In this document: in pieces, positions 1 to 64,000 of the stretch
Numbering within the stretch: position 1 is the stretch's first letter
How the letters are laid out: the number at the start of each line of letters is the position of its first letter
From: Pseudomonadota bacterium
Lineage (GTDB): Bacteria; Bdellovibrionota; UBA1018; CAIMNF01
DNA length: 64,000 nucleotides
Direction of reading: 5' to 3'
Assembly: GCA_027486675.1 (NCBI GenBank)
Contig: JAIXOQ010000033.1
Coordinates: forward strand, 1-64,000
The notes under the pieces: generated by a model
The model's input: only the letters and a program-made list of their open reading frames with translations
The model's database searches: none
Told to the model about the DNA's origin: nothing
Position numbers and translations under genes: made by a program

Positions 1-362
1 GTCCTTTCGCCCGGATGGTCCGGGTCATATTGGGTTCAAAACCTGATTATGAGGTAACGAGCCGTTTCCTCACTATTAACGCACCACAGCTCGGTCGAAT
101 TCATTACGAGGCAATTCGGAGCGGCAAGTATCCTAACTGGAATTTGATCTGCAGCCCTTACAGAGATATCATTTCGAGCGACGGAGCCTATATCACCGAC
201 AAGGTATTTCACTCTAAGGCATATGAAATTGTTTCCCCAAGCCAGAGTGATGCAACCAGCAGCCTCTATGCTGATTACTTCACCAAACGTGTAGCTCATC
301 AAGATTCGGTGGAGCACGATCGTTTGGTTCTGAAAGCCCAAAACATCAACGGCCCAAAATAA
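1..362 (+). CDS. hypothetical protein, 3' portion (frame open to window start; first ATG at 15)
   Basis: Protein-like ORF with no stop between pos 1 and the first ATG; weak hairpin+T-run downstream; no family recognised. Confidence 0.35.
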   Translation, partial: PFARMVRVILGSKPDYEVTSRFLTINAPQLGRIHYEAIRSGKYPNWNLICSPYRDIISSDGAYITDKVFHSKAYEIVSPSQSDATSSLYADYFTKRVAHQDSVEHDRLVLKAQNINGPK

Positions 363-379
363 AGAAACGTTCGAAACAG

Positions 380-424
380 GGGCAGGTAGGGATAAGATCC
401 ACGCTTGCCCCCGTCTTTTTTGAT
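380..424 (+). terminator. weak rho-independent terminator-like hairpin + T-run
   Basis: ggggca...tgcccc stem followed by cgtctttttt. Confidence 0.3.
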
Positions 425-485
425 CCCCCGACGCTGGGAACTTGATTGGCTTAGTGCGCATCCCTTGCGCTAAACTCATTCCTAC

Positions 486-1817
486 ATGAGCCAACGCCCT
501 TCGATCATCACACCTCCCCCCGGCCCAAAAGCAAAAGCCTTAATCGCCCGCGACACGTCAGTCACCTCTCCTTCCTACATCAAAGAATATCCGCTCGTCA
601 TCGAGCGAGGTGACGGAGTTTGGGTTACTGACGTGGACGGCAATCGCTACTTAGATTTCATGGCCGGCATCGCTGTCGCATCGACGGGCCACTCCCATCC
701 AAAAGTGGTCGCAGCCATTCAAGAAGCGGCCGGAAAATTCCTCCACATTTGCGGTACGGACTTCTACTACGAATCGATGATCGCTTTGTGTGAACGTTTA
801 TCCACTGCGGTGCCTGGAATGGGCAAAAGCAAAGTTTTCCTGACCAACAGCGGCACCGAAGCAGTCGAAGGTGCGATCAAACTTGCGCGCTACCACACCC
901 GCAGACAGAAGCTCATCGCTTTCAAAGGCGCATTTCATGGGCGCACTATGGGCGCAATTTCGCTGAACTCTTCAAAGCCCGGACAACGCGCGCACTTCGG
1001 ACCGCTCCTGCCAGGTGTTGAACACATTCCCTATTCTTACCCGTACCGATGCTCCTACAACCACAAGGCAGAGTGGTGTCAGGTCAATTGCGAGTGCGCG
1101 ACCAAACTAGAAACCGATTGGTTCTTAAGTCATTTTCTTCCCGATGAAGTGGCGGCAATTTTTGTCGAGCCCATCCAAGGCGAGGGTGGTTACGTCATGC
1201 CTGCCCCGAAGTTCCTAAAAGACCTAAGACGCATTTGCGATCAACACGGAATTTTGCTGATCTTTGATGAGGTGCAGTCAGGGATCGGACGCACGGGGCA
1301 AATGTTTGCAGCAGAAACACTCGGTGTAGCACCCGACATTTTACTCACTGCTAAAGGCATTGCTTCAGGAATGCCTATTGGCGCGATCATCGCGCGCGAA
1401 TCAGTGATGACCTGGCCACGCGGGACCCACGGCTCAACCTACGGCGGCAATCCTGTCTGCTGTGCGGCGGCGAATGCGACTTGGGATGTCATCCAGCCCC
1501 TTCTTCCTAAGATTCGCGAAGTTGGAAAGACACTGTATGAGGGTCTAACTACGCTCCAAAAGAAGTTTCCATTTATCGGCGATATCCGCGGAACCGGGCT
1601 CATGATCGGGGCCGAGTTCATCCACACGGATAAACGTCCAGCATCAGACTATGTAGGCAAACTAGAGCAGCTCGCTTTCCGTAAAGGACTGCTCTTGCTC
1701 TCATGCGGCAAATCAACGATTCGTTTCGCGCCACCACTCATCATCACGGAAGCGGAAATCAAAGTTGGACTGGAGATCTTAGAGCAATGTTTGACCGAAC
1801 TCGGCGTCCCAAGCTAA
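486..1817 (+). CDS. class III PLP-dependent aminotransferase (4-aminobutyrate/acetylornithine aminotransferase family)
   Basis: 443 aa; motifs GTDFYYES, FDEVQSGIGRTG, TAKGIASG typical of class III aminotransferases. Confidence 0.9.
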   Translation: MSQRPSIITPPPGPKAKALIARDTSVTSPSYIKEYPLVIERGDGVWVTDVDGNRYLDFMAGIAVASTGHSHPKVVAAIQEAAGKFLHICGTDFYYESMIALCERLSTAVPGMGKSKVFLTNSGTEAVEGAIKLARYHTRRQKLIAFKGAFHGRTMGAISLNSSKPGQRAHFGPLLPGVEHIPYSYPYRCSYNHKAEWCQVNCECATKLETDWFLSHFLPDEVAAIFVEPIQGEGGYVMPAPKFLKDLRRICDQHGILLIFDEVQSGIGRTGQMFAAETLGVAPDILLTAKGIASGMPIGAIIARESVMTWPRGTHGSTYGGNPVCCAAANATWDVIQPLLPKIREVGKTLYEGLTTLQKKFPFIGDIRGTGLMIGAEFIHTDKRPASDYVGKLEQLAFRKGLLLLSCGKSTIRFAPPLIITEAEIKVGLEILEQCLTELGVPS

Positions 1818-1837
1818 AGAAGAACAAAGTCCTTTCC

Positions 1838-2728
1838 ATGAAAGAGGCGATCGCAGGCTTTGTCAGCCCAGGCGACGATCTTTATATTGAAGGATTCACA
1901 CACCTGATCTGTTTTGCCGCGGGCCACGAAATCATCCGCCAAGGCATTGGGAATCTGACTGCGTCCCGCTTAACGCCTGACCTGGTTTACGATCAACTCA
2001 TCGAAGCAGGCTTAGTCAAAAAGCTCGTCTTTAGCTGGGCAGGAAATCCAGGCGTGGGAAGCCTTCATGGGTTGCGCAGAAGAACGCAAGCCGGAGTCAC
2101 AGACCCGATCGAACTTGAGGAATACTCCCACTTCGGAATGGTTGCACGCCTCCTTGCGGGGAGCGCGAATCTCCCCTTCTACCCGCTCACCAATTACCGA
2201 GGGACAAACATCGCTGACGTAAATCCTAAGATCAAATCGATCCTCTGCCCTTACACAGGAGTAGAACTTGCGACAGTCCCTGCCCTTCACCCAAACATCG
2301 CCATCATTCACACACAAAGAGCGGACGCGGAAGGAAACGCACAAGTCTGGGGACTCATGGGCACGCAGAAAGAGGCCGCATTTGCTTCAAAAAAGGTGAT
2401 CGTAGTGACCGAAGAGATTGTTCCTACCAGCACGATCCGATCCGATCCGAATCGCACGCTCATTCCCGGACTCATTGTGGATGCAGTCGTTCATGAACCC
2501 TGGGGCTGCCACCCATCTTATGCTCAGGGCTTTTATGACCGCGACAATGACTTTTATGTGGAGTGGGAAGACATCTCCAAGGATGCAAAAACTTACCAAG
2601 ACTACCTGGCTGAATTCGTACACGGCGTAAAAGATCGAGCGGGTTATCTAGAGAAGCTCAACTCTGGTCTAATGGCTCGACTCAAAGCAAAACCGAAAAA
2701 ATGCGAAGGAGTGGACTATGGATATTAA
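1838..2728 (+). CDS. CoA-transferase subunit A (3-oxoacid/glutaconate CoA-transferase family)
   Basis: ORF opens at 1703 overlapping the upstream gene; ATG at 1838 (MKEAIAGF...) is the likely start; family I CoA-transferase A-subunit-like sequence. Confidence 0.75.
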   Translation: MKEAIAGFVSPGDDLYIEGFTHLICFAAGHEIIRQGIGNLTASRLTPDLVYDQLIEAGLVKKLVFSWAGNPGVGSLHGLRRRTQAGVTDPIELEEYSHFGMVARLLAGSANLPFYPLTNYRGTNIADVNPKIKSILCPYTGVELATVPALHPNIAIIHTQRADAEGNAQVWGLMGTQKEAAFASKKVIVVTEEIVPTSTIRSDPNRTLIPGLIVDAVVHEPWGCHPSYAQGFYDRDNDFYVEWEDISKDAKTYQDYLAEFVHGVKDRAGYLEKLNSGLMARLKAKPKKCEGVDYGY

Positions 2729-3503
2729 GCCCATCACCTCTTCTGAACGCATGGCAGTTCGGGCCGCAAAGGAGCTTAAAAGCGGTGAAGTTGTATTTGT
2801 AGGCATCGGTCTTCCAAATCTTGCATGCAATCTTGCGCGAGCCACTCACGCACCTGAACTTTTTATGATCTATGAAAGCGGCACTATTGGGACTATCCCT
2901 GCCCGCCTTCCCGTTTCTATCGGTGATCCCACTCTTGTGACAGACAGCCTTGCAATCTGCAGCCAAAGCGATGTCTTTCAGTGCTATCTACAAGGGGGCC
3001 TCATTGAGGTCGGATTCTTGGGCGGCGCACAAGTGGATCGTTACGGAAACATCAACACGACGACCATTGGTGACTACCAAAAACCAAAGGTCCGCCTTCC
3101 TGGAAGTGGCGGGGCGTGTGAGATCGCAACTCATTCTCATCGAGTGCTTATCATGATGCGCATGACGCCAAAATCATTCGTATCAGAGGTCGATTTTGTA
3201 ACCAGCCCAGGACAAAAGATGGTGTCGAATTTAGCGGGTCGCGACCAAGGCGCCTCTAGGGATTCATTGAATCTCCCAGGCTACGGGCCAGTGACTGCAA
3301 TCACCGATGTCGGGGTTTTAGAGTTACTCGATGGGGAGTTTAAGCTCACGGAACTTTATCCAGGGGTTTCCTTTGAGGACGCTCAGGCGAAGTGTGGATG
3401 GCCCCTCAAGAGGGCCGCTCAGGTTCAAACGACCGCCGAGCCCTCACTCAACGACATCAACTTGCTGCGGAATAAAATAGATCCAAAGTCTCTCTATTTG
3501 TAA
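2718..3503 (+). CDS. CoA-transferase subunit B
   Basis: 261 aa, overlaps subunit A stop by 11 nt; SGEVVFVGIGLPNLA... typical B-subunit N-terminus. Confidence 0.75.
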   Translation: MDIKPITSSERMAVRAAKELKSGEVVFVGIGLPNLACNLARATHAPELFMIYESGTIGTIPARLPVSIGDPTLVTDSLAICSQSDVFQCYLQGGLIEVGFLGGAQVDRYGNINTTTIGDYQKPKVRLPGSGGACEIATHSHRVLIMMRMTPKSFVSEVDFVTSPGQKMVSNLAGRDQGASRDSLNLPGYGPVTAITDVGVLELLDGEFKLTELYPGVSFEDAQAKCGWPLKRAAQVQTTAEPSLNDINLLRNKIDPKSLYL

Positions 3504-3512
3504 GGTGATCTT

Positions 3513-4046
3513 ATGGCTAAAAAAATTCTTTCTTCCCTCGCAATCCTGATCGCCATTCTTTTAGGCCTCACTGCGCTGCTTCCGTCCGACTATACGATCA
3601 CTCGACAAGTGAGAGTTCAGGCGCCAAGAGATGTCGTCTTTTCAAAAATCGATGACTATACCAAGTGGAAGGCATGGAGCCCTTGGTACGAACGGGAGCC
3701 TGATGCAAAGGTGATGTTCAGTGGTACACCAGGGCAGCCCGGCTATGCGATGCAGTGGCAGGGAAAAGAAATCGGCGAAGGGTCACTGATCCTGCGCTCT
3801 GTTGAGGCGCCTAGCCGGATGGAGTCAGAGCTCCAGTTTGTTTCACCTAAGATGTCGCCAGCAACAGACCAGTGGTCCTTGGTTGCTGTGACGGATCAGG
3901 AGACCTTGGTCACTTGGACTAACCATGGAAATCTCGCCTGGCCTCTCGACCGCGTTGTAGGGCTTTTTTTAAACCGAATGCTCGGTGGTGAAATGGAACG
4001 TGGACTTGCAAAACTTAAACTCATCTCAGAAGGGGCAACACCATGA
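3513..4046 (+). CDS. SRPBCC (Bet v1-like) family protein with N-terminal signal/TM segment
   Basis: 177 aa; hydrophobic N-terminus, W-rich SRPBCC-like core. Confidence 0.55.
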   Translation: MAKKILSSLAILIAILLGLTALLPSDYTITRQVRVQAPRDVVFSKIDDYTKWKAWSPWYEREPDAKVMFSGTPGQPGYAMQWQGKEIGEGSLILRSVEAPSRMESELQFVSPKMSPATDQWSLVAVTDQETLVTWTNHGNLAWPLDRVVGLFLNRMLGGEMERGLAKLKLISEGATP

Positions 4047-4432
4047 TCGTTCTTGCCAATGAATCGAAGACTGCAGGATTAGGACTTTGCATAGTTCGGG
4101 TACTCACGGGCGCAATGATGATCACGCATGGACTCCCAAAACTCTTAAACTTCAGCGAGATGGTGGCGAAGTTCCCTGACCCCATCGGATTTGGAGCTCA
4201 GTTCACCGTAGGATTCACGGTTCTTGCAGAACTTTTTGCATCCATCACTTTGATCCTGGGCATCCTGCCGCGCCTATCAGCACTCCTAGGTCTCATCACC
4301 ATGGCCGGCGCATTCTTTATTGTGCATCGGGCTGATCCATTCGCTACAAAGGAGCTCGCAGCCCTCTATGCCACGCTGTACCTCGTGATTGTCATGTGCG
4401 GTGGCGGTAAGTTTCAGTTGAAGCAGGGTTAG
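4043..4432 (+). CDS. DoxX family membrane protein
   Basis: 129 aa, 4 predicted TM helices, 4-nt overlap with the upstream gene. Confidence 0.7.
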   Translation: MIVLANESKTAGLGLCIVRVLTGAMMITHGLPKLLNFSEMVAKFPDPIGFGAQFTVGFTVLAELFASITLILGILPRLSALLGLITMAGAFFIVHRADPFATKELAALYATLYLVIVMCGGGKFQLKQG

Positions 4433-4503
4433 GGCCTCTGATCAGGGCTTGTCAATTACTAGTGTTGACCCAACAAAACTACCTCTGTTTTGCGCCAAAG
4501 CTC

Positions 4504-4532
4504 TTGTAACTCGGATACTGCTTCGCTAGATT
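4504..4532 (+). promoter_or_regulatory. putative sigma70 promoter for tRNA-Glu (TTGTAA-N17-TAGATT)
   Basis: -35/-10-like hexamers with 17-nt spacer about 20 nt upstream of the tRNA 5' end. Confidence 0.35.
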
Positions 4533-4552
4533 GTTGTTTCACTTCTTCATGC

Positions 4553-4627
4553 GTCCCCATCGTCTAGCGGTTAGGACACTGCCTTTTCAAGGCAGTAACC
4601 AGAGTTCGATTCTCTGTGGGGACGCCA
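4553..4627 (+). tRNA. tRNA-Glu (anticodon UUC), CCA encoded
   Basis: GTCCCCATCGTCTAGCGGTTAGGAC...; 7-bp acceptor stem GTCCCCA/TGGGGAC; anticodon loop TTTTCAA; T-arm GTTCGATTC. Confidence 0.95.
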
Positions 4628-4975
4628 CTCTCAAACCCTTCTTACGTTAAACAGCACCCAACCACTCATCACCCCCACAGAGGCGTAGAGTGCATCACCA
4701 GGTTTTTTGTGAACCGGTGGAGGTCTTTTTTATCAAAAGAGACTTCAAAGTGATCGCGCTTCAGTTTCCCCTAACGGGCGCCATTTAACGCCTTCTCCTG
4801 TAAGGATGTGAGAGTGCAGTCCGCCACAGGGAAACAGAGCCAGAAGTTCAACCATAGTTCGACACTGAAGGCCTAGAGCACGATGCGAGCGACACTCTCC
4901 GCGGGAACGACTGGAATCCATTTATCGTTTCGGCAGATGAATCTGACTGTTTGGCGATGAGTCTTAGATTTGGGC

Positions 4976-5467
4976 TCAGAGATACAAAAAGTGAGCAACG
5001 ATCTCCATGTCTTCTTTCAGGTCAAATGCAGCGTCTTTGAAGCTCGGGGGACCGAAGCTCCCTTTGGCATCTCGAGAAACGGCAAGACCCTCCCGAGGGA
5101 TACCAATCCAATTCGTATCCATCTCTCCACTCGCGTTTTCGTCATGGATTGCGGACACCGCGTAGGTGCCTGGCACCAAATCCGAGAGCACGGTGGTTAC
5201 TAAATCCGGGTCCGTGATCTCAAGAGAGACCGTCTTAAAAGCTTCTTTCGCTTCGTCAGGAAATCCATTTTTTGAAAGGTAAAGACGCACGATGACCTTC
5301 CCTTTCGCGTTCTTCAGCCCCTTCAGCTTGATCTTCAGACTGAAGACCGGAGCGCTTGGAATGGCAGGATTCGGCGTAAGCTCCGCGGATCGCACTTCGC
5401 CAACCATTGCCAGGCCTAGAGCTAGAAGCATTCCTATCTTTTTGATTTTCTTGACTTTAATTTTCAT
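4976..5467 (-). CDS. DUF2141 family secreted protein
   Basis: Start taken at MKIKVKKIKKIGMLLALGLAM (signal peptide); DUF2141-like core GTYAVSAIHDENASGEMDTNWIGIPREG. Confidence 0.6.
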   Translation of the reverse strand: MKIKVKKIKKIGMLLALGLAMVGEVRSAELTPNPAIPSAPVFSLKIKLKGLKNAKGKVIVRLYLSKNGFPDEAKEAFKTVSLEITDPDLVTTVLSDLVPGTYAVSAIHDENASGEMDTNWIGIPREGLAVSRDAKGSFGPPSFKDAAFDLKEDMEIVAHFLYL

Positions 5468-5505
5468 GGCACTAACAGAATACAGCAAAATATTAGGCGG
5501 CGGAA

Positions 5506-6426
5506 TCAAACGCCGCTTCGCAGCCTGCACTCATCCGTCAACTCTTGAAGCAAGATCGCTACTCTCCGCTCACCCCGCCTCAATGCTGCGGTCACACCAA
5601 AGAGGTCGATGGGACGCGAAGTCCAGCTCGGCAAAACGGCCTGAAGCTGGCGCGTCTTGAGTTCCCGTGCAACGACAAATTCTGGAACCAGACATAGCCC
5701 TCGTCCTGCAGTCGCCACTCTCTTGATCGCGCTTAGGCTGTTGATTCGCAGAGAATGCTTCATCTCAATTTCGCGCTCTTCTTTCGTTCGTGAATTAACC
5801 ATTATCCCATCCGTAGCTGGACTCTGTCCTTTTTCGGGCAGAATTCTCAAAAGCCATGCAGGATCAATGTCCTCGATCCGGGCAATTTTGTGCTTCTTGA
5901 GAAAGTCTGGCGATGCATAGAGCTGACGTTGCACGGTGGTGAATCGGCTCTGAATGAAACTCTTGGGAGCCAGCACTGAACCCACTTCAATAAAGAGATC
6001 CTGGCTCGCGTAATCGACAGTATCTGGTTTGTTTTTCAAAGTGAGATCAATCCATAGCTTGGGATACTTCTCTGAAAATCTGGGTAAAAACGAATCGCAG
6101 AGAAAGAACCCAAATTCAAAGGGACACATAAGACGAATCAGCCCTTGTGGCTCGTCGCTCAGAGTACCAATGTATTCCTGTGCCAGACTGAGTCGCTCCA
6201 TTGCGTCAACGCAGAGCTCAGCGTACCGGTGGCCAACATCGGTAAGCGCAAAGTGTCGGGTACTTCGCAAAATCAGAACATGCCCAAGTGCCAACTCAAG
6301 ATTCTTTAATCTTCGACTCACATGAGAGTTGGGCAGACTCAAAACCTTTGCCGCCTTCGAAAGCGAGCCCTGGCGTGCGACTTCTATAAAAATCTGAATA
6401 TCCCGAGGGTCAGCCGATATTTCCAT
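5506..6426 (-). CDS. LysR family transcriptional regulator
   Basis: N-terminal HTH IQIFIEVARQGSLSKAAKVLSLPNSHVSRRLKNLE, LysR substrate-binding domain. Confidence 0.9.
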   Translation of the reverse strand: MEISADPRDIQIFIEVARQGSLSKAAKVLSLPNSHVSRRLKNLELALGHVLILRSTRHFALTDVGHRYAELCVDAMERLSLAQEYIGTLSDEPQGLIRLMCPFEFGFFLCDSFLPRFSEKYPKLWIDLTLKNKPDTVDYASQDLFIEVGSVLAPKSFIQSRFTTVQRQLYASPDFLKKHKIARIEDIDPAWLLRILPEKGQSPATDGIMVNSRTKEEREIEMKHSLRINSLSAIKRVATAGRGLCLVPEFVVARELKTRQLQAVLPSWTSRPIDLFGVTAALRRGERRVAILLQELTDECRLRSGV

Positions 6427-6504
6427 ATATAGAAAAATAACATCTAATATCAGCTAAATGCGGAACAATTGCTCTGCGATACCTTGTTTTCACAGGAGCA
6501 CTTT

Positions 6505-6963
6505 ATGCAAAAAATCACCTTCGATGACTTCTTGGAAATTCAGAACTTGGTCACTGCTTACTGCATCACAACGGACAATGCTGACGCCGATGGATTCATG
6601 GCCTTATGGGTCGAACCCCAGGATTTTGGCGGATACGAAAGTGGGCCTTTTGGCAGCATGAAGACTTGGCAGGAGCTATACGATTTCGAAAAACACCATG
6701 TGGGCCCCGGTGGCGTGGCCAATGGGAAGCGGCATCAATCCACCAACATCCACATCCGTCCCATTAGCTCGACTGAAGTCCGCGTAACAAACGACTTGGT
6801 CGTGCTCGAGGTCGCGGACGAGCCACGAGTGATTGCTACTGGTCGCTACAATGACAGCTTGGTCGTTAAAACGTCCAAGGGCTGGAAATTCAAAAAACGG
6901 ACGCTGAACGTCGATTCGGGGTTTTTTAAACTGGCAGAGAAGATGGGAATGGGGAGGAAGTAG
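6505..6963 (+). CDS. NTF2-like/SnoaL-like domain protein
   Basis: Divergent from the LysR gene; AGGAG 8 nt upstream of the ATG at 6505; NTF2-like fold signature. Confidence 0.5.
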
Positions 6964-7338
6964 ATGAAATCCTCTCTCCATTCATCAGCCACAGTCGTGG
7001 ACCAAACAGACCTATCCGTTAATCATAACGGCAGGGTCGTCCTGATCAATCAGTTTACTGCCAACCCTGGCGCACTGGATCAGTTTATAGCGATACAGAA
7101 GTCAGAATATGTGGCGCTTAGGGGTAAGGTGAAGGGCTTTATCGCCAATCGTCTGCATCGCGCCGTTGATGGAAAAAGTGCTGTGAACATCGCAATCTTT
7201 GATTCTTTGGAAAACTACAAAGCATGGAGAGAGAGCGAGCTTTTTAGAAAACACGTCGAAGTCATCCAACCCTACATCGCGAAATCCGAGCCTGGAATCT
7301 ACGAAATCGTCTATGAAGGGGGCCACTCAAATCTTTGA
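6964..7338 (+). CDS. antibiotic biosynthesis monooxygenase (ABM) domain protein
   Basis: 124 aa; ABM-like VVLINQF...IAIFDSLENYKAWRESELFRKH. Confidence 0.6.
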   Translation: MKSSLHSSATVVDQTDLSVNHNGRVVLINQFTANPGALDQFIAIQKSEYVALRGKVKGFIANRLHRAVDGKSAVNIAIFDSLENYKAWRESELFRKHVEVIQPYIAKSEPGIYEIVYEGGHSNL

Positions 7339-7434
7339 TCCATTTGTGAAATAATTTTTTTGGAATGTCCTTTTTCAGCTTCTCAAATCGTCATCTCCTT
7401 GAAGAGTCTCGAAAAACAAAAGGAGAATGAAGTC

Positions 7435-7797
7435 ATGCAATATGCAATCGTCGTTTACGAAACCAAAGATCAGATGGACTGCCGCACAAACCCTGAAAAG
7501 GCCGAAGCCTATTGGGGTGCTTATTTCGCCTATTCCCAAGCACTCGAGAAAGCCGGAGTAGCACGAGGTGGCGAGGGGCTCCAAACTCCAGATCAAGCAA
7601 CGACCGTATCCATCCGAAATGGGAAACGCCATGTTCAAGACGGACCGGTGATCGATACGAAAGAGCGTCTCGGCGGCTTTTTTGTCATCGAGGCAGCCAG
7701 TCTGGATGAAGCGCTCGAGTGGGCCTCAAAATGTCCCGCCGTCAATGGAGGCTCTGTTGAAGTAAGACCGACCCTACCTCGACCCCCGGGTGCATAG
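7435..7797 (+). CDS. YCII-related (DGPF) domain protein
   Basis: AAGGAG RBS before the ATG at 7435; MQYAIVVYE...GGFFVIEAASLDEALEWA typical YCII. Confidence 0.7.
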   Translation: MQYAIVVYETKDQMDCRTNPEKAEAYWGAYFAYSQALEKAGVARGGEGLQTPDQATTVSIRNGKRHVQDGPVIDTKERLGGFFVIEAASLDEALEWASKCPAVNGGSVEVRPTLPRPPGA

Positions 7798-7803
7798 ATC
7801 CAC

Positions 7804-9045
7804 ATGGACGATTCCAGCTTAGAGGCGAGAGATACAATCGAACGATCGGTCAGGAGCTCTTACGGGAGACTCCTGGCCTTTCTTTCTGCCCGGTCCAAGG
7901 ATATCGCGGCATGTGAAGATGCGCTCTCGGAAGCATTTAAGAAAGCATTGGAAAAATGGCCCAAGGAAGGCGTTCCTGAAAATCCCGATGCATGGATCCT
8001 GACTGCGGCAAGGAATCGCCTTCTCGATCAAGCAAAACACAACACGGTAGTAAACAGCTCTATTTCGACCTTATTGATGCTCGATTTAGAGCGGACCGAT
8101 ATTCAGGGAAGGGATGCACTCTTTCGGGATGAACGGCTGAAACTACTTTTCGTCTGCGCTCATCCTGCTATCGATTCTTCGGTACACACCCCTCTCATGC
8201 TTCAAGTCGTTTTGGGTATAAATGTAGCCGATATCGCTTCAGCATTTCTGGCATCCCCCTCCTCGATCGCTAAAAAGCTCACTCGTGCGAAGAGGAAAAT
8301 TCGCGACACTGGAATCGCTTTTGACGTGCCTGGAGCAGAGGTGCTGAGTGGAAGGTTGGAGTCGGTACTCGAGGCGATCTTTGCTGCGTATGGGCAATCC
8401 TGGGATCACTTGACCACTCCGAGAAACGACCTGCGAGCCCTCGATTCCGAAGCCGTGTACTTGGCCGAACTCTTGGTCACTTTGCTACCGAACGAACCTG
8501 AACCCATGGGGTTGCTTTCATTGATCTACTTTTGTGAGTCGCGAAAACATGCTCGACGCTCAATTGAAGGCCGATACATCCCGCTCGACGAACAAGACGT
8601 GAGTCTATGGAATTTCGAACTTCGAAATAAAGCGGAACGACTTCTAGAGCAGGCGTTCACCTTATCGAAGGTGGGACGGTTCCAAATTGAGGCAGCGATA
8701 CAATCTGCTCACGATCATCGGGTGAGCCGTGGGGTCGATAATCGTGCCGAACTCGTCAAACTTTATGACGGTCTGATCGGATTCAGTCCTACTCTTGGTG
8801 CCCTAGTGGGCCGTGCAGCTGCTGTAGCAGGCTCTCAAGGTGTCGAAGCAGGGATGATCCTCCTCGATGCTATTCCGAAGGAATCTGTTTCGCAGTTTCA
8901 ACCCTTCTGGGCGCTTCGTGCTTCTTTTATGCAGAAAATCGGCAACGTTACAGAAATGCTCACAGCCGCGAATCGGGCCGTCGGCCTCACTGAAGACCCA
9001 AGTGTCCGAGATTACTTGATGCAACTCTACCGAACACAGGGTTAG
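7804..9045 (+). CDS. RNA polymerase sigma factor (sigma-70 region 2/4 N-terminus with long C-terminal extension), YCII-associated type
   Basis: 413 aa; 6-nt gap after the YCII gene; DAWILTAARNRLLD region-2-like motif. Confidence 0.7.
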   Translation: MDDSSLEARDTIERSVRSSYGRLLAFLSARSKDIAACEDALSEAFKKALEKWPKEGVPENPDAWILTAARNRLLDQAKHNTVVNSSISTLLMLDLERTDIQGRDALFRDERLKLLFVCAHPAIDSSVHTPLMLQVVLGINVADIASAFLASPSSIAKKLTRAKRKIRDTGIAFDVPGAEVLSGRLESVLEAIFAAYGQSWDHLTTPRNDLRALDSEAVYLAELLVTLLPNEPEPMGLLSLIYFCESRKHARRSIEGRYIPLDEQDVSLWNFELRNKAERLLEQAFTLSKVGRFQIEAAIQSAHDHRVSRGVDNRAELVKLYDGLIGFSPTLGALVGRAAAVAGSQGVEAGMILLDAIPKESVSQFQPFWALRASFMQKIGNVTEMLTAANRAVGLTEDPSVRDYLMQLYRTQG

Positions 9046-9192
9046 GCGATGCTGAGGTGACACTCTTAAGAAGCACCCCACAGTACGGGGCTTTTAACCC
9101 CAGCGAGGCCCGACCCTAACCTACCCCCGCTCCTAACTCGTTGTTTTAATACACTTCGCCTCTTTGGCTCGGCCCTTGCTCCTATCGTCATC

Positions 9193-9399
9193 ATGAACAA
9201 AGACACAGCTGAAGGAAACTGGACTGAAATCAAAGGCAAAATCAAAGCGAAGTGGGCAAAACTCACCGACAACGACATCGATGAGCTCAAGGGAAATATG
9301 GAATCCCTCGCGGGGAAGATCCAAAAGCAATACGGCTATGCAAAAGAGCAAGCCGAAAAAGAATACAAACACTTCAAAGAATCACTCGCCAAGAAGTGA
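9193..9399 (+). CDS. CsbD family stress protein
   Basis: 68 aa; GNWTEIKGKIKAKWAKLTDNDIDELKGNMESLAGKIQKQYGY. Confidence 0.85.
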   Translation: MNKDTAEGNWTEIKGKIKAKWAKLTDNDIDELKGNMESLAGKIQKQYGYAKEQAEKEYKHFKESLAKK

Positions 9400-9422
9400 T
9401 CACAAAGAGAAGGGAATTCAAC

Positions 9423-9575
9423 ATGTTAGAAACAATCGCAATCCTTCTAGTGCTCATGTGGGCACTGGGACTTGGTACAGGGTATACGCTCGGTGGACTA
9501 ATTCACGTTCTCCTAGTTGTCGCAATTATCGCGGTCCTATTTAGGGTCATTAACGGACGAAAGGTCATTCAATAA
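9423..9575 (+). CDS. lmo0937-family small membrane protein (50 aa)
   Basis: Absent from the ORF track (<60 aa). MLETIAILLVLMWALGLGTGYTLGGLIHVLLVVAIIAVLFRVINGRKVIQ matches the conserved lmo0937 family pattern. Confidence 0.65.
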   Translation: MLETIAILLVLMWALGLGTGYTLGGLIHVLLVVAIIAVLFRVINGRKVIQ

Positions 9576-9577
9576 TT

Positions 9578-10090
9578 ATGAAACTTTTACTAGCAATCCT
9601 TACCATACTGCCATTTGGTGCTTTAGCATTTGCTGAAGACAAAAACCCGGCACGCATTGGGCCAAATACAACACTGACTTTTACACCATCACATTCGGCT
9701 TTAACCGAAGACTCCAAAGAGAAACTCAATGCGCTCATAAAAGATGCACGCGCACACGGGAGAATCAATGAGGTCCAAGTTGCGGTCTGGTCTGATAATC
9801 CAGCACCACGGAGGAATGAAAACCTTTCTCCTGCGGACAGGAAACTTGCGGAAGAACGCGGTGAAACAGTCGGAAAGTACTTAAAGAATCACTCCAAGGT
9901 CAGCATCAGCACTTACAACATGGCTGAACGTGCGAGCTGGTTGGCTAAGACTTTTGATACCGCAGACGCTGAGCTCAAGGCTGAAATCGGCACTGGGAAA
10001 GACGTTGCGATGTCAAAAGAGGAATTTCAAATCTTTAAAAACAACGGACAACCATCAAAAGCTGTCGTTCTTGTGATCATGAAACATTGA
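9578..10090 (+). CDS. hypothetical secreted protein
   Basis: 170 aa with signal peptide MKLLLAILTILPFGALAFA; no family recognised. Confidence 0.5.
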   Translation: MKLLLAILTILPFGALAFAEDKNPARIGPNTTLTFTPSHSALTEDSKEKLNALIKDARAHGRINEVQVAVWSDNPAPRRNENLSPADRKLAEERGETVGKYLKNHSKVSISTYNMAERASWLAKTFDTADAELKAEIGTGKDVAMSKEEFQIFKNNGQPSKAVVLVIMKH

Positions 10091-10097
10091 TCGCATC

Positions 10098-10146
10098 AAA
10101 ACCACACTCTGAGATCAAGATGATCTTAGAGTGTGGTTTTCCTTAA
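10098..10146 (+). terminator. rho-independent terminator (18-bp stem)
   Basis: aaaaccacactctgagatc...gatcttagagtgtggtttt followed by T-rich tail. Confidence 0.6.
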
Positions 10147-10157
10147 TCTGGAGCCTT

Positions 10158-10937
10158 ATGATCAGAAGTAAGAAACTCCTTACAACTTTAGTGCTATCGG
10201 TTTCACTGCTCCTTGGAGGGCTATTCCTATTTCAGGATCGCCTAAGGACAAAGAACCGTACTCATCCCAGGATGGGCCCCATCGTCGAGGCAGTGTATGG
10301 GCTAGGCACTGTTATTGCCCCGCAGACCTACCAGGTCAAGACAGCCGTAAATCAGAGCATCAAAGAAATCTTTGTCGAAGAGGGAGATGAGGTAAGAGCA
10401 CAAACTCCTTTGTTTCAGTTTGACGACTCTGGAATCACTCGGGCCCCATTTACCGGAACGATCACTTCAATTCCCCTCAAGAAGGGCGAACTCCTGTTCC
10501 CCTCTACTCCCGCAATCACACTCGTCAACCTAAGAGTCTTGTATCTTGAGGTCTCGCTCGAGCAACAAACGATTCTTCGGGTAAAAGCTGGGCAATCTGT
10601 CGCCATCAGCTTCGAAAGTCTTCGCGGGGAAAAAATTCGTGGAAAAGTGCAGTCCGTATTCCCCCGAGATTCACAGTTCATTGTACGAATTACTTTAGAT
10701 CAATTTCCTGAAGGCATCCTACCAGGAATGACTGCAGATACGGCAATTGAGATTGGTCGAAAAGACAGTGCGCTCAGCGTTCCCATCCGTAGCATTTCAG
10801 CTGGAAAAATCACTCTGATCAGAAATGGCAAAGAGACCAAGGAATCGGTCCAGATCGGTGTGGTCGATGGGAACTGGGCTGAGGTTCTATCCAATAACAT
10901 TCTTCCGTCAGACGAAATCATCGTGAGACTGGAATAA
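10158..10937 (+). CDS. efflux transporter periplasmic adaptor subunit (HlyD/MacA/DevB family)
   Basis: ATG at 10158 with GGAG RBS (ORF-track N-terminus lies inside the terminator); membrane anchor + biotinyl-lipoyl-like domain. Confidence 0.75.
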   Translation: MIRSKKLLTTLVLSVSLLLGGLFLFQDRLRTKNRTHPRMGPIVEAVYGLGTVIAPQTYQVKTAVNQSIKEIFVEEGDEVRAQTPLFQFDDSGITRAPFTGTITSIPLKKGELLFPSTPAITLVNLRVLYLEVSLEQQTILRVKAGQSVAISFESLRGEKIRGKVQSVFPRDSQFIVRITLDQFPEGILPGMTADTAIEIGRKDSALSVPIRSISAGKITLIRNGKETKESVQIGVVDGNWAEVLSNNILPSDEIIVRLE

Positions 10938-10938
10938 A

Positions 10939-12186
10939 ATGCTATTCCTAGCACTTCGCCACTTGCTAAGTCGGAAGCGGCAATCTCTACTCACACTAGT
11001 CGGGATCCTATTAGGCACCGCGGCATACATCGCGATCTCAGGAATGATGCTGGGATTCCAGACATTCATTATCGATCAACTCATCAATAACGATGCACAC
11101 GTCCGTATTTCTGCGCGCGAAGACGTGATTACGGAACACTCACTAGATGCAGATTTTTTTGGACAAGATGCATTGGTCCATTGGCTCACGCCGCCTGCAG
11201 GCAGGCGCGACAATGCATACATTCTCTATCCGCGCGCTTGGACAGATCGCATGGAATCCTCGCCTGAAGTATCTGCATACGCCGAGCAAATGATCGCACA
11301 AGCGATCGTATCGCGGGCAAAGGTATCGACAGCTGCGCGGGTGATCGGTGTGGATCCCACAAAACAGATCCAAGTGACCAACATCCAGAGTTACATGACG
11401 AAAGGCAGCTTTTTAGATATCGGCATGAGCGGAAATCGCATCCTGGTTGGTGACGGGTTGCTGAACAAACTTGGCGCAACCGTACCTGAAACTCTGATGC
11501 TCTCTGTAGGAAAGGGTGTTGCACAGTCTTTTAAAGTAGTCGGGAGCTTTCATCTTGGCGTCAAGAATGCTGATGACACACTGATCTATGGCGCACTCAC
11601 AGATATCCAGACGCTCAATGCAACCCCAAGCCGAGTTTCCGACATTGCAGTTCGACTCACCAACGTTGAGGATGCTGGCAGCCTTGCATCGTCCTGGAAT
11701 ATCTTAAGCCAAGAAAAGGTTCAAAGCTGGGACCAAGCCAATGAGGGCATCATGTCGGTGTTTACCACCCAAGACATCGTTCGCAACTCAATGACGATAT
11801 CGATTCTCATAGTCGCAGGATTTGGGATCTACAACATCCTCAGCATGGCAGTGAATCAGAAGAGACGCGAGATTGCGATCCTAAGGTCTATGGGCTATGA
11901 AGCCAAGGACATCGTCACCCTCTTTCTGGCTCAAGGCCTCCTCCTAGGTGCGGTTGGAGGTCTGGTGGGATGCCTCGTCGGCTACGGAGTCTGCGAAGTC
12001 ATGGCCCGCATTCCTGTAGCGAATCGCGGCATGGGCGGCAACCATATGACTATTGTATTTTTCCCCGGGATCTATGGTCGCGGATTCTTGTTGGCATTTC
12101 TCTCAGCTGGCTTTGCGTCATTTCTTCCTGCAAGGGCCGCTGGAAAACTAAGTCCTATAGAAGTCATTCGTGGAGAAAACTCGTAA
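10939..12186 (+). CDS. ABC transporter permease (FtsX/MacB/DevC family)
   Basis: 415 aa; N- and C-terminal TM segments with a large periplasmic domain. Confidence 0.8.
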   Translation: MLFLALRHLLSRKRQSLLTLVGILLGTAAYIAISGMMLGFQTFIIDQLINNDAHVRISAREDVITEHSLDADFFGQDALVHWLTPPAGRRDNAYILYPRAWTDRMESSPEVSAYAEQMIAQAIVSRAKVSTAARVIGVDPTKQIQVTNIQSYMTKGSFLDIGMSGNRILVGDGLLNKLGATVPETLMLSVGKGVAQSFKVVGSFHLGVKNADDTLIYGALTDIQTLNATPSRVSDIAVRLTNVEDAGSLASSWNILSQEKVQSWDQANEGIMSVFTTQDIVRNSMTISILIVAGFGIYNILSMAVNQKRREIAILRSMGYEAKDIVTLFLAQGLLLGAVGGLVGCLVGYGVCEVMARIPVANRGMGGNHMTIVFFPGIYGRGFLLAFLSAGFASFLPARAAGKLSPIEVIRGENS

Positions 12187-12189
12187 CCC

Positions 12190-12849
12190 ATGGGTATCGA
12201 ACTCAAAGACATTAAAAAGAGTTTTGGCACTCCTCCCACCCAAGTCATTCGCGGTATTTCACTCAATATTGAACTCGGTGAGTTCGTTTCTTTTGTAGGC
12301 CGATCCGGTTGCGGCAAAAGCACCTTGCTCTACATTATGAGTACGCTCGACGAACCCACTTCAGGTCAGGTAATGATCGATGGCAAGGAGGTCACAACTC
12401 TAGAACAGAGCGAACTTCATCTCTTTAGGAATCTGCAAATGGGTTTCGTGTTTCAGTTCCATCATCTTTTGCCCGAGCTTTCAGCAATCGAAAATATCCT
12501 CATGCCAGCGATGAAAGCCAAACGGAGTGGAGAGCGCCGCCCCTATGCGATCTCATTGATGGAGGAGTTTGGCTTAAAGGATAGGCTCGATCATCTCCCA
12601 AGCCAACTTTCAGGAGGAGAACAACAACGGGTGGCTATCGCGCGGGCTCTTGTGATGGAACCTAAGTACCTCTTTGCCGATGAACCCACTGGGAATCTTG
12701 ATTCGGCAAATGGTAACGGCGTCATGAGTCTTTTTAAGAGAGTAAACAAGGAAAGGCGTATGTCCGTGATCTTTGTAACGCATGACACGGAGTTCTCAAA
12801 AATGGCGACCCGACGCATCGAGATGTCGGATGGTCTGTTGGTCTCCTAG
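12190..12849 (+). CDS. ABC transporter ATP-binding protein (LolD/MacB/DevA-like)
   Basis: Walker A GRSGCGKST, signature LSGGEQQRVAIARAL, Walker B LFADEPTGNLD. Confidence 0.9.
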   Translation: MGIELKDIKKSFGTPPTQVIRGISLNIELGEFVSFVGRSGCGKSTLLYIMSTLDEPTSGQVMIDGKEVTTLEQSELHLFRNLQMGFVFQFHHLLPELSAIENILMPAMKAKRSGERRPYAISLMEEFGLKDRLDHLPSQLSGGEQQRVAIARALVMEPKYLFADEPTGNLDSANGNGVMSLFKRVNKERRMSVIFVTHDTEFSKMATRRIEMSDGLLVS

Positions 12850-13232
12850 TATTTCTTTGAGCGACCCACTGCAGAGGCAACCGCAAGCGCGAGTTGCTGC
12901 AGAGGAAATGGCTTCGCTAGAACTGCAGAGACTCCGAATCTCTGCGCCGTATCCGCTTCAGTCTTCATCGCGATTCCCGTCAGGAGAATCATCGGCAAAT
13001 TAGGAAACTCGGCTTTCAGCTGTGCGAGCAATAACAGCCCATTCATGAATGGCATATTAATGTCCGAAACTATAACCACGTAGTCTTGGAGCCGCAGTAG
13101 TGTCAAAGCGGTGAGTCCATTGTCGGCTGCATGAACCTCATAGCCTTCAAGCTCTAGGTGCGTCTTATAGATCATCCTGAGGTCTGCATCGTCATCCACC
13201 AAAAGCACCCTCAGGGACCCTTGAGGACTCAC
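12846..13232 (-). CDS. single-domain response regulator (CheY-like receiver)
   Basis: 128 aa; LLVDDDADLR...VSDINMP...ILLTG receiver motifs; no output domain. Confidence 0.85.
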   Translation of the reverse strand: MSPQGSLRVLLVDDDADLRMIYKTHLELEGYEVHAADNGLTALTLLRLQDYVVIVSDINMPFMNGLLLLAQLKAEFPNLPMILLTGIAMKTEADTAQRFGVSAVLAKPFPLQQLALAVASAVGRSKKY

Positions 13233-14104
13233 GTGTGGACCCCCACTATCCTCTTACGGATCGTTGCTACTTGGTGTTGCCAATAGCCATCACTCGGCCC
13301 AAACCACTTTGTAGAATCCTTAAGTGAACCCATTCGGTTTGTATGCACGGGTACAAACCCGATGGCCCGGCCGCTTTCAATCCATTGCACAACATTGGAT
13401 AAACTACTGCACTCAATGACCCGCTTGGGCTGGACCTTAAGCGACTTAAGATAAACATCGATTTCTGTGCGGAGCTTTGACGATAACTTGTTGCAGGCAA
13501 GAAACAGTCCGGATTTTTCTGAAAGAGCCAAGATCTGCTTGAAATCGGAGTTAACTCCTGTCCCCTCCAGTGTACCCTTCGGCGCAAGGACTCGAACCGC
13601 AAGATCTGCTGTGCGGCGAACCTCACAGAGACCATCACTCTCTTTGGAGCCAAATGAGCCGATGATCTCGTCAAGATGATCCTTGATAAAAGCTGCATAC
13701 AGATTCTCTGAAGAATCTTGGGTGAACTCTATCCGCCCTATGTGATCTTCGCCTAAACACTGATCTAAGAGTGATGGATCAAAAGAAAGTTGGTCATGCA
13801 AATCCTGACACACCCCAACTCTGAGAACACTCTTTCGATCATCCCGTCCTGCGAGCAACTCTTCGTGTAGTTCTTGATAGGCATCAAACATCCGGGTGGT
13901 AAATTTTAGAACCAGCTCCCCATGTTCTGTGCAAACGACCCTGCCTCGGAGTCTCCGAGTCAGAGGTAGTCCTACGGATTCCTCCAGTTGCTTAAGCTGG
14001 TTGGATAATGCTGGCGGAGTGATCCCAAGACGCTTTGCAGCTCTAGAAGTACTAAATTCCTGCGAAAAAACATGAAAATAATACAAGTGCTTAAGGTTGA
14101 GCAT
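13229..14104 (-). CDS. LysR family transcriptional regulator (paralog 1)
   Basis: HTH LNLKHLYYFHVFSQEFSTSRAAKRLGITPPALSNQLKQLE; start taken at MLNLKHL (the ORF opens at 14146). Confidence 0.75.
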   Translation of the reverse strand: MLNLKHLYYFHVFSQEFSTSRAAKRLGITPPALSNQLKQLEESVGLPLTRRLRGRVVCTEHGELVLKFTTRMFDAYQELHEELLAGRDDRKSVLRVGVCQDLHDQLSFDPSLLDQCLGEDHIGRIEFTQDSSENLYAAFIKDHLDEIIGSFGSKESDGLCEVRRTADLAVRVLAPKGTLEGTGVNSDFKQILALSEKSGLFLACNKLSSKLRTEIDVYLKSLKVQPKRVIECSSLSNVVQWIESGRAIGFVPVHTNRMGSLKDSTKWFGPSDGYWQHQVATIRKRIVGVHT

Positions 14105-14203
14105 AAAGGAACAACACTCGGTAGAAAGATTCCGTGAGTTGTTCAATCAGCATTGGGGAAAGTACTAACAATCCCTATTTCAAAGATTGAAATTGTACTT
14201 TCG

Positions 14204-15109
14204 TTATTTGAATTCAAAGTCCTTCTGAAACAGCACATCTAAGGACGGAACCACATTGAGTGGAAGCTTCATCTCATTGCGAACAAAGACCGAGATCTGA
14301 TGACTCCAAAACCCTTCCGTCGGACCGAAAGAACTGAGAGCTTTTGCCGACCTAAAGTCAAGAAGGCAAGGGGTCGGAACGAAGCCAATTGCCGCACCCC
14401 GTTCAATGAGTTGGACAATTGCGCCGGATGAATTGCATACGATCGTTCTCTCAAACTTAATATTTGTCTTTAAAAAGTACGCCTCCGACTCTTGCCTGAG
14501 TACGGACGGCTCCATAGGAAAAATCAAAGCGATCCCTCTTTGTCTTGCGACTTCAAATGGATCTTCCTTCGTATCAAAAAACTCTGGGGCAAAGAGTCGG
14601 ACCGGAAACTCTAAGGTCTGAAACAGGCGGATGTGTTTGCCTATTTCTAGATCCTGGAATGACCCAAAAATAATATCAAACTCCCCATCCTCAAACTGAG
14701 TTTTTAGATGATTGGAAGACCCAAATGTGACGACCGTCGTCTTGGAAAAAGATGAGGTCATACTCTCTAGTAAAAAAAGGAGATCAAAAGAAAAGCGAGC
14801 TCCGAGGTCTCTGCAAACCCCGACTCGAATAGTGGTCGATTCAGCGGCGCTTCTTACAGTGAGTTTGGAATGCAGCTCCTCATAGAGGCTAAACATCCGA
14901 TTCACGTAATTTAAGACCATATCCCCGCACTCGGTCATGGTGACTTGACCCTCCACACGACGGGTCAACCGAACCCCTAGGACCGATTCTAGATGTTTCA
15001 GCTGATTTGAAAGTGCTGGAGCTGTAATCCCAAGTCGCCTTGCCGCCCGGCTTGTGCTGCGTTCCTGCGAGAAGACATAGAAATAATAGAGATGCTTAAG
15101 ATTGAGCAC
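14204..15109 (-). CDS. LysR family transcriptional regulator (paralog 2)
   Basis: Near-identical HTH LNLKHLYYFYVFSQERSTSRAARRLGITAPALSNQLKHLE; probable GTG start after AAGGAG (the longest ORF reaches ATG at 15214). Confidence 0.65.
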   Translation of the reverse strand: MLNLKHLYYFYVFSQERSTSRAARRLGITAPALSNQLKHLESVLGVRLTRRVEGQVTMTECGDMVLNYVNRMFSLYEELHSKLTVRSAAESTTIRVGVCRDLGARFSFDLLFLLESMTSSFSKTTVVTFGSSNHLKTQFEDGEFDIIFGSFQDLEIGKHIRLFQTLEFPVRLFAPEFFDTKEDPFEVARQRGIALIFPMEPSVLRQESEAYFLKTNIKFERTIVCNSSGAIVQLIERGAAIGFVPTPCLLDFRSAKALSSFGPTEGFWSHQISVFVRNEMKLPLNVVPSLDVLFQKDFEFK

Positions 15110-15320
15110 AGCTCCTTTGGATGCAAGTTTGGCCCCATGCCCAGGGAAGCGGTTGACTGAGCTTGGAATCGAATGGGAGGCAGTTGCGTCCTTGCACAGG
15201 TCAGAATGCCCCACACTGACGCCTAGGCTGAAGCAGGGGCGTACGTTGATGCCTCCGAGAGCTTGGCCTAGGCCTTGCTTGATAAAGAAACGTAACCGAA
15301 AACCAAGGAGAAACAGAAAA

Positions 15321-15680
15321 ATGAATCACAATACAACTCAGAATCCGGCTCAAGGAAATTGGAAAGACATTAAGGGTAAAATCAAATCAAAGTTCGGTAA
15401 ATTCACCGACGATGAACTTGAAAGCTTTAACGGGAAGCTTGATCAAATTGCAAGCAAGATCCAAAAGACTTATGGCTACAGCCAGGAACGCGCTGAGAAA
15501 GAGTACGCAGATCTTAAGGCAACATTCGGTTCTTCAGAGCGCGACTCGGAAGAAAAACTGAATAGAAAAGACGACGTGGGCTCCATGCGTAAAGACTCTG
15601 CATCCACGAATGTTCGCCCCCTTGAAAATGGAAAAGATTCTGCTGCTCATACAGCAAAAGTGAAACCATCCGTTAACTAG
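15321..15680 (+). CDS. CsbD family stress protein (paralog 2, with C-terminal extension)
   Basis: AAGGAG RBS; GNWKDIKGKIKSKFGKFTDDELESFNGKLDQIASKIQKTYGY. Confidence 0.8.
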   Translation: MNHNTTQNPAQGNWKDIKGKIKSKFGKFTDDELESFNGKLDQIASKIQKTYGYSQERAEKEYADLKATFGSSERDSEEKLNRKDDVGSMRKDSASTNVRPLENGKDSAAHTAKVKPSVN

Positions 15681-15796
15681 TTTGATGCTGGATTGACTCA
15701 ATCATAACAACGGCGCTCATGCTTCCGCTCCTGAACTCAAAGAGCTGGATCGAAGGCATGAGCGCCACTTTTAACCAAAACAGGAGATTTTTACGT

Positions 15797-17158
15797 ATGA
15801 ATTTCAGTATTCCTCAATCACTTAAAGTAGGGGCACTTGCGGCAACCTACTTCCTGCTCGTTTCTTGCAGCCATTCACCCGCAATCCAAGAGTTTCCCGA
15901 TACAGCCGACGCTTCTGCGGAAGTTGTTCGCCTTGAAAATGATATTGCGCGTGACTTAGGCAACCAGGTCGATGTTTTAGCCCCGGATAGCTTTAAGGAC
16001 GCCTCCAGCGCCCTTTCCGCCGCCCGCAAATCTTTGGATCAGCAGAATGCTCCAAAAGAAACTCTGCATTACGTTGCGGTCAGTCGAGCCTACCTCGCCC
16101 GCGCCAACGCTTATGCCGGTGTAGCACGTACCAATTTAGAGGACGTAACACTCGCTCGTCGTGACGCAATTGCATCAGGCGCACCCGCACTGTTCCCAAA
16201 TGATTTTTCAAAAGCAGATCGCACTCTCGTGAGGGCAACTGCGGACTTGGAGGAAAACGATACCTCGAATGCAATCGAGCATCGATCGGAGCTCCAGGCT
16301 TCCTATATGGACCTTGAACTGCGGGGGATTAAAGAGAATTCGCTCTCGAGTTCACGATTGACGGTCAATGACGCAATTGCAGAAGGTGCCAAGGAATTTG
16401 CGCCTAGAAGTCTTGCGATCGCTCAAAAGAGCCTACTGGACACGGAAGCATTCATCACAGCAAATAGGCACGCCAAGGGGATCATCGCGACTCGAAGCGA
16501 GGAAACGCGTCTTCTGGCTGAACATCTACTCAAGATCACAAGGGACTCCCGATCAGGGAAAAAAGTCTCATCTGAAGACACAGCTCTAAGAATCGAGCGG
16601 GAGGAAAACAAAGTAGAAGCCGGCGCAGTAGCGCTCAGCGCAAATCGGGAGCAACTCGTTGACGAACAACAAAGCAACAGGTCCCTCACTAGGAAGAACC
16701 GCAACCTACAACAAAGCGAGGCATTCAACCGAAGCTTTGAGAATGCACGGTCTGAGTTCAATCAGGGTGAAGCAGAAGTCTATAAGCAAGGAAACTCCCT
16801 TGTGATCCGACTTCGTGGACTAGAGTTTCCTACAGGACAAGCTGTTCTGGCTGGATCTAATTTTCCACTCCTCGCCAAGGTTCAAAAGGTGATCAAAGAC
16901 TTTGGTGACAGCAGTATCGTCATTGAAGGACACACAGACTCTTTGGGTGGGAAGGGTCTCAATGAAAAGCTATCCAATGACCGAGCACGGGCTGTGAAGG
17001 ACTATTTGGTTGCAAACCAAGGGCCACAGTCCTTGAACATAAGCTCTATTGGGTATGATTATCAAAAACCCTTAGGCACCAATAAAACTGCTGAGGGACG
17101 GGCCCAAAACAGACGGGTTGACGTCATTATTGAGGCAAAGGAACCGGGAAGATCTTAA
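15797..17158 (+). CDS. OmpA family lipoprotein with DUF4398-like N-terminal coiled-coil region
   Basis: Lipobox LLVSCS; C-terminal OmpA motif GHTDSLGG...NDRARAV...NRRVDV. Confidence 0.8.
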   Translation: MNFSIPQSLKVGALAATYFLLVSCSHSPAIQEFPDTADASAEVVRLENDIARDLGNQVDVLAPDSFKDASSALSAARKSLDQQNAPKETLHYVAVSRAYLARANAYAGVARTNLEDVTLARRDAIASGAPALFPNDFSKADRTLVRATADLEENDTSNAIEHRSELQASYMDLELRGIKENSLSSSRLTVNDAIAEGAKEFAPRSLAIAQKSLLDTEAFITANRHAKGIIATRSEETRLLAEHLLKITRDSRSGKKVSSEDTALRIEREENKVEAGAVALSANREQLVDEQQSNRSLTRKNRNLQQSEAFNRSFENARSEFNQGEAEVYKQGNSLVIRLRGLEFPTGQAVLAGSNFPLLAKVQKVIKDFGDSSIVIEGHTDSLGGKGLNEKLSNDRARAVKDYLVANQGPQSLNISSIGYDYQKPLGTNKTAEGRAQNRRVDVIIEAKEPGRS

Positions 17159-17189
17159 TTCTTTAGAAGCCATAGATCATTAAGACGAA

Positions 17190-17230
17190 GATGGAGTGCC
17201 CAGAAATTGTTGGCACTCCATCTTTTTTTA
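17190..17230 (+). terminator. rho-independent terminator between convergent genes
   Basis: gatggagtgcc...ggcactccatc + TTTTTTT. Confidence 0.7.
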
Positions 17231-18364
17231 TACTTTTGCTTCTGTCTCTTCGAGCACTTCATCCTCGAGCGTGGGCTCAACCAATCCGTACACGATTTCT
17301 TTGCGATAAAGGGTCTTGCGATTGATCCCGAGTATCTTTGAAGCGCGGTCCTTCTGTCCGCGCGTGTGGGCAAGAACATACTGGATGTAGCACTTTTCAA
17401 TTTCCTCTAAAGTGAGAAGCTTCGCAAATACCCCAACAGTCGCTTTCTGATTCTCAATGATTTGCGCATCCAGAATCTCGCTCTCCCCAATCACGTCATG
17501 ATCTGAAAGAGCAACGGCCCGCTCAATGCTGTTCTCCAGTTCACGAACATTTCCCGGCCACGAGTGCTCGAGTAAACGAGTCAGCGCAGCCTCTGAAAGT
17601 TTCTTTTCTTGTCCTGTTTCTTTGCAGTACTTCTGCAGAAAATGCTGAGCAAGAAGTGGGATGTCCTCTTTACGCTCCGATAATTTTGGAAGCTGTATGG
17701 GCACGACCGCAAGGCGATAGTACAAGTCTTGCCTGAACTGATCCGCCTGAACCAGCTGAGCTAGATCCTTGTGGGTTGCAGAAATAATCCTAACGTCGAT
17801 CGGCTTCGCACGATTCTCTCCGACAGGAGTAATTTCACGTTCCTGCAGCACGCGCAGGAGTTTGGCCTGAAGCTCAAATGGCATGTCTCCGATTTCATCT
17901 AAGAATATCGTGCCTCCATTGGCTTCCTCAAAAAGACCTTTGCGAGACTCACTCGCCCCGGTGAATGCTCCACGCTTATGCCCAAATAATTCGGACTCAA
18001 GAAGGGATGCCGGGATGGCTGAACAATTGATTGCGACAAATCTCTTGTCGTGCCGGTCGCTCTTTTCGTGGATTGCCACTGCGACCATTTCTTTGCCGGT
18101 TCCACTTTCCCCCATCAGTAGGACGTTGCAACTGGATCTCGCCATCTTTTCGATGAGGTCAAAGACCTCACGAATTCGTGCGCTTCGGCCAGACATTTTC
18201 CCCATCGAGCGGATATCGTCTAACTGGCTCTCGAGCGTCTTATGCCTCTCTAAAAAGGGGCGCAATGGGACGAGTGCCTGCGGAACAAGAGTCGTCTTAG
18301 CAAAGCCCGACACTGGGTACTTCTGATTCTTAGGTGTCTCTAAAACACGGGTTTGCGAATTCAT
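17228..18364 (-). CDS. sigma-54-dependent transcriptional activator (AAA+ core + Fis-type HTH, no receiver domain)
   Basis: GESGTGKE Walker A, GAFTGA motif, C-terminal HTH. Confidence 0.9.
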   Translation of the reverse strand: MNSQTRVLETPKNQKYPVSGFAKTTLVPQALVPLRPFLERHKTLESQLDDIRSMGKMSGRSARIREVFDLIEKMARSSCNVLLMGESGTGKEMVAVAIHEKSDRHDKRFVAINCSAIPASLLESELFGHKRGAFTGASESRKGLFEEANGGTIFLDEIGDMPFELQAKLLRVLQEREITPVGENRAKPIDVRIISATHKDLAQLVQADQFRQDLYYRLAVVPIQLPKLSERKEDIPLLAQHFLQKYCKETGQEKKLSEAALTRLLEHSWPGNVRELENSIERAVALSDHDVIGESEILDAQIIENQKATVGVFAKLLTLEEIEKCYIQYVLAHTRGQKDRASKILGINRKTLYRKEIVYGLVEPTLEDEVLEETEAKV

Positions 18365-18603
18365 AGATTGCTGCCTCCCTAACGATGAAGATCAGTGAAG
18401 ATTCCCTGACCATTCAAAAATTGAACTAATACCCGATACCAACGCTCTGCTTATAACTGCTCCGTGTCATCTTAAGTTTTCTTATTCCACTCCATAGGGC
18501 AAAAGCGCGCCTTGGCACCACTTCTTTGATTGTTTTTCTCGCTCCTGCGAAGTTTAAAGAACCCTACAAAATTGGGCGGCCTTTCTGTATATTGAGCAAC
18601 GCA

Positions 18604-19335
18604 ATGCAACCGACCCAAGCCTTTGATAACTCCACGCTCGTGAGCAACCCAAGCTCGGAGTTTGCCGAAAGCGGCCGACTGCTGACGAAAGAAAATTGGG
18701 TGAACGAAGGACTTCTGCAAAGCCTGCAAAGTGAACTGGAACAGTGCGAACATTTAGCGCACCGAAACTATGTTCCGGGCTTTAAGAAAGGTGCTGCTAT
18801 TTCCTGGTTCGACATCCAAAGAAATGCGCCGACCACGGCGGCACTCTACAAGAGTAAAGAACTGCTCGAGTGGGTTTCTTCTTTAGTCGGAGAGGATGTT
18901 CAACTTTGCCCATTAGACGACCCTCACGCATGCGCATTTTACATTTACTCGGAACCCGGGGATCACATTGGCTTCCACTACGATACCTCTCATTATCGAG
19001 GCAAACGTTTTACGCTTCTTCTTGGGATAGAAGACGAATCGAGCTGCATCTTAAAGTGCGAACTGAACCGTAAATACCCAAATGGGAAACCCCTCGAGAG
19101 ACGGGACGTGAAGATCAAACCCGGAATGGCAGTTCTGTTTGATGGCGACGTGATCTACCACGCAGTCACACCCTTGGGTGAAAACGAGAGACGCGTTATT
19201 CTCACTCTTGAGTTCATAACCGACTCAAGAATGTCGGGTTTCGGAAGATTCATAACAAAGATCAAAGACGGCGTAGGATACTTTGGACTCCGATCCGTGT
19301 TTAGCGCCAACAGAACGCCAAGAACACATCATTAG
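18604..19335 (+). CDS. 2OG-Fe(II) oxygenase-like protein (HxD...H triad)
   Basis: HYD...IYHAVTP facial-triad-like motifs; ATG at 18604 preferred over the TTG at 18526. Confidence 0.45.
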   Translation: MQPTQAFDNSTLVSNPSSEFAESGRLLTKENWVNEGLLQSLQSELEQCEHLAHRNYVPGFKKGAAISWFDIQRNAPTTAALYKSKELLEWVSSLVGEDVQLCPLDDPHACAFYIYSEPGDHIGFHYDTSHYRGKRFTLLLGIEDESSCILKCELNRKYPNGKPLERRDVKIKPGMAVLFDGDVIYHAVTPLGENERRVILTLEFITDSRMSGFGRFITKIKDGVGYFGLRSVFSANRTPRTHH

Positions 19336-19350
19336 CGTGGCTCGAAACAA

Positions 19351-20136
19351 GTGAACTCTAGGAAACCATTTTTTGCCGCCATTGCTTCCCAACTCATCGC
19401 TGCTACGCTCACATTGATAGCGATCTATATCTGCTTCCACTCATTCAACCTAAAAATCTCTCCTATTGCAGGCACTGTTTTACAAGGAGTCTTAGCAGCA
19501 GTTGTGAGTGCACGACTGCTACAGCCAAGATGGTGGATCCCTATTCATCTCTGCTTTGCACCCGCACTCCTGATCCTTCAGTCGGTTGATATCCCAAGAT
19601 GGATCTATCTAGCTCTTTTCTTGATTCTCCTACTACTCAATTGGAACAGTTTTAAAGATCAAGTTCCGCTCTATCTCACGGGTAGACTAATGAAGAAAAA
19701 AATCCAAGCGATATTGAAAGAATCAAACTCCCCTTTTGGTTTTATCGATCTTGGCTGTGGTTTTGCCGGCACACTCTGCTATTTGTCGAAACGCTTTCCA
19801 GACTCCAAATTCGTTGGAGTTGAGACTGCGCCATTAGTATTCATTGCGGCATGGCTGAGAAGCCTCCCCTATCCCAACTGCAAAATAAGATTCAAAGACA
19901 TATGGAAAACCTCTTTAGCGCCGTATGACTTCGTTTACTGCTTTCTGTCTCCTGTGCCGATGCCGGAACTGTGGAAGAAGGCAAAACTTGAAATGAAACC
20001 AGGAACCAAATTCATGAGCAACACGTTTTCTATTCCAGGCGTCAAACCTGATGAGCTCATCGAGCTTAAGGACTGGCGCGATTCGAAGCTCCTCCTCTTT
20101 AGCATAGAAAGAAAGCCCACCCATGCAAAAGTCTGA
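19351..20136 (+). CDS. membrane-anchored class I SAM-dependent methyltransferase
   Basis: Three N-terminal TM helices then methyltransferase motif I FIDLGCGFAG; GTG start. Confidence 0.6.
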   Translation: MNSRKPFFAAIASQLIAATLTLIAIYICFHSFNLKISPIAGTVLQGVLAAVVSARLLQPRWWIPIHLCFAPALLILQSVDIPRWIYLALFLILLLLNWNSFKDQVPLYLTGRLMKKKIQAILKESNSPFGFIDLGCGFAGTLCYLSKRFPDSKFVGVETAPLVFIAAWLRSLPYPNCKIRFKDIWKTSLAPYDFVYCFLSPVPMPELWKKAKLEMKPGTKFMSNTFSIPGVKPDELIELKDWRDSKLLLFSIERKPTHAKV

Positions 20137-21310
20137 TGTTGCCATCATAGGAGCCGGCGGCGCAGGAATGATGTGCGCTATTCATGCGGGGCGCAGAGGG
20201 AGAAAGGTCGTATTGATCGATCACGCAAAGTCGATCGGCGGTAAAATCATGATTTCTGGGGGTGGTCGCTGTAATTTTACAAACACAGGAGCTAGCCCAA
20301 ACCAATACGTCTCGAAGAATTCCCACTTTTGCAAATCAGCGCTCTCTCGGTACCAGCCACCCGAATTTATCCAGATGGTTGAGGCTCACGGCATTCCTTA
20401 CCACGAAAAAAAACTGGGCCAGCTTTTCTGCGATGGATCTGCACGACAGATCGTAGATTTACTCAAAGAGGAATGCCTCAAGATCAAAGCAGAGTTCCAG
20501 CTTGCCTGCGAAGTGACCAAGATACAGAAAACAGCTGAAGGCACGTTTCAAGTAGAAACGACAGGGGGCACCTACCAATGCGAATCGCTTGTGATCGCTA
20601 CAGGTGGGCTCTCGATCCCAAAAATGGGTGCAACAGGTTTTGGATATCAACTGGCCCAGCAATTTGGTCTGAAGCTGATCGAGCGCCACGCTGCATTAGA
20701 CGGCTTCACCTTATCCGCAGAGGATGCGTCACGTTTTGCTGACCTTGCAGGGATATCAGCGGACGTCATTATGACCGCGGGTGACAAATCATTCAGAGAA
20801 AATATTCTATTCACCCACGCAGGCCTCAGCGGACCAGCTGCGCTTCAGGCTTCCTTACATTGGTATGCTGGGGAACCGGTGTCCGTAGACCTATTACCGG
20901 AAACAGACATCTTTGCCCTGTTCAAAGAACAAAAAGATCAGGGGAACAAGTCCTTACTGAAAAATTTTCTTTCCAACTATCTCTCAGCGCGTCTGGTCGA
21001 AAAGCTGTGCGAAGCGTATTTTCCATCCGCTCACCTCCCTCTCCCGCAGATTCCTGAAAAAGCTTTTCAAGAATTCTGCACATTGCTCCACAAATGGACC
21101 TTCATACCGAGTGGGACCGTAGGCTACAACAAAGCCGAGGTCACCCGAGGTGGAGTAGACACCGATGAACTTTCTTCAAAGACCATGGAAGCCAAAAAGG
21201 TAAAAGGGCTTTATTTTGTCGGCGAGGTGATCGACGTGACAGGCTGGCTAGGAGGCTATAACTTCCAGTGGGCATGGGCATCAGGAGCTGCGGCAGGCCA
21301 AGTGGTTTAG
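20123..21310 (+). CDS. HI0933/BaiN-family FAD-dependent oxidoreductase
   Basis: DVAIIGAGGAGMMCA dinucleotide-binding motif; ISGGGRCNFTN typical of the HI0933 family. Confidence 0.8.
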   Translation: MQKSDVAIIGAGGAGMMCAIHAGRRGRKVVLIDHAKSIGGKIMISGGGRCNFTNTGASPNQYVSKNSHFCKSALSRYQPPEFIQMVEAHGIPYHEKKLGQLFCDGSARQIVDLLKEECLKIKAEFQLACEVTKIQKTAEGTFQVETTGGTYQCESLVIATGGLSIPKMGATGFGYQLAQQFGLKLIERHAALDGFTLSAEDASRFADLAGISADVIMTAGDKSFRENILFTHAGLSGPAALQASLHWYAGEPVSVDLLPETDIFALFKEQKDQGNKSLLKNFLSNYLSARLVEKLCEAYFPSAHLPLPQIPEKAFQEFCTLLHKWTFIPSGTVGYNKAEVTRGGVDTDELSSKTMEAKKVKGLYFVGEVIDVTGWLGGYNFQWAWASGAAAGQVV

Positions 21311-21318
21311 TGCAAAAC

Positions 21319-22752
21319 CTAGCGTGTGGGTTTCGGTTTTAAGTCCTCTATGATCTTTTTGTAGTGATCGGCAAGGGCTCGTGGTTTTAAAGTTCCATCC
21401 AGAAAATTGGTCTTAAAGAGACCAAACGTATTTTTCGTAGTCAGAGTCCATTCAAACCCATCGAGCAATGAGTAGTAACAATATCCAATCAAAGGATAAT
21501 CGGCTGAGTTTTGAGTTCTTAAGGCCGAGATTTCCGCCACGTGAGACCTCAAATATTTTTCCCGACGCACATCACCTGCCGCACTGGAATCAGCGGCAGT
21601 CCCATTTTCAGAAATCAAGATTGGGATCATTTTCCCTCGTGCCTTTTTGATACGTGCAACAGCAGACATCAAAGTGGTGCGAAGTCCGATCGGTTTATTC
21701 TCCCATTTCAGTGGATCATAAAGATCACGTGTTTCCTGAGATACCGGCTTCCCCTCGGCCTCTTCGGTCAGACACTTGGGGCAAATGGGGCTGGAGGTGT
21801 AATAGTTCACAGCAAGAAAGTCTTCAGTCCCCTTTAGGCCGGGAACAACTTCTGTGAAATCTTTCAGACTTGAATCAGCCATCTTTGCCAGCCAATTAAA
21901 ACTCAATCTTACGGTACCCGTTTCCAGTGCATCGAGCATGGTCCAGTTAAATACCTGATCCACCACGTCACGAGTCTGCTGTTCGACGATCTTAAGCAAT
22001 CCTGGCTTTGCCGTAAATTCCCGAAAATGGTGAGCGATACCGACTTGTGTTCCAGGCAACGTAGACTTTAAAACCTTGTAGGCAAGGATGTGCGCTTTAA
22101 GCACATTCACAAAGGGACGCATAGCTGCATCCACAGGGCCCTTTCGCACAGGCGGCGTTTCAGCGCCGACGTAACCACCTAAGACATGAGTCATCGGCTC
22201 TTGAAAAGTAATGAATGTTTTTACCTTGGGGGCGATTTCGGCCCTGACCTTTTTTACGAAGCCCTCAAAAAGGGTGGGAGAGTTATCCTTCAGCCAACCC
22301 GGCTTTCCTTTGACCTTTTCCTCCTGAAACCAGGCAGGGAGCGAATAATTAGAAAGAGTAACTATGGGTTCGACATTCATCCCCTCTAATGCACGAATAA
22401 AAGCGGCGTACTTTTGAATCGCACTTTCGTCAAATGTACCCTCTGTTGGCTCAACCCTGGACCACTCCACAGAGAACCGAAAGGCAGTGAGACCAAGATA
22501 TTTGATCGCGTCTAAGGCCTCGCTAAATTCATTCTTCCAAACATGAGCGGCATCTCCACTGGTCTCGTCCGATCTCTTTTCTATCTTCCGGAGGAATTCG
22601 AACTTCCACCAATCACTTTTGACGTTCTTTCCTTCAACGACGTTCCCGGCTGTTGTGGCACACCATTTGAACTCGGCTGGAAGCGCCGCCCGAGCTCCAC
22701 GCGCTAAAACTAGAACCAGTAAAACCGTCGCCGACGTGTTTACTAATTTCAT
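21319..22752 (-). CDS. glycoside hydrolase family 1 (beta-glucosidase-like) with signal peptide
   Basis: ISENG nucleophile motif, TFQEP acid/base region; start taken at MKLVNTSATVLLVLVLA. Confidence 0.7.
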   Translation of the reverse strand: MKLVNTSATVLLVLVLARGARAALPAEFKWCATTAGNVVEGKNVKSDWWKFEFLRKIEKRSDETSGDAAHVWKNEFSEALDAIKYLGLTAFRFSVEWSRVEPTEGTFDESAIQKYAAFIRALEGMNVEPIVTLSNYSLPAWFQEEKVKGKPGWLKDNSPTLFEGFVKKVRAEIAPKVKTFITFQEPMTHVLGGYVGAETPPVRKGPVDAAMRPFVNVLKAHILAYKVLKSTLPGTQVGIAHHFREFTAKPGLLKIVEQQTRDVVDQVFNWTMLDALETGTVRLSFNWLAKMADSSLKDFTEVVPGLKGTEDFLAVNYYTSSPICPKCLTEEAEGKPVSQETRDLYDPLKWENKPIGLRTTLMSAVARIKKARGKMIPILISENGTAADSSAAGDVRREKYLRSHVAEISALRTQNSADYPLIGYCYYSLLDGFEWTLTTKNTFGLFKTNFLDGTLKPRALADHYKKIIEDLKPKPTR

Positions 22753-22805
22753 TGTTTCCAAGAATAGTCTCAGGATCAGGCACACTCAATGGATAATATG
22801 TCGAA

Positions 22806-23915
22806 ATGGCAAAAAACGATGAAACTGCCTTTAAACATTGGATAAGCCCAGAATTACTGAGCCGTATCTCACTTGCGATCCTGAAATCTTATCCAGAATT
22901 TGACCGCATTCAGTTTGAGGGCCTCGCAGAAAAACTCATTCCCCTTGAGCTCAAGGCACGTGTTCAGCTGGTCAGAAACCAGCTGCGGGCGCAACTTCCT
23001 GAAGCCTTTCCAGTAGCTTTAAAGATTCTTCTCAACTCGACGAAACACGGATCCCTGAAGTCCTTTGACCTTTGGCCCTACACAGAGTTTGTACAGACCT
23101 ATGGTCTTAGACACTTAGAAATTTCCTTAGATGCACTGGCTGAATTCACGAAGCTCTTTACGTCTGAGTTCGCAGTCAGGCCGTTCTTAAAAACAGAGGA
23201 AAAGCGGACTATCGAATACCTCATGCAGTGCGCACATTCTAAGAATGAGCACCTCAGACGTTGGGCCTCAGAGGGCTCCCGCCCGAGACTCCCTTGGGGA
23301 GAACGTTTGGATGGATTTATCACTCACCCTGAAAAAACCGTACCTATTCTGGAAGTTCTTAAAAATGATCCCGCGCTCTACGTCAGAAAAAGTGTTGCCA
23401 ATCACCTCAATGACATCACGAAGGATCATCCAGGGCTTGTGATTAAGCTTTTGAAACAGTGGATCAAGGACGCTCTTCCTCCTCAAAAGAGGAATATTGA
23501 ATGGATCATTCATCGTGCGCTGCGTACAGAGATCAAAAACGGAAATCCAAGCGCCTTAGCGCTGATCGGGGTGAAAAGCACCGCGGCCTTTGCGTTGCGC
23601 CGATTCTCAATCAATGGGAAACAATTTAGCATCGATGACAAAATTGAGATGGATATAGAAATTAAATCCGAAGCGCTTCGGCCTCAAAAACTCGTAGTGG
23701 ATTACATCGTGCATTTCGCTCGTGCCTCGGGGAAGACCTCAGCCAAAGTGTTCAAACTGAAAACGGTGACACTCAAAGGCGAAGAAGTATTGAGAATCAA
23801 GAAACACCACAGCCTGAAAGAAGTCACAACCAGAAAACACTACCCAGGCGCTCATGCCATAGAGCTTCAGATCAACGGTCAAAAATTAAAAAGGGTCTCC
23901 TGGAGGCTCAGTTAG
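22806..23915 (+). CDS. HEAT-repeat DNA alkylation repair protein family (AlkC/AlkD-like)
   Basis: 369 aa, all-alpha HEAT-like repeats; RRWASEGSRPRLPWG motif. Confidence 0.45.
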   Translation: MAKNDETAFKHWISPELLSRISLAILKSYPEFDRIQFEGLAEKLIPLELKARVQLVRNQLRAQLPEAFPVALKILLNSTKHGSLKSFDLWPYTEFVQTYGLRHLEISLDALAEFTKLFTSEFAVRPFLKTEEKRTIEYLMQCAHSKNEHLRRWASEGSRPRLPWGERLDGFITHPEKTVPILEVLKNDPALYVRKSVANHLNDITKDHPGLVIKLLKQWIKDALPPQKRNIEWIIHRALRTEIKNGNPSALALIGVKSTAAFALRRFSINGKQFSIDDKIEMDIEIKSEALRPQKLVVDYIVHFARASGKTSAKVFKLKTVTLKGEEVLRIKKHHSLKEVTTRKHYPGAHAIELQINGQKLKRVSWRLS

Positions 23916-24331
23916 CGACGACGTCCTCGATGATCTCTTCTGTCTTGACGCCGTTCTTTCACTCGTTCAATCCGGTTCTTCCGTTCCTCTTTTGGAAGGC
24001 GTCTAAATCGCGTGACTCTCATCCGCACTCTTCTTTGTTGATCCGGGTCAAGGCTTCTAAACTTTCTATAACGCTCGCGGATCTCGCTCTGTCGGCCTGG
24101 TTCCATTTTTTTGAACCGTTCATGCCGTAAGCGCAATTCTTTTTGCTGATCTGGATTCATCTCTTTCCAGCGCTGATATTGTCCCCGAATACGGACACGA
24201 TCCGCTTCACTCATCGCATTCCACTTCGCACGCGCTGAAACATCAGCGCTCAGACTTTCATCCAAAGCATAGGCCGGCCGGATCGCAACAGACAAAAATA
24301 CCGACAATATCAGCAGAAGCATTCGATTCAT
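23912..24331 (-). CDS. DUF3106-like periplasmic repeat protein
   Basis: Signal peptide; repeated W/R..L.P.QQ..R motifs; sits in the ECF sigma operon. Confidence 0.5.
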   Translation of the reverse strand: MNRMLLLILSVFLSVAIRPAYALDESLSADVSARAKWNAMSEADRVRIRGQYQRWKEMNPDQQKELRLRHERFKKMEPGRQSEIRERYRKFRSLDPDQQRRVRMRVTRFRRLPKEERKNRIERVKERRQDRRDHRGRRR

Positions 24332-24534
24332 TTCTGAGTCCCCTCGTTTGGCAGCAGTTCCGGAGATGAAGGCTCTTCTTCATGCTCAGGCTTCTCTTCC
24401 GCTGCATCCGCCAGAATCAAATCAAAGTCTTCAAAGAACTCAAGATCTTTGAGGATCTCTGCATCCACATCTGTTGCTGCAAGTGCCACTGCAGAACAAA
24501 ATGCCACCGAAAGAAATGTTTTATTAACCTTCAT
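24328..24534 (-). CDS. small acidic secreted protein
   Basis: Start taken at MKVNKTFLSVAFCSAVALA; E/D-rich mature region. Confidence 0.4.
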   Translation of the reverse strand: MKVNKTFLSVAFCSAVALAATDVDAEILKDLEFFEDFDLILADAAEEKPEHEEEPSSPELLPNEGTQK

Positions 24535-24901
24535 TCTGCTCCTCCGGAAGCAACTCGGCCCAATCTTCCTCATCTATTGAAACCAGCAGATCGTCCTCTA
24601 AACCTTCCGCAAATTCGAAATCCTCAATCAGTTCAAACGCCTCGAAGAGCACGACACCATCCTTCGGATCTAGGTTTGTGGGATTGGTTTTAGTGAACAA
24701 GAGATAACTCCCGGACCCTAATACGAGCAGCGTTAAAAATGCGGGCACTCTACTTTTGTAGCGATACAACTGGATCAGCCGATCCAACCAGGAATCCTGA
24801 GGAAACTCGGATTCAAATTTGTGCCAAAATTCGCGATCAAAGGATCGAGAAGGCTTAACTTGAGTTTTAGTCCGTAACCTATGGAAGAAGTCTTCTTTCA
24901 C
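24524..24901 (-). CDS. putative anti-sigma factor (single-pass membrane protein)
   Basis: Directly follows the ECF sigma gene with a 4-nt overlap; one TM helix; acidic C-terminus. Confidence 0.4.
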   Translation of the reverse strand: MKEDFFHRLRTKTQVKPSRSFDREFWHKFESEFPQDSWLDRLIQLYRYKSRVPAFLTLLVLGSGSYLLFTKTNPTNLDPKDGVVLFEAFELIEDFEFAEGLEDDLLVSIDEEDWAELLPEEQNEG

Positions 24902-25392
24902 ACTAACGCCCCACCCTCAGATGCAAAACATTCTTTCAGTCGCTGCTTAGCTCTGAAAATTTCAGTCTTGATTGTCCCAAGCGGCCAACCCATCAATTCA
25001 GAAATTTCTTGATACCCGAGCTCGGAATGAACCCTCAAAGCGATGACTTCGCGCGTCGCATCTGGCAATAATCCGAGACACTTCTCAATCCTAGCTCGAT
25101 CTGTAGCAGCGATCAGCAGCGCTTCTGCACTCTCTGCTTCATCGACGATTTCGCGCTCGATCTCTTCGCCTTTGTGTGTTCCGAACATGGGGACTTCAGA
25201 CTTTCTTCTTAAGTGATCGAGTGCCGTATTCTTTGCGATAGCCCATAGCCACGTCGTAACCTTTGATCCTTCCAAAAATGACTCCCGATTTCGGTAAGCT
25301 TTGAGGAAGACTTCTTGGGTAAGCTCTTCGGCAATCCGATGCTCCCGAACCATCAGCCTAACAAAATTTAGAATTGGACCTCTCCATTGCAT
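24898..25392 (-). CDS. ECF (sigma-70 family group 4) RNA polymerase sigma factor
   Basis: EVFLKAYRNRESF...TWLWAIAKNTALDHLRR region 2; region 4 HTH; start taken at MQWRGP. Confidence 0.85.
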   Translation of the reverse strand: MQWRGPILNFVRLMVREHRIAEELTQEVFLKAYRNRESFLEGSKVTTWLWAIAKNTALDHLRRKSEVPMFGTHKGEEIEREIVDEAESAEALLIAATDRARIEKCLGLLPDATREVIALRVHSELGYQEISELMGWPLGTIKTEIFRAKQRLKECFASEGGALV

Positions 25393-25567
25393 ATAAAACA
25401 CCTGGAAGGAACTGCGGCTCGATAATGGGTGGCTCTCGTCACGCATAGAGTGGGCTACAGCTTCTCCTAGATATAGGACGGATCAGAAGGCCAAAAGTTT
25501 CAAGATGTCTTAGAATATTCATTTTATTCATTCTGAAACTATTTTTCCCCTCCTGCGTCTTATCCCT

Positions 25568-26032
25568 ATGAACAAACGAAAGGACTACAATGCCATGACC
25601 CTGAAACTACTGCCAATTGCCGCTTTAGGCATAACTCTACTCTCCCTCTCTGCAGAGGCCAGCCGCGAAGATTTCCGGCAACATAGACAACGCACTCGCA
25701 TCCGCGAAGGTGTTCGTTCGGGCGAACTGACACGGCCTGAGGCACGTCATGCCCGCCAGGATCAACGAAAGATTCAAGGCTTGGAGAACCGGCTTGAAAA
25801 CGCCCGCGCTTCAGGCAATGAAAAGAAGGCTGATCGCTTAGAAAATAAGATCGAAAAGGTTCAGGATCGTGCAAGTCGCAGGCTCTATAAAAACAAACAT
25901 GACGACGACTCCCGTCCGTACAGTGGAGCGGAACATTCCCCAGGCGACGACCATGGTGGAAACAGTTCTAACAACTCCACTCCGCAATCTCCTGTAGCTC
26001 CAAGCACCCCGGGCAGCGCGACAGGCCAATGA
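25568..26032 (+). CDS. hypothetical secreted protein (basic/coiled-coil)
   Basis: Signal peptide MTLKLLPIAALGITLLSLSAEA; divergent from the ECF sigma operon. Confidence 0.45.
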   Translation: MNKRKDYNAMTLKLLPIAALGITLLSLSAEASREDFRQHRQRTRIREGVRSGELTRPEARHARQDQRKIQGLENRLENARASGNEKKADRLENKIEKVQDRASRRLYKNKHDDDSRPYSGAEHSPGDDHGGNSSNNSTPQSPVAPSTPGSATGQ

Positions 26033-26991
26033 TCTTCGCTCTAGCTCTGATTCTTCTTTTCCCGGTTACCGGAAACGCACAAGAAGAGGAGGCCTCTCCA
26101 GAGGCTGAATCCTATACCCGTGGTTCTTCGGTAACCGGGGATATCACCGTAGGACGTGATGAATACCGACAAACATCGGTCAGCGCGTCACTCGGTCAAT
26201 CTGAATCTACCGCTCTCTTGCTGCGGATCAGTCGATCTACGAATGCGTTCACCGATGCCGCAAGTTCGGCATCCGCCGGCGTCGATATCGATGAAGGCAG
26301 CCTGAGTCGCTTGCGCATTATGGGTAACTATTACGTTGAGCCCTTTGATGTTCGAGGCCTAGGAGGCAGTGCGCGCACGGACTGGCGCATCAGTGACCTT
26401 TGGAAGAGTGATCTCCTGACTCAGATTGGTGCGGATATCCAAGGAACCTACTATTGGGAAAAGGGTGGAGCTGGGACTGAGGCCGAGACAACAGAAACTG
26501 AAACCGAGTCCACCTCGGGTAAAGGACGCGGCAGAGGGCGGGGCCGAGGCGGTAGCACCAGTACCATTCTGAGCAGCAATGGGGTTTGGCAGCTGAGCAC
26601 TGGAGTCTTTGCAAGTCAGGACCTCAGCAAGACCATCAGTATTGATATCAGCGCTCGGAAGTATTTTTATCTCGGCTCAAATCTAGAAGACGGAAACACC
26701 GCAATCAGCGATCGTCCATTCACCACCAGCAACATGGCTTCACTCGTGGATGGTTTTCCTTCCTGGATGGCAGAGATTGGGAGTTTTTGGTCCGGTATTG
26801 AAAAACTCTCTTTAGGTGGATTCATTGGGTTCACACGAGCACGATCAACCTCGTCTGGGATCTTAGTCAGTCCAGGTGCTGAGGGAACTTTCTATTTCAG
26901 CAAGAACTGGTCTGCGGGACTCAGTGTTTCAAAAACGATTTCACCGAGCTCGACCCTCACATCTATCTTTGCTTCGTATCGATGGCCCTAA
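26029..26991 (+). CDS. hypothetical secreted protein, possible outer-membrane beta-barrel (C-terminal ...YRWP, GRGRGRGRG tract)
   Basis: Signal peptide, alternating amphipathic segments. Confidence 0.4.
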   Translation: MIFALALILLFPVTGNAQEEEASPEAESYTRGSSVTGDITVGRDEYRQTSVSASLGQSESTALLLRISRSTNAFTDAASSASAGVDIDEGSLSRLRIMGNYYVEPFDVRGLGGSARTDWRISDLWKSDLLTQIGADIQGTYYWEKGGAGTEAETTETETESTSGKGRGRGRGRGGSTSTILSSNGVWQLSTGVFASQDLSKTISIDISARKYFYLGSNLEDGNTAISDRPFTTSNMASLVDGFPSWMAEIGSFWSGIEKLSLGGFIGFTRARSTSSGILVSPGAEGTFYFSKNWSAGLSVSKTISPSSTLTSIFASYRWP

Positions 26992-27368
26992 TACGGCTGA
27001 AGACTCTGCAAGTTGACTAAAGGGCATTGCAAGGACGGATTTAAGGGACAACTCCCTTGGCTAAAGCTTCCGACAAACCGGACACGGTAGATCAAAGCAC
27101 TAGCAGTTTGTGAAATCGGTGCGATGCTGAGCTGATTGTTATAAAGCTGATTTAGAACATTCACGGCATCAAAGCTTGAACCGTTGGTATTCACATAGTG
27201 GTGAGTGCTTGCAAAATAAAGGCTACTGCCGCCCCCAATGATCCCCTGAACCGGAACATTGAGCTGCCCCTCTTGAACACCCGTTTGATTGTTGATGTTG
27301 ACCGCGTTGTTGTTGCCGAGTCCGCAACCGAAGAAAACAAGGGCCAGCGTGAAAAAGCAGTACTGCAT
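26988..27368 (-). CDS. hypothetical secreted protein / possible lipoprotein
   Basis: N-terminal hydrophobic segment with FFGCG. Confidence 0.35.
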   Translation of the reverse strand: MQYCFFTLALVFFGCGLGNNNAVNINNQTGVQEGQLNVPVQGIIGGGSSLYFASTHHYVNTNGSSFDAVNVLNQLYNNQLSIAPISQTASALIYRVRFVGSFSQGSCPLNPSLQCPLVNLQSLQPY

Positions 27369-27417
27369 GACTGTTAAAACCCCCGGACCTTATTTTGCCA
27401 CAAGGCAGCGTCAATTT

Positions 27418-27786
27418 TCAGGCGACGCTGGACCCGACACTGATGGCCCAATAGATCAAGACTCCCTGAAGGGGCAGGCGTAAGAAGAGCACCCACTTTG
27501 GGATTCCTGTCCCCTCTTGCCCTAAGCGAAGCATATGAATATTTGCAGGAAAAACCGCCACTAAAAGTGCAACCAATCCCCAAGTGGCCAGTACTTTGAG
27601 CCCCGCAACCTGCACCAACAAACCCAATAAAATCTCAGCAAATCCACAGAGGAGGTTCAGCTCTTTAGGATAAGGAAGCCACGGCGGCATGATCTTCAAG
27701 TACATCCTAGGCCGAACGAAATGCATCAGCCCTGCTGCGACATAAAATGCCGTCATCGCGACGGAGCTCAAGACCTGAATGGTCAC
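27418..27786 (-). CDS. DoxX-like family membrane protein
   Basis: 122 aa, 4 TM helices. Confidence 0.55.
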   Translation of the reverse strand: MTIQVLSSVAMTAFYVAAGLMHFVRPRMYLKIMPPWLPYPKELNLLCGFAEILLGLLVQVAGLKVLATWGLVALLVAVFPANIHMLRLGQEGTGIPKWVLFLRLPLQGVLIYWAISVGSSVA

Positions 27787-27792
27787 AAAAAC

Positions 27793-28701
27793 CTAGTCGA
27801 TCCCCTTAGAGATGCCCATCAGTTGATGCATCGTGCGCTGCATACCATCGGTCGAACCATCTAAGAACAACATGTTACCCTTGCCTTGTTCAGCTACGCT
27901 CTTCAATGTTTCGGTCCACATCGCAAATAGAAGTAAAGACGAGTCGAGCTGCGCAGAGCTCATGGAGCGAGCCGCCTCACTCATCCCCTTAGCAACTTCT
28001 TGTCTGAAAAGCGCGACACCCTGCCCCCGAAGTTGTGCGGCCTGACGCTCCGCTTCTGCAGCAATACGAATGGCATTTCCTTCGGCTTCAGCACTCTTGG
28101 TTTTCGTGATCAAGAGTGCTTGGCCTTCATTCTCTGCAGCCGCCTTCAAATTGTTAGATGCAACGACCTTCGCCATCGAATCAATAATCGCCTGATCAAA
28201 GGTGATGTCATTTAACTGCAGGTCAATCAGATGATAACCCCAGCCCTCTAAGGTGCTGTCGATTTGGCCCTTCACTTCTTGTACGATTTCACGCCTAAGT
28301 CCCAAAACCTCAGACTGGCGCTTCGTTGCGACGTAGCCCCGGATGCTTCCTTCAATGGTCCGCACCAATGCCTGCATGAAGCTCCGCTCATCCATAAATT
28401 TGAAAGCGACGTTCTTCACAGTTTCTTCTTCTTGGTTAAGTACGGCGTACAGAAGCATCGTCTTAAAATAGACATTTGCCTGATCCACGGTGATGGCTTG
28501 GAACTCAAGCTCCACCGAACGATGCTGAACCGAAATCACACGAAAAATCGATTCGATTACAGGAATTCTAAAGTTAAGCCCCGCCTGCATCATACGACGG
28601 TATTTACCAAAGACGGTGACCACCGCCATCGTGCCTTGTTGCACAGTTACGAAACAGGTCACGACCAAAAAACCTAAACCCACAATAAGAATCCAAGACA
28701 T
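27793..28701 (-). CDS. SPFH/band-7 (stomatin-prohibitin) family protein
   Basis: N-terminal TM helix + SPFH core; C-terminal coiled-coil AEAERQAAQLRG. Confidence 0.8.
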   Translation of the reverse strand: MSWILIVGLGFLVVTCFVTVQQGTMAVVTVFGKYRRMMQAGLNFRIPVIESIFRVISVQHRSVELEFQAITVDQANVYFKTMLLYAVLNQEEETVKNVAFKFMDERSFMQALVRTIEGSIRGYVATKRQSEVLGLRREIVQEVKGQIDSTLEGWGYHLIDLQLNDITFDQAIIDSMAKVVASNNLKAAAENEGQALLITKTKSAEAEGNAIRIAAEAERQAAQLRGQGVALFRQEVAKGMSEAARSMSSAQLDSSLLLFAMWTETLKSVAEQGKGNMLFLDGSTDGMQRTMHQLMGISKGID

Positions 28702-28743
28702 CTCTCAAACCTCCCACCCGCGGGATTTGCGGTCAACCCCGAA

Positions 28744-29658
28744 CTAACTGCCCCCTAAGCCGTCTGAAAAGGCTGTGAGCTCGGTATTGTGATATCGAGT
28801 GTATATGGACAGATGGTCAATCAGGCCTTGCACCGTTTTCGTGGTGCACCAGGTCCTGCGGAATAGCCGGTTCATATTCGCCCGCAACATCGCGCAAGTG
28901 TGATTGAGCGAAAATAGAGGATCAAACTTAAGCTTCTTAAGCTCCCCTTGGCCGGTGATGGATCCGCGGCCGCCCGGGTTTTGCGTATGAGAACAGAGCG
29001 GGAAGTGTTTCTTTAGAATTTTTGGATAATGGGGATTTTCATCGGAAGTGAATTCTGCTGTATCTGTCACGTAGGGCTTTAGGTCCCGCATGAGTTGCTC
29101 CCATCCCTTGCGACGCTCGTCCGGACGGTAGCCGTACTTACGCAAAGCAGTTTTTGCAAGCAGCCCCTTAGCGGGCATCTTTGATACCCGGAAACCCAAG
29201 ATTTTACGTGTTTTTGGATCGACCGCGAGCGCCACACTGAGCGGCTTACATTTGGTGTGTTCACTCGTCTCTAGGTCGTCAAACTGCACAGAGACCAGGG
29301 GCTGTTTTAAAAAAGGCGCGATGGTCTGTTGATGCTGCAATCGAGCCTGTTCGGCAAGAAAACGAAAGCGCCGGACTACGGTCTTTGGGTTCACGCCTAG
29401 GACTTTAGCCGCTCTGCGCTGAGAGACACCTGAACAGAAGAGCTTCATCAATATCGGATTGATGTGACGCTTCTTCTGCCAGTAGCGTGGATCAAAAGTC
29501 GCTTTTGAAAAGTACCTTCCACAGAGCCTGCAGAAGTAGCGCTGGATGTAGCGGCTATCTGAAGCTCGGTAGGAGGACCCATTTCGGACGATGTGTTTTG
29601 TTTTTGTAGCCAAGTGAGGCTGCGGGACGCACTTAGAATTGGGGCAGCTGATTTTCAT
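28744..29658 (-). CDS. IS1-family transposase (fused InsA-InsB type)
   Basis: N-terminal zinc ribbon CPNSKC...CRLCGRYF; HTH RRAAKVLGVNPKTVVRRF; C-terminal InsB-like region ending ...LIDHLSIYTRYHN; stop codon lies inside the left IR. Confidence 0.65.
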   Translation of the reverse strand: MKISCPNSKCVPQPHLATKTKHIVRNGSSYRASDSRYIQRYFCRLCGRYFSKATFDPRYWQKKRHINPILMKLFCSGVSQRRAAKVLGVNPKTVVRRFRFLAEQARLQHQQTIAPFLKQPLVSVQFDDLETSEHTKCKPLSVALAVDPKTRKILGFRVSKMPAKGLLAKTALRKYGYRPDERRKGWEQLMRDLKPYVTDTAEFTSDENPHYPKILKKHFPLCSHTQNPGGRGSITGQGELKKLKFDPLFSLNHTCAMLRANMNRLFRRTWCTTKTVQGLIDHLSIYTRYHNTELTAFSDGLGGS

Positions 29659-29759
29659 GCCCTGCGATAGATCAAGATTTAGGCCAAGATTACTCTGGAA
29701 TCTTCGCGCATCTCGCCCGCCACCTCCCTCAAATATCAGACGGCTTAGGGGGCAGTTAG
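28744..29759 (-). mobile_element. IS1-family insertion sequence (1016 bp) with perfect 24-bp terminal inverted repeats
   Basis: CTAACTGCCCCCTAAGCCGTCTGA at 28744-28767 and its exact reverse complement at 29736-29759 bracket a single transposase ORF; no flanking direct repeat. Confidence 0.75.
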
Positions 29760-29765
29760 AACAAC

Positions 29766-30101
29766 TTGGCCTACCTCGAAATCTTTGAAGAAGCACGTTG
29801 GCAGATGATCAAAGAAAGGGGCTATGGATATCCAAAGACTCAGACCTTAAAGTTAGGCCCCGTCATTTTGGGAATCGACATTCAGTTTAGGAAAGAGATT
29901 TTGCTGCGGCAATCCTGCGTCGTGCTGAGCACTGTACAGGTCTATGAAGGGAAAATCGGAAAACTAGCCCAAGAAATGAAGTCCGAAACAGGGGACCTCA
30001 TGTGCCGCGCTGTCTACACGATTGGGCTTTTCGATATGACGGCCAGGAAGCTTGTAACCCCAAGCCCCGAGTGGCTGCACGCTTGTGGCTTAGAGCCTTA
30101 A
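29766..30101 (+). pseudogene. hotdog-fold (4HBT/YbgC-like) acyl-CoA thioesterase lacking ~20 N-terminal codons
   Basis: ORF starts 7 nt after the right IS IR at YLEIFEEARW...; this aligns to the mid-N-terminal YxxFEEAR region of YbgC-like thioesterases, so the segment with the catalytic Asp is missing. Confidence 0.5.
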
Positions 30102-30119
30102 TTTGCGCTAGAATGGGCT

Positions 30120-30281
30120 ATGAAAAACGAAAACAGCAGCGAAAACCAACCCGACAATAAGGATTCGCTCGGCTTTACCATGGGTAAGAGCCCTTGGTTC
30201 CTCTACGCATTAGCTCAAATTCCAATTTTGATTATCTTGGGTGTTATTGCTTACTTCATCTATCAAAATAGGACAGGGTAA
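30120..30281 (+). CDS. possible small membrane protein (53 aa)
   Basis: Absent from the ORF track; MKNENSSENQPDNKDSLGFTMGKSPWFLYALAQIPILIILGVIAYFIYQNRTG has a single TM helix. Confidence 0.25.
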   Translation: MKNENSSENQPDNKDSLGFTMGKSPWFLYALAQIPILIILGVIAYFIYQNRTG

Positions 30282-30292
30282 ACTGAAGGACC

Positions 30293-30655
30293 ATGTCTCT
30301 TCAAAAGAATGTTTTAGGAACCACTCTTAGGATTTGTTCGCGCTCACCGCTCACGGGCTATTACCGCAATGGTTGCTGTGAAACAGACGGCGAAGACGCT
30401 GGCGAACATACCGCTTGTGTTGAGGTCACGGCTGACTTCTTAGAGTTTTCTAAAAAAAAGGGGAACGATCTTTCCACACCTCACCCCCAGTTTGAGTTTC
30501 CTGGCCTAGTGCCCGGCGACCGATGGTGCGTCTGTGCTGGCCGCTGGGCCGAAGCGCATGCAGCAGGACAGCCTGCAAAGCTAGTTTTAGACGCGTGTCA
30601 TGAAAGCTTATTGGACTATCTCGATTTAGAAGAACTCAAAAAATTCTCCGTTTAA
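30293..30655 (+). CDS. DUF2237 family protein
   Basis: GYYRNGCCETDGEDAGEHTACVEVTADFLEFSKKKGNDLSTP...GDRWCVCAGRW conserved pattern. Confidence 0.7.
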   Translation: MSLQKNVLGTTLRICSRSPLTGYYRNGCCETDGEDAGEHTACVEVTADFLEFSKKKGNDLSTPHPQFEFPGLVPGDRWCVCAGRWAEAHAAGQPAKLVLDACHESLLDYLDLEELKKFSV

Positions 30656-30712
30656 AGACTAATATAGTGCAACCTATCGATCATACACCTTGTGTATAGA
30701 AGGACTAACAGC

Positions 30713-31186
30713 ATGAAGACATTACTCGTATTTGCACTTTCAGTTTTCAGTTCAGCAGCATTCGCAGCCGGAGACGCAGGTTGCGGTCTGGGTTCGATTA
30801 TCATTAAAGACAACACAAAAGTGATGCAGGTTCTTGCTGCAACCACCAACGGAACTTTCGGCAGCCAGACTTTCGGTATCTCAACTGGAACCTCGAACTG
30901 TTCATCAAAAGGTCTAGTCATGAATGAGAAGTCAGCGCAAATGATCGCTGAGAGCAATCTTCCTTCCCTAAAAGTGGAAGGTGCACGTGGAAACGGATCC
31001 ACTCTTTCAGCATTCGGCCTGGCTTTGGGCTGCAAAGAAGAGTCACTCGATCGTTTCGGCGCAACGATGAAAAAGAACTACTCTAACGTTTTTGGCGGCA
31101 ACAAAGATGCTAGCCAAGTAGTCAGTGCTGCTCGCGCTCAAGTTTCAAGTGATTCTGCTCTGAAACAAGCATGTTCCAACGGCTGA
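30713..31186 (+). CDS. DUF3015 family secreted protein
   Basis: AAGGA RBS; signal peptide; GCGLGS...NCSSKGL...LGCKEES DUF3015-like Cys pattern. Confidence 0.65.
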   Translation: MKTLLVFALSVFSSAAFAAGDAGCGLGSIIIKDNTKVMQVLAATTNGTFGSQTFGISTGTSNCSSKGLVMNEKSAQMIAESNLPSLKVEGARGNGSTLSAFGLALGCKEESLDRFGATMKKNYSNVFGGNKDASQVVSAARAQVSSDSALKQACSNG

Positions 31187-33045
31187 TCTCTGATCTTCTA
31201 AAAACTCTAGGGGCCACTCGTAAAGAGTGGCCCCTTTTTTTATTCGCCCTGAGCCCCACCTTAGAACAATGGCAGGAGTGGCGAACACTTCTTCATACTC
31301 GCGCATCCACCTTCACTGAGGAACGCAGTGAGGTAGTCAACGATGAGTTCTTTCTCACCCCTACCGGTCGTAACGACTTCAAAACAGAAGCCCTCGCATT
31401 TGAAGAGGCTGCAGAGCCGAACTCAACTCGCAGATTCATCCTCCAGGGCGAAAAGCTCCATGCGCAATGTGCATTTCCTTTGCGGTTTAAATGGCTTGAA
31501 TCTGTCTCTTCTAGATCCATCCCAGCCGTCCCCTGCCCTTCGCTCAAGAAATGGCTCAACCAACTAGCACCCCAGTCCGTTGTCCTCGTTTTCTCCTCCC
31601 CCTACTTAGGCAGTCCAGCCTCATTATTTGGTCATACTTTCTTTAGAATCGACAAAAAGAAGAACCCTTCCGATCCAGAGCTGATGCTTTCCTATGGAGT
31701 CGGATTTGAGGCCGCGGCCAACGAAAGCGAAGCGCTGATGTACGCAGTCAAAGGACTGCTCGGACTTTACCCCGGACGCTACTCGGTCACCCCTTACTAC
31801 CAAAAGGTCCAAGAATATGGGCACGTTGAAAACCGAGACCTGCACGAATACAAATTGAACCTCACTCCAGTGGAAACGGAACGTTTTGCACTTCATTTGT
31901 GGGAACTTCAATTTGCTGTTGCCCGCTACTTCTTCTTTAATCGCAACTGCTCCTACCACACGCTGGCGCTTCTTGAGATCGCTCGTCCTGGTATAGACCT
32001 GCGATCCAAGTTCGGAGTTATGACCGTTCCTGTGGACACAGTACGGGCTGTACGGGCTTCAGGTCTCATCAAAGAGGAGCCCCACTATCGCCCAAGCCTA
32101 AAAACCCAGATCCAGTCGGGTCTTCAAGCACTTGACCCCAAGGAACAATCTCATTTCTTTTCCTTAAGAAAGGGCGCAACCCTTCAAGGCAACGAATCTG
32201 CAGCACTCCTAGACACACTGCTGGATGATGAACAGTATCGAGCGTTTCGGGGTGGCAAGAGCCCACTCGATGCGTCCCAAACATTGCGTGAAGATTTGCT
32301 CCTTGCCCGATCTAAAGAAGAAGAAAGCACAAGCAAACCAAAAGTGACACTTCCTGCTTCACCAGAGGGCGCTCATGAGAGCACAAGAATTGCGCTTAGC
32401 GCAGGCCGCATTCCTCAAGGAACAGGAACATTCATAGAGTTTCGCCCTGCATTTCACGGACTGCTCGATCCTGAGGCTGGGATGCTTCCTTACTCCCGAC
32501 TGAGCCTGGTTGAAACCAAACTCGGTGTTGCTCGAATTCAAAACAAAACACAGTTTCGACTTCAGGAACTTGAATTTGCTTCAGTCGAACAGTACGCGCC
32601 TTCGACGGCACTCGACTTTCAGCCAGCATGGGTCTTAGGCGGAAAGCTCTTGCGCTTTAATGATCCGGATAATTTTGATCATCTTGGGTTTAGATTCCAA
32701 GCAGGCTATGGAGCAAGTCAAGAGATCAAGGCTGGCGCCGTACGGCTCTTAGGTTATGTGATGGGAAAAGGGGCGATGGACGCTTTCGGATTTGATTATT
32801 TTGCACGCCTGAGACCGTCGACCAGCGCAGGCCTAGTACTGACAGTGGGCTCTTTCCGAATTTGGAATGAAGCGGAAACGAGCATCCGTTTTCCTGGGAA
32901 GGCATCTTGGGTTTTGCAGCTCGAATCGAAGGCATCCTATGCCATCACAAACAACTTCCAACTCAATGCGCACCTTACGGAAGTTCGGGGGGACAACAAC
33001 TTCCGGTCGCGAATCGCGACCGGAGCTATTGCTTATTTTTATTAA
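31171..33045 (+). CDS. DUF4105 (Lnb N-terminal periplasmic domain) protein; start uncertain
   Basis: N-terminal W..LLH....FFL..G...F..EA....C.FP.RF.WL pattern, then FGHTFFRID core. The only in-frame ATG is at 31171, upstream of the terminator hairpin. Confidence 0.6.
   Translation: MFQRLISDLLKTLGATRKEWPLFLFALSPTLEQWQEWRTLLHTRASTFTEERSEVVNDEFFLTPTGRNDFKTEALAFEEAAEPNSTRRFILQGEKLHAQCAFPLRFKWLESVSSRSIPAVPCPSLKKWLNQLAPQSVVLVFSSPYLGSPASLFGHTFFRIDKKKNPSDPELMLSYGVGFEAAANESEALMYAVKGLLGLYPGRYSVTPYYQKVQEYGHVENRDLHEYKLNLTPVETERFALHLWELQFAVARYFFFNRNCSYHTLALLEIARPGIDLRSKFGVMTVPVDTVRAVRASGLIKEEPHYRPSLKTQIQSGLQALDPKEQSHFFSLRKGATLQGNESAALLDTLLDDEQYRAFRGGKSPLDASQTLREDLLLARSKEEESTSKPKVTLPASPEGAHESTRIALSAGRIPQGTGTFIEFRPAFHGLLDPEAGMLPYSRLSLVETKLGVARIQNKTQFRLQELEFASVEQYAPSTALDFQPAWVLGGKLLRFNDPDNFDHLGFRFQAGYGASQEIKAGAVRLLGYVMGKGAMDAFGFDYFARLRPSTSAGLVLTVGSFRIWNEAETSIRFPGKASWVLQLESKASYAITNNFQLNAHLTEVRGDNNFRSRIATGAIAYFY
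31209..31244 (+). terminator. rho-independent terminator-like hairpin (aggggccactc/gagtggcccct + T7)
   Basis: Perfect 11-bp GC-rich stem and T-run 24 nt after the DUF3015 stop, but inside the annotated reading frame of the next gene. Confidence 0.55.
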
Positions 33046-33052
33046 AGAGCCC

Positions 33053-34108
33053 TTAGCGGGACTGAATAGAAGCGATCACTCGGCGGTTTTGAGTGCGACC
33101 ATCCGCTGTTGCATTGTCTGCAATCGGATTCGCCGGACCATAACCTTTAGAGGTGATTCGGGTTGAGTCTGCACCAAGTTGCTTCACCAAATAGTTTGCA
33201 ACTGCAGCCGCACGTGCTTCAGACAGAGTCACGTTCTTTGACGCTACTCCCCTTGAGTCACTGTAGCCTTGAATCTCCATCTTGAGATCACTGTGATCGG
33301 CAAGAAGCTTTGAAATTTTCTCAAGTTCGGAGTGAAACTTCGCATCCACGACTGCTCGTGAAGGTGCGAATTGCACTGCGATGGTCATATCGACTTTTTG
33401 ATCGAGTAAACAACCGAGCGAGTTCACGCTTTGGCCTGAAGGTGTACCTGAACATTGATCGATGCTGTTACGCACGCCATCACTGTCATCATCACCATCT
33501 GCTTTTGCTACTGGCTTCGCAACCGGTGCTACCATAGGTTCCGAATGATCAGATTCACCAAAGTAGAACGTCAGGTTCAACTGAGGAATAATAGTATGTT
33601 CGTTTGGAAAGCCACTTTGATCTGCGATCACTAAATTATAGCGACCACTGACACCGACTAAAAAACAATCGGTCATCGCGTAATCAAGACCGATTTTCCC
33701 GTTCACAAACCAGTTGTCAAAGCTTCCACTTTGATCTCCGTGAATCGTTGCATACCCAGCGCCGAATCCTAAAACCGGCGTCATGCGAGAAGTGGACATA
33801 ACACGGTAGTTTAAGCCCGCTCCGAATAGGTTCCGCTTTGGATTTCCGCCTTCATATTGAAGCCTCGAAAAATTAAGCTCAATACCTAAAGCATTCGTGA
33901 AGTTATAGAGTCCGCGACCATCAAAGGCCCAACCCGTACTGTTCGCGTCCCGAAAGGTCGGCGACTGAAATGGGAGAGCAGCACCTGCTCCAACTCCTAT
34001 TCCATACCTACCTTTCAGCTCTATCGCGTCACTACTCTCAATGGCGAATGCGGGACTTACACTGCTTAAAACAAAGATCGCTGATGCGATCTGATGACTA
34101 AATTTCAT
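33053..34108 (-). CDS. OmpA family outer membrane protein (beta-barrel + TSP3-like Asp-rich repeat + OmpA domain)
   Basis: Signal peptide; DGDDDSDGV; C-terminal OmpA motifs GYSDSRG...NRRV. Confidence 0.8.
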   Translation of the reverse strand: MKFSHQIASAIFVLSSVSPAFAIESSDAIELKGRYGIGVGAGAALPFQSPTFRDANSTGWAFDGRGLYNFTNALGIELNFSRLQYEGGNPKRNLFGAGLNYRVMSTSRMTPVLGFGAGYATIHGDQSGSFDNWFVNGKIGLDYAMTDCFLVGVSGRYNLVIADQSGFPNEHTIIPQLNLTFYFGESDHSEPMVAPVAKPVAKADGDDDSDGVRNSIDQCSGTPSGQSVNSLGCLLDQKVDMTIAVQFAPSRAVVDAKFHSELEKISKLLADHSDLKMEIQGYSDSRGVASKNVTLSEARAAAVANYLVKQLGADSTRITSKGYGPANPIADNATADGRTQNRRVIASIQSR

Positions 34109-34225
34109 AAAACACTCCTTTGTGTCGTTCGATTTGAAACAACGCTGTTCTTATAGTTGGGGATTAGCAAATCATTCCCTTGATAAATTTACTCAAACAA
34201 TGATGAAGGATGATAAAGATGAGAG

Positions 34226-34516
34226 ATGACCAAACACCTCCGAACTCTAGGACTCATCGAAGGAACCTCGGCATTGATGCTCTTTTTTATCGCCATGCCT
34301 CTCAAGTACATGGCAGGGCTTCCTATCTTTGTTCGTGTGATAGGAACAGCACACGGATTTTTATTCATCGCCTATGTGGCTCTTGCCGTTGCTGCTGCGG
34401 GCGAATACCGCTGGTCGATCAAGAAGCTTGGATTAGCGCTCCTTGCGTCGATCCTTCCTTTTGGTCCCTTTCTGTTGGATCGAAAGCTATTTCCGGAATT
34501 GCAGAAGCGGGAGTAA
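34226..34516 (+). CDS. DUF3817 family membrane protein
   Basis: 96 aa, 3 TM helices; RTLGLIEGTSALMLFFIAMPLKYMAG. Confidence 0.6.
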   Translation: MTKHLRTLGLIEGTSALMLFFIAMPLKYMAGLPIFVRVIGTAHGFLFIAYVALAVAAAGEYRWSIKKLGLALLASILPFGPFLLDRKLFPELQKRE

Positions 34517-34549
34517 CCTTTAGACGAACCGTCATAGGAGGCTCATCGC

Positions 34550-35128
34550 ATGTTCTTTGCTCTCATTCTTTCATTCTTTTCAGCGCACGCACTTCACCTT
34601 GAAATTCAAGGGGGCGTAAATCTCGCGGATCCATCTTTAGTCGGTCCCACGACTACAGGTACTGGTACGGGTCTTTTAGGCGGAGTAGGTCTTGGGATTG
34701 ATGTGGCGCCCTTTGTTGATCTTGAACTGGGCCTTCAATATGTGAATCGTGTGGTGGACTTCAATGCAGGCGGCGGCACAACCAATGAACGCTCCACCAA
34801 TCATTTTCTAATCCCAGTGCTCTTTCGTTTCGATGCGCTCCCGATCATTGGCATTGGTGTCGGCGCTTACTATTCGATGGCAACGGGGAGTGTAAAAAAC
34901 ACGATCAACTCTTCAGTCGGTACATCCACTTATGCAGTCTCTGGATTGAAAGAAAACGAGCTGGGCTTCCTAGGAAGCTTAGATGCCATGCTTTCAGTCG
35001 CTCCCGGCGCGAAATTCGGGGTGGACGCTCGTTACCTCCTGGGGCTAACGGATCTAACCGTAAATAGCTCTACTTCCGAAAAATCCCGCGATTTACAGCT
35101 CATGCTTAAGCTTCAGGTCGGCATTTAG
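34550..35128 (+). CDS. outer-membrane beta-barrel protein (OmpW/porin-like family)
   Basis: Signal peptide, alternating beta-strand pattern, C-terminal ...LKLQVGI. Confidence 0.55.
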   Translation: MFFALILSFFSAHALHLEIQGGVNLADPSLVGPTTTGTGTGLLGGVGLGIDVAPFVDLELGLQYVNRVVDFNAGGGTTNERSTNHFLIPVLFRFDALPIIGIGVGAYYSMATGSVKNTINSSVGTSTYAVSGLKENELGFLGSLDAMLSVAPGAKFGVDARYLLGLTDLTVNSSTSEKSRDLQLMLKLQVGI

Positions 35129-35246
35129 CCCAAGCCGTGGAGTTTATTCATTTATTTTAGTTTAATATCGACTCCGGGAAGCGTTTTTTCTTTCTTTTTC
35201 TATTGTGGACCATTATAATCGGACAATTCTTTGAGGAGGTTCTGCA

Positions 35247-36647
35247 ATGGGTCGTAAGGCTATTTTAGCTCTCATGCTCGCTCTGCTAGGAGCATACGCA
35301 TACAGCCTAAAACGCGGCGAATCTGCCGACGCCTCTGCTGATCCAGGACTAGATAGCAATCTGACCGCTTCTACTGATGAACAAGACGAGAACTACGCAG
35401 ACTACCCAGAGGATTCCGAGGAAGCTCAGAGCTCAGACTCTGGGCAAGATGCGAGCGAATCCACCGGCACCACAGCGAGCTCCGCTTCCACATCCCCTTC
35501 ATCTGGTTATGGTGTGCCGTCCCCCACCCTTGCACCTCGTGTTTCGTCCGGCTTCCCCGATGACGACGATGAAGATGACGACGATGCACTCGAAGAAGAG
35601 ATCGCAGCACGCGATGCAGCTGCTGCCCGTGAACGCATCAGAAGCCGTGAAGTACGTGATGACTACTCTGCGAACGCGATGCCTTTCCTTCCCTTAAATC
35701 CACGCTCTAAGCGACTGGCTGAGAACTGGAATTTCCAAGCACCGGGCCTTTCTAAAGAAGAAATCGCGCCGATGCTGGCTCAAAACCAGCCTAAGAATAT
35801 TTCCTATTTTGGCGATAGCGGCATCATGAACATCACCCCCGCTAAGAACGCACAAGGGACTGAACAAACAGATAAAACGCTCAATATCGCAAGCCAAGGT
35901 TTCATCACGAAAACCCAAAACGCCCGAGCAAACACCATCGCAAAAAATGCGGCAAGCGGATCCACTACAAACCCAAGCGCGACTCCTATGCCTGGGACGT
36001 CTGACATCAACGCAAGAACGACAAATACTGCCTCAATCAGCACTCTGATTCGGCTTCCATCGGATGGGTTTGAGATCGCAGAATTTAGACCGGGCTTCCG
36101 CGACGACAGAGAAACTAAGTTGAAACCCGTCGCTGATGATCTTTATGATGCGATTGCAAAACAAGACTACGATTCTAAAAGCTGGTTTAATCCGAAGAAT
36201 CCAGACGAAGTGAAGACCTACCTCACCAAGATTCTGTCACTCGGACATGGCGGAACCTTGGTTCTTAAGGTTAAAAATGACGGATTCATATCTAATGAAC
36301 CCGGGGAAGATTTTGCGCTTCTTGAGAATGCTTTCAAAACCTCAGGCGGAAACATTTATCAGGAGTACGGAAGAGTTGGGGTCTCAGACTCTCTGAATGG
36401 AGACGTCAAATGGTTTCCATGCAATCCCCAAGAAAAAAATGTGACCTGGTGCTTTGGTGCAGTGTCAGGCGACGATCAAGAACGCATTGATCTCTTTGAT
36501 CTATCGGTGATCAAGGTGAAAAGCGCAAAATATATCTGGATTCAAGACGTAGGCACAAATCAAAACCTATCTGATGGTGCAGCCATTCCCACTGAAGGCT
36601 GTGACTTAGACTATGTCCGCTTGGATCACGCATATTCCACGAAGTAA
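35247..36647 (+). CDS. hypothetical secreted protein with acidic S/D/E-rich low-complexity N-terminal half
   Basis: GAGGAGG RBS; signal peptide; DDDDEDDDDALEEE tract. Confidence 0.5.
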   Translation: MGRKAILALMLALLGAYAYSLKRGESADASADPGLDSNLTASTDEQDENYADYPEDSEEAQSSDSGQDASESTGTTASSASTSPSSGYGVPSPTLAPRVSSGFPDDDDEDDDDALEEEIAARDAAAARERIRSREVRDDYSANAMPFLPLNPRSKRLAENWNFQAPGLSKEEIAPMLAQNQPKNISYFGDSGIMNITPAKNAQGTEQTDKTLNIASQGFITKTQNARANTIAKNAASGSTTNPSATPMPGTSDINARTTNTASISTLIRLPSDGFEIAEFRPGFRDDRETKLKPVADDLYDAIAKQDYDSKSWFNPKNPDEVKTYLTKILSLGHGGTLVLKVKNDGFISNEPGEDFALLENAFKTSGGNIYQEYGRVGVSDSLNGDVKWFPCNPQEKNVTWCFGAVSGDDQERIDLFDLSVIKVKSAKYIWIQDVGTNQNLSDGAAIPTEGCDLDYVRLDHAYSTK

Positions 36648-36652
36648 TCCTT

Positions 36653-37639
36653 ATGAAAAAGCCAAACATGAAGTTCTTAGCTCTCCTCCTCCCATTGCTT
36701 TGCTCCACGAGCGCACACGCAAAAGAGGTCCTACACACATTTCTTAGGCCCGTTACGGGATTCATCAATCATGTGGATCCAAGCGAGCTTCGATTTTTTG
36801 ATGAAAGCGGCTTAAGCGATGTGCTCAAAATTCCTAGTCAGCCGGGCGAAACATTTCGAATAACTCAAAGCACGAAGTATACGGTCTTAGACAAAACCAA
36901 AAAAAATTCCGAAGGCAAAGACCAAGATTATTGCGCACTCAAGTCCCAAAGTCCTATGAACATGGGTGCAAACAGCGGGATGATTCTTGCCTATCCCTAC
37001 TTGGTCGGTGTGGACCGGGTCTGCATCATTGATGAATCCAGAAGGCAGATTCGTTTGCTTGCTACACTAACTGCATCACCCAATGACTATTATGTCGCCT
37101 TCGCGGGCTTTGAGGGCGGGCATTACCATTTTTTGATCAATGGGCGTGATATGAGTCAACCTACCGGGTATCTAAAAAAATTCAGCATCAATGTGAAGAC
37201 CGACAGGATCACCAGACCGACCACTCTGCCTCTTTCGATTCCAGGCTACTCGGGGCCCATGATTTATTCTCAAGGTGAAGTCTATATCACTACTTGGATT
37301 GGCATAGTGAAGGGGCCAAACGATGAAGAGCAAGACATGGGGCAAAATATTGTGAAGCTCAACAAAACGATGAGCGCTTTAATTCCCACGCAAATGTGGG
37401 GTTTCAAAGGTCAAAGCCAATTTTTATTATTCAATGAATTAGAGGCATTCTTTTTTAATGGGTTAGACACAAACATCGGGAGCTACTCGGTCACTCGTCT
37501 GACCAATATAAAACCCTTCGGAGAGTTTATTCCGACCTGCACGCCCGTTCAATCTTATGGCGAACGGCAATGGATCAGCTACTGCGCCGAAGGAAAGACC
37601 CTAGAACTCCGCTCAACAGAAGAGCTGATGGTTCGCTAA
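36653..37639 (+). CDS. hypothetical secreted protein
   Basis: Signal peptide MKFLALLLPLLCSTSAHA; no family recognised. Confidence 0.5.
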   Translation: MKKPNMKFLALLLPLLCSTSAHAKEVLHTFLRPVTGFINHVDPSELRFFDESGLSDVLKIPSQPGETFRITQSTKYTVLDKTKKNSEGKDQDYCALKSQSPMNMGANSGMILAYPYLVGVDRVCIIDESRRQIRLLATLTASPNDYYVAFAGFEGGHYHFLINGRDMSQPTGYLKKFSINVKTDRITRPTTLPLSIPGYSGPMIYSQGEVYITTWIGIVKGPNDEEQDMGQNIVKLNKTMSALIPTQMWGFKGQSQFLLFNELEAFFFNGLDTNIGSYSVTRLTNIKPFGEFIPTCTPVQSYGERQWISYCAEGKTLELRSTEELMVR

Positions 37640-38506
37640 CTGAAACGTTAGCGCATCAGTCACCCAAGCCTGAGACCCCTCACGCGCAAGCGCCTGCACA
37701 CTTAAGCCTCTTTCATGCAAGGACTTCACCCACTGCCATGCCCAGATGTAGTGCGCAAACCGTGGCGTGCCGACTGCGTACTGTTCCGTGTCGTAGAGCT
37801 CCCGGTAGTGCCCTCCGGTGAGGGCACGTCTCACCGCGGCATCAATCGAATCGGCATTTTTCATCGCGATCTCAAAAGACGCAGCTGTTTGATAGGTGTA
37901 TTTGGCTGCAGGCTGACCGGGATTTAAAACTTCGGACACTAAGCAGCTGTAACCTTCGTTAAACAGGTGCTCAACTACCGGCAACACTTCCACCATGTGA
38001 TCGTGATCTAAGACATGGGACAACCCGTGTGCACTCCAGACCTCAGGTCGCGATTCGCGTGCGACATGGGTCAATTCATGAGTAACTAAAATATCTTTCG
38101 CATACTGCGAGATGAAGGGCTCATCTAAACCTAAAAAAACCCGGTGCTGCCCATTGTGGAACCTTGCGTATCCATCCATAAGCTCAAAGGCGCCAAAGAG
38201 GACAACCTCCCCGCCTAAGGTTATGCCTGTGACCTCTTGAACCCGCCCGATCTGGTGTCGGACGCCCGCCTCTTCTTGATCCGCTTTGACATCCCTTAAC
38301 GTCTTGGCGCGGTAATCGTCCCATTTGAGTTCTGCTACCTGACTATAGAGAGTGAAGCCTCGGTAGCCTTCAAAATCATACAAGAGAGGGGCGAGTACCT
38401 CTTGGTGTGGACCTATGTATTCCTTCTGAAATTGAGCTTCAGTGGGCGGACTTGTCCAGCGTTCTAAACACGAGCGCAGCGACGGAAGAAGATTGATGAC
38501 CTGCAT
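37613..38506 (-). CDS. DUF2268-like putative Zn-dependent peptidase (HExxH)
   Basis: VTHELTHVARE motif. Confidence 0.5.
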   Translation of the reverse strand: MQVINLLPSLRSCLERWTSPPTEAQFQKEYIGPHQEVLAPLLYDFEGYRGFTLYSQVAELKWDDYRAKTLRDVKADQEEAGVRHQIGRVQEVTGITLGGEVVLFGAFELMDGYARFHNGQHRVFLGLDEPFISQYAKDILVTHELTHVARESRPEVWSAHGLSHVLDHDHMVEVLPVVEHLFNEGYSCLVSEVLNPGQPAAKYTYQTAASFEIAMKNADSIDAAVRRALTGGHYRELYDTEQYAVGTPRFAHYIWAWQWVKSLHERGLSVQALAREGSQAWVTDALTFQLANHQLFC

Positions 38507-38518
38507 TGAAGCTTCAAA

Positions 38519-39523
38519 CTAAAAAGCTTCGTTGAAGGCGACGTCCCCTTCAATCCCAACTTGATACGACGAGACACGTCGTTCAAAGAAATTGGTCACT
38601 TCTTGAACGTCCTGAAGATCAAGGAACGGGAAAGGATTTTTCACGTTATAGACAGGCGCCATGCGCAGAGCCTCAAAACGGCGATCGGCTACAAACTCCA
38701 GGTACTGACGCATATCCCTCACGGAAAGCCCTGACACACCTTGGGCAAGCACATCGTTTGCAAAAGCTGTTTCACATTCGATGGCATCGGCGATCATCTT
38801 CCGGACATCCTCCTCAAGATTTGAATCAAAGATACCTGGCTCCTCCTCGCGAATGATATCAATCAGACGAAAGGCAAAAGCCATATGCATGCTTTCATCC
38901 CGAAAGACCCAGTTGGTCCCCGTAGCTAAACCATGAAGCAGACCGCGAGAACGCAGGTAATAGACGTAAGCAAAAGCTGCGTAGAAGAACATGCCTTCAT
39001 TGCAAGCCGCAAAACAGATCAGGTTCTTTAAGAACCTACGGCGATCGTCGATATTCTTGAGGCGTCCGATGTCGTGCACGGAGTCCATCCACTGAAAAGA
39101 GAACTCCGCTTTGCGACGGATCGAAGGAATGTTGCTGACTGCAGCAAATGCTTCGTTGCGCTCTTTTGGATCGGGAATGTAGCTATCGAGCAGCGTCAGG
39201 TAGAACTGCACGTGGACCGCTTCTTCAAAGAGCTGGCGCGAAAGATACAACCGGCCCTCAGGTGAGTTCACGTGTTGGTAAAAATTCAGCACTAGGTTAT
39301 TTGCAACAATGCTGTCCCCGGTTGCAAAAAAAGCGACCAGACGCTGAATCAAGTGGCGCTCGCCGGGTGACATTTTTTCCCGGAGATCCATGATGTCTGT
39401 GGAAAAATCAACTTCCTCCACAGTCCAAGTGTTTTTAATCGCATCCCGATACATATCGTAGAGATCGGAATACTTCATCGGTCTGAGAGTCAGATTAAAT
39501 CCAGGATCAAGAATCATTGGCAT
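38519..39523 (-). CDS. nrdB: class Ia ribonucleoside-diphosphate reductase beta subunit
   Basis: Di-iron/tyrosyl radical motifs (EEAVHVQFY..., FYAAFAYVYYLRSRG). Confidence 0.9.
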   Translation of the reverse strand: MPMILDPGFNLTLRPMKYSDLYDMYRDAIKNTWTVEEVDFSTDIMDLREKMSPGERHLIQRLVAFFATGDSIVANNLVLNFYQHVNSPEGRLYLSRQLFEEAVHVQFYLTLLDSYIPDPKERNEAFAAVSNIPSIRRKAEFSFQWMDSVHDIGRLKNIDDRRRFLKNLICFAACNEGMFFYAAFAYVYYLRSRGLLHGLATGTNWVFRDESMHMAFAFRLIDIIREEEPGIFDSNLEEDVRKMIADAIECETAFANDVLAQGVSGLSVRDMRQYLEFVADRRFEALRMAPVYNVKNPFPFLDLQDVQEVTNFFERRVSSYQVGIEGDVAFNEAF

Positions 39524-41979
39524 GCCTCACAGGTTTCAGGGTTTTCAAGGGAGCACGACACCGCCGCCGTAGCCTCCGGAGTTTCTGTCTTGGTAGAATT
39601 TGCTGACATCGCCTTCGAACCGGTGACCGTGGTCGCCTTTTGAATGCGAGTCGCAGGGCGGGACCGAAGGTAATAAGTCGTCTTAAGCCCCATCTTCCAA
39701 GCGTACATGTACATAGATGAAAGTTTACCTACGTTTGGACTCTCTACGAACAAGTTTAAAGACTGGCTTTGATCGATGAACGCCCCACGAGCAGCAGCAA
39801 GATCGACCAAGTTCTTCATCGAGAGTTCCCATGCTGTTCTATAACGATATTGAATATCAGCGGGAATCCGATCGATACCCTGTATCGATCCCTCATTGTG
39901 TTTGAGGTCCGAGATCATGTTTTCGTCCCACAGACCACGACTTTGCAGTTCGCGGACTAAGAACTTATTGATCTGGATAAATTCACCCGACAGAGTTTCA
40001 CGCTTAAACAAGTTGGAAACCATAGGCTCGATGGACTCTGTGCAACCTACGATTGAAGCAATCGTCGCCGTTGGTGCGATCGCGATCAAAAGGGAGTTCC
40101 TAAGCCCATGGGTCTTCACTTCGGCACGAAGTGATTCCCAATCTAGCTCTTTAGACAATGTTGGGTTTTTCCAGAAGTCGAACTGGAGTTTTCCATCGGC
40201 AGCACGCGTGTCTGCGAAGTTTTCGTGTGGTCCATCGGCTTTGGCGAGCAAGTTTGAGGCCTTTACAGCATAAAAATAGACGTATTCTTGGATCTTAGTC
40301 GAAAGCGCAAGTGCCTCAGGTGAGTCAAATGCGATTTCCATCTTCAGGAAAACGTCTTGGAGCCCCATGACCCCAAGCCCAATCGGGCGCCACTTGAAGT
40401 TCGATCCCTTCGCCTGTGGGATGCAGTAGTGATTGATGTCGATCACGCGGTTTAAGTACGGCACTACGGTTGTGACCGTCTTTTTTAAGCGATCGAAATC
40501 AAAATCACCATCGATGACGTGCTCGCTCAAGTTGATAGAACCTAAGTTGCACACGGCTGTTTCCGGATCGGAAGTCACCTCTAGGATTTCAGTACAGAGA
40601 TTGGAAAGGTGAATCACGTTTCCATTTTTTCCGGTCTGATTGGACTTTAAATTTGATGCATCTTTGAAGTTCATCCACCCGTTACTGGTTTCGGCAAGAG
40701 TGCGCATCATGCGGCCATAAAGATCTCGAGCTGGTACCTGTCTGACATAACGTTTTTCGGATTCTGCTTTAGTGTAAGCTGCGCGAAATGCATCTCCATA
40801 GAGATCAGGAAGCTCCGGCATCTCTTTTGGATCAAACAAGGACCACACACCGCCTTGCTCAACTCGCTCCATAAAAAGATCAGGCACCCAGTTTGAAATA
40901 TTGAGATTGTGAGTGCGCTGAGCTTCGTCTCCTGTGTTGTTGCGAAGCTCTAAAAATTCCTCGATATCCGCGTGCCAGGATTCCAAGTAAACACAGCATG
41001 CACCTTTTCGTTTTCCGCCTTGATTCACTGCGGCGACCGAGGAATCCAAGGTTTTTAACCAAGGTACAATTCCGTTTGATTTCCCGTTTGTCCCTCGGAT
41101 CAAAGATCCTCTGGAACGCACTCTGTGATACGCGACACCGATGCCACCTGAAAACTTGGATAGTTCGGCAATTTCTGCGTAGCGTGCGTAAATGGAACGC
41201 AATTCATCTTTCGGAGAATCGAGCAAGAAGCAGGAAGACAACTGAGGTGTGAGTGTGGCGGAGTTAAAAAGAGTTGGCGTGCTTGGCATGAACCGGAAGC
41301 TTGAAACCATATCGTAGATGGTCTGCGCCTCTTCCGTGGTGGTTGAGATACCGATAGCAACGCGAGCAAAAAAGTATTGAGGTGCTTCGATGACTTTACG
41401 GCTTTTTGGATGCCGAGTTAGATAGCGGTCGTAGACGGTTTTTAGGCCGAAGAACTCAAAGAGATCATCACGGCTGCGATCGAGCTTCATGCCGGTCGCA
41501 AGTTTTTTTACTGCAGGATTCAGAAGACCATTATGAACGCCCGCTGTGAGCGAGTCCTCGAAGGAATGAATCCCTTGAGATGCAAGCTCCTGCTCAATTT
41601 TCTCAGAGAGAATGCGCGCCGCGAGCCGAGCGTAGTCTGGCTCGATTGTGATCATTCCAGAAGCGAGTTGAATTCCTGCTTCTAGAAATTCCTTCTCGTT
41701 TGCATTCGGAGAAAGGGAGGAGAAAACACGCTGGGAGATGTCTTCCAACACGATGCCGGGCAACCCTGCTGCCAGAGTGCGGAAGCGAAGCTCTACATTG
41801 ATCCGGCTGTAGGGATGACTATCGTTCTCAATCGGGTCTAGCTTAAAACTTTCATTCATCTCAATCGGTGTAGCGCGCAGAGAAAGAGGCGATGGCGCCC
41901 CTAAATCCTGAACAGGTAGCCCCTCGACCGGCAAAACAACACTCTCACTCACCCCTCGGTCAACATTTGGCGTTTTCAT
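39514..41979 (-). CDS. nrdA: class Ia ribonucleoside-diphosphate reductase alpha subunit
   Basis: ATP-cone, catalytic NLCTEI, C-terminal redox tail ...CEACQ; start at MKTPNVDRG behind a GGAGAGGAG RBS (ORF extends to TTG at 42006). Confidence 0.9.
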   Translation of the reverse strand: MKTPNVDRGVSESVVLPVEGLPVQDLGAPSPLSLRATPIEMNESFKLDPIENDSHPYSRINVELRFRTLAAGLPGIVLEDISQRVFSSLSPNANEKEFLEAGIQLASGMITIEPDYARLAARILSEKIEQELASQGIHSFEDSLTAGVHNGLLNPAVKKLATGMKLDRSRDDLFEFFGLKTVYDRYLTRHPKSRKVIEAPQYFFARVAIGISTTTEEAQTIYDMVSSFRFMPSTPTLFNSATLTPQLSSCFLLDSPKDELRSIYARYAEIAELSKFSGGIGVAYHRVRSRGSLIRGTNGKSNGIVPWLKTLDSSVAAVNQGGKRKGACCVYLESWHADIEEFLELRNNTGDEAQRTHNLNISNWVPDLFMERVEQGGVWSLFDPKEMPELPDLYGDAFRAAYTKAESEKRYVRQVPARDLYGRMMRTLAETSNGWMNFKDASNLKSNQTGKNGNVIHLSNLCTEILEVTSDPETAVCNLGSINLSEHVIDGDFDFDRLKKTVTTVVPYLNRVIDINHYCIPQAKGSNFKWRPIGLGVMGLQDVFLKMEIAFDSPEALALSTKIQEYVYFYAVKASNLLAKADGPHENFADTRAADGKLQFDFWKNPTLSKELDWESLRAEVKTHGLRNSLLIAIAPTATIASIVGCTESIEPMVSNLFKRETLSGEFIQINKFLVRELQSRGLWDENMISDLKHNEGSIQGIDRIPADIQYRYRTAWELSMKNLVDLAAARGAFIDQSQSLNLFVESPNVGKLSSMYMYAWKMGLKTTYYLRSRPATRIQKATTVTGSKAMSANSTKTETPEATAAVSCSLENPETCEACQ

Positions 41980-42175
41980 CTGGCTCCTCTCCATCATTGG
42001 ATTCAACTGAACTCGGGCTCTTAGCCCCGACCTTCTGTGTTAGATCCCTGACCCCTTACCGCGCAAGACGACAAGAGCCCGAGGCCCAAATTTTTGGGCC
42101 AAAATCTTCAGACAACAGAGATACGGGGTAGACCACGGGCAGGGCCTTATACTTCGGCCCATCCCCTGCCCTTAA

Positions 42176-42222
42176 CCACAATATATAGGGGTGTCGCTCC
42201 CAGGTCAACCCACCTATTGTGG
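42176..42222 (-). promoter_or_regulatory. palindromic operator candidate in the nrdA leader (CCACAATA-N31-TATTGTGG; inner CACAATATATA resembles an NrdR box half)
   Basis: Perfect 8-bp inverted arms about 200 nt upstream of the nrdA start; adjacent GC-rich hairpins in the 5' UTR. Confidence 0.3.
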
Positions 42223-42305
42223 TATTACACTAAATAAATCGACAGTTTCTCGTCGCTTGATTAGTGGATTTAAGTGCTAAACGAAGCGGAAAATCCCCCA
42301 TGGTA

Positions 42306-43514
42306 TCAACGATCTAGGACCCTCATCCGACAGAGGTAGACCAGTACTATCCCGACTAAACCACCCCAGAAAAGAGCTGTCTGAGCGCTGGTGGCTTGGG
42401 CCACTCCGCCCAAAAAGAAGCCACCAATCATTGGACCTGATTTAAAGCTTAAAAGCTCGATCCCACCTAAACGTCCACGATACTCAGAAGCGATCGTTTT
42501 ATTCCAAAAAGTATGGCGAAAAATTGCACTCACCATATCCGCATAACCCGCAAGCGCCATAAACATTAACAAGAACCAAAAGTTCTGCTGTAAACCAGCC
42601 AAGGAAATACACAAACACCAAACGGCTGCGGAACCCGCTATCCATGACATTTGTCGCTTTGGTTTTGCCATCCAACCACTGCTTAATGTCGCAATCATCG
42701 CTCCACACCAAAGACTAGAATGCAAAAATCCGAGCGCCTGCCCTCCTCCGTTTTGCTCCGCTAATGCAGGAAAAAGAAGGATCGGATAAGCAAAAACGTT
42801 TGCTGCAATATCAATTCCGTAACTCGCTAAAATATCTTTGCGACCCCAAAGATACCGAAGCCCGTCGATCATATTTGCCAATGCCCCTTGAGCTGCATGG
42901 GACGCTTGCACCAGAAAATCAACTCGCACGCGCGAGATGAGAATCATGCTTGCGATATAACTTACGGCGTCTAACCAATACGTCGCAGCAACACCTATGC
43001 GAGAAATTAAAATTCCCGCGAACGCAGGTGCAATCACGCTTCCGAAGGTGACGCGAAAGCCTGCCAATGCTCCGGCTGCAGCCATTTTTTCAGGTGGAAC
43101 TGTGAGCGGTAAAACCGCAGCCATCGCGGGACGGTGGATGCCCTCTAAAAACGCGATCACACCACTGAGCGCATACAAAAGCGGAATCGAGCGGAAATTG
43201 AGGGTGGCGGCAGTCGCGAGTCCTAAGGTTGCCATCGTCTGCAACCCTTCCGTCCAGAGGATGAGTTTTATCCTCGAAAAACGATCTGCAAGCACGCCTC
43301 CCCAGAGCGCACTCACCATGAGCGGGACTAACTGCGCAATTCCGACCGCACCCACCCACGCATTCGAGCGAGTCATTTCATAAATCTGGTAAGGAACTGC
43401 AACGGTCGTGACCGCTGATCCAATGAAAGAAACGAGCTGCGAGAAAAACAACCTTCGATACGAAGCGGAGTCGCGCAAAGGCGACAGATCCATTACAAAC
43501 TTACGAAGTTTCAA
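42306..43514 (-). CDS. MFS transporter
   Basis: 402 aa, about 12 TM helices, MFS motif GGVLADRFSR. Confidence 0.8.
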   Translation of the reverse strand: MKLRKFVMDLSPLRDSASYRRLFFSQLVSFIGSAVTTVAVPYQIYEMTRSNAWVGAVGIAQLVPLMVSALWGGVLADRFSRIKLILWTEGLQTMATLGLATAATLNFRSIPLLYALSGVIAFLEGIHRPAMAAVLPLTVPPEKMAAAGALAGFRVTFGSVIAPAFAGILISRIGVAATYWLDAVSYIASMILISRVRVDFLVQASHAAQGALANMIDGLRYLWGRKDILASYGIDIAANVFAYPILLFPALAEQNGGGQALGFLHSSLWCGAMIATLSSGWMAKPKRQMSWIAGSAAVWCLCISLAGLQQNFWFLLMFMALAGYADMVSAIFRHTFWNKTIASEYRGRLGGIELLSFKSGPMIGGFFLGGVAQATSAQTALFWGGLVGIVLVYLCRMRVLDR

Positions 43515-43762
43515 GCGCGCAGAGACTCAAGTTTATCTTTTTCATCTAGCGCGGCGAGCTCCGTAAAGCCACCAATCAGACGATCACCCGCATAGATCAT
43601 CGGCACTGTTTTCATCTTACTCTTCGCGCAAAGCTCATCCCATTGTGCGTCCGAATAATCATCAATCGATTCTTCTGAGTATTTAAATCCACGCTGATCC
43701 AGCAGCTTTTTTGCTTTAATACAGTACGGACACACTTTCATTGTAAATAACTTGATACTCAT
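43511..43762 (-). CDS. glutaredoxin (CPYC active site)
   Basis: 83 aa, KVCPYCIKAK, TVPMIYAGDRLIGGF. Confidence 0.85.
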   Translation of the reverse strand: MSIKLFTMKVCPYCIKAKKLLDQRGFKYSEESIDDYSDAQWDELCAKSKMKTVPMIYAGDRLIGGFTELAALDEKDKLESLRA

Positions 43763-43824
43763 ACACGGTCTCCTTGGTAGATCAATTGTGAGCCCATAGT
43801 GCTCTATGTCATCCTACAACTACC

Positions 43825-44208
43825 ATGAAAAGCTTAGGAATGAGGCACGTCGCCTTAAATGTTTCTGACCCTGAACGCTCAAAGTCTTTCTACTGCAAGG
43901 TCCTTCATATGGAGGTGGAGTGGGAGCCAGATGCAGACAATATTTATCTCTCGACCGGAGGACAAGATAACGTTGCCCTCCACAAAGGGACGCCTGGGCC
44001 AGGATCTTTGGACCATATCGGTTTCTTCGTAAGGAGCCACGCCGAGGTCGACGAATGGTACGAAGAAGTGAAAGCGGCAGGAGTGAAAATCCTACGCGAG
44101 GTAAAAACTCACCGCGACGGCGCACGATCTTTCTATCTTGCGGATCCAGATGGAATCGTCATTCAGATTCTGGCGCATCCGCCAGTTATTGCGGCTTCCC
44201 AACGATGA
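43825..44208 (+). CDS. VOC (glyoxalase/bleomycin resistance) family protein
   Basis: 127 aa; MRHVALNVSD...LDHIGFFV. Confidence 0.7.
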   Translation: MKSLGMRHVALNVSDPERSKSFYCKVLHMEVEWEPDADNIYLSTGGQDNVALHKGTPGPGSLDHIGFFVRSHAEVDEWYEEVKAAGVKILREVKTHRDGARSFYLADPDGIVIQILAHPPVIAASQR

Positions 44209-44232
44209 GAAGAGAATTCATTGGCGCAGCGC

Positions 44233-45426
44233 CTAGACCAACTTTCCGAGCGTGACCCTGCCCTTTTTAAGTGCGAACGCGACATTGCCGTGCAAGAACT
44301 CAACAATCTGCGATGCAACGCCGTCATGAATTTCTGCTGGAATCACGCCTAAGGACCGAAACTCTGACAAATCTTTCGGTGGAAATCGCACCAACCGCAA
44401 CATTGCGTCTGAGGTCATAAGGTGTTTTGCAGACAACTCAACTTCGTCTGCCAAAATTTGAATGAAGAGTTTAAAGAGCTCAAGTCCACGGGACTCTTCC
44501 GCGGATGGGATCAACGCCCGCTCTTTGGAGCGACCAAAACCACTGACCTCACCCCGAACTTTTCCTTGCTGGATTGCGCGAATCAACATCGCGCCGGTCT
44601 CCCCCTTCATCTGACCTTTAGAAAGGCCACGGAACTGTAGCAGCTGATCTAATGTTTCAGGTTGCGCGCGCGTGAGATCCATGATGGTGCCATCGTCTGC
44701 GACCCAGCGCCTGGGTATGTTGAGTTTTTTTGCGCGCTCCTCACGCCACTCCATGATGGAAAGCAAAGTGCCATAATCGCGAGGCTGGATTCTTCCGGAC
44801 TGAGAAAGTTTTCGAGCAAGATCCTCCGGCGACGGATCAAAAGTTGCTGCATCTGCTGACTTGCCTGAAACTTCTAATGCCCAGGCCTTTCTACCACTGG
44901 CCTCTAATTTCTTTAAAAGTGGATCAGAAAGACGAATGAGATCCCTGACGTCCGATAAGGCGTAGTCCAACAGATCTTGTGAGAGGGGGCGCTTGCCCCA
45001 ATTCGTACGCGCATGGCCTTTCGGTAACTCAATTCCAAGCAACTGTTTGGTGAGGGCACCTAAACCCACTGAATCCCCTAATCCAAGCAAAGAGGCGCCC
45101 ACCGCGGTATCAAAAACCGGACTTGCAGTGAAGTTAAACCTTGCCCACAAACACTCTTGATCCCCGTAAGCTGCATGAATAATTTTAAGGACTGCCGGAT
45201 CGATCAATAGACTTTTCAGGGGTTCAAGATCTTCTTCAGTGATGATCGTGCGGCAATCAACGATGACGGCTTCCGTGCGGGTCGCAAGCTGAATCCACTC
45301 AAGTTCAGGATAGAAAGTAGACTCACGAATGAACTCAGTATCGAGGGCAATCGCGGATTCATGTTTGTGCCGCTCGCACCAATCACGGAGTTGCTTAGGT
45401 TGATTGATTAATGGGGAATTTTGCAT
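44233..45426 (-). CDS. rnd: ribonuclease D (DEDDy 3'-5' exonuclease + HRDC domain)
   Basis: IALDTEF..., H(x)4YALSDV, C-terminal HRDC; start taken at MQNSPLIN (ORF opens at 45558). Confidence 0.75.
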   Translation of the reverse strand: MQNSPLINQPKQLRDWCERHKHESAIALDTEFIRESTFYPELEWIQLATRTEAVIVDCRTIITEEDLEPLKSLLIDPAVLKIIHAAYGDQECLWARFNFTASPVFDTAVGASLLGLGDSVGLGALTKQLLGIELPKGHARTNWGKRPLSQDLLDYALSDVRDLIRLSDPLLKKLEASGRKAWALEVSGKSADAATFDPSPEDLARKLSQSGRIQPRDYGTLLSIMEWREERAKKLNIPRRWVADDGTIMDLTRAQPETLDQLLQFRGLSKGQMKGETGAMLIRAIQQGKVRGEVSGFGRSKERALIPSAEESRGLELFKLFIQILADEVELSAKHLMTSDAMLRLVRFPPKDLSEFRSLGVIPAEIHDGVASQIVEFLHGNVAFALKKGRVTLGKLV

Positions 45427-45436
45427 CCCCAGTAGG

Positions 45437-45892
45437 TTATGCGACTCGGGTATGGGTTTCAGCTGGAACTTCGAAAACCCGCACACGAACTTGAGCAGTC
45501 GGGCCCGCGAGGACAAAGTCTCTCTTGGCTGGGTCTTCCACAAAGAGCTGAAACGCATACTGAGCGATCACTGCCGACGCCTCTTTTTCAGCCTTCTGAT
45601 AGGCCTCAATCTTCATGCGGGACTTAAACCACTGCAGCGCGTTTTCTTGAACTTCCGCTTTCAATGCCGGCTGCGAAACCATCTTTTCAACGAAATCCGC
45701 GAAGGCTTCGTCCTCACCCTCGGCCTGTTTGCGCATCTGATGCACACGCGAAAGCGGCGATGGGTCTTGACTGAGTACGGCGAGCTCCATTTCTAGGATC
45801 TCGGTCGTTTCGGTCAGAGTTTCGTGGAGGATAGGTTGCTTGCCCTCCACATGAACGATCAGGGCTATGGTGGTTTGCGAATTGCGACTCAT
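45437..45892 (-). CDS. hypothetical protein
   Basis: 151 aa, protein-like, no family recognised. Confidence 0.4.
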   Translation of the reverse strand: MSRNSQTTIALIVHVEGKQPILHETLTETTEILEMELAVLSQDPSPLSRVHQMRKQAEGEDEAFADFVEKMVSQPALKAEVQENALQWFKSRMKIEAYQKAEKEASAVIAQYAFQLFVEDPAKRDFVLAGPTAQVRVRVFEVPAETHTRVA

Positions 45893-45970
45893 GTATCCCT
45901 TATCGGACTATTTTAGTCAGAAATTAACACCTTAACATTTGATCCTTTACCGCGATACGCTACGGGACAC

Positions 45971-47614
45971 ATGAGTTCTAACCTATTGGAAACACAGGTT
46001 AAAAAGCGAAGAACATTCGCCATTATTTCCCACCCAGATGCCGGCAAAACCACGCTTACGGAGAAGCTCCTGCTTTACGGCGGGGCGATTCACCTGGCTG
46101 GCGCGGTGCGCGCAAAAGCTTCCCAACGCCACACCACGTCCGATTGGATGGAGATTGAAAAACAACGCGGGATCTCGATTAGCACTTCAGTGCTTCAATT
46201 CGAGTTTGAAGGATCGATCTTAAACCTTCTCGACACACCGGGTCATAAAGACTTCTCCGAAGACACGTACAGAACGCTCACTGCAGCGGATGCCGCCATC
46301 ATGCTCATCGATGCGGCTAAAGGTGTAGAGCCCCAAACACGTAAACTCTTTGAGGTCTGCCGGATGCGCGGCATTCCAATTTTCACCTTCATCAATAAAC
46401 TCGATCGACCCTCACAGGAACCTCTAGAGCTCTTAAATGAACTCGAAAATGTTTTAGGCATCCGGTCCTGCCCAATGACGTGGCCGATTGGTTCTGGAGA
46501 TCGCTTTAGGGGCGTCTATGATCGAGCTTCAAAAGAGATTCTTTTTTTTAGTGCAGAAGGCGAGGCAAATACACGCGGAAGACTGGCCACAAAAAGAGTG
46601 CAAGGCATTGATGATCCGGAGTTTCTCCCTTCTTTGATCGGCGGAAGAGTGGACGAGTTCGAGGCTAAAAATATTTTTGACCAGTTCCGCTCTGAAGTAG
46701 AACTCCTTGAGGCCGCAGGAGACGAGTTTGATGAAGAACGTGTCAACGCAGGCCAACTGACTCCTGTCTTTTTTGGGAGTGCGATGAATAACTTTGGAAT
46801 CGAAAGCTTCCTACAAAAGTTTATCTCTCTTGCTCCTAAACCCGCCCCACGGAAGTCAAAAGAAGGCGCTGTCGTTGAGCCGACTCAAAATAGTTTCAGT
46901 GCGTTTGTCTTTAAGATTCAGGCAAACATGGATCCATCTCATCGGGACCGAGTAGCATTCATTCGCATCTGCTCGGGCCACTTTGAGCGCAACATGGCGG
47001 TACGCCACTATCGCTTAGAAAAAGAAATAAAACTGGCGATGCCCGTCTCTTTCTTCGGACAAGAACGCGTGGTGGTTGAGGAGGCTTGGCCAGGAGACAT
47101 CATTGGGCTGATTGACACTAACGGTTCTCTTCGCATCGGAGACACACTCAGTCAAAAAAAGGGCCTACACTTCCAAGGTGTGCCTAGCTTTTCCCCGGAA
47201 CATTTCAGCACCGTCATTTTGCTCGATCCGTTAAAACGTAAGCAGCTGCAAAAGGGAATCGAACAATTGTCCGAGGAAGGCGTCGTTCAGATTTACCGGC
47301 AACCCGGCATGGGTGACAAAGATCCTGTGCTTGGCGCTGTCGGTGCATTGCAGTTTGAGGTTTTGCAGCACCGTTTGAAGACGGAATACACAGTGGATGC
47401 TCGGCTAGAAAAACTTCCTTACGTTCACGCGCGCTGGGTTACGGGCCAAAACATTGACCCCACCGTCTTTGATCGAAGAGAAGACTCAAAGTACCTTCAA
47501 GATCGGGACAAAAACCCAGTCATCCTCTTTAAAAGTGACTGGTCTCTCAGGTGGTCCGAAGAAAACTACAAGAATATTTCTTTCGGGAAGACAGCGCCTG
47601 AGGCAAAGGCGTAA
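45971..47614 (+). CDS. prfC: peptide chain release factor 3
   Basis: G-domain AIISHPDAGKTTLTEKLL, DTPGH, NKLD. Confidence 0.95.
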   Translation: MSSNLLETQVKKRRTFAIISHPDAGKTTLTEKLLLYGGAIHLAGAVRAKASQRHTTSDWMEIEKQRGISISTSVLQFEFEGSILNLLDTPGHKDFSEDTYRTLTAADAAIMLIDAAKGVEPQTRKLFEVCRMRGIPIFTFINKLDRPSQEPLELLNELENVLGIRSCPMTWPIGSGDRFRGVYDRASKEILFFSAEGEANTRGRLATKRVQGIDDPEFLPSLIGGRVDEFEAKNIFDQFRSEVELLEAAGDEFDEERVNAGQLTPVFFGSAMNNFGIESFLQKFISLAPKPAPRKSKEGAVVEPTQNSFSAFVFKIQANMDPSHRDRVAFIRICSGHFERNMAVRHYRLEKEIKLAMPVSFFGQERVVVEEAWPGDIIGLIDTNGSLRIGDTLSQKKGLHFQGVPSFSPEHFSTVILLDPLKRKQLQKGIEQLSEEGVVQIYRQPGMGDKDPVLGAVGALQFEVLQHRLKTEYTVDARLEKLPYVHARWVTGQNIDPTVFDRREDSKYLQDRDKNPVILFKSDWSLRWSEENYKNISFGKTAPEAKA

Positions 47615-47627
47615 ACTAAATCTAAGT

Positions 47628-48788
47628 ATGAAATTAGGCCTGGTGCTGACCGGTGGTGGAGCAAGAGCTGCATATCAGGTTGGAGCCATTCAAGCGCTTT
47701 CAGAGATCGCAGGAACTGAACATAATCCCTTTCAGGTCCTGACTGGCGTTTCCGCAGGTGCCATCAACGTAGCCTTTTTAGCTAACGGCGTCGATCATTT
47801 TGGAGTCGCAGCACAGGCCCTTTGGGATCTTTGGGCGAATCTCACCACGGAACGGATTTTTAGAACCGATGCCTCAGCGGTTACTTCTGTAAGCTCAAGA
47901 TGGATTCGCACGTTAAGTTTCGGTGGATTCGCCGCTTCAAAACGTGCCAATTATTTGCTCGACACAAAACCTTTGCGCGAGCTTCTTCAGAAGGAACTCA
48001 ATTGGGATAAGATCCGCGCCAATATCGCAAATGGTCACCTGCACGGCTTAGGGTTTTCTATGACCAACTACCTCACAGGGACGGCGATCAGCGTCTATGA
48101 GGGGCATCCATCGATAGAACCCTGGCTTCGCAATACGCGACTGGGGATGCGCACCAACCTCACCACAGACCACGTGATGGCTTCGAGTGCGATTCCAGTT
48201 TTTTTCCCACCTGTCAGCATAGACGGCGCGTTTTATGGAGATGGGTGTGTTCGCCTCACCTCCCCTGTTTCACCGGCCATTCATTTAGGGAGCGACCGCC
48301 TGATCACAATCGGCATCCGGTACGCTCGAACACCTGAAGAAACGATTGCGCTCAACGCCACTCTGAGACGGGACCAGATTTCTATCGCTGAAATCGGCGG
48401 AGTACTTTTGAACGCAGTTTTCTTGGATTCATTAGAAACGGACTTAGAGCGCCTGCAAAGAATCAACAATACGATCAGTCTCATGACCGAAGAGCAACTC
48501 AACAAACTCAAGAACCCACTCAGGAATATTCCTGTCCTCGCACTTCGTCCAAGCCAAGATCTTGGGCAACTGGCTCAAGGATGCTTGAAAGAATTTCCAA
48601 CCTTCTTGCGGTTTCTGCTGCGCGGGATCGGCGCAAAAGAGGACAAAGGCTGGGACCTCTTAAGCTACCTTGCGTTTGAATCGGTCTACACCAGGCAACT
48701 TCTTGATCTTGGGTACCGAGATACCTTGAGAAAGAAGGAAGACATTCTGGAGTTTATGTTCGGGGATCCATCTAGGATTACCCGCTAG
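47628..48788 (+). CDS. patatin-like phospholipase family protein
   Basis: LVLTGGGARAAYQVGA oxyanion motif, GVSAG nucleophile motif; ATG at 47628 (ORF opens earlier, overlapping prfC). Confidence 0.8.
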   Translation: MKLGLVLTGGGARAAYQVGAIQALSEIAGTEHNPFQVLTGVSAGAINVAFLANGVDHFGVAAQALWDLWANLTTERIFRTDASAVTSVSSRWIRTLSFGGFAASKRANYLLDTKPLRELLQKELNWDKIRANIANGHLHGLGFSMTNYLTGTAISVYEGHPSIEPWLRNTRLGMRTNLTTDHVMASSAIPVFFPPVSIDGAFYGDGCVRLTSPVSPAIHLGSDRLITIGIRYARTPEETIALNATLRRDQISIAEIGGVLLNAVFLDSLETDLERLQRINNTISLMTEEQLNKLKNPLRNIPVLALRPSQDLGQLAQGCLKEFPTFLRFLLRGIGAKEDKGWDLLSYLAFESVYTRQLLDLGYRDTLRKKEDILEFMFGDPSRITR

Positions 48789-50487
48789 AGTCTAAATTCA
48801 TTTTTTCTATCAGGTACCGAAAGTTTCTCTCAATCTGACCCCTCCTCAGTTTCAGGGTCGGAGTCAACTCGTGTTCATCTACTGAAAACTCACGGGAGAG
48901 CACAGCAAACTGAAGAATTTTTTCCCAATGCGGACGATTCTTTGAAACTTGGTCTAAGTGCTCGCGGATTCGTAGACGGACACCAGAGGACACCACTTCA
49001 ATGCCCTCGATCGCGCCCGCCTGAAACCTAAGGGCCAGGAGTTCCGGCTCCTTCAGTGTGATCAACGCACCCAAATGCCCGCGTCCATCCCCGACGATGC
49101 AAGCTTGAGAAATCTCTGGCAGTTCTTGGATCGCTGCCTCTAAGGAATTGGGGGATACCATGCGCCCACTTAGAAGTTTGACGATTTCGCGATTGCGTCC
49201 AATGATGCGCAACTCGCCTGAGGACATCGACCAGTCGCCCAGATCTCCGGTCAAGAGCCAGCCATCCACTAAAGCGGCTGAGGTTTCTTCTTTCTTTCGG
49301 TAGTACCCTAAAAAAACATTTCGCCCACGAACCCGAATCTCACCATCCGGCCCGATCTTCACTTCAACTCCACTTGCAGGCTTCCCCACTGAATCTGGAT
49401 CAACCTGATCTAATGCGGTTGCTGTGATCACACCCGCGGTCTCACTCATCCCGTAGACTTCGTGGATAGGAATTCCAATATGTTGAAACCAACGAGACAC
49501 CTCGGGGGGAAGTTTTGCTGCACCACTGACGGCAAGACGTAGGTCCCCAAGTCCCAGGGAAATACGTACTTTTTTTAAGAGCCAGTCCCTAGGAAAATCC
49601 AGCCATTGAGATTTCTCGGACCAGATCCAGAGCTTACTCAAGGCACGCTTCTGCAACTCTGGAACACTTTCAAGCTGAGACAGCAAAGCATCACGGAGTT
49701 TCGACCAGACCCTAGGCACCGCTAAAAATAATGTAGGACGCGCAACCTTGAGTTCTTCCGAAAAGCGCTCAAAGTCCTGACAAAGATGCACGGAGTAGCG
49801 TTGGCTGATCGCAACTGCGATCGTCTGCAGCTTTTCCGCTACGTGAGATAGAGGCAGGAAGGAGAACAAACGCCCGTGAGCAAACGGTAGATTCCATTGA
49901 CGAGTCAAACAATCGGCCGCAAAGGACAGATTGTCTAAACTGAGCATGACCCCTTTTGGCATCCCGGTGGTTCCGCTGGTGTAGACAATCCATGCTGGAA
50001 GGAGCGGATCGATCTCAGACAGATACTTCTCAAAAGTGAGAACTGCACCCTGAGACTCTTCTAAAGACGGAATCCAAGATTCGAGCACGATCCAGTTACT
50101 GCAGCCCACTTCTAGGCTACGAAGTCGGTCTCGGTAAACGCTCGATTGAACAATGATCCAAGTCGGATCGGTTTCTTCTAAGATCGCTTTCACTTCTGGA
50201 TCGATAGAATTTGGAGTGAGGGAAACACATATACCCCCTGCGAGAACGATCCCTAACTCCCAAAAAATTCGTGTAGCAGAATTGTGGGCATAAATCGCGA
50301 CCCTATCCCCTGGCTTAAATTCACCTTCGCGGAGCTGCCTTGCAATGGCCTCAACCGTTCTTAAGGCGTCTCCCACAGGGAATTCCTGCAGCCGGTGATC
50401 CGCATCCATCTGCTGATACAAAACCGCACCTTCGGCATCTTTGTGCCAAAGGAGGAAGCGGTGTAGAAGAGTACGCGCGTCGCGCAT
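48778..50487 (-). CDS. AMP-dependent acyl-CoA synthetase/ligase (long-chain fatty acid-CoA ligase-like)
   Basis: YTSGTTGMPKGV AMP-binding motif. Confidence 0.85.
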   Translation of the reverse strand: MRDARTLLHRFLLWHKDAEGAVLYQQMDADHRLQEFPVGDALRTVEAIARQLREGEFKPGDRVAIYAHNSATRIFWELGIVLAGGICVSLTPNSIDPEVKAILEETDPTWIIVQSSVYRDRLRSLEVGCSNWIVLESWIPSLEESQGAVLTFEKYLSEIDPLLPAWIVYTSGTTGMPKGVMLSLDNLSFAADCLTRQWNLPFAHGRLFSFLPLSHVAEKLQTIAVAISQRYSVHLCQDFERFSEELKVARPTLFLAVPRVWSKLRDALLSQLESVPELQKRALSKLWIWSEKSQWLDFPRDWLLKKVRISLGLGDLRLAVSGAAKLPPEVSRWFQHIGIPIHEVYGMSETAGVITATALDQVDPDSVGKPASGVEVKIGPDGEIRVRGRNVFLGYYRKKEETSAALVDGWLLTGDLGDWSMSSGELRIIGRNREIVKLLSGRMVSPNSLEAAIQELPEISQACIVGDGRGHLGALITLKEPELLALRFQAGAIEGIEVVSSGVRLRIREHLDQVSKNRPHWEKILQFAVLSREFSVDEHELTPTLKLRRGQIERNFRYLIEKMNLDSSG

Positions 50488-50502
50488 CCCTTAAGGATGC
50501 CC

Positions 50503-52320
50503 TTAGAGGGCCCCGAATGCACTAAACTCAGCGGGGCTTAGGCTTGCCACACCAAATTTTTCTAAAATGAGCTTTCGGTAAAGCCTGTGGTACCAAAAGT
50601 AATTCCGGCCAATCAGAGTGACGTAATTCCTAGTTTCAGCGTAAGGAATCAGATCTAAGAAAAGCATCCTGTTCCCCACCGGATAGCGTGCACGCCAGCG
50701 ATCGACCGCTTCTGGACCCGCATTGTAGGAGGCGAGTGCTAGCTCAACGTCCCCATCAAACCGATTAACGAGCATCTGAAAGTATTGAATCCCAAGACGA
50801 ATATTTGTATCCGCATCGAGAAGCTGCCGCTTGCTCACACCACGCTGCATCGTGCGCGCTGTCGCTGGCATCAGCTGCATGAGACCCACTGCTCCAACCG
50901 GCGAGCGGGCATTGGCCCGGAATGCGCTTTCCTGGCGGATTAGGGATGCCACCAAGATGGGATTCATACGGCCTGCGTGTTTTAAAACGAGATCAAAAAA
51001 CTCGAGCGGGTAGAAGAGCTGAAGCGTTTTATCGACGACGTATTCTGCCTTAGAGCGAAATACGCTATCGAGCAGACGAAATAGTGCTACGGGGTTGCCT
51101 GCGCGGTAAGCGAAGGATGCGAGGTAAAGCCTGACACCCGGTTCAAGCTGACTGAGCTCCTCAAGCTTCGGCTGAATCGGCGTCAGCAGCTTCAGCACTA
51201 AATCTTTACGTTTTCTTCGTGTCATTTCTTCCATGGCTTGGATCCATGGATTCACGCGCTCATCGAGTGCACTCCGCGTTTGTACGAGCGGATCTATTTC
51301 TTGGCCTAAGTTCCCAGACAACACCGAATCCCCGTCGGATAAAGAAAGCGTATGAAAGCCAAGAGGATTCATCTGAAAAAGTGCGTCGTAGTTATCAAAA
51401 AACGCGCTTTTATCCTTTGTTTCCCGAGCACACCATGCGGTCCAATAACGTGCTCGTGAAGAGTAGTCATTCATGACGGCATTGGATAAACGCTGCAAAG
51501 GGGGCGCCGCTGTCACGCAGTCTTTCTTAATGATCGATAGCAGTGCCAGACGAAATCTGGAGTTGTCCGTGTATTTGGTCGTCTCTGCGCACTGATCGGC
51601 CCTGGCATAAAGCCGGATAGCACGTTCGCGAAACTCTTCTTCAGGCATTTGCTCTTCGCTTTTTAGACCTAAGAAATTGTAGAGTTCGCTCGGCGCACAA
51701 ATCCCAGGCTCTAAAATCTTTGCTTCGACGGTCTTCAGCCCTTCTGTGATTCCAGGAAATGTTTTCAGCGCACGGTAATAGTCCCCTGGCCGTTGCTTCG
51801 GCACGGGAGCATATTCACCTGACTCAAGTTTTTGTGCGATTTGTTCAATCACAGGTGCGGGAGCGCGTCTACGCCGTTTTTTCGGGCGTTCTTGCTCCAC
51901 TTTTAAGTTGGGCGCAGTCGGTCCTTCTAACGCATCTTCTGACTGAAGCCAGCGAGCATACCATTTCGGCTTTAAAAATCGACAGGCTTCAGGCGCCCCG
52001 GTGAGCACACGGCAACGAAGAGGAAGCGGACGGGAGCCGGGGTTGACTGCCAATGCGCGCTCAAATTCATCAAAAAAGGAAATGTCTTCAGTTTTTAGGC
52101 TGGCATCGGGCGGGACATTTTCCAGAACTGAAGAAAATCGAACACCACTGCCCGATTCAGTAGTTCTTGCGTCGATCACTCGACGCGTGCGGACTTCTTC
52201 GCGGATCTCTCTCTTCACGGAACTACATGAAATAAAGAACGGGAGAAGGCTTAAAAAAAGTGCGAAACTGAGGCGGTGAGCTGGCTTTGGATAACAGATG
52301 AGTGGTCGTCTCTTGATCAT
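50503..52320 (-). CDS. soluble lytic murein transglycosylase (superhelical domain + SLT domain), lipoprotein
   Basis: Lipobox FISCSS; SLT motif GLMQLMPATA...ASYNAG. Confidence 0.8.
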   Translation of the reverse strand: MIKRRPLICYPKPAHRLSFALFLSLLPFFISCSSVKREIREEVRTRRVIDARTTESGSGVRFSSVLENVPPDASLKTEDISFFDEFERALAVNPGSRPLPLRCRVLTGAPEACRFLKPKWYARWLQSEDALEGPTAPNLKVEQERPKKRRRRAPAPVIEQIAQKLESGEYAPVPKQRPGDYYRALKTFPGITEGLKTVEAKILEPGICAPSELYNFLGLKSEEQMPEEEFRERAIRLYARADQCAETTKYTDNSRFRLALLSIIKKDCVTAAPPLQRLSNAVMNDYSSRARYWTAWCARETKDKSAFFDNYDALFQMNPLGFHTLSLSDGDSVLSGNLGQEIDPLVQTRSALDERVNPWIQAMEEMTRRKRKDLVLKLLTPIQPKLEELSQLEPGVRLYLASFAYRAGNPVALFRLLDSVFRSKAEYVVDKTLQLFYPLEFFDLVLKHAGRMNPILVASLIRQESAFRANARSPVGAVGLMQLMPATARTMQRGVSKRQLLDADTNIRLGIQYFQMLVNRFDGDVELALASYNAGPEAVDRWRARYPVGNRMLFLDLIPYAETRNYVTLIGRNYFWYHRLYRKLILEKFGVASLSPAEFSAFGAL

Positions 52321-53223
52321 GTTCTCGATACTTCTCTTCGTTTCATGAACGAAGCTGTAAATTTGGGAATACCTACCTATTGGTCCGAACCAACATTAAT
52401 TCTAGCATCGCATGAACCGAATGCACTGCGTGTGAGAAGGTATAGTGGAGATTTTAAACTCGGTGAAATTGAACTTGTCCCTGCGTCACAGTTTTGGCAG
52501 GCGCATTACCGGGTAGATCCGCCCGTGAACGATGCGTACTTTGCCCCGCTTGCTGTGCTGGAGCGTGCGCTCGGGGATCGGGTGATGAATCCTCCCGCAC
52601 TTTTGCGAAATCAAAGTGAAAAAATCCCTCCTGAGTCGCTGAAAGAGTTCAGACCGGTCACGGTGACTCTAGGGTCTGCGAAAGACTTAAGGTTGGCTTG
52701 GGATGAACTGGTGAACATCCAGGAACTGGTGGTGAAACCCTGGGGCGAAGCCCAAAGCAAGGGCGTGCACCGCGTGAAAAAACCAAATGACTTTTCTGCA
52801 TGGGAGGCATTGGTGAATCAGGAGACCCAGGCGTTCACACGCACGGTCGTGATCCAGGAATTTTTGGATGGGATCGAGCGGGGCGAACTTCGGTCCTGGT
52901 TTATTTTTGGAAAATTCTTAGGAGCACTGCGCAAACATCCACTGCCCAATGACTTCCTGGTATCGGTCGATGCTGGCTCCCGCCTGGAGCGGTATGACGT
53001 TAAGCTCGAAGACAAGCGTGAGCTGGATGCCTTGGGAGCGGTGCTTATGGCCCAAGGCGCAGCCCTCGCTGCGATTGATTGGATCCCAGGCCCGGGGAAG
53101 AGCGGATTTTCAGGCGCAAAGATTTCGGACTACAACATCACATCGCCAGGACTGCTGGTCCAGATGGAGCAACTTCACGGAAAGAACTTTGCTGCAGAAG
53201 CGATTGGGTGGCTGCGGCGGTGA
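52276..53223 (+). CDS. glutathione synthetase-like ATP-grasp protein
   Basis: The N-terminal D..(x)..DTS..FMNEA pattern and C-terminal ATP-grasp resemble GshB. GTG at 52276 would overlap the divergent slt 5' end by 45 nt; alternative ATG at 52345. Confidence 0.5.
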   Translation: MSWLWITDEWSSLDHVLDTSLRFMNEAVNLGIPTYWSEPTLILASHEPNALRVRRYSGDFKLGEIELVPASQFWQAHYRVDPPVNDAYFAPLAVLERALGDRVMNPPALLRNQSEKIPPESLKEFRPVTVTLGSAKDLRLAWDELVNIQELVVKPWGEAQSKGVHRVKKPNDFSAWEALVNQETQAFTRTVVIQEFLDGIERGELRSWFIFGKFLGALRKHPLPNDFLVSVDAGSRLERYDVKLEDKRELDALGAVLMAQGAALAAIDWIPGPGKSGFSGAKISDYNITSPGLLVQMEQLHGKNFAAEAIGWLRR

Positions 53224-53251
53224 GGCCGCAGCCAAAACGTTAAAACAACGG

Positions 53252-53620
53252 CTACTTTTTTGCAGGAAGAGCTGCAGGCGCTTTGCACTGTCCACCGACG
53301 CTCACTAGCGGCGACACACAGCCTGACTTGATCGGGAGCGTAGTCACAGGGCGCGCTATCCCTTTCGATGGGCCTGCCGCGCCGCCATTCTGAGAGCTGG
53401 TGCTCCGAAGGACCTCGCTCTCTCCGCCACAAGCTTTCGATGCATCGGCCCAACAATTCTTTTCGGTGTCAGTCCGGCCATTGCCTTCAGTCCCATTTTT
53501 GCAGGTCCAAGAACAGGACCAACCGGTCTCATACTTGTACGCTCTGCTTTGCTCCGGAAAAAAAACAGCAGTAATCACGGTAATAAAGAGAAAGGAGTAA
53601 AACTTGTTTATCTTCTTCAT
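53252..53620 (-). CDS. small secreted cysteine-rich protein (operon gene 3)
   Basis: Signal peptide; SCSWTCKNG...NCWADASKACGGE pattern shared with the two upstream genes; ATGA overlap. Confidence 0.55.
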   Translation of the reverse strand: MKKINKFYSFLFITVITAVFFPEQSRAYKYETGWSCSWTCKNGTEGNGRTDTEKNCWADASKACGGESEVLRSTSSQNGGAAGPSKGIARPVTTLPIKSGCVSPLVSVGGQCKAPAALPAKK

Positions 53621-53910
53621 GACTTCTTCCCCTGGATGTTCTGGAATACACTCTTGGGAAGTACATTCTTGGGAATCGCTTTGCGCTCATTGCAGCTGCT
53701 TCCAGACTTCTCTTCGCAGTCGACAGTATCGCAACCACCGGTCGAATTAAAACTACCTGTAGCGCCACTGGAACAGACCCAAGTACATCGACACCCTCCC
53801 GAGTCCATCGCCATACTGCCCCAAGTCCGTTTTGCGAAAGCATCATTCATGAAGAGGGCCGTGAACATGAACGTGATCACCGTAACTTTTGAACCTTTCA
53901 AATTTTTCAT
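53617..53910 (-). CDS. small secreted cysteine-rich protein (operon gene 2)
   Basis: Signal peptide; CRCTWVCSSG...GGCDTVDCEEKSGSSC. Confidence 0.55.
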   Translation of the reverse strand: MKNLKGSKVTVITFMFTALFMNDAFAKRTWGSMAMDSGGCRCTWVCSSGATGSFNSTGGCDTVDCEEKSGSSCNERKAIPKNVLPKSVFQNIQGKKS

Positions 53911-54179
53911 TTCGAGGCCCCATTCTGCAGCACCGTAATCGCAGGCTTCGTCAAAGTAGTTCCGCCCTTAACTGCAATTTTTTCACCACAGGCATTAATT
54001 GCCGTAGTCCTGCAATTCAGTGCATTCGCCCACTCCCCAAGCTGCTGGCTTCCTGAATTGCCGTTGTCACACGTGTATGTGCAATACTTAGAATTATTCA
54101 TGTCCACTTGTTTAAGTGCAAAAGCGGGACTCACTGAAAACAACATCGCAAAAACCGAAACCATAATCATCAACTTCAT
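53907..54179 (-). CDS. small secreted cysteine-rich protein (operon gene 1)
   Basis: Signal peptide MKLMIMVSVFAMLFSVSPAFA; YCTYTCDNG...NCRTTAINACGEK. Confidence 0.55.
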   Translation of the reverse strand: MKLMIMVSVFAMLFSVSPAFALKQVDMNNSKYCTYTCDNGNSGSQQLGEWANALNCRTTAINACGEKIAVKGGTTLTKPAITVLQNGASK

Positions 54180-54344
54180 TCTGTTCCCCTTTTTCTTAGT
54201 TCTTGACCAAACTACTGGTGACTACCAAGAACACGAAAACTCCCGTCTTCCGGTCGAGCTAGTGTTGATTTTAGATTACCCTCCGCCCTAAACAAAAATC
54301 AATGCGTCATCTATGACATGCGCCATGAGGCGCTTGAGAGGTTC

Positions 54345-54385
54345 GTAAATTTACAAATAGAATCTGAGTTTCCATTTGTAAATTT
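54345..54385. repeat. perfect 13-bp inverted repeat TAAATTTACAAAT-N15-ATTTGTAAATTTA
   Basis: Read directly from the intergenic region between the Cys-rich operon and cassette copy 1. Confidence 0.5.
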
Positions 54386-54454
54386 ATAGGGAATCTCTGA
54401 TTCCGGCTGAAGACTGGCCCGCTCCTGGGTTTACAACCCTGCTTTCTGCACTGC

Positions 54455-54468
54455 CGTTTCCGGAAACG
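54455..54468 (+). promoter_or_regulatory. 14-bp perfect palindrome CGTTTCCGGAAACG upstream of cassette copy 1
   Basis: Identical palindrome recurs upstream of copy 3 (57681-57694) within a conserved ~90-bp block. Confidence 0.35.
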
Positions 54469-54515
54469 AAAACTTCCTAAGTGTTTCATGAGCCTAGCCT
54501 AGGCAACTTTCGCCA

Positions 54516-54543
54516 TTGACGAGCCCCCCCCCCAATCTAAATT
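54516..54543 (+). promoter_or_regulatory. putative promoter TTGACG-N16-TAAATT with a 10-C homopolymer in the spacer
   Basis: Conserved in all three cassette copies; C10 tract at 54524-54533. Confidence 0.4.
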
Positions 54544-54606
54544 GGAAAAGTTGCCAGGGCGGGTGGTCTGTCGGGGCGGGATAACTTTTAGGGAGATAAA
54601 ACCGAG

Positions 54607-54954
54607 ATGAAAAAGATTTTTGGACTCATGGCGTTTGGGATGGTGTTGGTTGCGGGGACTGCGGAGGCACGCAATTACGCCTGCTTTAACTGTAAAGTGG
54701 GTCAACCCTGCAAAGTGGACCTATTGGTCACTGTTACGAACTCAAATGGCACAGTTACAACCAGTACAGAGTCTATCAATGGAATCGGGGTCAGGGACGG
54801 AAGCGGCACAGCTTGTGGCGCGCGCGTAGCGACCGCCGCGCTTCCGCTTGGGAGCCGACTTGTGCCACAAACAAACTGCACCGGAGGCGCGGTAGCGGTA
54901 GCCGGTATGTGCGCTAAGGCATCAATCGCAGTCTCGGCAACACCAACAAAATAA
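54607..54954 (+). CDS. secreted cysteine-rich protein, cassette copy 1 (conserved signal peptide, variable mature domain)
   Basis: MKKIFGLMAFGMVLVAGTAEA|RNYACFNCKVGQPCK...; RBS TAGGGAGAT. Confidence 0.6.
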   Translation: MKKIFGLMAFGMVLVAGTAEARNYACFNCKVGQPCKVDLLVTVTNSNGTVTTSTESINGIGVRDGSGTACGARVATAALPLGSRLVPQTNCTGGAVAVAGMCAKASIAVSATPTK

Positions 54955-54979
54955 CCGCCCTCAATCATTCAATTGATAT

Positions 54980-55022
54980 CGGGCCCTGGGACCAGACCTT
55001 GTCTGCCCGGGGCTTCTTTTTG
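54980..55022 (+). terminator. strong rho-independent terminator (conserved with the copy 2 terminator)
   Basis: gggccctgggaccagacc/ggtctgcccggggc bulged stem + TTCTTTTT. Confidence 0.65.
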
Positions 55023-55115
55023 CGTGTGCTCGCCACACGATTTGCCTATGGTAAACTTCCAAAAATGCAGGCCTTGCTTCAGTGGAACTATCGCTCTTTT
55101 CCGCTGGGAGAAACC

Positions 55116-55382
55116 ATGAACATTCAGATGGTGAATTTCGGAGAGTTTTTAATGTCGCGCCCAGCTGGACATGTGGCAGCGCAAATCATCGTTGAGAATT
55201 TCAGACCTGCTTCCCACGACTAAGTCATTGAGCTCGACTTTCTTAACGTGAAAGCAATCGGTCCATCTTGGTTGCACGAAGTGGTCAAGGGACTGCGCGG
55301 CAAGTACCCAAACAAAATCCAAGTTTTAGATCAAGGCAATGCCTCCGTGATTGAGTCGCTCAAGTTTGTCGACCTTCGGTAG
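55116..55382 (+). pseudogene. STAS-like (DUF4325) gene inactivated by an in-frame TAA (GAA>TAA at codon 36)
   Basis: About 90% nt identity to the intact gene at 57341-57607. Upstream, 55065-55115 keeps only the first and last codons of the GHKL ATPase gene (internal deletion), producing the chimeric ORF 54999-55223. Confidence 0.65.
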
Positions 55383-55519
55383 TTACGGCCTGAGTAAGAA
55401 CCAGATCATTTGGGTTGCACGTCCAGCGCATCAAGCGCAACTTCTGTTGCACCCAAAAAGTAACAATTCTTCATCTCTAAATCTTGGTCTCACCCTGGGG
55501 TTTTTTGTGCCGAAATCAG

Positions 55520-55915
55520 TCAATCCCCGTACACATCAAACTTCAATGTAGATCGTGCGTGAAGCAGCTTCTTATCCAAAGTCCACAGCGGTACTTTGTA
55601 TTCAGCCGCAAGCGTTCCAATCAGACAGTCTAAGGTCCCCAAAGTGATGCCGTTTTTCCTGGCCCGGAAATAATTCCACGCTGCCTGCCCCCAATGACGA
55701 TCTGTGACTTCCAGAAATTCAAAACCCAGCATGTACTCCCAGAGACTATGAAAAATTTCAGGCGTCCGGGCACCCTGGCAAACTTCTACGTGTATCGGAC
55801 GCACAATGCAGATCGCTGCGTTGTTCTTGATCATACGCTTAAGTCTCATGCACTCCGGATTCTTCGGAAGTGATCCTGCAATCCAAACCGAACTATCGAC
55901 GAGCACGGGTTGCAT
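55520..55915 (-). CDS. vapC: type II toxin VapC (PIN domain)
   Basis: VLVDSSVWI N-terminal PIN motif; conserved acidic residues. Confidence 0.7.
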   Translation of the reverse strand: MQPVLVDSSVWIAGSLPKNPECMRLKRMIKNNAAICIVRPIHVEVCQGARTPEIFHSLWEYMLGFEFLEVTDRHWGQAAWNYFRARKNGITLGTLDCLIGTLAAEYKVPLWTLDKKLLHARSTLKFDVYGD

Positions 55916-56108
55916 TGTTTGACCCTTTTTTCGTCACGGCACTTGAATCAAAGAAGTCCGTCCCAAGCATCTCAAACATACCCTGCCTTCTGCTTTGAGC
56001 GATCAGCGCATCAAGCGCATTGTTCAAGGTCTCTTTGATTGAATTCGTCCCGCCTAGTTTCCGGGCCAAATTTAACTTCTCTTCATCAAGCTCAACTGAG
56101 GTCTTCAT
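55893..56108 (-). CDS. vapB: type II antitoxin VapB (ribbon-helix-helix/Rv0623-like)
   Basis: 71 aa; MKTSVELDEEKLNLARKLGG...; overlaps the vapC start. Confidence 0.6.
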   Translation of the reverse strand: MKTSVELDEEKLNLARKLGGTNSIKETLNNALDALIAQSRRQGMFEMLGTDFFDSSAVTKKGSNNATRARR

Positions 56109-56226
56109 ATATCAAATATCTCCGTATCAGATATATTGTATCACAGCAGCATGGATCGCGATTCAGCGTGAACTGGGAATTAGTTCTTTAATAAAAACAA
56201 ACACTTACGGCGCGCAATTTTCACCA

Positions 56227-56254
56227 TTGACGAACCCCCCCCCCAATCTAAATT
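56227..56254 (+). promoter_or_regulatory. putative promoter TTGACG-N16-TAAATT with C10 tract in the spacer (copy 2)
   Basis: C10 at 56235-56244. Confidence 0.4.
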
Positions 56255-56319
56255 GGAAAAGTTGCCAGGGCGGGCGGTCTGCCGGGGCGCGCTCTTAACT
56301 TTATGGAGATTTAACCGAG

Positions 56320-56649
56320 ATGATGAAGATTTTTGGGCTCATGGCGTTTGGGATGTTGGTGATGGCAGGGAATGCGGAGGCAGACGTTAAATGTGATCCT
56401 TATCAAGGTAGAGGTTTCAAGTGTAGCGGCACCCTTGCCTGCGGGAAATCATTCTTAGTGATAGAGCTACAGGGAGGTGGAGGCGGCAGTTGGCACTGCA
56501 GCGCCACTCGCGTCGGTCAAAGCCCAGACATTGTGACAGGTGGTTCACCCATTTCTTCACTCCCTCAATCAACAGTGCAGCAGCTTCCTGCCGATCTTAA
56601 GGCTAAGGTGCAAGCAGCTCAGCAAAAAGCCGCAGCACCAAAAAAGTAA
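56320..56649 (+). CDS. secreted cysteine-rich protein, cassette copy 2
   Basis: MMKIFGLMAFGMLVMAGNAEA|DVKCDPYQGRGFKCSGTLACGK...; K/A-rich C-terminal tail. Confidence 0.6.
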   Translation: MMKIFGLMAFGMLVMAGNAEADVKCDPYQGRGFKCSGTLACGKSFLVIELQGGGGGSWHCSATRVGQSPDIVTGGSPISSLPQSTVQQLPADLKAKVQAAQQKAAAPKK

Positions 56650-56675
56650 CCGCTCTTAATCGTTCGATTCATTTC

Positions 56676-56717
56676 CGGCCCCGGGACCAGACCTGGTCTG
56701 CCCGGGGCTTCTTTTTG
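56676..56717 (+). terminator. strong rho-independent terminator
   Basis: gccccgggaccagacc/ggtctgcccggggc (14 bp with 1-nt bulge) + TTCTTTTT. Confidence 0.7.
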
Positions 56718-56759
56718 CCAGTGCGACGCCACACTGAGTGTCTATGATAAACTTCAAAA

Positions 56760-57344
56760 ATGCAGGCCTTGCTTGAATGGCACTTTTCCACAAAACCTCA
56801 AACAGACAACGCCGAGGTTTCTGGAACTAGAGATGTTTTTGAAGCTCGGTCTCAAAAAGTATTTTCTGCTCTTCTAAAACATGGTTTTACCGAATCTGAT
56901 GCAAGCCTGGTCTATTCAATCATTGGAGAACTCGGCAATAACTCCTTTGACCACAATCTCGGTTTTTGGCGCGATCAGCCCGGCTGTTACTTCAGTTTTG
57001 AGTTCGATGCTTCGGGCGTAACCCTTGGACTGGCAGACCGCGGACGTGGGATCTTTAACTCGCTCAAGAGAGTCCTTCCAGAACTCCAGAGCGACCAAGA
57101 GGCAATCGAAATTGCTTTTCAAAGAGTCATCTCAGGTCGCGCCCCTGAGCAGCGTGGTAATGGACTTAAATTTGTGCGGGCGATCATCAATGGCAATCCA
57201 AAACGAGGGCTTGTAGCTCGTTCTGGCACAGGTCTACTCGCCTGTGGTGGCCATGCAAGTTGGATCGCTACGACATCGAACTCACTTTTTTCGGAACCCA
57301 CCGTAGGCGGCACAATCGCTCTTATTCGCTGGGAGAAACCATGA
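56760..57344 (+). CDS. GHKL-superfamily ATPase (HATPase_c; anti-sigma-factor/partner-switching kinase-like)
   Basis: N-box ELGNNSFDH, G1 box DRGRGI, G2 box GNGLKF; 194 aa with no sensor or transmitter domain. Confidence 0.6.
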   Translation: MQALLEWHFSTKPQTDNAEVSGTRDVFEARSQKVFSALLKHGFTESDASLVYSIIGELGNNSFDHNLGFWRDQPGCYFSFEFDASGVTLGLADRGRGIFNSLKRVLPELQSDQEAIEIAFQRVISGRAPEQRGNGLKFVRAIINGNPKRGLVARSGTGLLACGGHASWIATTSNSLFSEPTVGGTIALIRWEKP

Positions 57345-57607
57345 AAATACAGATGGTGAAATTTGGAGAGTTTTTGATGTCGCGCCCAGCGGGACATGAA
57401 GCGGCGCAAATCATCGTTGAAAATTTCAGACCCGCGTCCCACGACGAAGTGATTGAGCTCGACTTTCTGAACGTGAAAGCAATCGGCCCATCCTGGTTGC
57501 ACGAAGTGGTCAAAGGACTGCGTGGCAGTTACCCAAACCAGATCCAAGTTTTAGATCAAGGCAATGCCTCCGTGATTGAGTCACTCAAGTTTGTCGATCT
57601 TCGGTAG
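57341..57607 (+). CDS. STAS-like domain protein (DUF4325-like), translationally coupled to the upstream ATPase
   Basis: ATGA start/stop overlap; GGGAGA RBS; MKIQMVKFGEFLMSRPAGHEAAQIIVENF...IELDFLNVKAIGPSWLHEVV. Confidence 0.55.
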   Translation: MKIQMVKFGEFLMSRPAGHEAAQIIVENFRPASHDEVIELDFLNVKAIGPSWLHEVVKGLRGSYPNQIQVLDQGNASVIESLKFVDLR

Positions 57608-57680
57608 CTGCGGCCCAAGTAAACATCAGATCATTTTGGTTTCACGGCCGGCCGAGCTCGATTGAGCTCCCCAGCACTGC

Positions 57681-57694
57681 CGTTTCCGGAAACG
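57681..57694 (+). promoter_or_regulatory. 14-bp palindrome CGTTTCCGGAAACG upstream of cassette copy 3
   Basis: Second exact occurrence. Confidence 0.35.
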
Positions 57695-57741
57695 AAAATT
57701 TCCTAGGCGTTTCATGACCTTAGCTTAGGCAACTTTTGCCA

Positions 57742-57765
57742 ATGACGAGCCCCCCCATCTAAAGT
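57742..57765 (+). promoter_or_regulatory. degenerate cassette promoter (ATGACG ... TAAAGT) with C7 tract and shortened spacer
   Basis: C7 at 57750-57756; spacer is 12 nt versus 16 nt in copies 1 and 2. Confidence 0.3.
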
Positions 57766-57830
57766 GGAAAAATTGCCGAGGCGGGCGGTCTGCTTCGGCG
57801 CGGGATAATATGTAGGGAGATCATACAGAA

Positions 57831-58082
57831 ATGATGAAGATTTTTGGGCTCATGGCGTTAGGGATGGTGGTGTTGGCAGGGGCTGCGGAGGCGAAGCGAA
57901 TTTGCAGACAAGGATCTCCAGCAACTGGATGTTCGATAGAGTGCACATCCCAAAGTTCCAACGATTGTACTATTGCGTGCACTGGATCTCAGTGCCGTGT
58001 TATCAGATCGGGTGGCCCCGATTATTATGGGGAGTGCTACGGCAAAGCTGTTCAAAAGAACAACACTGCTGCTTCCAAATAA
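57831..58082 (+). CDS. secreted cysteine-rich protein, cassette copy 3 (8 Cys)
   Basis: MMKIFGLMALGMVVLAGAAEA|KRICRQGSPATGCSIECTSQSSNDCTIACTGSQC... Confidence 0.55.
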   Translation: MMKIFGLMALGMVVLAGAAEAKRICRQGSPATGCSIECTSQSSNDCTIACTGSQCRVIRSGGPDYYGECYGKAVQKNNTAASK

Positions 58083-58207
58083 ACATTAGATTATCAAATA
58101 CTACCCCTTTTGTGTGCTGCGTCCGCAGTCATCCTGAAAGGGGGCCCTCTCTCCAGTTACCGATACCCGAAACAAATTTTTCCTAACCAAGACTCAGCCC
58201 AAGAAAC

Positions 58208-58444
58208 TCACTTCACGCACTTTCCACTGGAGAGCTTCAGTCCTGCATCGCATTTACCCGAGGCGCAGGCCTGGCCGAGTGCGCACTCTGTCTTTGAGGA
58301 CGACGTGCCTACAGTAACCGGAACAGGCCTACAGTTGCCGCGATCCGGTACATAACCAGGAGGACACTTCCGGTCCGTGGTGGCCCCGAAGGAACTGGAA
58401 CAACAAACTAACCCCAAAAAAACCATGAAACCAAAAGTTCTCAT
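58208..58444 (-). CDS. small secreted cysteine-rich protein
   Basis: Signal peptide MRTFGFMVFLGLVCCSSSFG; mature region with 6 Cys. Confidence 0.5.
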   Translation of the reverse strand: MRTFGFMVFLGLVCCSSSFGATTDRKCPPGYVPDRGNCRPVPVTVGTSSSKTECALGQACASGKCDAGLKLSSGKCVK

Positions 58445-58473
58445 TGTTGCCTCCTAGATCCCTAAAACTTCAG

Positions 58474-58812
58474 TTATCTACACTGACCAGCACCTAACTT
58501 TTTCCCTGGGAGACACACACTGCCAGGCAGTGCAATCTTCCCGCGCGCCTTACAGTTAAAGTAGAAACGGCTCTGCTTACCTACGAAAGCGGTTGGCGAA
58601 CAAGCCATTGCGCCAGTCAAGTCTGCTACGTCTTCATTTCTGCTATTACAGCAGGAAAGTGCGCGAGTATTGTGTTCCGACGTAAAAAGGCACAAAACAG
58701 GCCCGCTTGTCGCATTCGGAGTCGTCATAAACTGACGTGACGCATTGTCCGACGGTATACAAGTTTGAGCACCTGCCGAAATGGATAAAAGAGCGCTAAG
58801 TAGAATGATCAT
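58474..58812 (-). CDS. small secreted cysteine-rich protein
   Basis: Signal peptide MIILLSALLSISAGAQT; 8 Cys including CC. Confidence 0.5.
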   Translation of the reverse strand: MIILLSALLSISAGAQTCIPSDNASRQFMTTPNATSGPVLCLFTSEHNTRALSCCNSRNEDVADLTGAMACSPTAFVGKQSRFYFNCKARGKIALPGSVCLPGKKLGAGQCR

Positions 58813-58898
58813 AAAAATCCCCTTCTACAAGCTTATCGACACAACGCGATAAAAATCAACGTGTCCCGACAGACACACAAAACCCTACTCGCCAAGAC

Positions 58899-60533
58899 TC
58901 AGGGAGAGGCAGGCATTATCCCCTGCCCGAAAATCACCCCACGCTGAGGACCTCGAAGCGGAAGGTCTTCCCACGAAGTGCTCGATACCAAACACTCGCC
59001 CATCAGTTTTGCGCCTGCGAGCTGAGGATCGGTGTGCTTTGGGATGATCTTCTCTTCCGTCACCTCAAACTTTGAACCCCGAAGCTTGAGGCACGACAAA
59101 CCCTTAAAACCGCGATCTAGGCAAGTCAGCATGCGTCCAAAGTCATAGGCCTGGGAACACTGCAAATCCCGTCCCAGTCGCATCTGTGAAAAAATACGTT
59201 CATCGCTATAGTTAGGGCGCTCCGCTTCACTCAAAACACTTCTGTAGTCATTTCCATGGATCAAGGCAGAACAACCCGGAAGATGTTTCGAGCTTTTCGC
59301 GCACAGATAGTCGACATCAAATAGATACTTTTTCAGCGCGCCAAGATAATGATGGATCGCCTCCACATTTTTCCGTCGCCCCCACAGATCGGAACTATGG
59401 TGCGTACTTAAGAAAGCCCCCGTGTAGTCAGCAAGAAACTGCACACGAACAATCAAATCCCGAACCCGCGAAACTTCAGCTGCGTAAAATGCGAGTGTAC
59501 GGCACGCACTTTTGATCGACTGGCGATCTGGACTTGACACTAACTCATCCTCGTCATTTTCGTAATCGAGGAGAGTATTGTATTTGACGTACTTCGCCCT
59601 GAGCGGTGGGATGACTTTACTATTTTTGATTTCTGTCTCTGCACGTTTGAGAAACGCCTGAAAGACATTAGAAAACATCTGATCCCCTGAAAAAGAAAGG
59701 GCATCAAAGGTCAAAAGTTGGGATGCATCTTCGGGTGTCGCCATAGAACTCTTGGGTCCCGACGATTCCGCCTCAGCAATAAGCACAGGGAGGTTCGTCC
59801 TCACTTGCAATTCAAGATTCGAGTCTTCGCTTGAAACTCGTTTCTTTCGATTCAGGGAATAACTCAATTTTAAGATCTTGTCAGCCTCCTCCCGAGAGAG
59901 AACTTTCCCCAGTAGTTCCCCCGTAGGATTCAACAATTTATCCAGCTCAGCAATCGCATCGACCTGCGTACCGCGTGTCTCATCCTTGCTTTGCTTTTTT
60001 CGGATCAAGAGTAGATCCAGGACGTAGCCCTCCTGGACAACTGAGAGATAGCCAAAGCCGCATTTTTGCCGAAATGAGGCGACACTTGATTTTAATTGGT
60101 CAAGGTCACTCGGGATCATTTTGTACTCTGCTTCGGAATGAACATCCCGAAATAGCTCTAATCGGATATGGCGAACTTCACTTTCATTTGACCCCAAAAT
60201 GGATCGACTTACGCCCACCTTAAGGGCATCACCGACAGCCATCCCTGAAGAGGTAGCAAGCTCAAGCTCGCTAAAAGAAGAAATTTTGGAGTTGGAATAA
60301 CGAACACTAAACTCACCCAAATTTCTTAAACTGGGTATTTCGAAGCCTACCGCATTCTGCTCAACGCAAGTGCCCGCCTTGAAGTCACCGGTATAGACAT
60401 CAGCAGCTTGCCCATTAAAGACGCTTTCCTGCATGAGACTTACGTCGAGCACATCGACGGAGGACGCGCCAAAGGCATGATTTCCTTGGAATATCGCAAC
60501 CATCAGACCACACACCCCGAAGAGCTTAAACAT
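58899..60533 (-). CDS. large hypothetical secreted protein (544 aa)
   Basis: Start taken at MFKLFGVCGLMVAIFQGNHAFGA signal peptide; no family recognised. Confidence 0.5.
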   Translation of the reverse strand: MFKLFGVCGLMVAIFQGNHAFGASSVDVLDVSLMQESVFNGQAADVYTGDFKAGTCVEQNAVGFEIPSLRNLGEFSVRYSNSKISSFSELELATSSGMAVGDALKVGVSRSILGSNESEVRHIRLELFRDVHSEAEYKMIPSDLDQLKSSVASFRQKCGFGYLSVVQEGYVLDLLLIRKKQSKDETRGTQVDAIAELDKLLNPTGELLGKVLSREEADKILKLSYSLNRKKRVSSEDSNLELQVRTNLPVLIAEAESSGPKSSMATPEDASQLLTFDALSFSGDQMFSNVFQAFLKRAETEIKNSKVIPPLRAKYVKYNTLLDYENDEDELVSSPDRQSIKSACRTLAFYAAEVSRVRDLIVRVQFLADYTGAFLSTHHSSDLWGRRKNVEAIHHYLGALKKYLFDVDYLCAKSSKHLPGCSALIHGNDYRSVLSEAERPNYSDERIFSQMRLGRDLQCSQAYDFGRMLTCLDRGFKGLSCLKLRGSKFEVTEEKIIPKHTDPQLAGAKLMGECLVSSTSWEDLPLRGPQRGVIFGQGIMPASP

Positions 60534-60580
60534 GGGACCGAATACTATAGAATTTCGATCTAAAGTACAATCCATTGAAA

Positions 60581-61234
60581 TCAAAGACTCACCCACGGGT
60601 TTGGGATGCGCGCAAAGACCGGCACAATCGCAATTTCTGTAAATCCTTGCTTGAGAAACTGTGGGGTAGAAGTCTTGGGCTGCGTCATCGCCACCTCGAC
60701 TCTGACCTGATGGACATTTGCGAGCCTGTACGACCGTGCGCGCATCAAATCCGCGTAAAGCCCCTCTTTCCTCCGTTCAGGCACCACAAAAGCACCCCGG
60801 AGGTACGCTTGATCCGCGACTTGAAAAGAACTCACCCCACCCACGATATCGCCGCCTTCTTCCACAATCAGCGTTTCGTGCCTTGAGTCATTGAGTAAAA
60901 AATACGTCGACTCTATAAGCTGATTCTTAAAATTAGGGTGGATCTGCCAAGCGCGGATTTTACTTTCAACAAAGCGAGGCACGTCTTTCACTTCAAGGAT
61001 CCGAAACCGATTCATATCGGGGCAGATCAGTTTCGCTGGATCCAGCGACCGCATCAGCGCGCGGATCTGAATCACCTCCAGCACTTTGCATTCATCTACA
61101 AGATATCGGTGTAAATCCGGATGCGAACAGGGCCAGAGATGAATCGTGAAATTTGCACTTCTGCGATCATACGCATCGATCACCGCACGAATCTCATGAA
61201 ACCGAGACGGGGGCAGACGCATTCTTGTGATCAA
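60581..61234 (-). CDS. GNAT family N-acetyltransferase-like protein
   Basis: C-terminal IVGGVSSF...AYLRGAFVVPERRKEGLYADLM acetyl-CoA-binding-like motif. Confidence 0.5.
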   Translation of the reverse strand: MITRMRLPPSRFHEIRAVIDAYDRRSANFTIHLWPCSHPDLHRYLVDECKVLEVIQIRALMRSLDPAKLICPDMNRFRILEVKDVPRFVESKIRAWQIHPNFKNQLIESTYFLLNDSRHETLIVEEGGDIVGGVSSFQVADQAYLRGAFVVPERRKEGLYADLMRARSYRLANVHQVRVEVAMTQPKTSTPQFLKQGFTEIAIVPVFARIPNPWVSL

Positions 61235-61362
61235 ATTGTGCCAGCGCTCTTTTGAGGCAGGGGAATCAACATAGGCGAACTCTGGTTCGTACTGGACGAA
61301 AGCGCCGGGAGTGACCGAACTGGTTGCAAGAAAACTAAATTGTATGAAGTCGTCGAGAAGAA

Positions 61363-61731
61363 TTACTCTTCCTCCCCGTCATCTTCATCGTCCTTCTTGC
61401 CGCGCCGACGAATCATGTCTTCCGAAATCGGCTTACCGGCCAGGGATTCATTCACCTCGGTGCGAAGCACCTGCGAGGGCTTAAACGTCAGGACCCGGCG
61501 CGCTGAAATCTGTATGGCGCTTCCGGTCTGCGGATTGCGGCCGGCACGCGATGGTTTTTCGCGGACTAAAAAATTGCCAAAGCCCGAGATCTTAATCTTA
61601 TCGCCCTTTTCTAAAGAGTCTTTCATGGTGTCAAAGATGAGCTCGACCATATCGACGGCCTCTTTTTTTGAAAAGCCTATGCGCTCATGAATCGCGTCAA
61701 CTAGGTCTGCTTTCGTTAGTGCCACCGGCAT
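61363..61731 (-). CDS. ihfA: integration host factor alpha subunit (HU/IHF family) with acidic C-terminal tail
   Basis: Downstream of pheT in the conserved pheST-ihfA arrangement; GFGNF, R-x-G-R-NP motifs. Confidence 0.85.
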   Translation of the reverse strand: MPVALTKADLVDAIHERIGFSKKEAVDMVELIFDTMKDSLEKGDKIKISGFGNFLVREKPSRAGRNPQTGSAIQISARRVLTFKPSQVLRTEVNESLAGKPISEDMIRRRGKKDDEDDGEEE

Positions 61732-61758
61732 GCTCCTTCAACTTTTCTTAACGCCACC

Positions 61759-64000
61759 CTACCTGAGAGCAGCCCCAGTTTCTTTTGCCCAGGCCTCGAC
61801 CATCATTTTGGACGCCCGCTCGACCTCTGCTTCCTCAAGACTGCGGGTCGCATCCGAAAAACTCACTCGAATTGCGACACTCACTTTTCCTTCCGGTAAC
61901 GGAGATCCCTTATAAATATCAAAGACTTTCGCGCCCTTGGCAATCGGCTTACCCGCACGAAGCCCCACCTGCACCAAACGATCCGAGGCAGTCGCGCTAT
62001 CGACGACGAGTGCAAAGTCCCGCTCCATCCCAGGAAACTTAGGCCAATCCTTAAATTGGGCCTCAGCGGCCATCATGAGGGGCAACACAGCATCTAGGTC
62101 GAGCTCACACGCATAGAGCGGCTGGCGCAGACCCAAGCCCTTCTCCAGTCGGGGGTGCAGGCGTCCTGCATAACCCACTCGGCTCTTCCCTACCCACACT
62201 TCGAGTGCTTGGCCTGGATGAAAGGTCGCAGGGATCGGGTCACGAGTTGCAGCAATCAGACGTACCCCTGAGGTACGGGTGCGTGCAAAGAGGCCTTCTA
62301 ACACAGCTTTTAGGTCAAAGAAGTCAACAACTCGGAGGTCCTGACGTAGGGCGTCTGAATGATCCCTGCCCGTCAATACGAACGCGGCCTTCAAAGTTTC
62401 TTTCACCCCGGTGTCGTGACTCCCTACTGCGGCAATGGGTTGGTCAGTCGAATGGAAGGTTGGCCTCACTTCAAAGAGGCGAATCGAAATGGGCTCTGCA
62501 CCAAAATGGTGTCGCTCATTTTCAAGGACCGCCTTCAACAGCCCTGGCAACAAGGATGACACTAAACATTCATGGTCCTCGGTCAGAGGGTTTTGAACCC
62601 GCACCTGGGACGGCAAACCACAACGCTCTAAGAATGTGGAACTTTGAAACGAAAGACTGACAGCTTCAAAAAATCCCAGCTCAACCAATGCATCTTTGGT
62701 TGCATCGATGCGCCTAAGCCTTTGAGCCACAGCCGACTCACGAACAGGCCTGGCTGCAAGGTCTGCTGCAAAAGGAAGCGTCAAAGGAATTTCGTCATAG
62801 CCAATGCAACGAGCTACTTCCTCGATAAAATCTTCTGCAATGTTTAAATCACGACGGAACGTCGGAGGCGTGATAGAAAATTTTCCGCCCGAACGATCGA
62901 CCGAACACTGAAGACCCATCAGAATCTTCGAGATCTCTTCTGGCGATAGACTCATCCCGAGTTGATCCCCGATATAGCTTTCGGAAAACTGCACAACATG
63001 CGAACGCACCTGACTTCGCGCCGGGCTCTGCTTGAACGAAGCACCCACCAGGACCCCCCCAGCCACACGACTCACTAAGTCGGCAAGACGCTTCATCGCC
63101 TTTTCTGGCCCAGTGGAATCAATCCCTTTTTCAAACCGGAGGGATGCCTCGCTTCGGCGGGCGTGCAAGGACGCCGCACGACGCACAAGGACGGGACTAA
63201 ATTCGGCACACTCTAAAAAGATATTCTTCGTCGTTGCACGGACTTCGCTATTGCCGCCGCCCATGACCCCTGCAAGTCCAACGGTCTTCTTGCCATCGCG
63301 GATCACAAGCTCAAATCCCTGAAGCTTCACCGTGCCACCATCCAGAAGTGCGAGCTCCTCTCCTGGAGTCGCAACATCCACCGCGATAGTATCGCCCTCC
63401 AAAAGATCCGCATCGTAGATGTGCACTGGAAATCCAAGATCAAGCATCACGAAGTTACTGACATCGACCAGATTGTTGATGGCTCTTTGACCCACGCTTT
63501 CTAAGCGAGTCTTTAACCAAGCCGGCGATTCCTTTTGAATAACACCTTTCACTAGCGCACCCGCGAACTGAGGCGCATTTTCTCCGGCTTTCAGTTCAAT
63601 TTGCACGGGACTTCCAGCCCAAGCAATTTCGGGAATCTTCTGGGTTTTGAGTGGGACTCCAATGGCTGCTGCCACTTCGCGTGCAATGCCGTAGTGACTG
63701 AGGCAATCCCCTCGGTTGGCTGTGAGCTTAATTTCTAAGATCACATCGTCACGCTCTAAGACATCGGCAATTTTCCAGCCCACGGGTGTGCCTTCAGGTA
63801 AAATAAAAATGCCTTCGGCTTTATCTTTTAGGCCAAGCTCTTCTTCCGAACAAAGCATTCCGAAAGACTCAACCCCGCGAATTTTTGATTTCTCAATCTG
63901 AAGCCCATTCGGGAGTTTTGCGCCGATATTGGCGAGTACTACAACATCCCCGCGCTTCATGTTTTGCGCGCCACAGACAATTTGTAAATAAGGAGCCGCA
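61759..64000 (-). CDS. pheT: phenylalanine--tRNA ligase beta subunit (5'-partial; continues beyond window end)
   Basis: The frame stays open to position 64000; residues before the first in-window Met (…LQIVCGAQN) match the PheT tRNA-binding domain. B3/B4, B5 and C-terminal anticodon-binding domains are present. Confidence 0.9.
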   Translation of the reverse strand, partial: AAPYLQIVCGAQNMKRGDVVVLANIGAKLPNGLQIEKSKIRGVESFGMLCSEEELGLKDKAEGIFILPEGTPVGWKIADVLERDDVILEIKLTANRGDCLSHYGIAREVAAAIGVPLKTQKIPEIAWAGSPVQIELKAGENAPQFAGALVKGVIQKESPAWLKTRLESVGQRAINNLVDVSNFVMLDLGFPVHIYDADLLEGDTIAVDVATPGEELALLDGGTVKLQGFELVIRDGKKTVGLAGVMGGGNSEVRATTKNIFLECAEFSPVLVRRAASLHARRSEASLRFEKGIDSTGPEKAMKRLADLVSRVAGGVLVGASFKQSPARSQVRSHVVQFSESYIGDQLGMSLSPEEISKILMGLQCSVDRSGGKFSITPPTFRRDLNIAEDFIEEVARCIGYDEIPLTLPFAADLAARPVRESAVAQRLRRIDATKDALVELGFFEAVSLSFQSSTFLERCGLPSQVRVQNPLTEDHECLVSSLLPGLLKAVLENERHHFGAEPISIRLFEVRPTFHSTDQPIAAVGSHDTGVKETLKAAFVLTGRDHSDALRQDLRVVDFFDLKAVLEGLFARTRTSGVRLIAATRDPIPATFHPGQALEVWVGKSRVGYAGRLHPRLEKGLGLRQPLYACELDLDAVLPLMMAAEAQFKDWPKFPGMERDFALVVDSATASDRLVQVGLRAGKPIAKGAKVFDIYKGSPLPEGKVSVAIRVSFSDATRSLEEAEVERASKMMVEAWAKETGAALR

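Follow-up and report, generated by a model that had tools for sequence, protein, structure and literature searches.

The 64-kb stretch of DNA analyzed here (the window) contains a thioesterase gene that has lost its 5' end next to an insertion sequence (IS), and the loss of about 103 bp in association with the IS is very probably what truncated the gene. Our confidence is lower, although still above even, in the specific route, namely, insertion of the element followed by an IS-mediated adjacent deletion. An initial annotation of this DNA had proposed a history of that kind, invoking either insertion with an adjacent deletion or an IS-mediated rearrangement, and this proposal is supported by an empty site found in two related loci (L001 and L002). 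The case rests on the structure of the element, the comparison with the empty site, the content of the truncated gene, and the way in which relatives of the element duplicate their targets.

The IS is complete, spans 1,016 bp (28744..29759), and carries its transposase gene on the minus strand; its limits are given by the terminal inverted repeats (IRs) and by the empty-site alignment to L001 and L002. The IR CTAACTGCCCCCTAAGCCGTCTGA lies on the plus strand at the end facing a Band_7 gene (28744 to 28767), and its reverse complement lies at the end facing the thioesterase remnant (29736 to 29759, minus strand), the two being complementary at 24 of 24 positions. When up to three mismatches were allowed, this sequence matched the window only twice, at the two element termini, and it had no match in 100 shuffles. 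Its length of 24 bp fits a trait of the IS1 family, in which terminal inverted repeats are ~20 to 25 bp long. The transposase coding sequence (28744..29658, minus strand) runs from an ATG at 29658 and comprises 304 amino acids plus the stop. The minus strand of the Band_7-end IR encodes the C terminus of the transposase (SDGLGGS) together with its TAG, which forms the final three bases of the element (28744 to 28746). An open reading frame (ORF) of 350 amino acids has also been listed, beginning at a GTG at 29796 outside the element, and we take this extension to be fortuitous. The 304-amino-acid ORF is uninterrupted, and alignments with relatives of 300 to 306 amino acids cover it completely (100%). 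The exact 24-bp IRs and the uninterrupted transposase ORF described in the initial annotation were thus both recovered; the end coordinate of the stretch that it described, 30101, proved to be the stop of the thioesterase remnant, the element itself ending at 29759. With an intact ORF and perfect IRs, the element may plausibly be active; the exact element was present as a single copy in the data searched. Its G+C content (~0.51) is the same as that of the surrounding DNA.

To the left of the element is an intact gene for an SPFH/Band_7 protein (27793..28701, minus strand; Pfam Band_7, E = 1e-30), which is syntenic in L001 and L002. This gene has the same orientation as the transposase gene, and its start lies 42 bp past the stop codon of the latter. 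The intervening 42 bp (28702..28743) are what remains of an ancestral divergent spacer of 70 bp and can be aligned to positions 5877 to 5919 of L001. To the right of the thioesterase fragment are a small ORF, DUF2237, DUF3015, and so on. L001 and L002, which are Logan assemblies of SRR30952583 and SRR30952588 from a related organism, have the same gene order, with the Band_7 gene, a 70-bp spacer, and a full thioesterase gene of 138 codons, and without the IS. The flanking genes of the window are 76 to 87% identical to those of L001 and L002 at the nucleotide level, and this empty-site reference is a sister from a different species-level lineage rather than a direct ancestor. Comparison with relatives that lack the IS had been suggested as a check on the proposed history, and it finds the locus intact in L001 and L002 and the window, once the IS is left out, homologous on both sides but short by ~103 bp in a single gap exactly at the IS. 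The gap corresponds to positions 5920 to 6021 of L001, that is, the final 27 bp of the 70-bp spacer and thioesterase codons 1 to 25.

What is left of the gene (29760..30101, plus strand) is equivalent to codons 26 to 138 and the stop codon of its L001 orthologue and belongs to a hotdog acyl-CoA thioesterase of the FadM/YbaW type. The reading frame resumes at NNLAYLEIFEEARW, with 29760 as the first base past the IR. Pfam model 4HBT_2 matches the remnant from profile position 16 (E = 6.6e-10; 39.9 bits versus a gathering threshold of 25.5) and the full-length orthologue of 138 amino acids from profile position 5 (72.4 bits), and both proteins match TIGR00051. All of the 50-odd homologues, which are ~131 to 153 amino acids long, have a conserved N terminus that reads ...YPF.TKESQ(I/M)DFLGHLNNLAYLE(I/V)FEEARW; the N-terminal motif that is missing from the window reads ...THIYPFETKESQ(I/M)DFLGHL in these homologues. 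The string ...ESQIDFLGHL is conserved from the closest homologues (P0002 and P0003) out to Bdellovibrio spp. Within the motif D-x-x-G/x-H-V/L-N-N, the D-F-L-G-H-L part lies in the deleted 25 codons, and the window opens at N-N. The orthologue aligns with E. coli YbaW/FadM (1NJK) at an E value of 3.7e-8, with the D-x-x-x-H-x-N-N motif included, and its Asp20 is aligned to the residue that is D in 5BYU and A in 5DIO, a catalytic-mutant structure. Asp20 is the catalytic Asp of the hotdog fold and falls inside the missing stretch; the remnant is left without strand beta-1 and this residue. The initial annotation was correct in describing a truncation and in finding the catalytic-Asp segment absent, with the equivalent of Asp20 lying within the missing 25 codons, a number that replaces its estimate of about 20 residues. 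It had also placed the thioesterase 7 nt past the IR; homology begins at 29760, the TTG at 29766 being simply the earliest codon at which translation could start.

We give practically no credence to the view that nothing is missing, either because the family naturally starts near YLEIFEEAR or because a duplication with slightly different boundaries marks a simple insertion. Translation of the remnant could indeed start at TTG 29766 or at ATG 29805, and the source annotation has a 98-amino-acid protein (P0001) from the ATG. Furthermore, an ORF on the left flank (28616 to 28747) joins the remnant in frame if a 2-bp duplication (AA) is assumed, and it has an Asp with the correct spacing. However, YLEIFEEAR is not where full-length homologues begin, all 50-odd of them having the N terminus described above. 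The DNA of the left-flank ORF aligns with the 5' end of Band_7 and the spacer of L001 and L002 rather than with thioesterase coding sequence, and it translates as PRDLRSTP, unlike the conserved IDFLGHL; the ORF was therefore rejected as the lost N terminus. Moving either boundary by as much as 6 bp revealed no direct repeat of at least 5 bp, the only shared sequence being the 2-bp AA. The N-terminal coding sequence had been reported to be missing from the left flank, and this was borne out; it is absent from the rest of the 64-kb window as well. Inversion or translocation of the segment was also considered and left no trace anywhere in the window, and a local inversion is thus excluded.

The remnant of 113 codons has neither its own start nor the region upstream of it, and the catalytic Asp is gone as well, which makes the gene a pseudogene and P0001, with its 98 amino acids, a pseudogene product. 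The frame of the remnant is nevertheless still open and its protein is 86% identical to the orthologue, which, together with the perfect IRs of the element, suggests that the inactivation may have been recent.

The absence of a target-site duplication, which the initial annotation had described, held when shifted boundaries were included. The 9-mers that flank the window copy (AACCCCGAA and AACAACTTG) match at 4 of 9 positions and the flanking 8-mers at 2 of 8, and the longest word shared within 25 bp, CAAC, is equaled or exceeded in length in 81% of random pairs. Other copies of the IS had been suggested as a source for the length of the duplication. The exact element proved to be single: a second copy was absent from the 64-kb window, the exact IR had no match in the JGI metagenomes, and the exact transposase protein was found on one contig only in the databases searched. 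The length could be read from relatives, which give 9 bp. The nearest of these, L088 and L090 (83% and 72% nucleotide identity, respectively), are also without duplications. A seemingly frameshifted transposase in L088, for which a gene of 218 codons had been called, is an artifact of that call, the 304-codon frame being intact.

Target duplications were surveyed in about 100 relatives, drawn from both genomic and metagenomic sources. In eight of these (L011, L036, L093, L123, L132, L141, L145, and L156), a perfect 9-bp duplication directly abuts the termini, against a chance of ~4e-6 per locus for a perfect match, and two further relatives match at 8 of 9 positions. The 9 bp outside each end, taken independently, carry the signature (T/A)(A/G)A-NNN-T(T/C)A across all copies and in a common register, which corresponds to a target preference of TRA-NNN-TYA for the clade. 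Matches also occur between loci: AAAGCCTTA flanks L114 on its left and L113 on its right, and TAAGAATTA is common to L094, L112, L114, and L132. Taken together, the eight perfect cases, the in-register signature on both flanks, and the 9-mers matched across loci indicate a clade that makes 9-bp duplications. The frequent lack of a duplication in the contigs of relatives is accordingly put down to flanks having been swapped from one copy to another, either in real recombination events or through chimeric joins made during assembly. Transposition without duplication was considered as a property of the clade, most relatives lacking a duplication, and set aside, the perfect duplications, the signature, and the swapped flanks all ruling against it. 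Since the clade normally duplicates 9 bp, the absence of a duplication at the window copy points to a secondary event.

This absence, combined with the deficit of 103 bp at the same copy, points to the IS itself as the site of that secondary event. In the history that we favor, the element would have inserted in or next to the 103-bp stretch and made the family-typical 9-bp duplication. By intramolecular transposition, one IS end would then have attacked a target close by on its own molecule, with loss of the intervening DNA and of one copy of the duplication. The expected outcome would be one complete IS whose ends are perfect and whose flanking 9-mers are unrelated to each other, together with a short one-sided deficit.

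Adjacent deletions and recombination between IS copies are both recognized causes of IS copies that lack a duplication (PMC11708052), and the second of these would leave exactly the same structure behind: a lone IS with a short deficit and without a matching duplication. It would require two copies in the same orientation, ~103 bp apart, with homologous recombination removing the segment and one of the copies. Exchange of flanks is visible among the relatives, as in the 9-mer shared by the left side of L114 and the right side of L113. However, two independent insertions would be needed within ~100 bp, and the 64-kb window and the databases searched contain no other copy of the element; we regard recombination of this kind as quite unlikely.

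The chances are slimmer that the deletion and the insertion were independent of each other, with the IS entering an already deleted site or a DNA break, or with a later illegitimate deletion happening to end at its terminus. Movement of IS elements without duplication into breaks and rearrangement junctions has been proposed (PMC11708052), and the Band_7-side flank fits the target signature of the family poorly. On a target-site matrix, too weak a one to single out the deleted side, the 9-mer on that side scores -0.56 bits (poor) and that on the thioesterase side 0.86 bits (typical), against a family mean of 1.6; these scores neither support nor exclude two joints made by the transposase. Against independent events, the deletion would have to end, to the exact base, at both of the intact IS termini, and the open, 86% identical remnant suggests that inactivation was recent.

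An independent assembly of the reads (SRR16126844) reproduces both IS junctions base for base. Logan contig L085 corresponds to window positions 27596 to 29554 and L086 to positions 29527 to 33350, the assembly breaking inside the IS at 29527 to 29554. The flanks of the IS are syntenic neighbors in the relatives, which means that the locus was not pieced together from unrelated flanks as a chimera. A second IS copy could be hidden by short-read assembly, and in that case an arrangement of IS, 103-bp segment, and IS might have been collapsed into one copy, with nothing deleted and the gene still split. The window does come from a metagenome-type assembly, the Logan break falls within the IS as breaks do at repeats, and the swapped flanks in the contigs of relatives are consistent with chimeric joins. 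We nevertheless consider such a collapse very improbable: the same two junctions were obtained in two assemblies, no protein or contig was found that carries the missing N terminus at near-100% identity, and the Logan contigs also end at the nonrepeat positions 27596 and 33350, which makes the break weak evidence for a repeat.

Upstream of Band_7, the element has replaced all but the nearest 42 bp, and its transposase gene points into Band_7. Promoter scans of the junction and of the empty site returned no consensus match, and none facing outward from the IS. Expression of Band_7 may have been changed by the replacement, as far as its position allows us to infer. For the host, a member of the Bdellovibrionota related to predatory bacteria, this means the inactivation of one accessory acyl-CoA thioesterase and a remodeled region upstream of Band_7. 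Truncation of a gene by an IS with an adjacent deletion is well known, and the locus is a textbook case of gene erosion by an IS, in which the missing duplication signals a secondary rearrangement. It also matters for annotation: the 98-amino-acid protein is a fragment from a pseudogene, and the transposase belongs to a clade that is without a Pfam model and is recognized by NCBIfam only below threshold. For the classification of IS elements, the clade may be of interest as one that duplicates 9 bp, prefers TRA-NNN-TYA targets, and includes long-lived orthologous copies.

Alignment of the transposase with its relatives reveals an N-terminal zinc finger of the form CxxxxC...CxxC, in which C5, C10, C43, and C46 are invariant, followed by a helix-turn-helix (HTH) with the pattern SGVSQRRAA..L.VN.KTVVR. 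A putative catalytic domain with an RNase H fold contains the invariant residues D127/D128 (QFDDLET) and D206 (SDENPHY), and the C-terminal GGS/GAS is common to many relatives. The NCBIfam model for IS1 (NF033558) matches residues 19 to 223 with 44.8 bits and an E value of 1.4e-11, which is below its cutoff of 100 bits. It is the best transposase match in all 24 of the aligned relatives, none of which reaches the cutoff. The IS1595 model (NF033547) gives only 17.3 bits (E = 0.0034) against a cutoff of 75 and matches 1 of the 24 relatives, and a model for the zinc-binding domain shared by IS1 and IS1595 is matched weakly (E = 0.015). Pfam had no match to the catalytic part, and no DDE_Tnp_IS1 match at an E value of ≤1. 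With the IS1A reference (InsA/InsB and InsAB') taken from NC_000913, hhalign of the family profile against residues 14 to 87 of E. coli InsAB' gave an E value of 9.7e-5 and a probability of 58%, a match that covers the N-terminal zinc-finger/HTH part only. The label of IS1 family used in the initial annotation is thus apt for a distant relative (E = 1.4e-11) and too strong for a full member, the score being less than half of the cutoff and Pfam giving no match. The element is of the IS1 type in its workings, a distant relative of IS1 that stays below the thresholds for curated membership, and this distant IS1-like element appears to be uncatalogued. Elsewhere in the window, a weak tblastn match at 13967 to 14071 that was considered as a second transposase is the HTH of a LysR regulator instead.

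The transposase family is large, with >5,000 protein clusters at an E value of ≤1e-3. In a species-level genome collection, all 80 of the loci retrieved were from metagenome-assembled genomes (MAGs) of Bdellovibrionota or from MAGs labeled only as Proteobacteria/Pseudomonadota; the clade is a large one, found here only in Bdellovibrionota. Some relatives occupy orthologous chromosomal loci in three or four species (groups L017/L021/L037 and L023/L028/L031/L032) and have intact ORFs of 297 amino acids. For these copies, dN/dS is 0.03 to 0.08 with dS saturated, a sign of strong purifying selection, and the inverted repeats can still be recognized. Copies within one genome are only 70 to 80% identical among the relatives. 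This pattern is unusual for a selfish IS, and the orthologous loci, intact ORFs, low dN/dS, and recognizable IRs could point to retention at the level of the host. Judged by eye, an invariant Asn (N252) in a helix that reads LNHTCAMLRANLNRL would take the place of the catalytic Glu in the corresponding IERHNLNLRQHLARL of IS1, an equivalence for which BLASTP of the C-terminal motifs returned insignificant matches. We put forward as tentative, and on balance doubtful, the idea of a very large and uncovered IS1/IS1595-like clade in which some members are retained by their hosts, through domestication or as site-specific residents, and Asn replaces the third carboxylate.

Compared with known systems, the element resembles IS1 of Escherichia coli in several respects. 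Its zinc finger and HTH are homologous to InsA, its IRs are 24 bp long versus ~23 bp in IS1 (as read from L087), and its relatives make a 9-bp target duplication. IS1 itself duplicates 9 bp, and a proneness to adjacent deletions is one of its classical properties. However, the element and its relatives have a single continuous ORF (304 codons here), whereas IS1 has two frames that are joined by a -1 frameshift into a protein of 232 amino acids. The element is also longer (1,016 bp versus 768 bp), its termini begin CTAACTGCC... rather than GGTGATGCTGCC... as in IS1, and the hosts of its relatives found here are only Bdellovibrionota. ISfinder lists single-ORF subgroups of IS1 too, and the lack of a frameshift thus does not exclude membership in IS1.

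The IS1595 family offers a second comparison. The element shares with it a length of ~1 kb, a single ORF of ~300 amino acids, and an N-terminal zinc finger, and N252...R259 of the transposase would be paralleled by the DDNK-type motif of IS1595. In contrast, the model scores are 17 bits for IS1595 versus 45 bits for IS1, and the family of the element makes a 9-bp duplication, whereas IS1595 elements typically give 8-bp duplications.

Relative to FadM/YbaW (thioesterase III, 1NJK) and the YbgC-type 4HBT proteins, the window copy is without residues 1 to 25, including the catalytic Asp, and, from its predicted protein, it cannot be a working member of the FadM/YbgC type. As an event, the locus resembles IS copies from the E. 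coli long-term evolution experiment, in which an intact IS without a duplication is likewise accompanied by a one-sided loss that ends at the IS terminus (PMC11708052). It differs from them in that the deficit here is ~103 bp and was deduced from a comparison across species rather than seen in an evolving lineage.

Comparison of the flanks of approximately 98 transposase relatives (L005 to L170) reveals a 9-bp target signature, (T/A)(A/G)A-NNN-T(T/C)A, which is seen independently in the left and the right flanks. The signature is nearly palindromic and is adjoined by G+C-rich bases. In some cases, the left 9-mer of one contig equals the right 9-mer of another: contigs L114 and L113 share AAAGCCTTA, and TAAGAATTA is common to L094, L112, L114, and L132. 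Flanks were therefore exchanged between copies, via recombination or via chimeric metagenome assembly. The independent Logan assembly of SRR16126844 is split within the IS into two contigs with a 28-bp overlap (window positions 29527 to 29554), and this break could reflect additional copies, or variant ones, in the sample. The other ends of these contigs, L085 and L086, fall outside repeats, however, at positions 27596 and 33350, and a contig break is thus only a weak sign of a repeat.

Transposase relatives also occupy orthologous loci in two groups (L017/L021/L037 and L023/L028/L031/L032), each at approximately positions 2501 to 3391 of the locus and drawn from 3 or 4 different Bdellovibrionota MAGs. 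The 600-bp flanks are 82 to 93% identical on both sides, and the 297-aa transposase ORFs are intact in all of them, with dN/dS of 0.03 to 0.08 and dS of >1. The inverted repeats (IRs) of these copies still match at 18 to 21 of 24 positions, and no target duplication was found at any of them. Copies within the same genome have a nucleotide identity of only 70 to 80%. The orthologous copies look like the result of long-term retention under selection or else of repeated site-specific insertion. The first of two adjacent LysR-type regulator genes in the window (13229 to 15214, minus strand; 305 and 336 aa) was rejected as a further relative, its weak tblastn match to the transposase helix-turn-helix (HTH) being spurious.

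The IS terminus is a source of stop codons. The TAG stop of the transposase is formed by the final three bases of the IS, and the IR (28744 to 28767) encodes the transposase C terminus, SDGLGGS. In the close relative L088, a TGA across the flank/IS boundary (2643 to 2650) ends an M16 peptidase ORF, while in L090, both neighbors, a 390-aa ORF of unknown kind and SecA, enter the IS and end at the TAA in CTAACTG (2921 to 2927 and 3912 to 3915). Neither L088 nor L090 has a target duplication.

On the opposite side, the transposase reading frame remains open upstream of its ATG for another 46 codons, as far as a GTG at 29796 (29659 to 29796, minus strand), crossing the right IR and continuing antisense to the thioesterase remnant. 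This extension is probably fortuitous; transcription from outside the IS, if present, would permit a fusion product. Band_7 (27793 to 28701), the left neighbor, is oriented in the same direction as the transposase, and the 42 bp between the IS and its start codon (28702 to 28743) contain no terminator-like site. The distal part of the 70-bp divergent spacer shared with the thioesterase gene was also lost in the deletion, and Band_7 may therefore have come to rely on the 42 bp that are left or on read-through out of the IS.

In the region of transposase residues 229 to 259 (approximately 28882 to 28974, minus strand), the family carries an insertion of approximately 20 residues (GGRG..GQGELKK), modeled with low confidence, that separates the second Asp motif from a helix. 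By eye, this helix appears to match the catalytic-Glu helix of IS1, with the position of the IS1 Glu taken by an invariant Asn (N252) that is followed seven residues later by an Arg. IS1595 elements have a DDNK motif, which this Asn and Arg pair may recall.

Follow-up and report, generated by a model that had tools for sequence, protein, structure and literature searches.

Three tandem paralogues of a rare, previously undescribed family with a four-cysteine framework in a strain-variable genomic island

Three adjacent genes, hereafter referred to as P1, P2 and P3, are paralogues of a rare and previously undescribed protein family characterized by a four-cysteine framework. They are accessory genes, and they are located in a strain-variable island within the window (the whole stretch of DNA analysed, 64 kb). 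The three genes are real and form one translationally coupled operon.

The P1–P3 operon and its cysteine framework

The initial annotation described three minus-strand genes of 90, 97 and 122 aa linked by ATGA overlaps, and these positions and overlaps were found to be exact (Table 1), with overlaps of 4 nt at both the P1/P2 and the P2/P3 junctions. A GGGG/AGGGG(A) Shine-Dalgarno-like site is present ahead of each start codon, and the sites of P2 and P3 (GGGG/AGGGGA) are located within the preceding gene. The perfect inverted repeat upstream of the operon is a candidate operator or hairpin. The GC-rich hairpin following P3 lacks a U-tract and is therefore not a canonical intrinsic terminator.

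The N-termini of the three proteins were inspected by eye according to the von Heijne rules. All three display a basic n-region, a hydrophobic core of 13 to 15 residues and an AxA-type cleavage site, in agreement with the signal peptide previously proposed for each gene, which this rule-based inspection assigns to the Sec type. The predicted signal peptides comprise residues 1–21 of P1 (cleavage between SPAFA and LK), 1–26 of P2 (between NDAFA and KR) and 1–27 of P3 (between EQSRA and YK). No lipobox was found in the N-terminus of P1, P2 or P3 by the same inspection. The mature proteins have a net charge of +3 to +5.

Table 1. Features of the window discussed in the text (positions are those of the window)
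Feature	Position	Strand	Description
P1	53907..54179	minus	90 aa; 4 Cys in the mature part
P2	53617..53910	minus	97 aa; 6 Cys in the mature part
P3	53252..53620	minus	122 aa; 6 Cys in the mature part
P1 core mini-domain	53982..54086	minus	residues 32-66, YCTYTCDNG...NCRTTAINACGEK
P2 core mini-domain	53686..53793	minus	residues 40-75, CRCTWVCSSG...DCEEKSGSSCNER
P3 core mini-domain	53423..53515	minus	residues 36-66, CSWTCKNG...NCWADASKACGGE
Shine-Dalgarno-like AGGGG of P1	54186..54190	minus	6 nt upstream of the start codon; read from the sequence
Inverted repeat AAATTTACAAAT-N15-ATTTGTAAATTT	54347..54385		perfect 12-bp arms; intergenic, upstream of the operon
GC-rich 10-bp hairpin	53209..53234	minus	about 18 nt past the P3 stop codon; overlaps the end of the convergent ATP-grasp gene
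Variable island	53216..61355		about 8.1 kb, flanked by the GSH-S-like ATP-grasp gene and the HU-like gene
P4	54607-54954	plus	small secreted Cys-rich ORF in the island
P5	56320-56649	plus	small secreted Cys-rich ORF in the island
P6	57831-58082	plus	small secreted Cys-rich ORF in the island
P7	58208-58444	minus	small secreted Cys-rich ORF in the island
P8	58474-58812	minus	small secreted Cys-rich ORF in the island

The cysteines are arranged as C33-x3-C37 ... C56-x7-C64 in P1, as C40-x-C42-x3-C46 ... C60-x4-C65-x7-C73 in P2, and as C36-x3-C40 ... C56-x7-C64 in the core of P3, which contains a further pair (C101-x10-C112) in a 55-residue tail predicted to be disordered. The three proteins have in common the sequence C-x-[WY]-[TV]-C-x-[NS]-G-x2-G ... 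C-x7-C-[GN], and the full pattern of the domain, which spans about 40 residues, is C-x-[WY]-[TV]-C-x-[NS]-G-x2-G-(8-14 residues)-C-x3-[A/C/S]-x3-C-[GN]-[GE]. The shorter pattern C.[WYF].C.[NS]G gave exactly three matches in the six-frame translation of the window, one in each of the P1–P3 ORFs. In BLASTP comparisons of the mature parts, with the signal peptides removed, P1 was significantly similar to P2 (E=1.2e-4) and to P3 (E=2.8e-4); the direct comparison of P2 with P3 was not significant, and this pair is linked through the profile only. The motif counts, the BLASTP values and the retrieval of an independent protein, P0011, with a profile of the family indicate that the similarity of P1–P3 is well beyond chance. 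The mature parts had been described as divergent with a shared cysteine framework; the quoted patterns are all present.

A multiple alignment of the mature regions, proposed in the initial annotation as a check, was constructed with five members (P1, P2, P3, P0011 and P0013). Four cysteines (C-x3-C ... C-x7-C) are invariant in this alignment, which also displays an aromatic residue between the first two cysteines, a turn with the sequence [NS]-G and, at the end, C-[GN]-[GE]. All five proteins combine a signal peptide with the CX3C and CX7C pairs and the aromatic residue. P2 and P0011 have one more cysteine pair in common, placed identically in both (C-x-C-x3-C ... C-x4-C-x7-C). The number of cysteines is even in all complete members of the family (4, 6, 6, 6, 4, 6, 6 and 8), and additional cysteines were seen only as co-occurring pairs.

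Relatives in other genomes and the variable island

The family is real, but its members are very scarce. In an exhaustive search with HMMER, the profile of the three mature parts retrieved from 1.84e9 (1.84 billion) representative proteins, besides the three queries, one genuine outside relative, P0011 (85 aa, E=8.9e-5), encoded on contig JAIXUO010000058.1 of the metagenome-assembled genome (MAG) GCA_027483485.1. A second member, P0013 (88 aa), is located 10 nt downstream of P0011, and the pair is flanked by a YceI gene and a Fic gene. Neither gene is related to the neighbours of P1–P3 in the window, and no neighbouring gene is conserved between loci. The MAG of the window and that of P0011 were both assembled from metagenomes of freshwater mesocosms (BioProject PRJNA767443, runs SRR16126844 and SRR16126884; PMC9040730). 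Apart from the source contig (71,414 bp), the exact P1–P3 proteins were found in one 100%-identical read assembly only, and word-index searches returned the queries, P0011 and P0013 only. Four other candidate relatives were rejected: P0008, P0010 and P0012 are translations of low-complexity repeats, and P0009 (2321 aa, with multiple repeats) matches NG..G and N.CG fragments only.

The core of P1 is 41% identical to that of P0011, and the core of P3 is 39% identical to that of P0013. P0011 is the first and P0013 the second gene of their pair, and the order of a P1-type gene followed by a P3-type gene is therefore kept. Since P1 pairs with P0011 and P3 with P0013, the first and last genes of the two arrays correspond, and the duplication behind this P1-type/P3-type array predates the split of the two genomes. 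The initial annotation had proposed a mini-domain family diversifying by tandem duplication; the genes are tandem paralogues, as suggested, but the duplication is an old event and not an ongoing one.

A DNA pattern for C-x-W-T-C-x-N-G-x-x-G was also used to scan metagenome contigs, and matched at least 120 loci. Among the matches listed were four ORFs from soil, all of high GC content (L061, L062, L079 and the partial L134), with the spacing of P3 and 39–47% core identity to it. The three complete ones have a signal peptide and carry the core at the extreme C-terminus. The soil ORFs are without tails and were found singly, and further small secreted Cys-rich ORFs are present beside the family member on the contigs of L062 and L079. 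Their helix motif is C-x3-C-x3-C-G-G-x-C, in which the middle cysteine replaces the alanine or serine residue of the family in the window. As these ORFs had been picked by the first half of the motif, they were re-tested with non-circular HMMs. With the five-member HMM, they scored 20.7–25.1 bits, whereas decoys with the same first motif scored up to 22.1 bits, so that this whole-core HMM did not set them apart from the decoys. With an HMM of the unselected second half, L079, L061 and L062 ranked first to third of 134 segments (E values of 0.0024, 0.029 and 0.12, respectively), and L134 was not separated from the decoys. Given these outcomes, three or four of the soil ORFs are considered probable, rather than proven, relatives of the P1–P3 family. 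Matches to the motif on viral contigs were dismissed as chance, or as jumbo-phage repeat proteins rich in Cys, Gly and Ser.

Contigs from a related species (L003 and L004, with about 80% nucleotide identity) are syntenic with positions 44959–53215 and 61356–64000 of the window. Between the ATP-grasp and HU-like genes, this sister species has about 3 kb encoding an FG-GAP protein (469 aa) and a protein of 430 aa, both secreted and with no homologue in the window; the island that contains P1–P3 is missing. An attempt to trace synteny in genome contigs through the ATP-grasp neighbour gave a single irrelevant match, from Saccharibacteria. The island also holds a VapBC pair and a pair of HATPase_c_2-like and DUF4325 (STAS-like) genes with a degraded duplicate. 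A screen of the whole window for ORFs of 45–160 aa that begin with a signal-peptide-like segment and have four or more cysteines identified eight ORFs, seven of which lie within 5.2 kb (53252–58444). All eight island proteins (P1–P8) are net cationic (+3 to +6). No significant similarity was detected between P4–P8 and P1–P3; an ACGxxxA segment and C-x10-C C-terminal pairs are hints only. Three of the island genes (P4–P6) have near-identical promoters and signal peptides with unalignable mature parts.

Predicted fold and comparison with known families

The structure prediction suggested in the initial annotation was carried out with AlphaFold2 (AF2) for P1 and P3, using the alignment of five sequences, and gave a compact core with both cysteine pairs on facing secondary-structure elements. 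In the model of full-length P1, strands were predicted at residues 20–25, 31–36 and 42–46 and a helix at residues 53–64, with core pLDDT values of 71–75. In the model of mature P3, strands were predicted at residues 2–4, 8–13 and 18–21 and a helix at residues 26–37, with pLDDT values of 75–90 for residues 1–40; the tail was predicted to be disordered (pLDDT below 50). In both models, the CX3C pair is on the second strand and the CX7C pair is on the helix. The core of the three proteins is thus predicted to be a compact beta-beta-beta-alpha domain with a strand–helix double staple, followed by a disordered basic tail. By standard geometry, the rise per residue is about 3.3 Å in a strand and about 1.5 Å in a helix, and four strand residues (about 13 Å) therefore match eight helix residues (about 12 Å), a strand-to-helix ratio equal to that of the CXC/CX3C staple of CS-alpha-beta peptides. 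In such an arrangement, the strand face with its two cysteines and the aromatic residue between them would lie against the helix face with its two cysteines and the small residue between them.

The initial annotation did not recognise the family, and this assessment holds for all the resources that we searched. No family for P1–P3 or their relatives was found in Pfam, NCBIfam, PHROGs or PADLOC, in scans that also covered the island neighbours, a profile search of PDB sequences gave no match at E<=10, and comparison with PDB folds revealed neither a match nor any structural likeness to solved defensin folds. P1 had a sub-threshold match to Pfam DUF6520 (PF20130; 20.8 bits, with a cut-off of 25.4), but this identity was rejected because the match was lost once the signal peptide was removed and was absent for the other four members. 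A sub-threshold match of P1 to 7TM_GPCR_Str was also a signal-peptide artefact.

Among the closest known systems in general design are the cis-defensins, which have a CS-alpha-beta fold in which a CX3C in the helix is paired with a CXC in the strand (PMC11561630). Like the cis-defensins, which include the bacterial xanthusin-1 and actifensins (PMC11561630), P1–P3 are small precursors with signal peptides, often occurring as paralogues, in which a helix would be pinned to a strand by two parallel disulfides (predicted for P1–P3) and the sequences are hypervariable except for Cys and Gly; some cis-defensins are without antimicrobial activity. However, in cis-defensins the CX3C on the helix precedes the CXC on the strand, whereas in P1–P3 the predicted staple has a doubled register and the reverse order, the strand CX3C coming before the helix CX7C. 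In the family alignment, no CXC is conserved after a helix CX3C and there is no conserved GXC gamma-core column, and the AF2 models (five sequences) place three strands before the helix, rather than a helix before two disulfide-linked C-terminal strands. Three conserved disulfides are not possible, as P1 and P0013 hold only four cysteines. The basic framework would thus comprise two disulfides, as against three in cis-defensins, and P1–P3 have, in addition, long tails predicted to be disordered.

P1–P3 also resemble Sec-dependent and multi-peptide (class II) bacteriocins, in that they are small, cationic, accessory and probably exported, and are encoded by adjacent co-transcribed genes, the arrangement found in class II two-peptide systems. 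They differ in that an immunity gene, a transporter of their own and a double-glycine leader are all missing. The operon neither contains nor adjoins a small membrane-protein ORF or an ABC transporter, and no similarity to the bacteriocin models of Pfam and NCBIfam was detected. The fixed cysteine scaffold with variable loops is reminiscent of conotoxins, by analogy only. The conotoxin-type architecture, with a conserved signal and a hypervariable mature part, is exactly that of the neighbouring P4–P6, but P1–P3 share neither signal-peptide nor upstream DNA among themselves.

Possible roles of the P1–P3 proteins

The reading that we favour, with a confidence that is evenly balanced, is that P1–P3 are accessory exported scaffold proteins stapled by disulfides, probably engaged in extracytoplasmic binding or antagonism; the disulfides, the export and the role are inferred. 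According to this reading, the translationally coupled operon would give rise to Sec-exported paralogues of a mini-domain of about 40 residues. After cleavage of the signal peptide, the periplasmic oxidation machinery would form two parallel disulfides that pin the CX3C of the beta-strand to the CX7C of the alpha-helix that comes after it, with the conserved Trp/Tyr packing on the small residue at the midpoint of the helix and a third disulfide being formed in P2. Beyond the cytoplasm, the proteins may then serve as effectors of binding or antagonism, of a bacteriocin- or defensin-like kind, possibly working together, as is also suggested by the translational coupling and the conserved gene order.

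The conserved positions (the cysteines, the aromatic residue, the NG turn and the small residue on the helix face) are nearly all structural, and it is the loops and lysine-rich tails that vary; the domain therefore resembles a stable scaffold with variable surfaces on display. Structural conservation with variable loops or tails is typical of toxin, defensin and inhibitor scaffold families. The genes are accessory and lie in an island of small cationic secreted Cys-rich proteins, which points to a role outside the cytoplasm rather than in core physiology. An antagonistic role is a guess from this context, since no immunity, transporter or processing genes are present near the operon and no neighbour is conserved between loci. 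We consider it quite unlikely that the family constitutes a new class of order-reversed, double-register strand–helix staples, of an origin independent of CS-alpha-beta defensins, acting as co-expressed, multi-component secreted antimicrobial or prey-targeting effectors that freshwater and soil bacteria encode in variable islands of small Cys-rich proteins.

It is possible, but unlikely, that P1–P3 are self-protective proteins of the periplasm, such as inhibitors, immunity-like or stress proteins that neutralise an enzyme or toxin (lytic enzymes, proteases or a lysozyme-type attack). Export through Sec by itself takes a protein of a diderm no further than the periplasm, which would be the default location of P1–P3, as no dedicated secretion system is located nearby. 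Small, stable scaffolds with variable loops would suit such a function, the island carries VapBC and other conflict-type genes, and a lytic transglycosylase (SLT) gene is located 1 kb away. However, the SLT and ATP-grasp neighbours are both kept in the sister species, which has none of the small genes, and are therefore not functionally linked to P1–P3; furthermore, no cognate toxin gene is evident, and P1–P3 resemble known periplasmic inhibitors neither in sequence nor in fold. A heteromeric assembly in the envelope or outside the cell, in which the strand-like C-terminal [KR]-P-x-x-[TV]-[VIL] segments of the tails would mediate beta-augmentation in a fibre or surface-layer component, is decidedly improbable. 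The ATGA coupling suggests a fixed stoichiometry, the gene order recurs in the second genome, and a short hydrophobic motif recurs in tails that are otherwise predicted to be disordered. It is nevertheless this predicted disorder, together with the single, tail-less state of the probable soil relatives, the absence of the genes from the sister species and the lack of chaperone, usher or secretion genes nearby, that argues against an assembly.

The even cysteine counts, with extra residues gained in pairs only, favour disulfides over the binding of copper, zinc or an Fe-S cluster by a periplasmic metal chaperone or buffer. The four conserved cysteines are close together in the predicted fold, as metal ligands would be, but their spacing is not of the CxxC type, no His or Met ligand motifs are present, no metal-homeostasis genes are located nearby, no Pfam metal-binding model was matched, and the compartment to which the proteins would be exported is oxidising; metal binding is accordingly very improbable. 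The ATP-grasp gene directly adjoining P3 (GSH-S/RimK-like, far below the cut-offs for glutathione synthase) and the resemblance of the tandem small genes to multi-precursor clusters raise the question of whether P1–P3 are precursors of ribosomally synthesized, post-translationally modified peptides (RiPPs) of the graspetide type. We rejected this interpretation, which has scarcely any probability left, on the grounds of synteny and signal peptides: the ATP-grasp gene is convergent, it is kept beside the SLT gene in the sister species (L003 and L004) without the small genes, there is no ATP-grasp gene at the P0011/P0013 locus, and P1–P3 bear Sec signal peptides rather than the leader peptides of cytoplasmic precursors. 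Finally, the ORFs are short, and their low codon-usage scores do not single out one reading frame, as might be expected if they were not genes and the motif were a chance or repeat-derived artefact. This is barely conceivable, given that ORFs of another genome combine the same framework with signal peptides, that P1–P3 all have Shine-Dalgarno-like sites, ATGA coupling and signal peptides, and that the motif is restricted to these three ORFs (three of three matches) within 64 kb.

P1–P3 therefore constitute a new family of small proteins of a familiar general kind, that of exported disulfide-rich mini-proteins, with an apparently novel cysteine framework. As they stand, they represent an orphan family that is well defined, and not a new mechanism. 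If the predicted fold and staple are correct, the domain would be a new minimal disulfide-rich scaffold from bacteria, with about 40 residues and two disulfides, and unrelated to anything in Pfam, NCBIfam or the PDB; antimicrobial discovery and peptide engineering can start from scaffolds of this kind. The eight small secreted Cys-rich genes of the island suggest that uncultured freshwater bacteria contain a reservoir of exported mini-proteins that is still under-explored.

The paralogous P4, P5 and P6 loci

Three of the five further small secreted Cys-rich ORFs of the island (P4–P8), P4, P5 and P6, belong to paralogous loci (region 54440-58200). These loci are 80-95% identical across the 63 nt that encode the signal peptide and, upstream, across approximately 170 nt of DNA. 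The predicted signal-peptidase site is the precise point where this identity drops away, and beyond it the mature parts were unalignable. P4 and P5 are alike again over the final ~20 nt of the coding sequence and the terminator hairpin. The P4–P6 loci have a conserved-signal, hypervariable-mature architecture.

The promoters of all three genes contain a poly-C tract, located within the spacer between a -35-like TTGACG and a -10-like TAAATT/TAAAGT; just four tracts of at least seven C residues were counted across the entire 64 kb window. These promoters are candidates for slipped-strand, phase-variable expression.

Features of the island in the window
Feature	Position	Strand	Setting
Perfect 12-bp inverted repeat AAATTTACAAAT-N15-ATTTGTAAATTT	54347-54385		Divergent intergenic region, P1–P3 operon/P4
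Poly-C tract (C10)	54524-54533		P4 promoter
P4 ORF	54607-54954	+	Paralogous locus
HATPase_c_2-like/DUF4325 pair, second copy, degraded	54973-55383		3' of P4
VapB antitoxin (71 aa), PIN-domain VapC (131 aa)	55520-56108	-	Between P4 and P5 modules
Poly-C tract (C10)	56235-56244		P5 promoter
P5 ORF	56320-56649	+	Paralogous locus
HATPase_c_2-like gene (194 aa) overlapping DUF4325 STAS-like gene (115 aa)	56760-57607		3' of P5
Poly-C tract (C7)	57750-57756		P6 promoter
P6 ORF	57831-58082	+	Paralogous locus
565-aa protein, then P8 (112 aa), then P7 (78 aa)	58208-60596	-	Same strand

Other genes and repeats of the island

The HATPase_c_2-like/DUF4325 pair looks like a partner-switching type, and its degraded second copy has suffered both an internal deletion and a frameshift. 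The VapB/VapC pair is an insertion between two modules. The 565-aa protein encoded 5' of P8 has an apparent N-terminal hydrophobic segment and yielded no family match. P3 (from the P1–P3 operon), P4, P7 and P8 each carry a C-x10-C pair close to the C-terminus (e.g., CPPGYVPDRGNC and CLPGKKLGAGQC), a likeness that was not statistically significant. The inverted repeat, the 12-mer of which has no further copies elsewhere in the window, would form as RNA an AT-rich hairpin of 17 bp.

Related contigs and the replacement hotspot

Two soil-metagenome contigs with a probable P1–P3 relative (L062, 3531-6628; L079, 1873-4121) encode several further small secreted proteins that are unrelated and contain 6-9 Cys each; none of these had a Pfam match. 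The DNA motif used to search for the P1–P3 cysteine framework also had matches on jumbo-phage-sized contigs (L015, L017, L019, L028 and L110), in a phage protein that carries long Cys/Gly/Ser repeats (..CSWTCGNGCSGGCTGNCSSGCSSSCSGNC..) and is unrelated to the family.

The interval between the ATP-grasp and HU-like genes is 8.1 kb long in the window (53216-61355), where it encodes small secreted proteins, a toxin-antitoxin system and regulators. The matching interval of the sister species (L003, 6088-9106) measures ~3 kb and codes for an FG-GAP protein with a signal peptide and for a protein of 430 aa, and homologues of neither were found in the window. The ATP-grasp to HU-like interval is a replacement hotspot.

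Follow-up and report, generated by a model that had tools for sequence, protein, structure and literature searches.

Our analysis confirmed that, within the 64,000-nt stretch of DNA under study (the window), the eight small Cys-rich genes reported by the first-pass annotation lie between positions 53252 and 58812:

53252..53620, minus strand: op122, third operon gene, with an ATGA overlap with op97; 6 mature Cys
53617..53910, minus strand: op97, second operon gene, with an ATGA overlap with op90; 6 mature Cys
53907..54179, minus strand: op90, first operon gene, encoding an exported mini-protein with signal MKLMIMVSVFAMLFSVSPAFA, RBS AGGGGA; paralogue of op97 and op122; 4 mature Cys
54607..54954, plus strand: cas1, exported, 115 aa, with the common leader MKKIFGLMAFGMVLVAGTAEA and a unique 94-aa mature part; 6 mature Cys
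56320..56649, plus strand: cas2, exported, 109 aa, with the common leader and a unique 88-aa mature part; 4 mature Cys
57831..58082, plus strand: cas3, exported, 83 aa, with the common leader and a unique 62-aa mature part; 7 mature Cys
58208..58444, minus strand: m78, exported, 78 aa, with two C-x2-G-x6-9-G-x-C loops, RBS AGGAGG; 6 mature Cys
58474..58812, minus strand: m112, exported, 112 aa, RBS AAGGGGA, 29 nt upstream of m78; 8 mature Cys

The gene structures and export signals are clear at the sequence level: an SD-like motif lies 5-12 nt upstream of the ATG, and an N-terminal hydrophobic signal is followed by an AxA-type cleavage site, in all eight ORFs, although m112 has no basic N-region. 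Sec-type signals are thus present in these proteins, described earlier as secreted, but strictly they are predicted to be Sec-exported. A basic C-terminus is common to seven of the eight (P about 8e-5 against the window background), and op122, cas1 and cas2 end in low-complexity tails rich in Ala, Pro and Lys. The concentration of such genes was upheld by a crude scan for ORFs with an ATG start, K/R among residues 1-8, a hydrophobic 10-mer and at least 4 Cys after it. The scan recovered seven of the eight in the island; in the other 58 kb of the window its single match was a conserved DUF3015 protein; about 114-125 kb of loci from related bacteria yielded no match.

The three operon genes encode, by sequence comparison, one paralogous family (C-x3-C ... 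C-x7-C) in which four Cys and two Gly are invariant at 17-36% identity. To its N-terminal C-x3-C...C-x7-C domain op122 joins a C-terminal C-x10-G-x-C loop, and an AF2 model of its mature form (pLDDT 76-88 over residues 1-45) predicts, with moderate confidence, a beta-beta-beta-alpha fold for the trio. The mature parts of the other small proteins are unrelated to each other, and the mini-proteins appear to span at least five unrelated sequence families. The m78 protein, previously credited with 6-7 Cys, has eight in total, two of them in the signal peptide, and gives weak, sub-threshold matches to DUF7107 and the EB module; a search for PDB and viral relatives of m112 found none. The m112 and m78 genes are likely co-transcribed.

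The cas genes form three cassettes, with the following elements:

54454..54468, no strand: CGTTTCCGGAAACG, a perfect palindrome that lies within repeat D4 and precedes the cassette 1 promoter; it recurs at 57680-57694
54516..54543, plus strand: promoter-like site of cassette 1, TTGACG-N16-TAAATT, whose spacer contains C10 at 54524-54533
54971..55021, plus strand: conserved terminator (hairpin plus T-run) that follows cas1 and belongs to repeat D3; another copy at about 56677-56716
56227..56254, plus strand: promoter-like site of cassette 2, TTGACG-N16-TAAATT, with C10 at 56235-56244
57736..57765, plus strand: cassette 3 promoter-like site TTGCCA-N18-TAAAGT, with C7 only, at 57750-57756

Promoter, 5'UTR and signal peptide are common to the three at 70-90% DNA identity (upstream regions 70-85%, signal peptides 84-90%, z 9-15); the similarity drops to random exactly at the cleavage site, the cores themselves compare at random level (z -0.7 to 1.5), and downstream of the cores cassettes 1 and 2 are again 81% identical. 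Such sharp boundaries at both the 5' and the 3' side of the cores point to modular recombination or duplication and not to accelerated point substitution. Since unrelated cores lie inside a duplicated module, the module behaves like an expression-and-export cassette; it would consist of promoter, 5'UTR and signal peptide, then the 3' end and terminator. A conserved N-terminal leader, unrelated cores and a conserved 3' end also resemble the precursor families of RiPPs, but it is very improbable that the cassette genes encode RiPP or bacteriocin precursors with a conserved leader and hypervariable core: the leader, with its basic N-terminus, hydrophobic core and A-E-A cleavage site, is a textbook Sec signal and not of the RiPP/double-glycine type, cores of 62-94 aa are long for RiPPs, and neither a modification enzyme nor a peptidase-domain ABC exporter nor an immunity gene was found in the island.

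The cassette promoters were called by consensus match (9/12). The C10 tracts fall exactly within the predicted 16-nt spacers. No other C or G run in the 64 kb reaches 9, and none above 8 occurs in about 114 kb from relatives. The spacer of cassette 3 is 4 nt shorter than those of cassettes 1 and 2, so that its -35 position is shifted. C10 was seen in both data sets, which represent one strain or assembly, and variation in tract length is therefore seen between paralogues only and not within the population. The tracts are a slippage-prone candidate switch: slipped-strand mispairing at C10 between -35 and -10 would change the spacer length and could turn each gene ON or OFF independently, so that the cassettes may be phase-variable. 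The palindrome CGTTTCCGGAAACG, present in two copies in all where 0.14 would be expected by chance, is a candidate operator.

A similar arrangement is known from Mycoplasma, where indels in a homopolymer of the -35/-10 spacer switch vlp transcription ON and OFF, and where the vpma and vsp families of M. agalactiae and M. bovis combine a conserved 5'UTR and signal-peptide region with differing mature parts (PMC2268961). The three cassettes show the same layout as these clustered paralogues (vlp of M. hyorhinis, vpma, vsp), but the host here is a Gram-negative, Bdellovibrionales-like bacterium, the signals are Sec type I and not lipoprotein signals, the mature parts are unrelated Cys-rich mini-proteins and not repeat-containing variants of one lipoprotein, and the tract is poly-C, a candidate for switching only, instead of poly-A. 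In the Bordetella genes fim2, fim3 and fimX, the promoter C-stretch differs among paralogues from C7 to C19 and its length controls transcription (PMC1891110); here too a C homopolymer (C10, C10 and C7) lies in the promoters of several paralogous exported-protein genes, but the fim products are homologous fimbrial subunits, unlike the unrelated mini-proteins, and fim transcription needs the BvgA activator, whereas the promoter here looks like a plain sigma-70 type. Promoter C tracts, and mature parts that vary behind a conserved 5'UTR and signal peptide, are the vlp/vpma/vsp and fim architecture (PMC2268961; PMC1891110); together with the low-complexity tails, they would also suit phase-variable surface or adhesion/recognition proteins, possibly phage-receptor decoys, making up a Vlp- or Fim-like antigenic repertoire and not toxins. 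We consider this unlikely, as the cassette proteins show neither a lipobox nor a beta-barrel, pilin or sortase-type anchoring signal that would keep them on the surface, and their mature parts are very small (62-94 aa), mutually unrelated and not variants of one adhesin.

Interspersed with the cassettes are genes of another kind:

55065..55383, plus strand: decayed module of cassette 1, recognised from repeats D1 and D6, sequence and alignment
55520..56108, minus strand: type II toxin-antitoxin pair, VapB (55893-56108) and the PIN toxin VapC (55520-55915)
56760..57344, plus strand: GHKL-type ATPase (RsbW/SpoIIAB-like) of cassette 2, with a weak Pfam HATPase_c_2 match below cut-off
57341..57607, plus strand: DUF4325 STAS-like protein, its start overlapping the ATPase stop; Pfam PF14213, 29.6 bits (cut-off 23)

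The repeats, toxin-antitoxin module and decayed genes noticed earlier are real: VapBC is recognised by Pfam (PF09957, 33.1 bits; PF01850, 31.7 bits; each exceeding its cut-off), and in cassette 1 the ATPase gene was lost by deletion, its first and last few codons remaining, while the DUF4325 pseudogene carries an in-frame TAA at 55221-55223. The cassette 2 ATPase has 3487 homologues and matches phrog_3364 at 7e-13, and the residues of its N, G1 and G2 boxes do not vary among 16 homologues. A GHKL ATPase/kinase with these invariant boxes beside a small STAS-like protein, in overlapping genes, recalls RsbW-RsbV and SpoIIAB-SpoIIAA, but the gene order is reversed here and, unlike those pairs, the module has no sigma factor or PP2C phosphatase nearby. 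DUF4325 is always paired with the ATPase in the other loci examined; elsewhere the module adjoins tRNA-Gln and an integrase/ICE, and its family occurs on islands, on ICEs and in phage-like surroundings, sometimes fused to wHTH domains. VapBC and the ATPase-STAS module are thus companions typical of variable islands, which supports an accessory reading of the locus.

The surroundings of the island were compared in four related contigs (L009, L010, L011 and L013):

53224..61362, no strand: variable slot from a GshB-like gene to IHF/HU, the whole lineage-specific insertion of 8139 nt, delimited by synteny with the four contigs
60581..61234, minus strand: GNAT acetyltransferase-like gene with sub-threshold to borderline Pfam GNAT matches, in the slot where relatives have MerR

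All four keep Patatin/AMP-ligase-SLT-GshB on one flank and IHF-PheT-PheS-L20 on the other. The accessory nature proposed earlier is borne out by the slot between them, which spans 419-1825 nt (L009, 1522; L010, 1825; L011, 419; L013, 459) against 8139 nt here and contains MerR or unrelated genes: MerR is its sole content in L011 and L013, and the 1.5 kb slot of the nearest relative, L009 (PheT 79%, SLT 88% and IHF 90% identical), carries an unrelated FG-GAP gene. The island sequence is absent from the four loci, as is the GNAT-like gene from their slots. A syntenic and invariant locus, which would have spoken against the accessory reading, was thus looked for in these relatives and not found. 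The GC and codon-usage profile, put forward earlier as a check, was anomalous in neither respect, so that nothing in the composition points to a recent foreign origin. The view of the locus as fast-evolving fared better: the cassette cores have no detectable similarity between flanks that are 70-90% identical, and when the three cassette proteins were used in a profile search of 5.8 billion proteins, they matched only themselves. This remote search covered the cassette proteins, the other five being compared by 90%-identity clusters only. For six of the eight small proteins, these clusters hold this organism's sequence alone, and the other two are absent from the collection; cas1 and cas3 in their exact present forms are missing from the proteins on record for the contig, and the cas2 sequence was also found, identical, in a Logan contig (L001).

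These missing records, the cassette proteins without homologues, the other five as singletons at 90% identity, and the decayed genes in the island would agree with some or all of the small ORFs being non-functional, either chance ORFs or decaying remnants in a slot that gathers junk, the leader then simply belonging to an ATPase-STAS mobile module duplicated in tandem. Codon usage is uninformative on this point, since codon bias is almost absent in the genome and cannot confirm coding of small ORFs. We nevertheless find this improbable. In each of the eight ORFs an SD-like site and an ATG go together with a canonical signal peptide and a Cys-rich mature part, mostly with even Cys counts, a combination that recurs only in the DUF3015 gene within the other 58 kb of the window and nowhere in about 125 kb of related loci; the trio keeps its Cys and Gly despite low identity and has a confidently predicted mini-fold; the cas1 ORF is intact though the neighbouring ATPase-STAS genes have decayed; and the cassette leader and promoter were not found downstream of ATPase-STAS modules in other loci.

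Beyond m112 lie two further features:

58859..58878, minus strand: hairpin resembling a terminator, which separates the 544-aa gene from m112
58899..60533, minus strand: exported 544-aa protein, predicted to have an N-terminal half of MACPF/CDC type followed by a helical/beta C-terminal half that contains Cys

The first-pass annotation had called the 544-aa protein unassignable, but its predicted structure matches MACPF/CDC pore-formers (a group that includes TgPLP1, GNIP1Aa, Mpf2Ba1, complement C8/C9, pneumolysin and Plu-MACPF), on which two independent structure searches converge; identity to the structural matches is 8-16%. It has a conserved G159-x2-Y162-x6-G169, whose spacing is that of the MACPF signature. 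The family has 6 members among 1.84 billion representatives, none of which matches Pfam MACPF or thiol-cytolysin; the C-terminal helical Cys-containing domain is unmatched, and pore formation is predicted only. The ORF itself was confirmed; its N-terminus is signal-peptide-like, with an uncertain start codon (60533, 60575 or 60596).

Sec export delivers to the periplasm only, and no outer-membrane secretion system was identified within the island. The mini-proteins may therefore stay periplasmic, as self-protection/immunity factors or inhibitors directed against the pore-former or against incoming toxins or hydrolases, a less probable explanation. CD59, a small disulfide-rich protein, blocks complement MACPF proteins, and periplasmic immunity protein arrays occur in other bacteria, such clusters being typified by small, divergent, signal-peptide-bearing genes in variable islands. 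The MACPF-like gene is followed directly, on its own strand, by m112 and m78, and the common basic C-terminus would fit resistance to tail-specific periplasmic proteases. Against this, no cognate toxin, T6SS or Rhs/polymorphic toxin gene was found adjoining the trio or the cassettes, and phase-variable expression is unusual in immunity genes. Moreover, small Cys-rich genes are lacking alongside the single homologue of the 544-aa protein that was retrieved (L014, 38% identity), and the hairpin parts the MACPF-like gene from m112, so that any functional link between pore-former and mini-proteins is weak.

The organisation of the locus resembles that of fungal SSCPs and conotoxin superfamilies, which are likewise lineage-specific, clustered, signal-peptide-bearing, disulfide-rich mini-proteins, conotoxins also having a conserved signal sequence followed by a hypervariable mature region; the likeness to these eukaryotic clusters is one of organisation alone, a sequence or fold relationship having been searched for and not found. 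We favour, at a probability of about one half, an accessory islet of Sec-exported mini-proteins, three of them on possibly switchable cassettes, beside a predicted MACPF/CDC-type protein, inserted in a recombination-prone slot (gshB-like to ihf-pheT) and specific to one lineage of Bdellovibrionales-like bacteria. The mini-proteins would presumably be oxidised in the periplasm to disulfide-stabilised folds and may then be released from the cell. Their biological targets would be met outside the cytoplasm, where the products, as toxins, inhibitors or binding proteins with a fast turnover, would most likely mediate interactions that serve antagonism or predation, either jointly with the pore-former or in parallel to it.

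Our analysis showed that all eight small open reading frames (ORFs) proposed in the first-pass annotation exist exactly where it had placed them. Each begins with ATG, and a purine-rich, SD-like motif can be read 5-12 nt 5' of each start. Together with the gene of a larger protein, they are arranged as follows.

53252-53620, minus strand: op122, in a 3-gene operon (the trio) with ATGA stop/start overlaps
53617-53910, minus strand: op97, same operon, ATGA stop/start overlaps
53907-54179, minus strand: op90, same operon, ATGA stop/start overlaps
54607-54954, plus strand: cas1, small gene of cassette 1
56320-56649, plus strand: cas2, small gene of cassette 2
57831-58082, plus strand: cas3, small gene of cassette 3
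58208-58444, minus strand: m78, 29 nt past m112
58474-58812, minus strand: m112
58899-60533, minus strand: gene of a 544-aa protein, beside m112, start codon uncertain

Judged by sequence reading and a hydrophobicity scan, the eight mini-proteins and the 544-aa protein all carry a Sec signal of the type I signal peptidase kind, with n, h and c regions, a small-x-small site and no lipobox. The predicted cleavage sites of the mini-proteins are SRA, AFA, AFA, AEA (three times), SFG and AGA; the m112 signal is missing a basic n-region, and m78 was rejected as a lipoprotein since its 'LVCC' does not fit the lipobox. Their mature parts contain 6, 6, 4, 6, 4, 7, 6 and 8 cysteines. A crude density scan for a basic N-terminus and a hydrophobic 10-mer followed by at least four Cys recovered seven of the eight island genes, a single ORF across the 58 kb outside the island and none in ~125 kb of DNA from related bacteria, so the concentration of small exported Cys-rich genes claimed for this island is real. 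The sole match outside the island (30713-31186) encodes a member of the conserved, functionally uncharacterised DUF3015 family (Pfam E 2e-41). The small ORFs might still be non-functional, a reading that the lack of relatives in the searches described below would fit; with a start codon, an SD-like motif and an export signal in all eight, we regard it as very unlikely.

The island fills the interval between a GshB-like ATP-grasp gene (52276-53223) and the IHF/HU gene. Homologues of the GshB-like protein are few (one at 73% identity, the rest at 45% or less), and one of these bears the label Bdellovibrionales, as do several homologues of the ATPase described below. Scanning a genome collection with this flank gave nothing but a spurious match. 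In all four related contigs (L009, L010, L011 and L013), Patatin, AMP-ligase, SLT and GshB genes lie on one side of the slot and IHF(HU), PheT, PheS and L20 genes on the other.

Content of the GshB-IHF slot in the window and in four related contigs (PheT identity is to the window)
L011: PheT 54.6%; slot 419 nt; MerR gene only
L013: PheT 52.5%; slot 459 nt; MerR gene only
L010: PheT 52.5%; slot 1825 nt; two unknown genes and MerR
L009 (nearest relative; SLT 88%, IHF 90.5%): PheT 79%; slot 1522 nt; one FG-GAP-repeat gene
Window: slot 8139 nt; the island

The locus is thus not syntenic and invariant among these relatives (slots of 419-1825 nt versus 8139 nt) and is therefore accessory, as had been supposed from the sequence alone. 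By blastn and tblastx the slot has no match in the four related loci, and none of its sequence is repeated elsewhere in the window. Homology between the relatives' slot genes and the island was looked for and rejected, as was a relationship of the L009 slot gene to the 544-aa protein. The slot in L009 holds an unrelated gene, for a 468-aa FG-GAP-repeat protein (L009 4664-6070); in this lineage it is therefore a place where genes turn over recurrently. A MerR-family gene lies directly upstream of IHF in L010 (8347-8826), L011 (10955-11395) and L013 (7860-8306); in the window there is no MerR at IHF and a GNAT-like acetyltransferase gene (60581-61234) is found there instead, its 3' end abutting or overlapping the longest possible start of the 544-aa gene. 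The right side of the slot has therefore been remodelled too. The comparison of GC and codon usage with the flanks, suggested earlier as a check, did not set the island apart, its GC, GC3 and codon scores all lying within the window's range. A foreign origin by composition was consequently dropped, codon bias being too weak to tell even the reading frame; because the genome has almost no such bias, composition neither supports nor excludes recent transfer. A supposed truncation of pheT at the window end was also dropped, as the frame merely runs off the window. The window comes from an NCBI contig of 71,414 bp. Logan run SRR16126844 contains the same strain, and in its assembly contigs L003 and L001 are 100% identical to window positions 53073-54563 and 56245-57571, respectively.

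The mini-proteins appear to belong to several families. Pairwise comparison of the mature parts of cas1, cas2, cas3, m78 and m112 revealed no significant similarity; cas1 bears a weak likeness to op122 (E 0.007) in its C-terminal Gly/Ala-rich region and C...G-x-C loop, and a short disulfide-loop motif, C-x2-G-x(5-9)-G-x-C-[KR], occurs in op122, cas1, m78 (twice) and m112. The trio has the Cys pattern C-x3-C (strand) ... C-x7-C (helix), not CxxxC/CxC. None of the proteins falls within the known Cys-rich folds considered (CS-alpha/beta defensins, knottins and the EB module/DUF7107; EB and DUF7107 gave only sub-threshold matches, to m78) or has a sequence match to these in NCBIfam or the PDB. The eight mini-proteins and the 544-aa protein likewise gave nothing above threshold in Pfam, NCBIfam, PADLOC or PHROGs, and PDB sequence searches with the mini-proteins returned nothing save matches of m78 to 'Pizza' designer proteins, which are repeat artefacts. 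A profile search against 5.8 billion proteins, made with the three cassette proteins only, found those proteins alone; at 90% identity, six of the eight mini-proteins fall in clusters containing only this organism's sequence, and cas1, cas3 and this form of the 544-aa protein are not on record in the exact-cluster look-up. Viral scans for the cassette leader and m112 gave 0 matches. The C-terminal residue is Lys or Arg in seven of the eight mini-proteins (PKK, PTK, ASK, AKK, ASK, CVK and QCR; the eighth ends in KKS), compared to 20% of the window's long proteins (P ~8e-5, less significant when the lower number of independent events due to paralogy is considered), which could reflect a shared stability or sorting feature.

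We consider the island to be an accessory 'secretome islet', in which several new families of mini-proteins, exported by Sec and stabilised by disulfides, are joined by a perforin-like protein and act outside the cytoplasm, and give this reading a probability of roughly 0.5. Small exported proteins with several cysteines could also serve as periplasmic immunity or inhibitor proteins; the slot holds none of the cognate toxin or secretion-system genes, or Pfam or PADLOC matches, by which an immunity array of the T6SS or polymorphic-toxin kind would be recognised, and we think this alternative unlikely.

Three of the genes sit on what looks like a duplicated expression-and-export cassette. The module common to cas1, cas2 and cas3 consists of a promoter-like TTGACG-N16-TAAATT, a 5'UTR and a 21-codon signal peptide, M(M/K)KIFGLMA(F/L)GM..AG.AEA. 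In copies 1 and 3 only, it starts with an 83-nt element, D4, containing a perfect 14-bp palindrome, CGTTTCCGGAAACG (54454-54468 and 57680-57694), which lies ~50-60 nt upstream of the -35 in these two cassettes and is absent from cassette 2. These are the only copies of the palindrome in the window (0.14 expected by chance), making it a candidate operator for a regulator. The conserved 5'UTR contains a GGAG ribosome-binding site and a small stem-loop with a 9-bp stem that shows no covariation; an Rfam search over 53-59 kb found nothing at E up to 1. An inverted repeat with 20-nt arms, 90% complementary around a 1-nt loop (TAAATTTACAAATAGAATCT/AGTTTCCATTTGTAAATTTA, 54346-54386), is found in the intergenic region from which the 3-gene operon and cassette 1 diverge, where it overlaps a promoter-like TTGAGA-N18-TAGAAT.

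At the DNA level the copies are 70-85% identical upstream and 84-90% identical across the signal peptide (z 9-15 versus shuffles); beginning with the first codon past the AEA cleavage site, the cores are no closer to each other than shuffled sequence (z -0.7 to 1.5). Between cas1 and cas2 the likeness resumes 18 nt before the stop and extends through the hairpin terminator, at 81%. Point substitution alone cannot account for randomised cores between flanks of such similarity; we infer either that the cores were exchanged or that different genes received copies of the module, with gene conversion keeping these homogeneous. A metagenome scan for genes encoding the leader KIFGLMAFGM gave 0 matches. 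A leader shared by variable cores might suggest RiPP-like precursors. The leader is a Sec signal and neither a modification enzyme nor a peptidase-ABC exporter is encoded in 53-61 kb, which makes a RiPP or bacteriocin origin extremely unlikely.

In the predicted promoters of cassettes 1 and 2, most of the spacer between -35 and -10 is a C10 tract (54524-54533 and 56235-56244), within the range of homopolymers of at least ~9 nt considered here; in cassette 3 the tract is C7 and the spacer 4 nt shorter, so that the best -35 match is shifted. The two C10 tracts are the only C/G runs of at least 9 in the 64 kb window (~0.1 expected), and 114 kb from relatives contains none. Tract length thus varies among the paralogues (C10, C10, C7), and the same-strain Logan run SRR16126844 has the same C10 at cassette 1. 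Its assembly is broken at the repeated cassette leader, one contig beginning at the first base past the cassette 2 C10, a break that could be due either to the repeat or to heterogeneity of the tract. Switching by homopolymers in promoter spacers is well established. A C-stretch controls transcription from the Bordetella fim2, fim3 and fimX promoters and differs among paralogues and strains (PMC1891110). In the Mycoplasma hyorhinis vlp genes, insertions and deletions between -35 and -10 switch expression ON and OFF, and both the 5'UTR and the signal peptide are conserved in the vpma/vsp families (PMC2268961). The cassettes have the same layout as these fim and vlp/vpma/vsp systems and it is from this layout that we infer switching: by analogy, the cassette promoters likely phase-vary, with the C tracts as candidate switches. 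The resemblance to these systems might further suggest that the cassette proteins are phase-variable surface or recognition proteins, an idea we hold to be doubtful for products carrying a type I Sec signal and no lipobox.

Two further genes follow the terminator in cassette 2, and a toxin-antitoxin pair separates cassettes 1 and 2.

55520-56108, minus strand: VapBC pair, between cassettes 1 and 2
56760-57344, plus strand: GHKL ATPase gene, cassette 2, after the terminator
57341-57607, plus strand: DUF4325 STAS-like gene, cassette 2, overlapping the ATPase gene

The toxin-antitoxin module reported earlier is indeed a VapBC pair (PF09957, 33.1 bits, cut-off 23.4; PF01850, 31.7 bits, cut-off 23.6), the VapB gene preceding and overlapping the PIN-toxin gene at 55893-55915. 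In the ATPase, E57/N61 (N box), D93-x-G95-x-G97 (G1) and G133-N-G-L136 (G2) are invariant in 16 homologues; its score for HATPase_c_2 is below the cut-off (17.6 versus 27.4 bits). DUF4325 is over its Pfam cut-off, and the pair has the motifs of a GHKL/STAS couple, kept together in five other loci. Neither the island nor the other loci contain a sigma factor or PP2C gene near the pair. The more than 3,400 ATPase homologues come from Bdellovibrionales, 'Deltaproteobacteria' MAGs and Elusimicrobia, some of the Elusimicrobia versions being fused to ArsR-type wHTH domains; the phage family phrog_3364 also matches the ATPase (7e-13), a viral scan gave 0 matches and the pair is absent from PADLOC.

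ATPase-DUF4325 pairs in other contigs
L004 7574-8848 and L006 2296-3570: 350 nt after tRNA-Gln
L007 6793-8836: adjoins integrase and conjugation genes (ICE)
L008 182-1023: another context

No small exported gene lies up- or downstream of the pair in these four contigs. In the island, cassette 1 retains only the first and last codons of the ATPase gene and has a nonsense codon in the DUF4325 gene, and cassette 3 has neither gene. The small genes were therefore ruled out as obligatory partners of the ATPase-STAS module, which occurs elsewhere without them and has decayed in cassette 1; conversely, cas1 and cas3 have survived without the module, which is thus dispensable in cis. The pair is best described as an independent two-gene unit, probably mobile, that was duplicated here along with the small gene, and looks like an uncharacterised regulatory or defence-like module.

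Among 1.84 billion representative proteins, just five are related to the 544-aa protein, and scanning metagenomes for the family gave 0 matches. Neither it nor these relatives matches the Pfam MACPF (PF01823) or thiol-cytolysin profiles, even when E values as high as 10 are admitted. An AlphaFold model built on the alignment of the six sequences (pTM 0.69, mean pLDDT 68) was used in two structure searches, which concur on MACPF/CDC; in Foldseek, the top 44 matches were all MACPF/CDC, with probabilities up to 1.0, E values of only ~1e-3 and low TM-scores. The model predicts the core fold, a bent central beta-sheet with helical clusters TMH1 and TMH2, and the secondary-structure order of the MACPF core (strand, two helices, long strands, helical cluster, strand); the first two predicted helices are amphipathic and Ser/Gly/Ala-rich, and the second helical cluster is poorly predicted. 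The MACPF signature is Y/W-G-T/S-H-F/Y-x6-G-G. The protein has the partial motif C-G-F-G-Y-x6-G-Y rather than the full signature; C158-G-F-G-Y-x6-G169 is invariant in the family, with the glycine spacing of the signature. Given this fold and spacing, the model points to a probable, highly divergent MACPF/CDC-fold protein. Its functional coupling to the mini-proteins is possible but not supported, because a homologue at 38% identity in contig L014 is without small Cys-rich neighbours and a terminator-like hairpin lies between m112 and the 544-aa gene.

What we say of function, switching and secretion is read from one genome. In the islet reading, three of the genes would be expressed and exported from a cassette with a likely phase-varying promoter, and the products may act outside the cytoplasm as fast-turnover interaction factors in antagonism or predation. 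A more elaborate scheme, which we consider a long shot, would have a module of promoter, 5'UTR, signal peptide and terminator, stochastically switched by its poly-C tract, recombined as a 'plug-in' onto unrelated disulfide-rich cores working with a hitherto unrecognised orphan MACPF/CDC branch. It would give a predatory-lineage bacterium a combinatorial, bet-hedged repertoire of secreted toxins or binders, in which the mini-proteins might be pore-delivered cargo, targeting subunits or CD59-like inhibitors of the pore-former.

Variable islets, promoter homopolymer switches, conserved-leader families and bacterial MACPF proteins each have precedents. What is new is their combination, in this lineage, as unrelated Cys-rich cores on one leader/promoter module beside a sequence-orphan MACPF/CDC-like protein, the three cassette proteins themselves having no homologue that could be detected. 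Disulfide-rich mini-proteins are well known in eukaryotic venoms and effectors and poorly charted in bacteria. Bdellovibrionota and related bacteria attract study as 'living antibiotics'; to our knowledge, no function has been assigned to the majority of the proteins they secrete. As the whole locus spans just 8 kb and is self-contained, cloning would allow each of these claims to be tested directly. If real, the island would add several new families of bacterial disulfide-rich mini-proteins and a modular leader/core design reusable for secretion engineering, its divergent MACPF/CDC-like protein, invisible to profiles, would widen the known bacterial perforin-like toxins, and its cassettes would be a candidate contingency locus in a phylum where no described one could be found.
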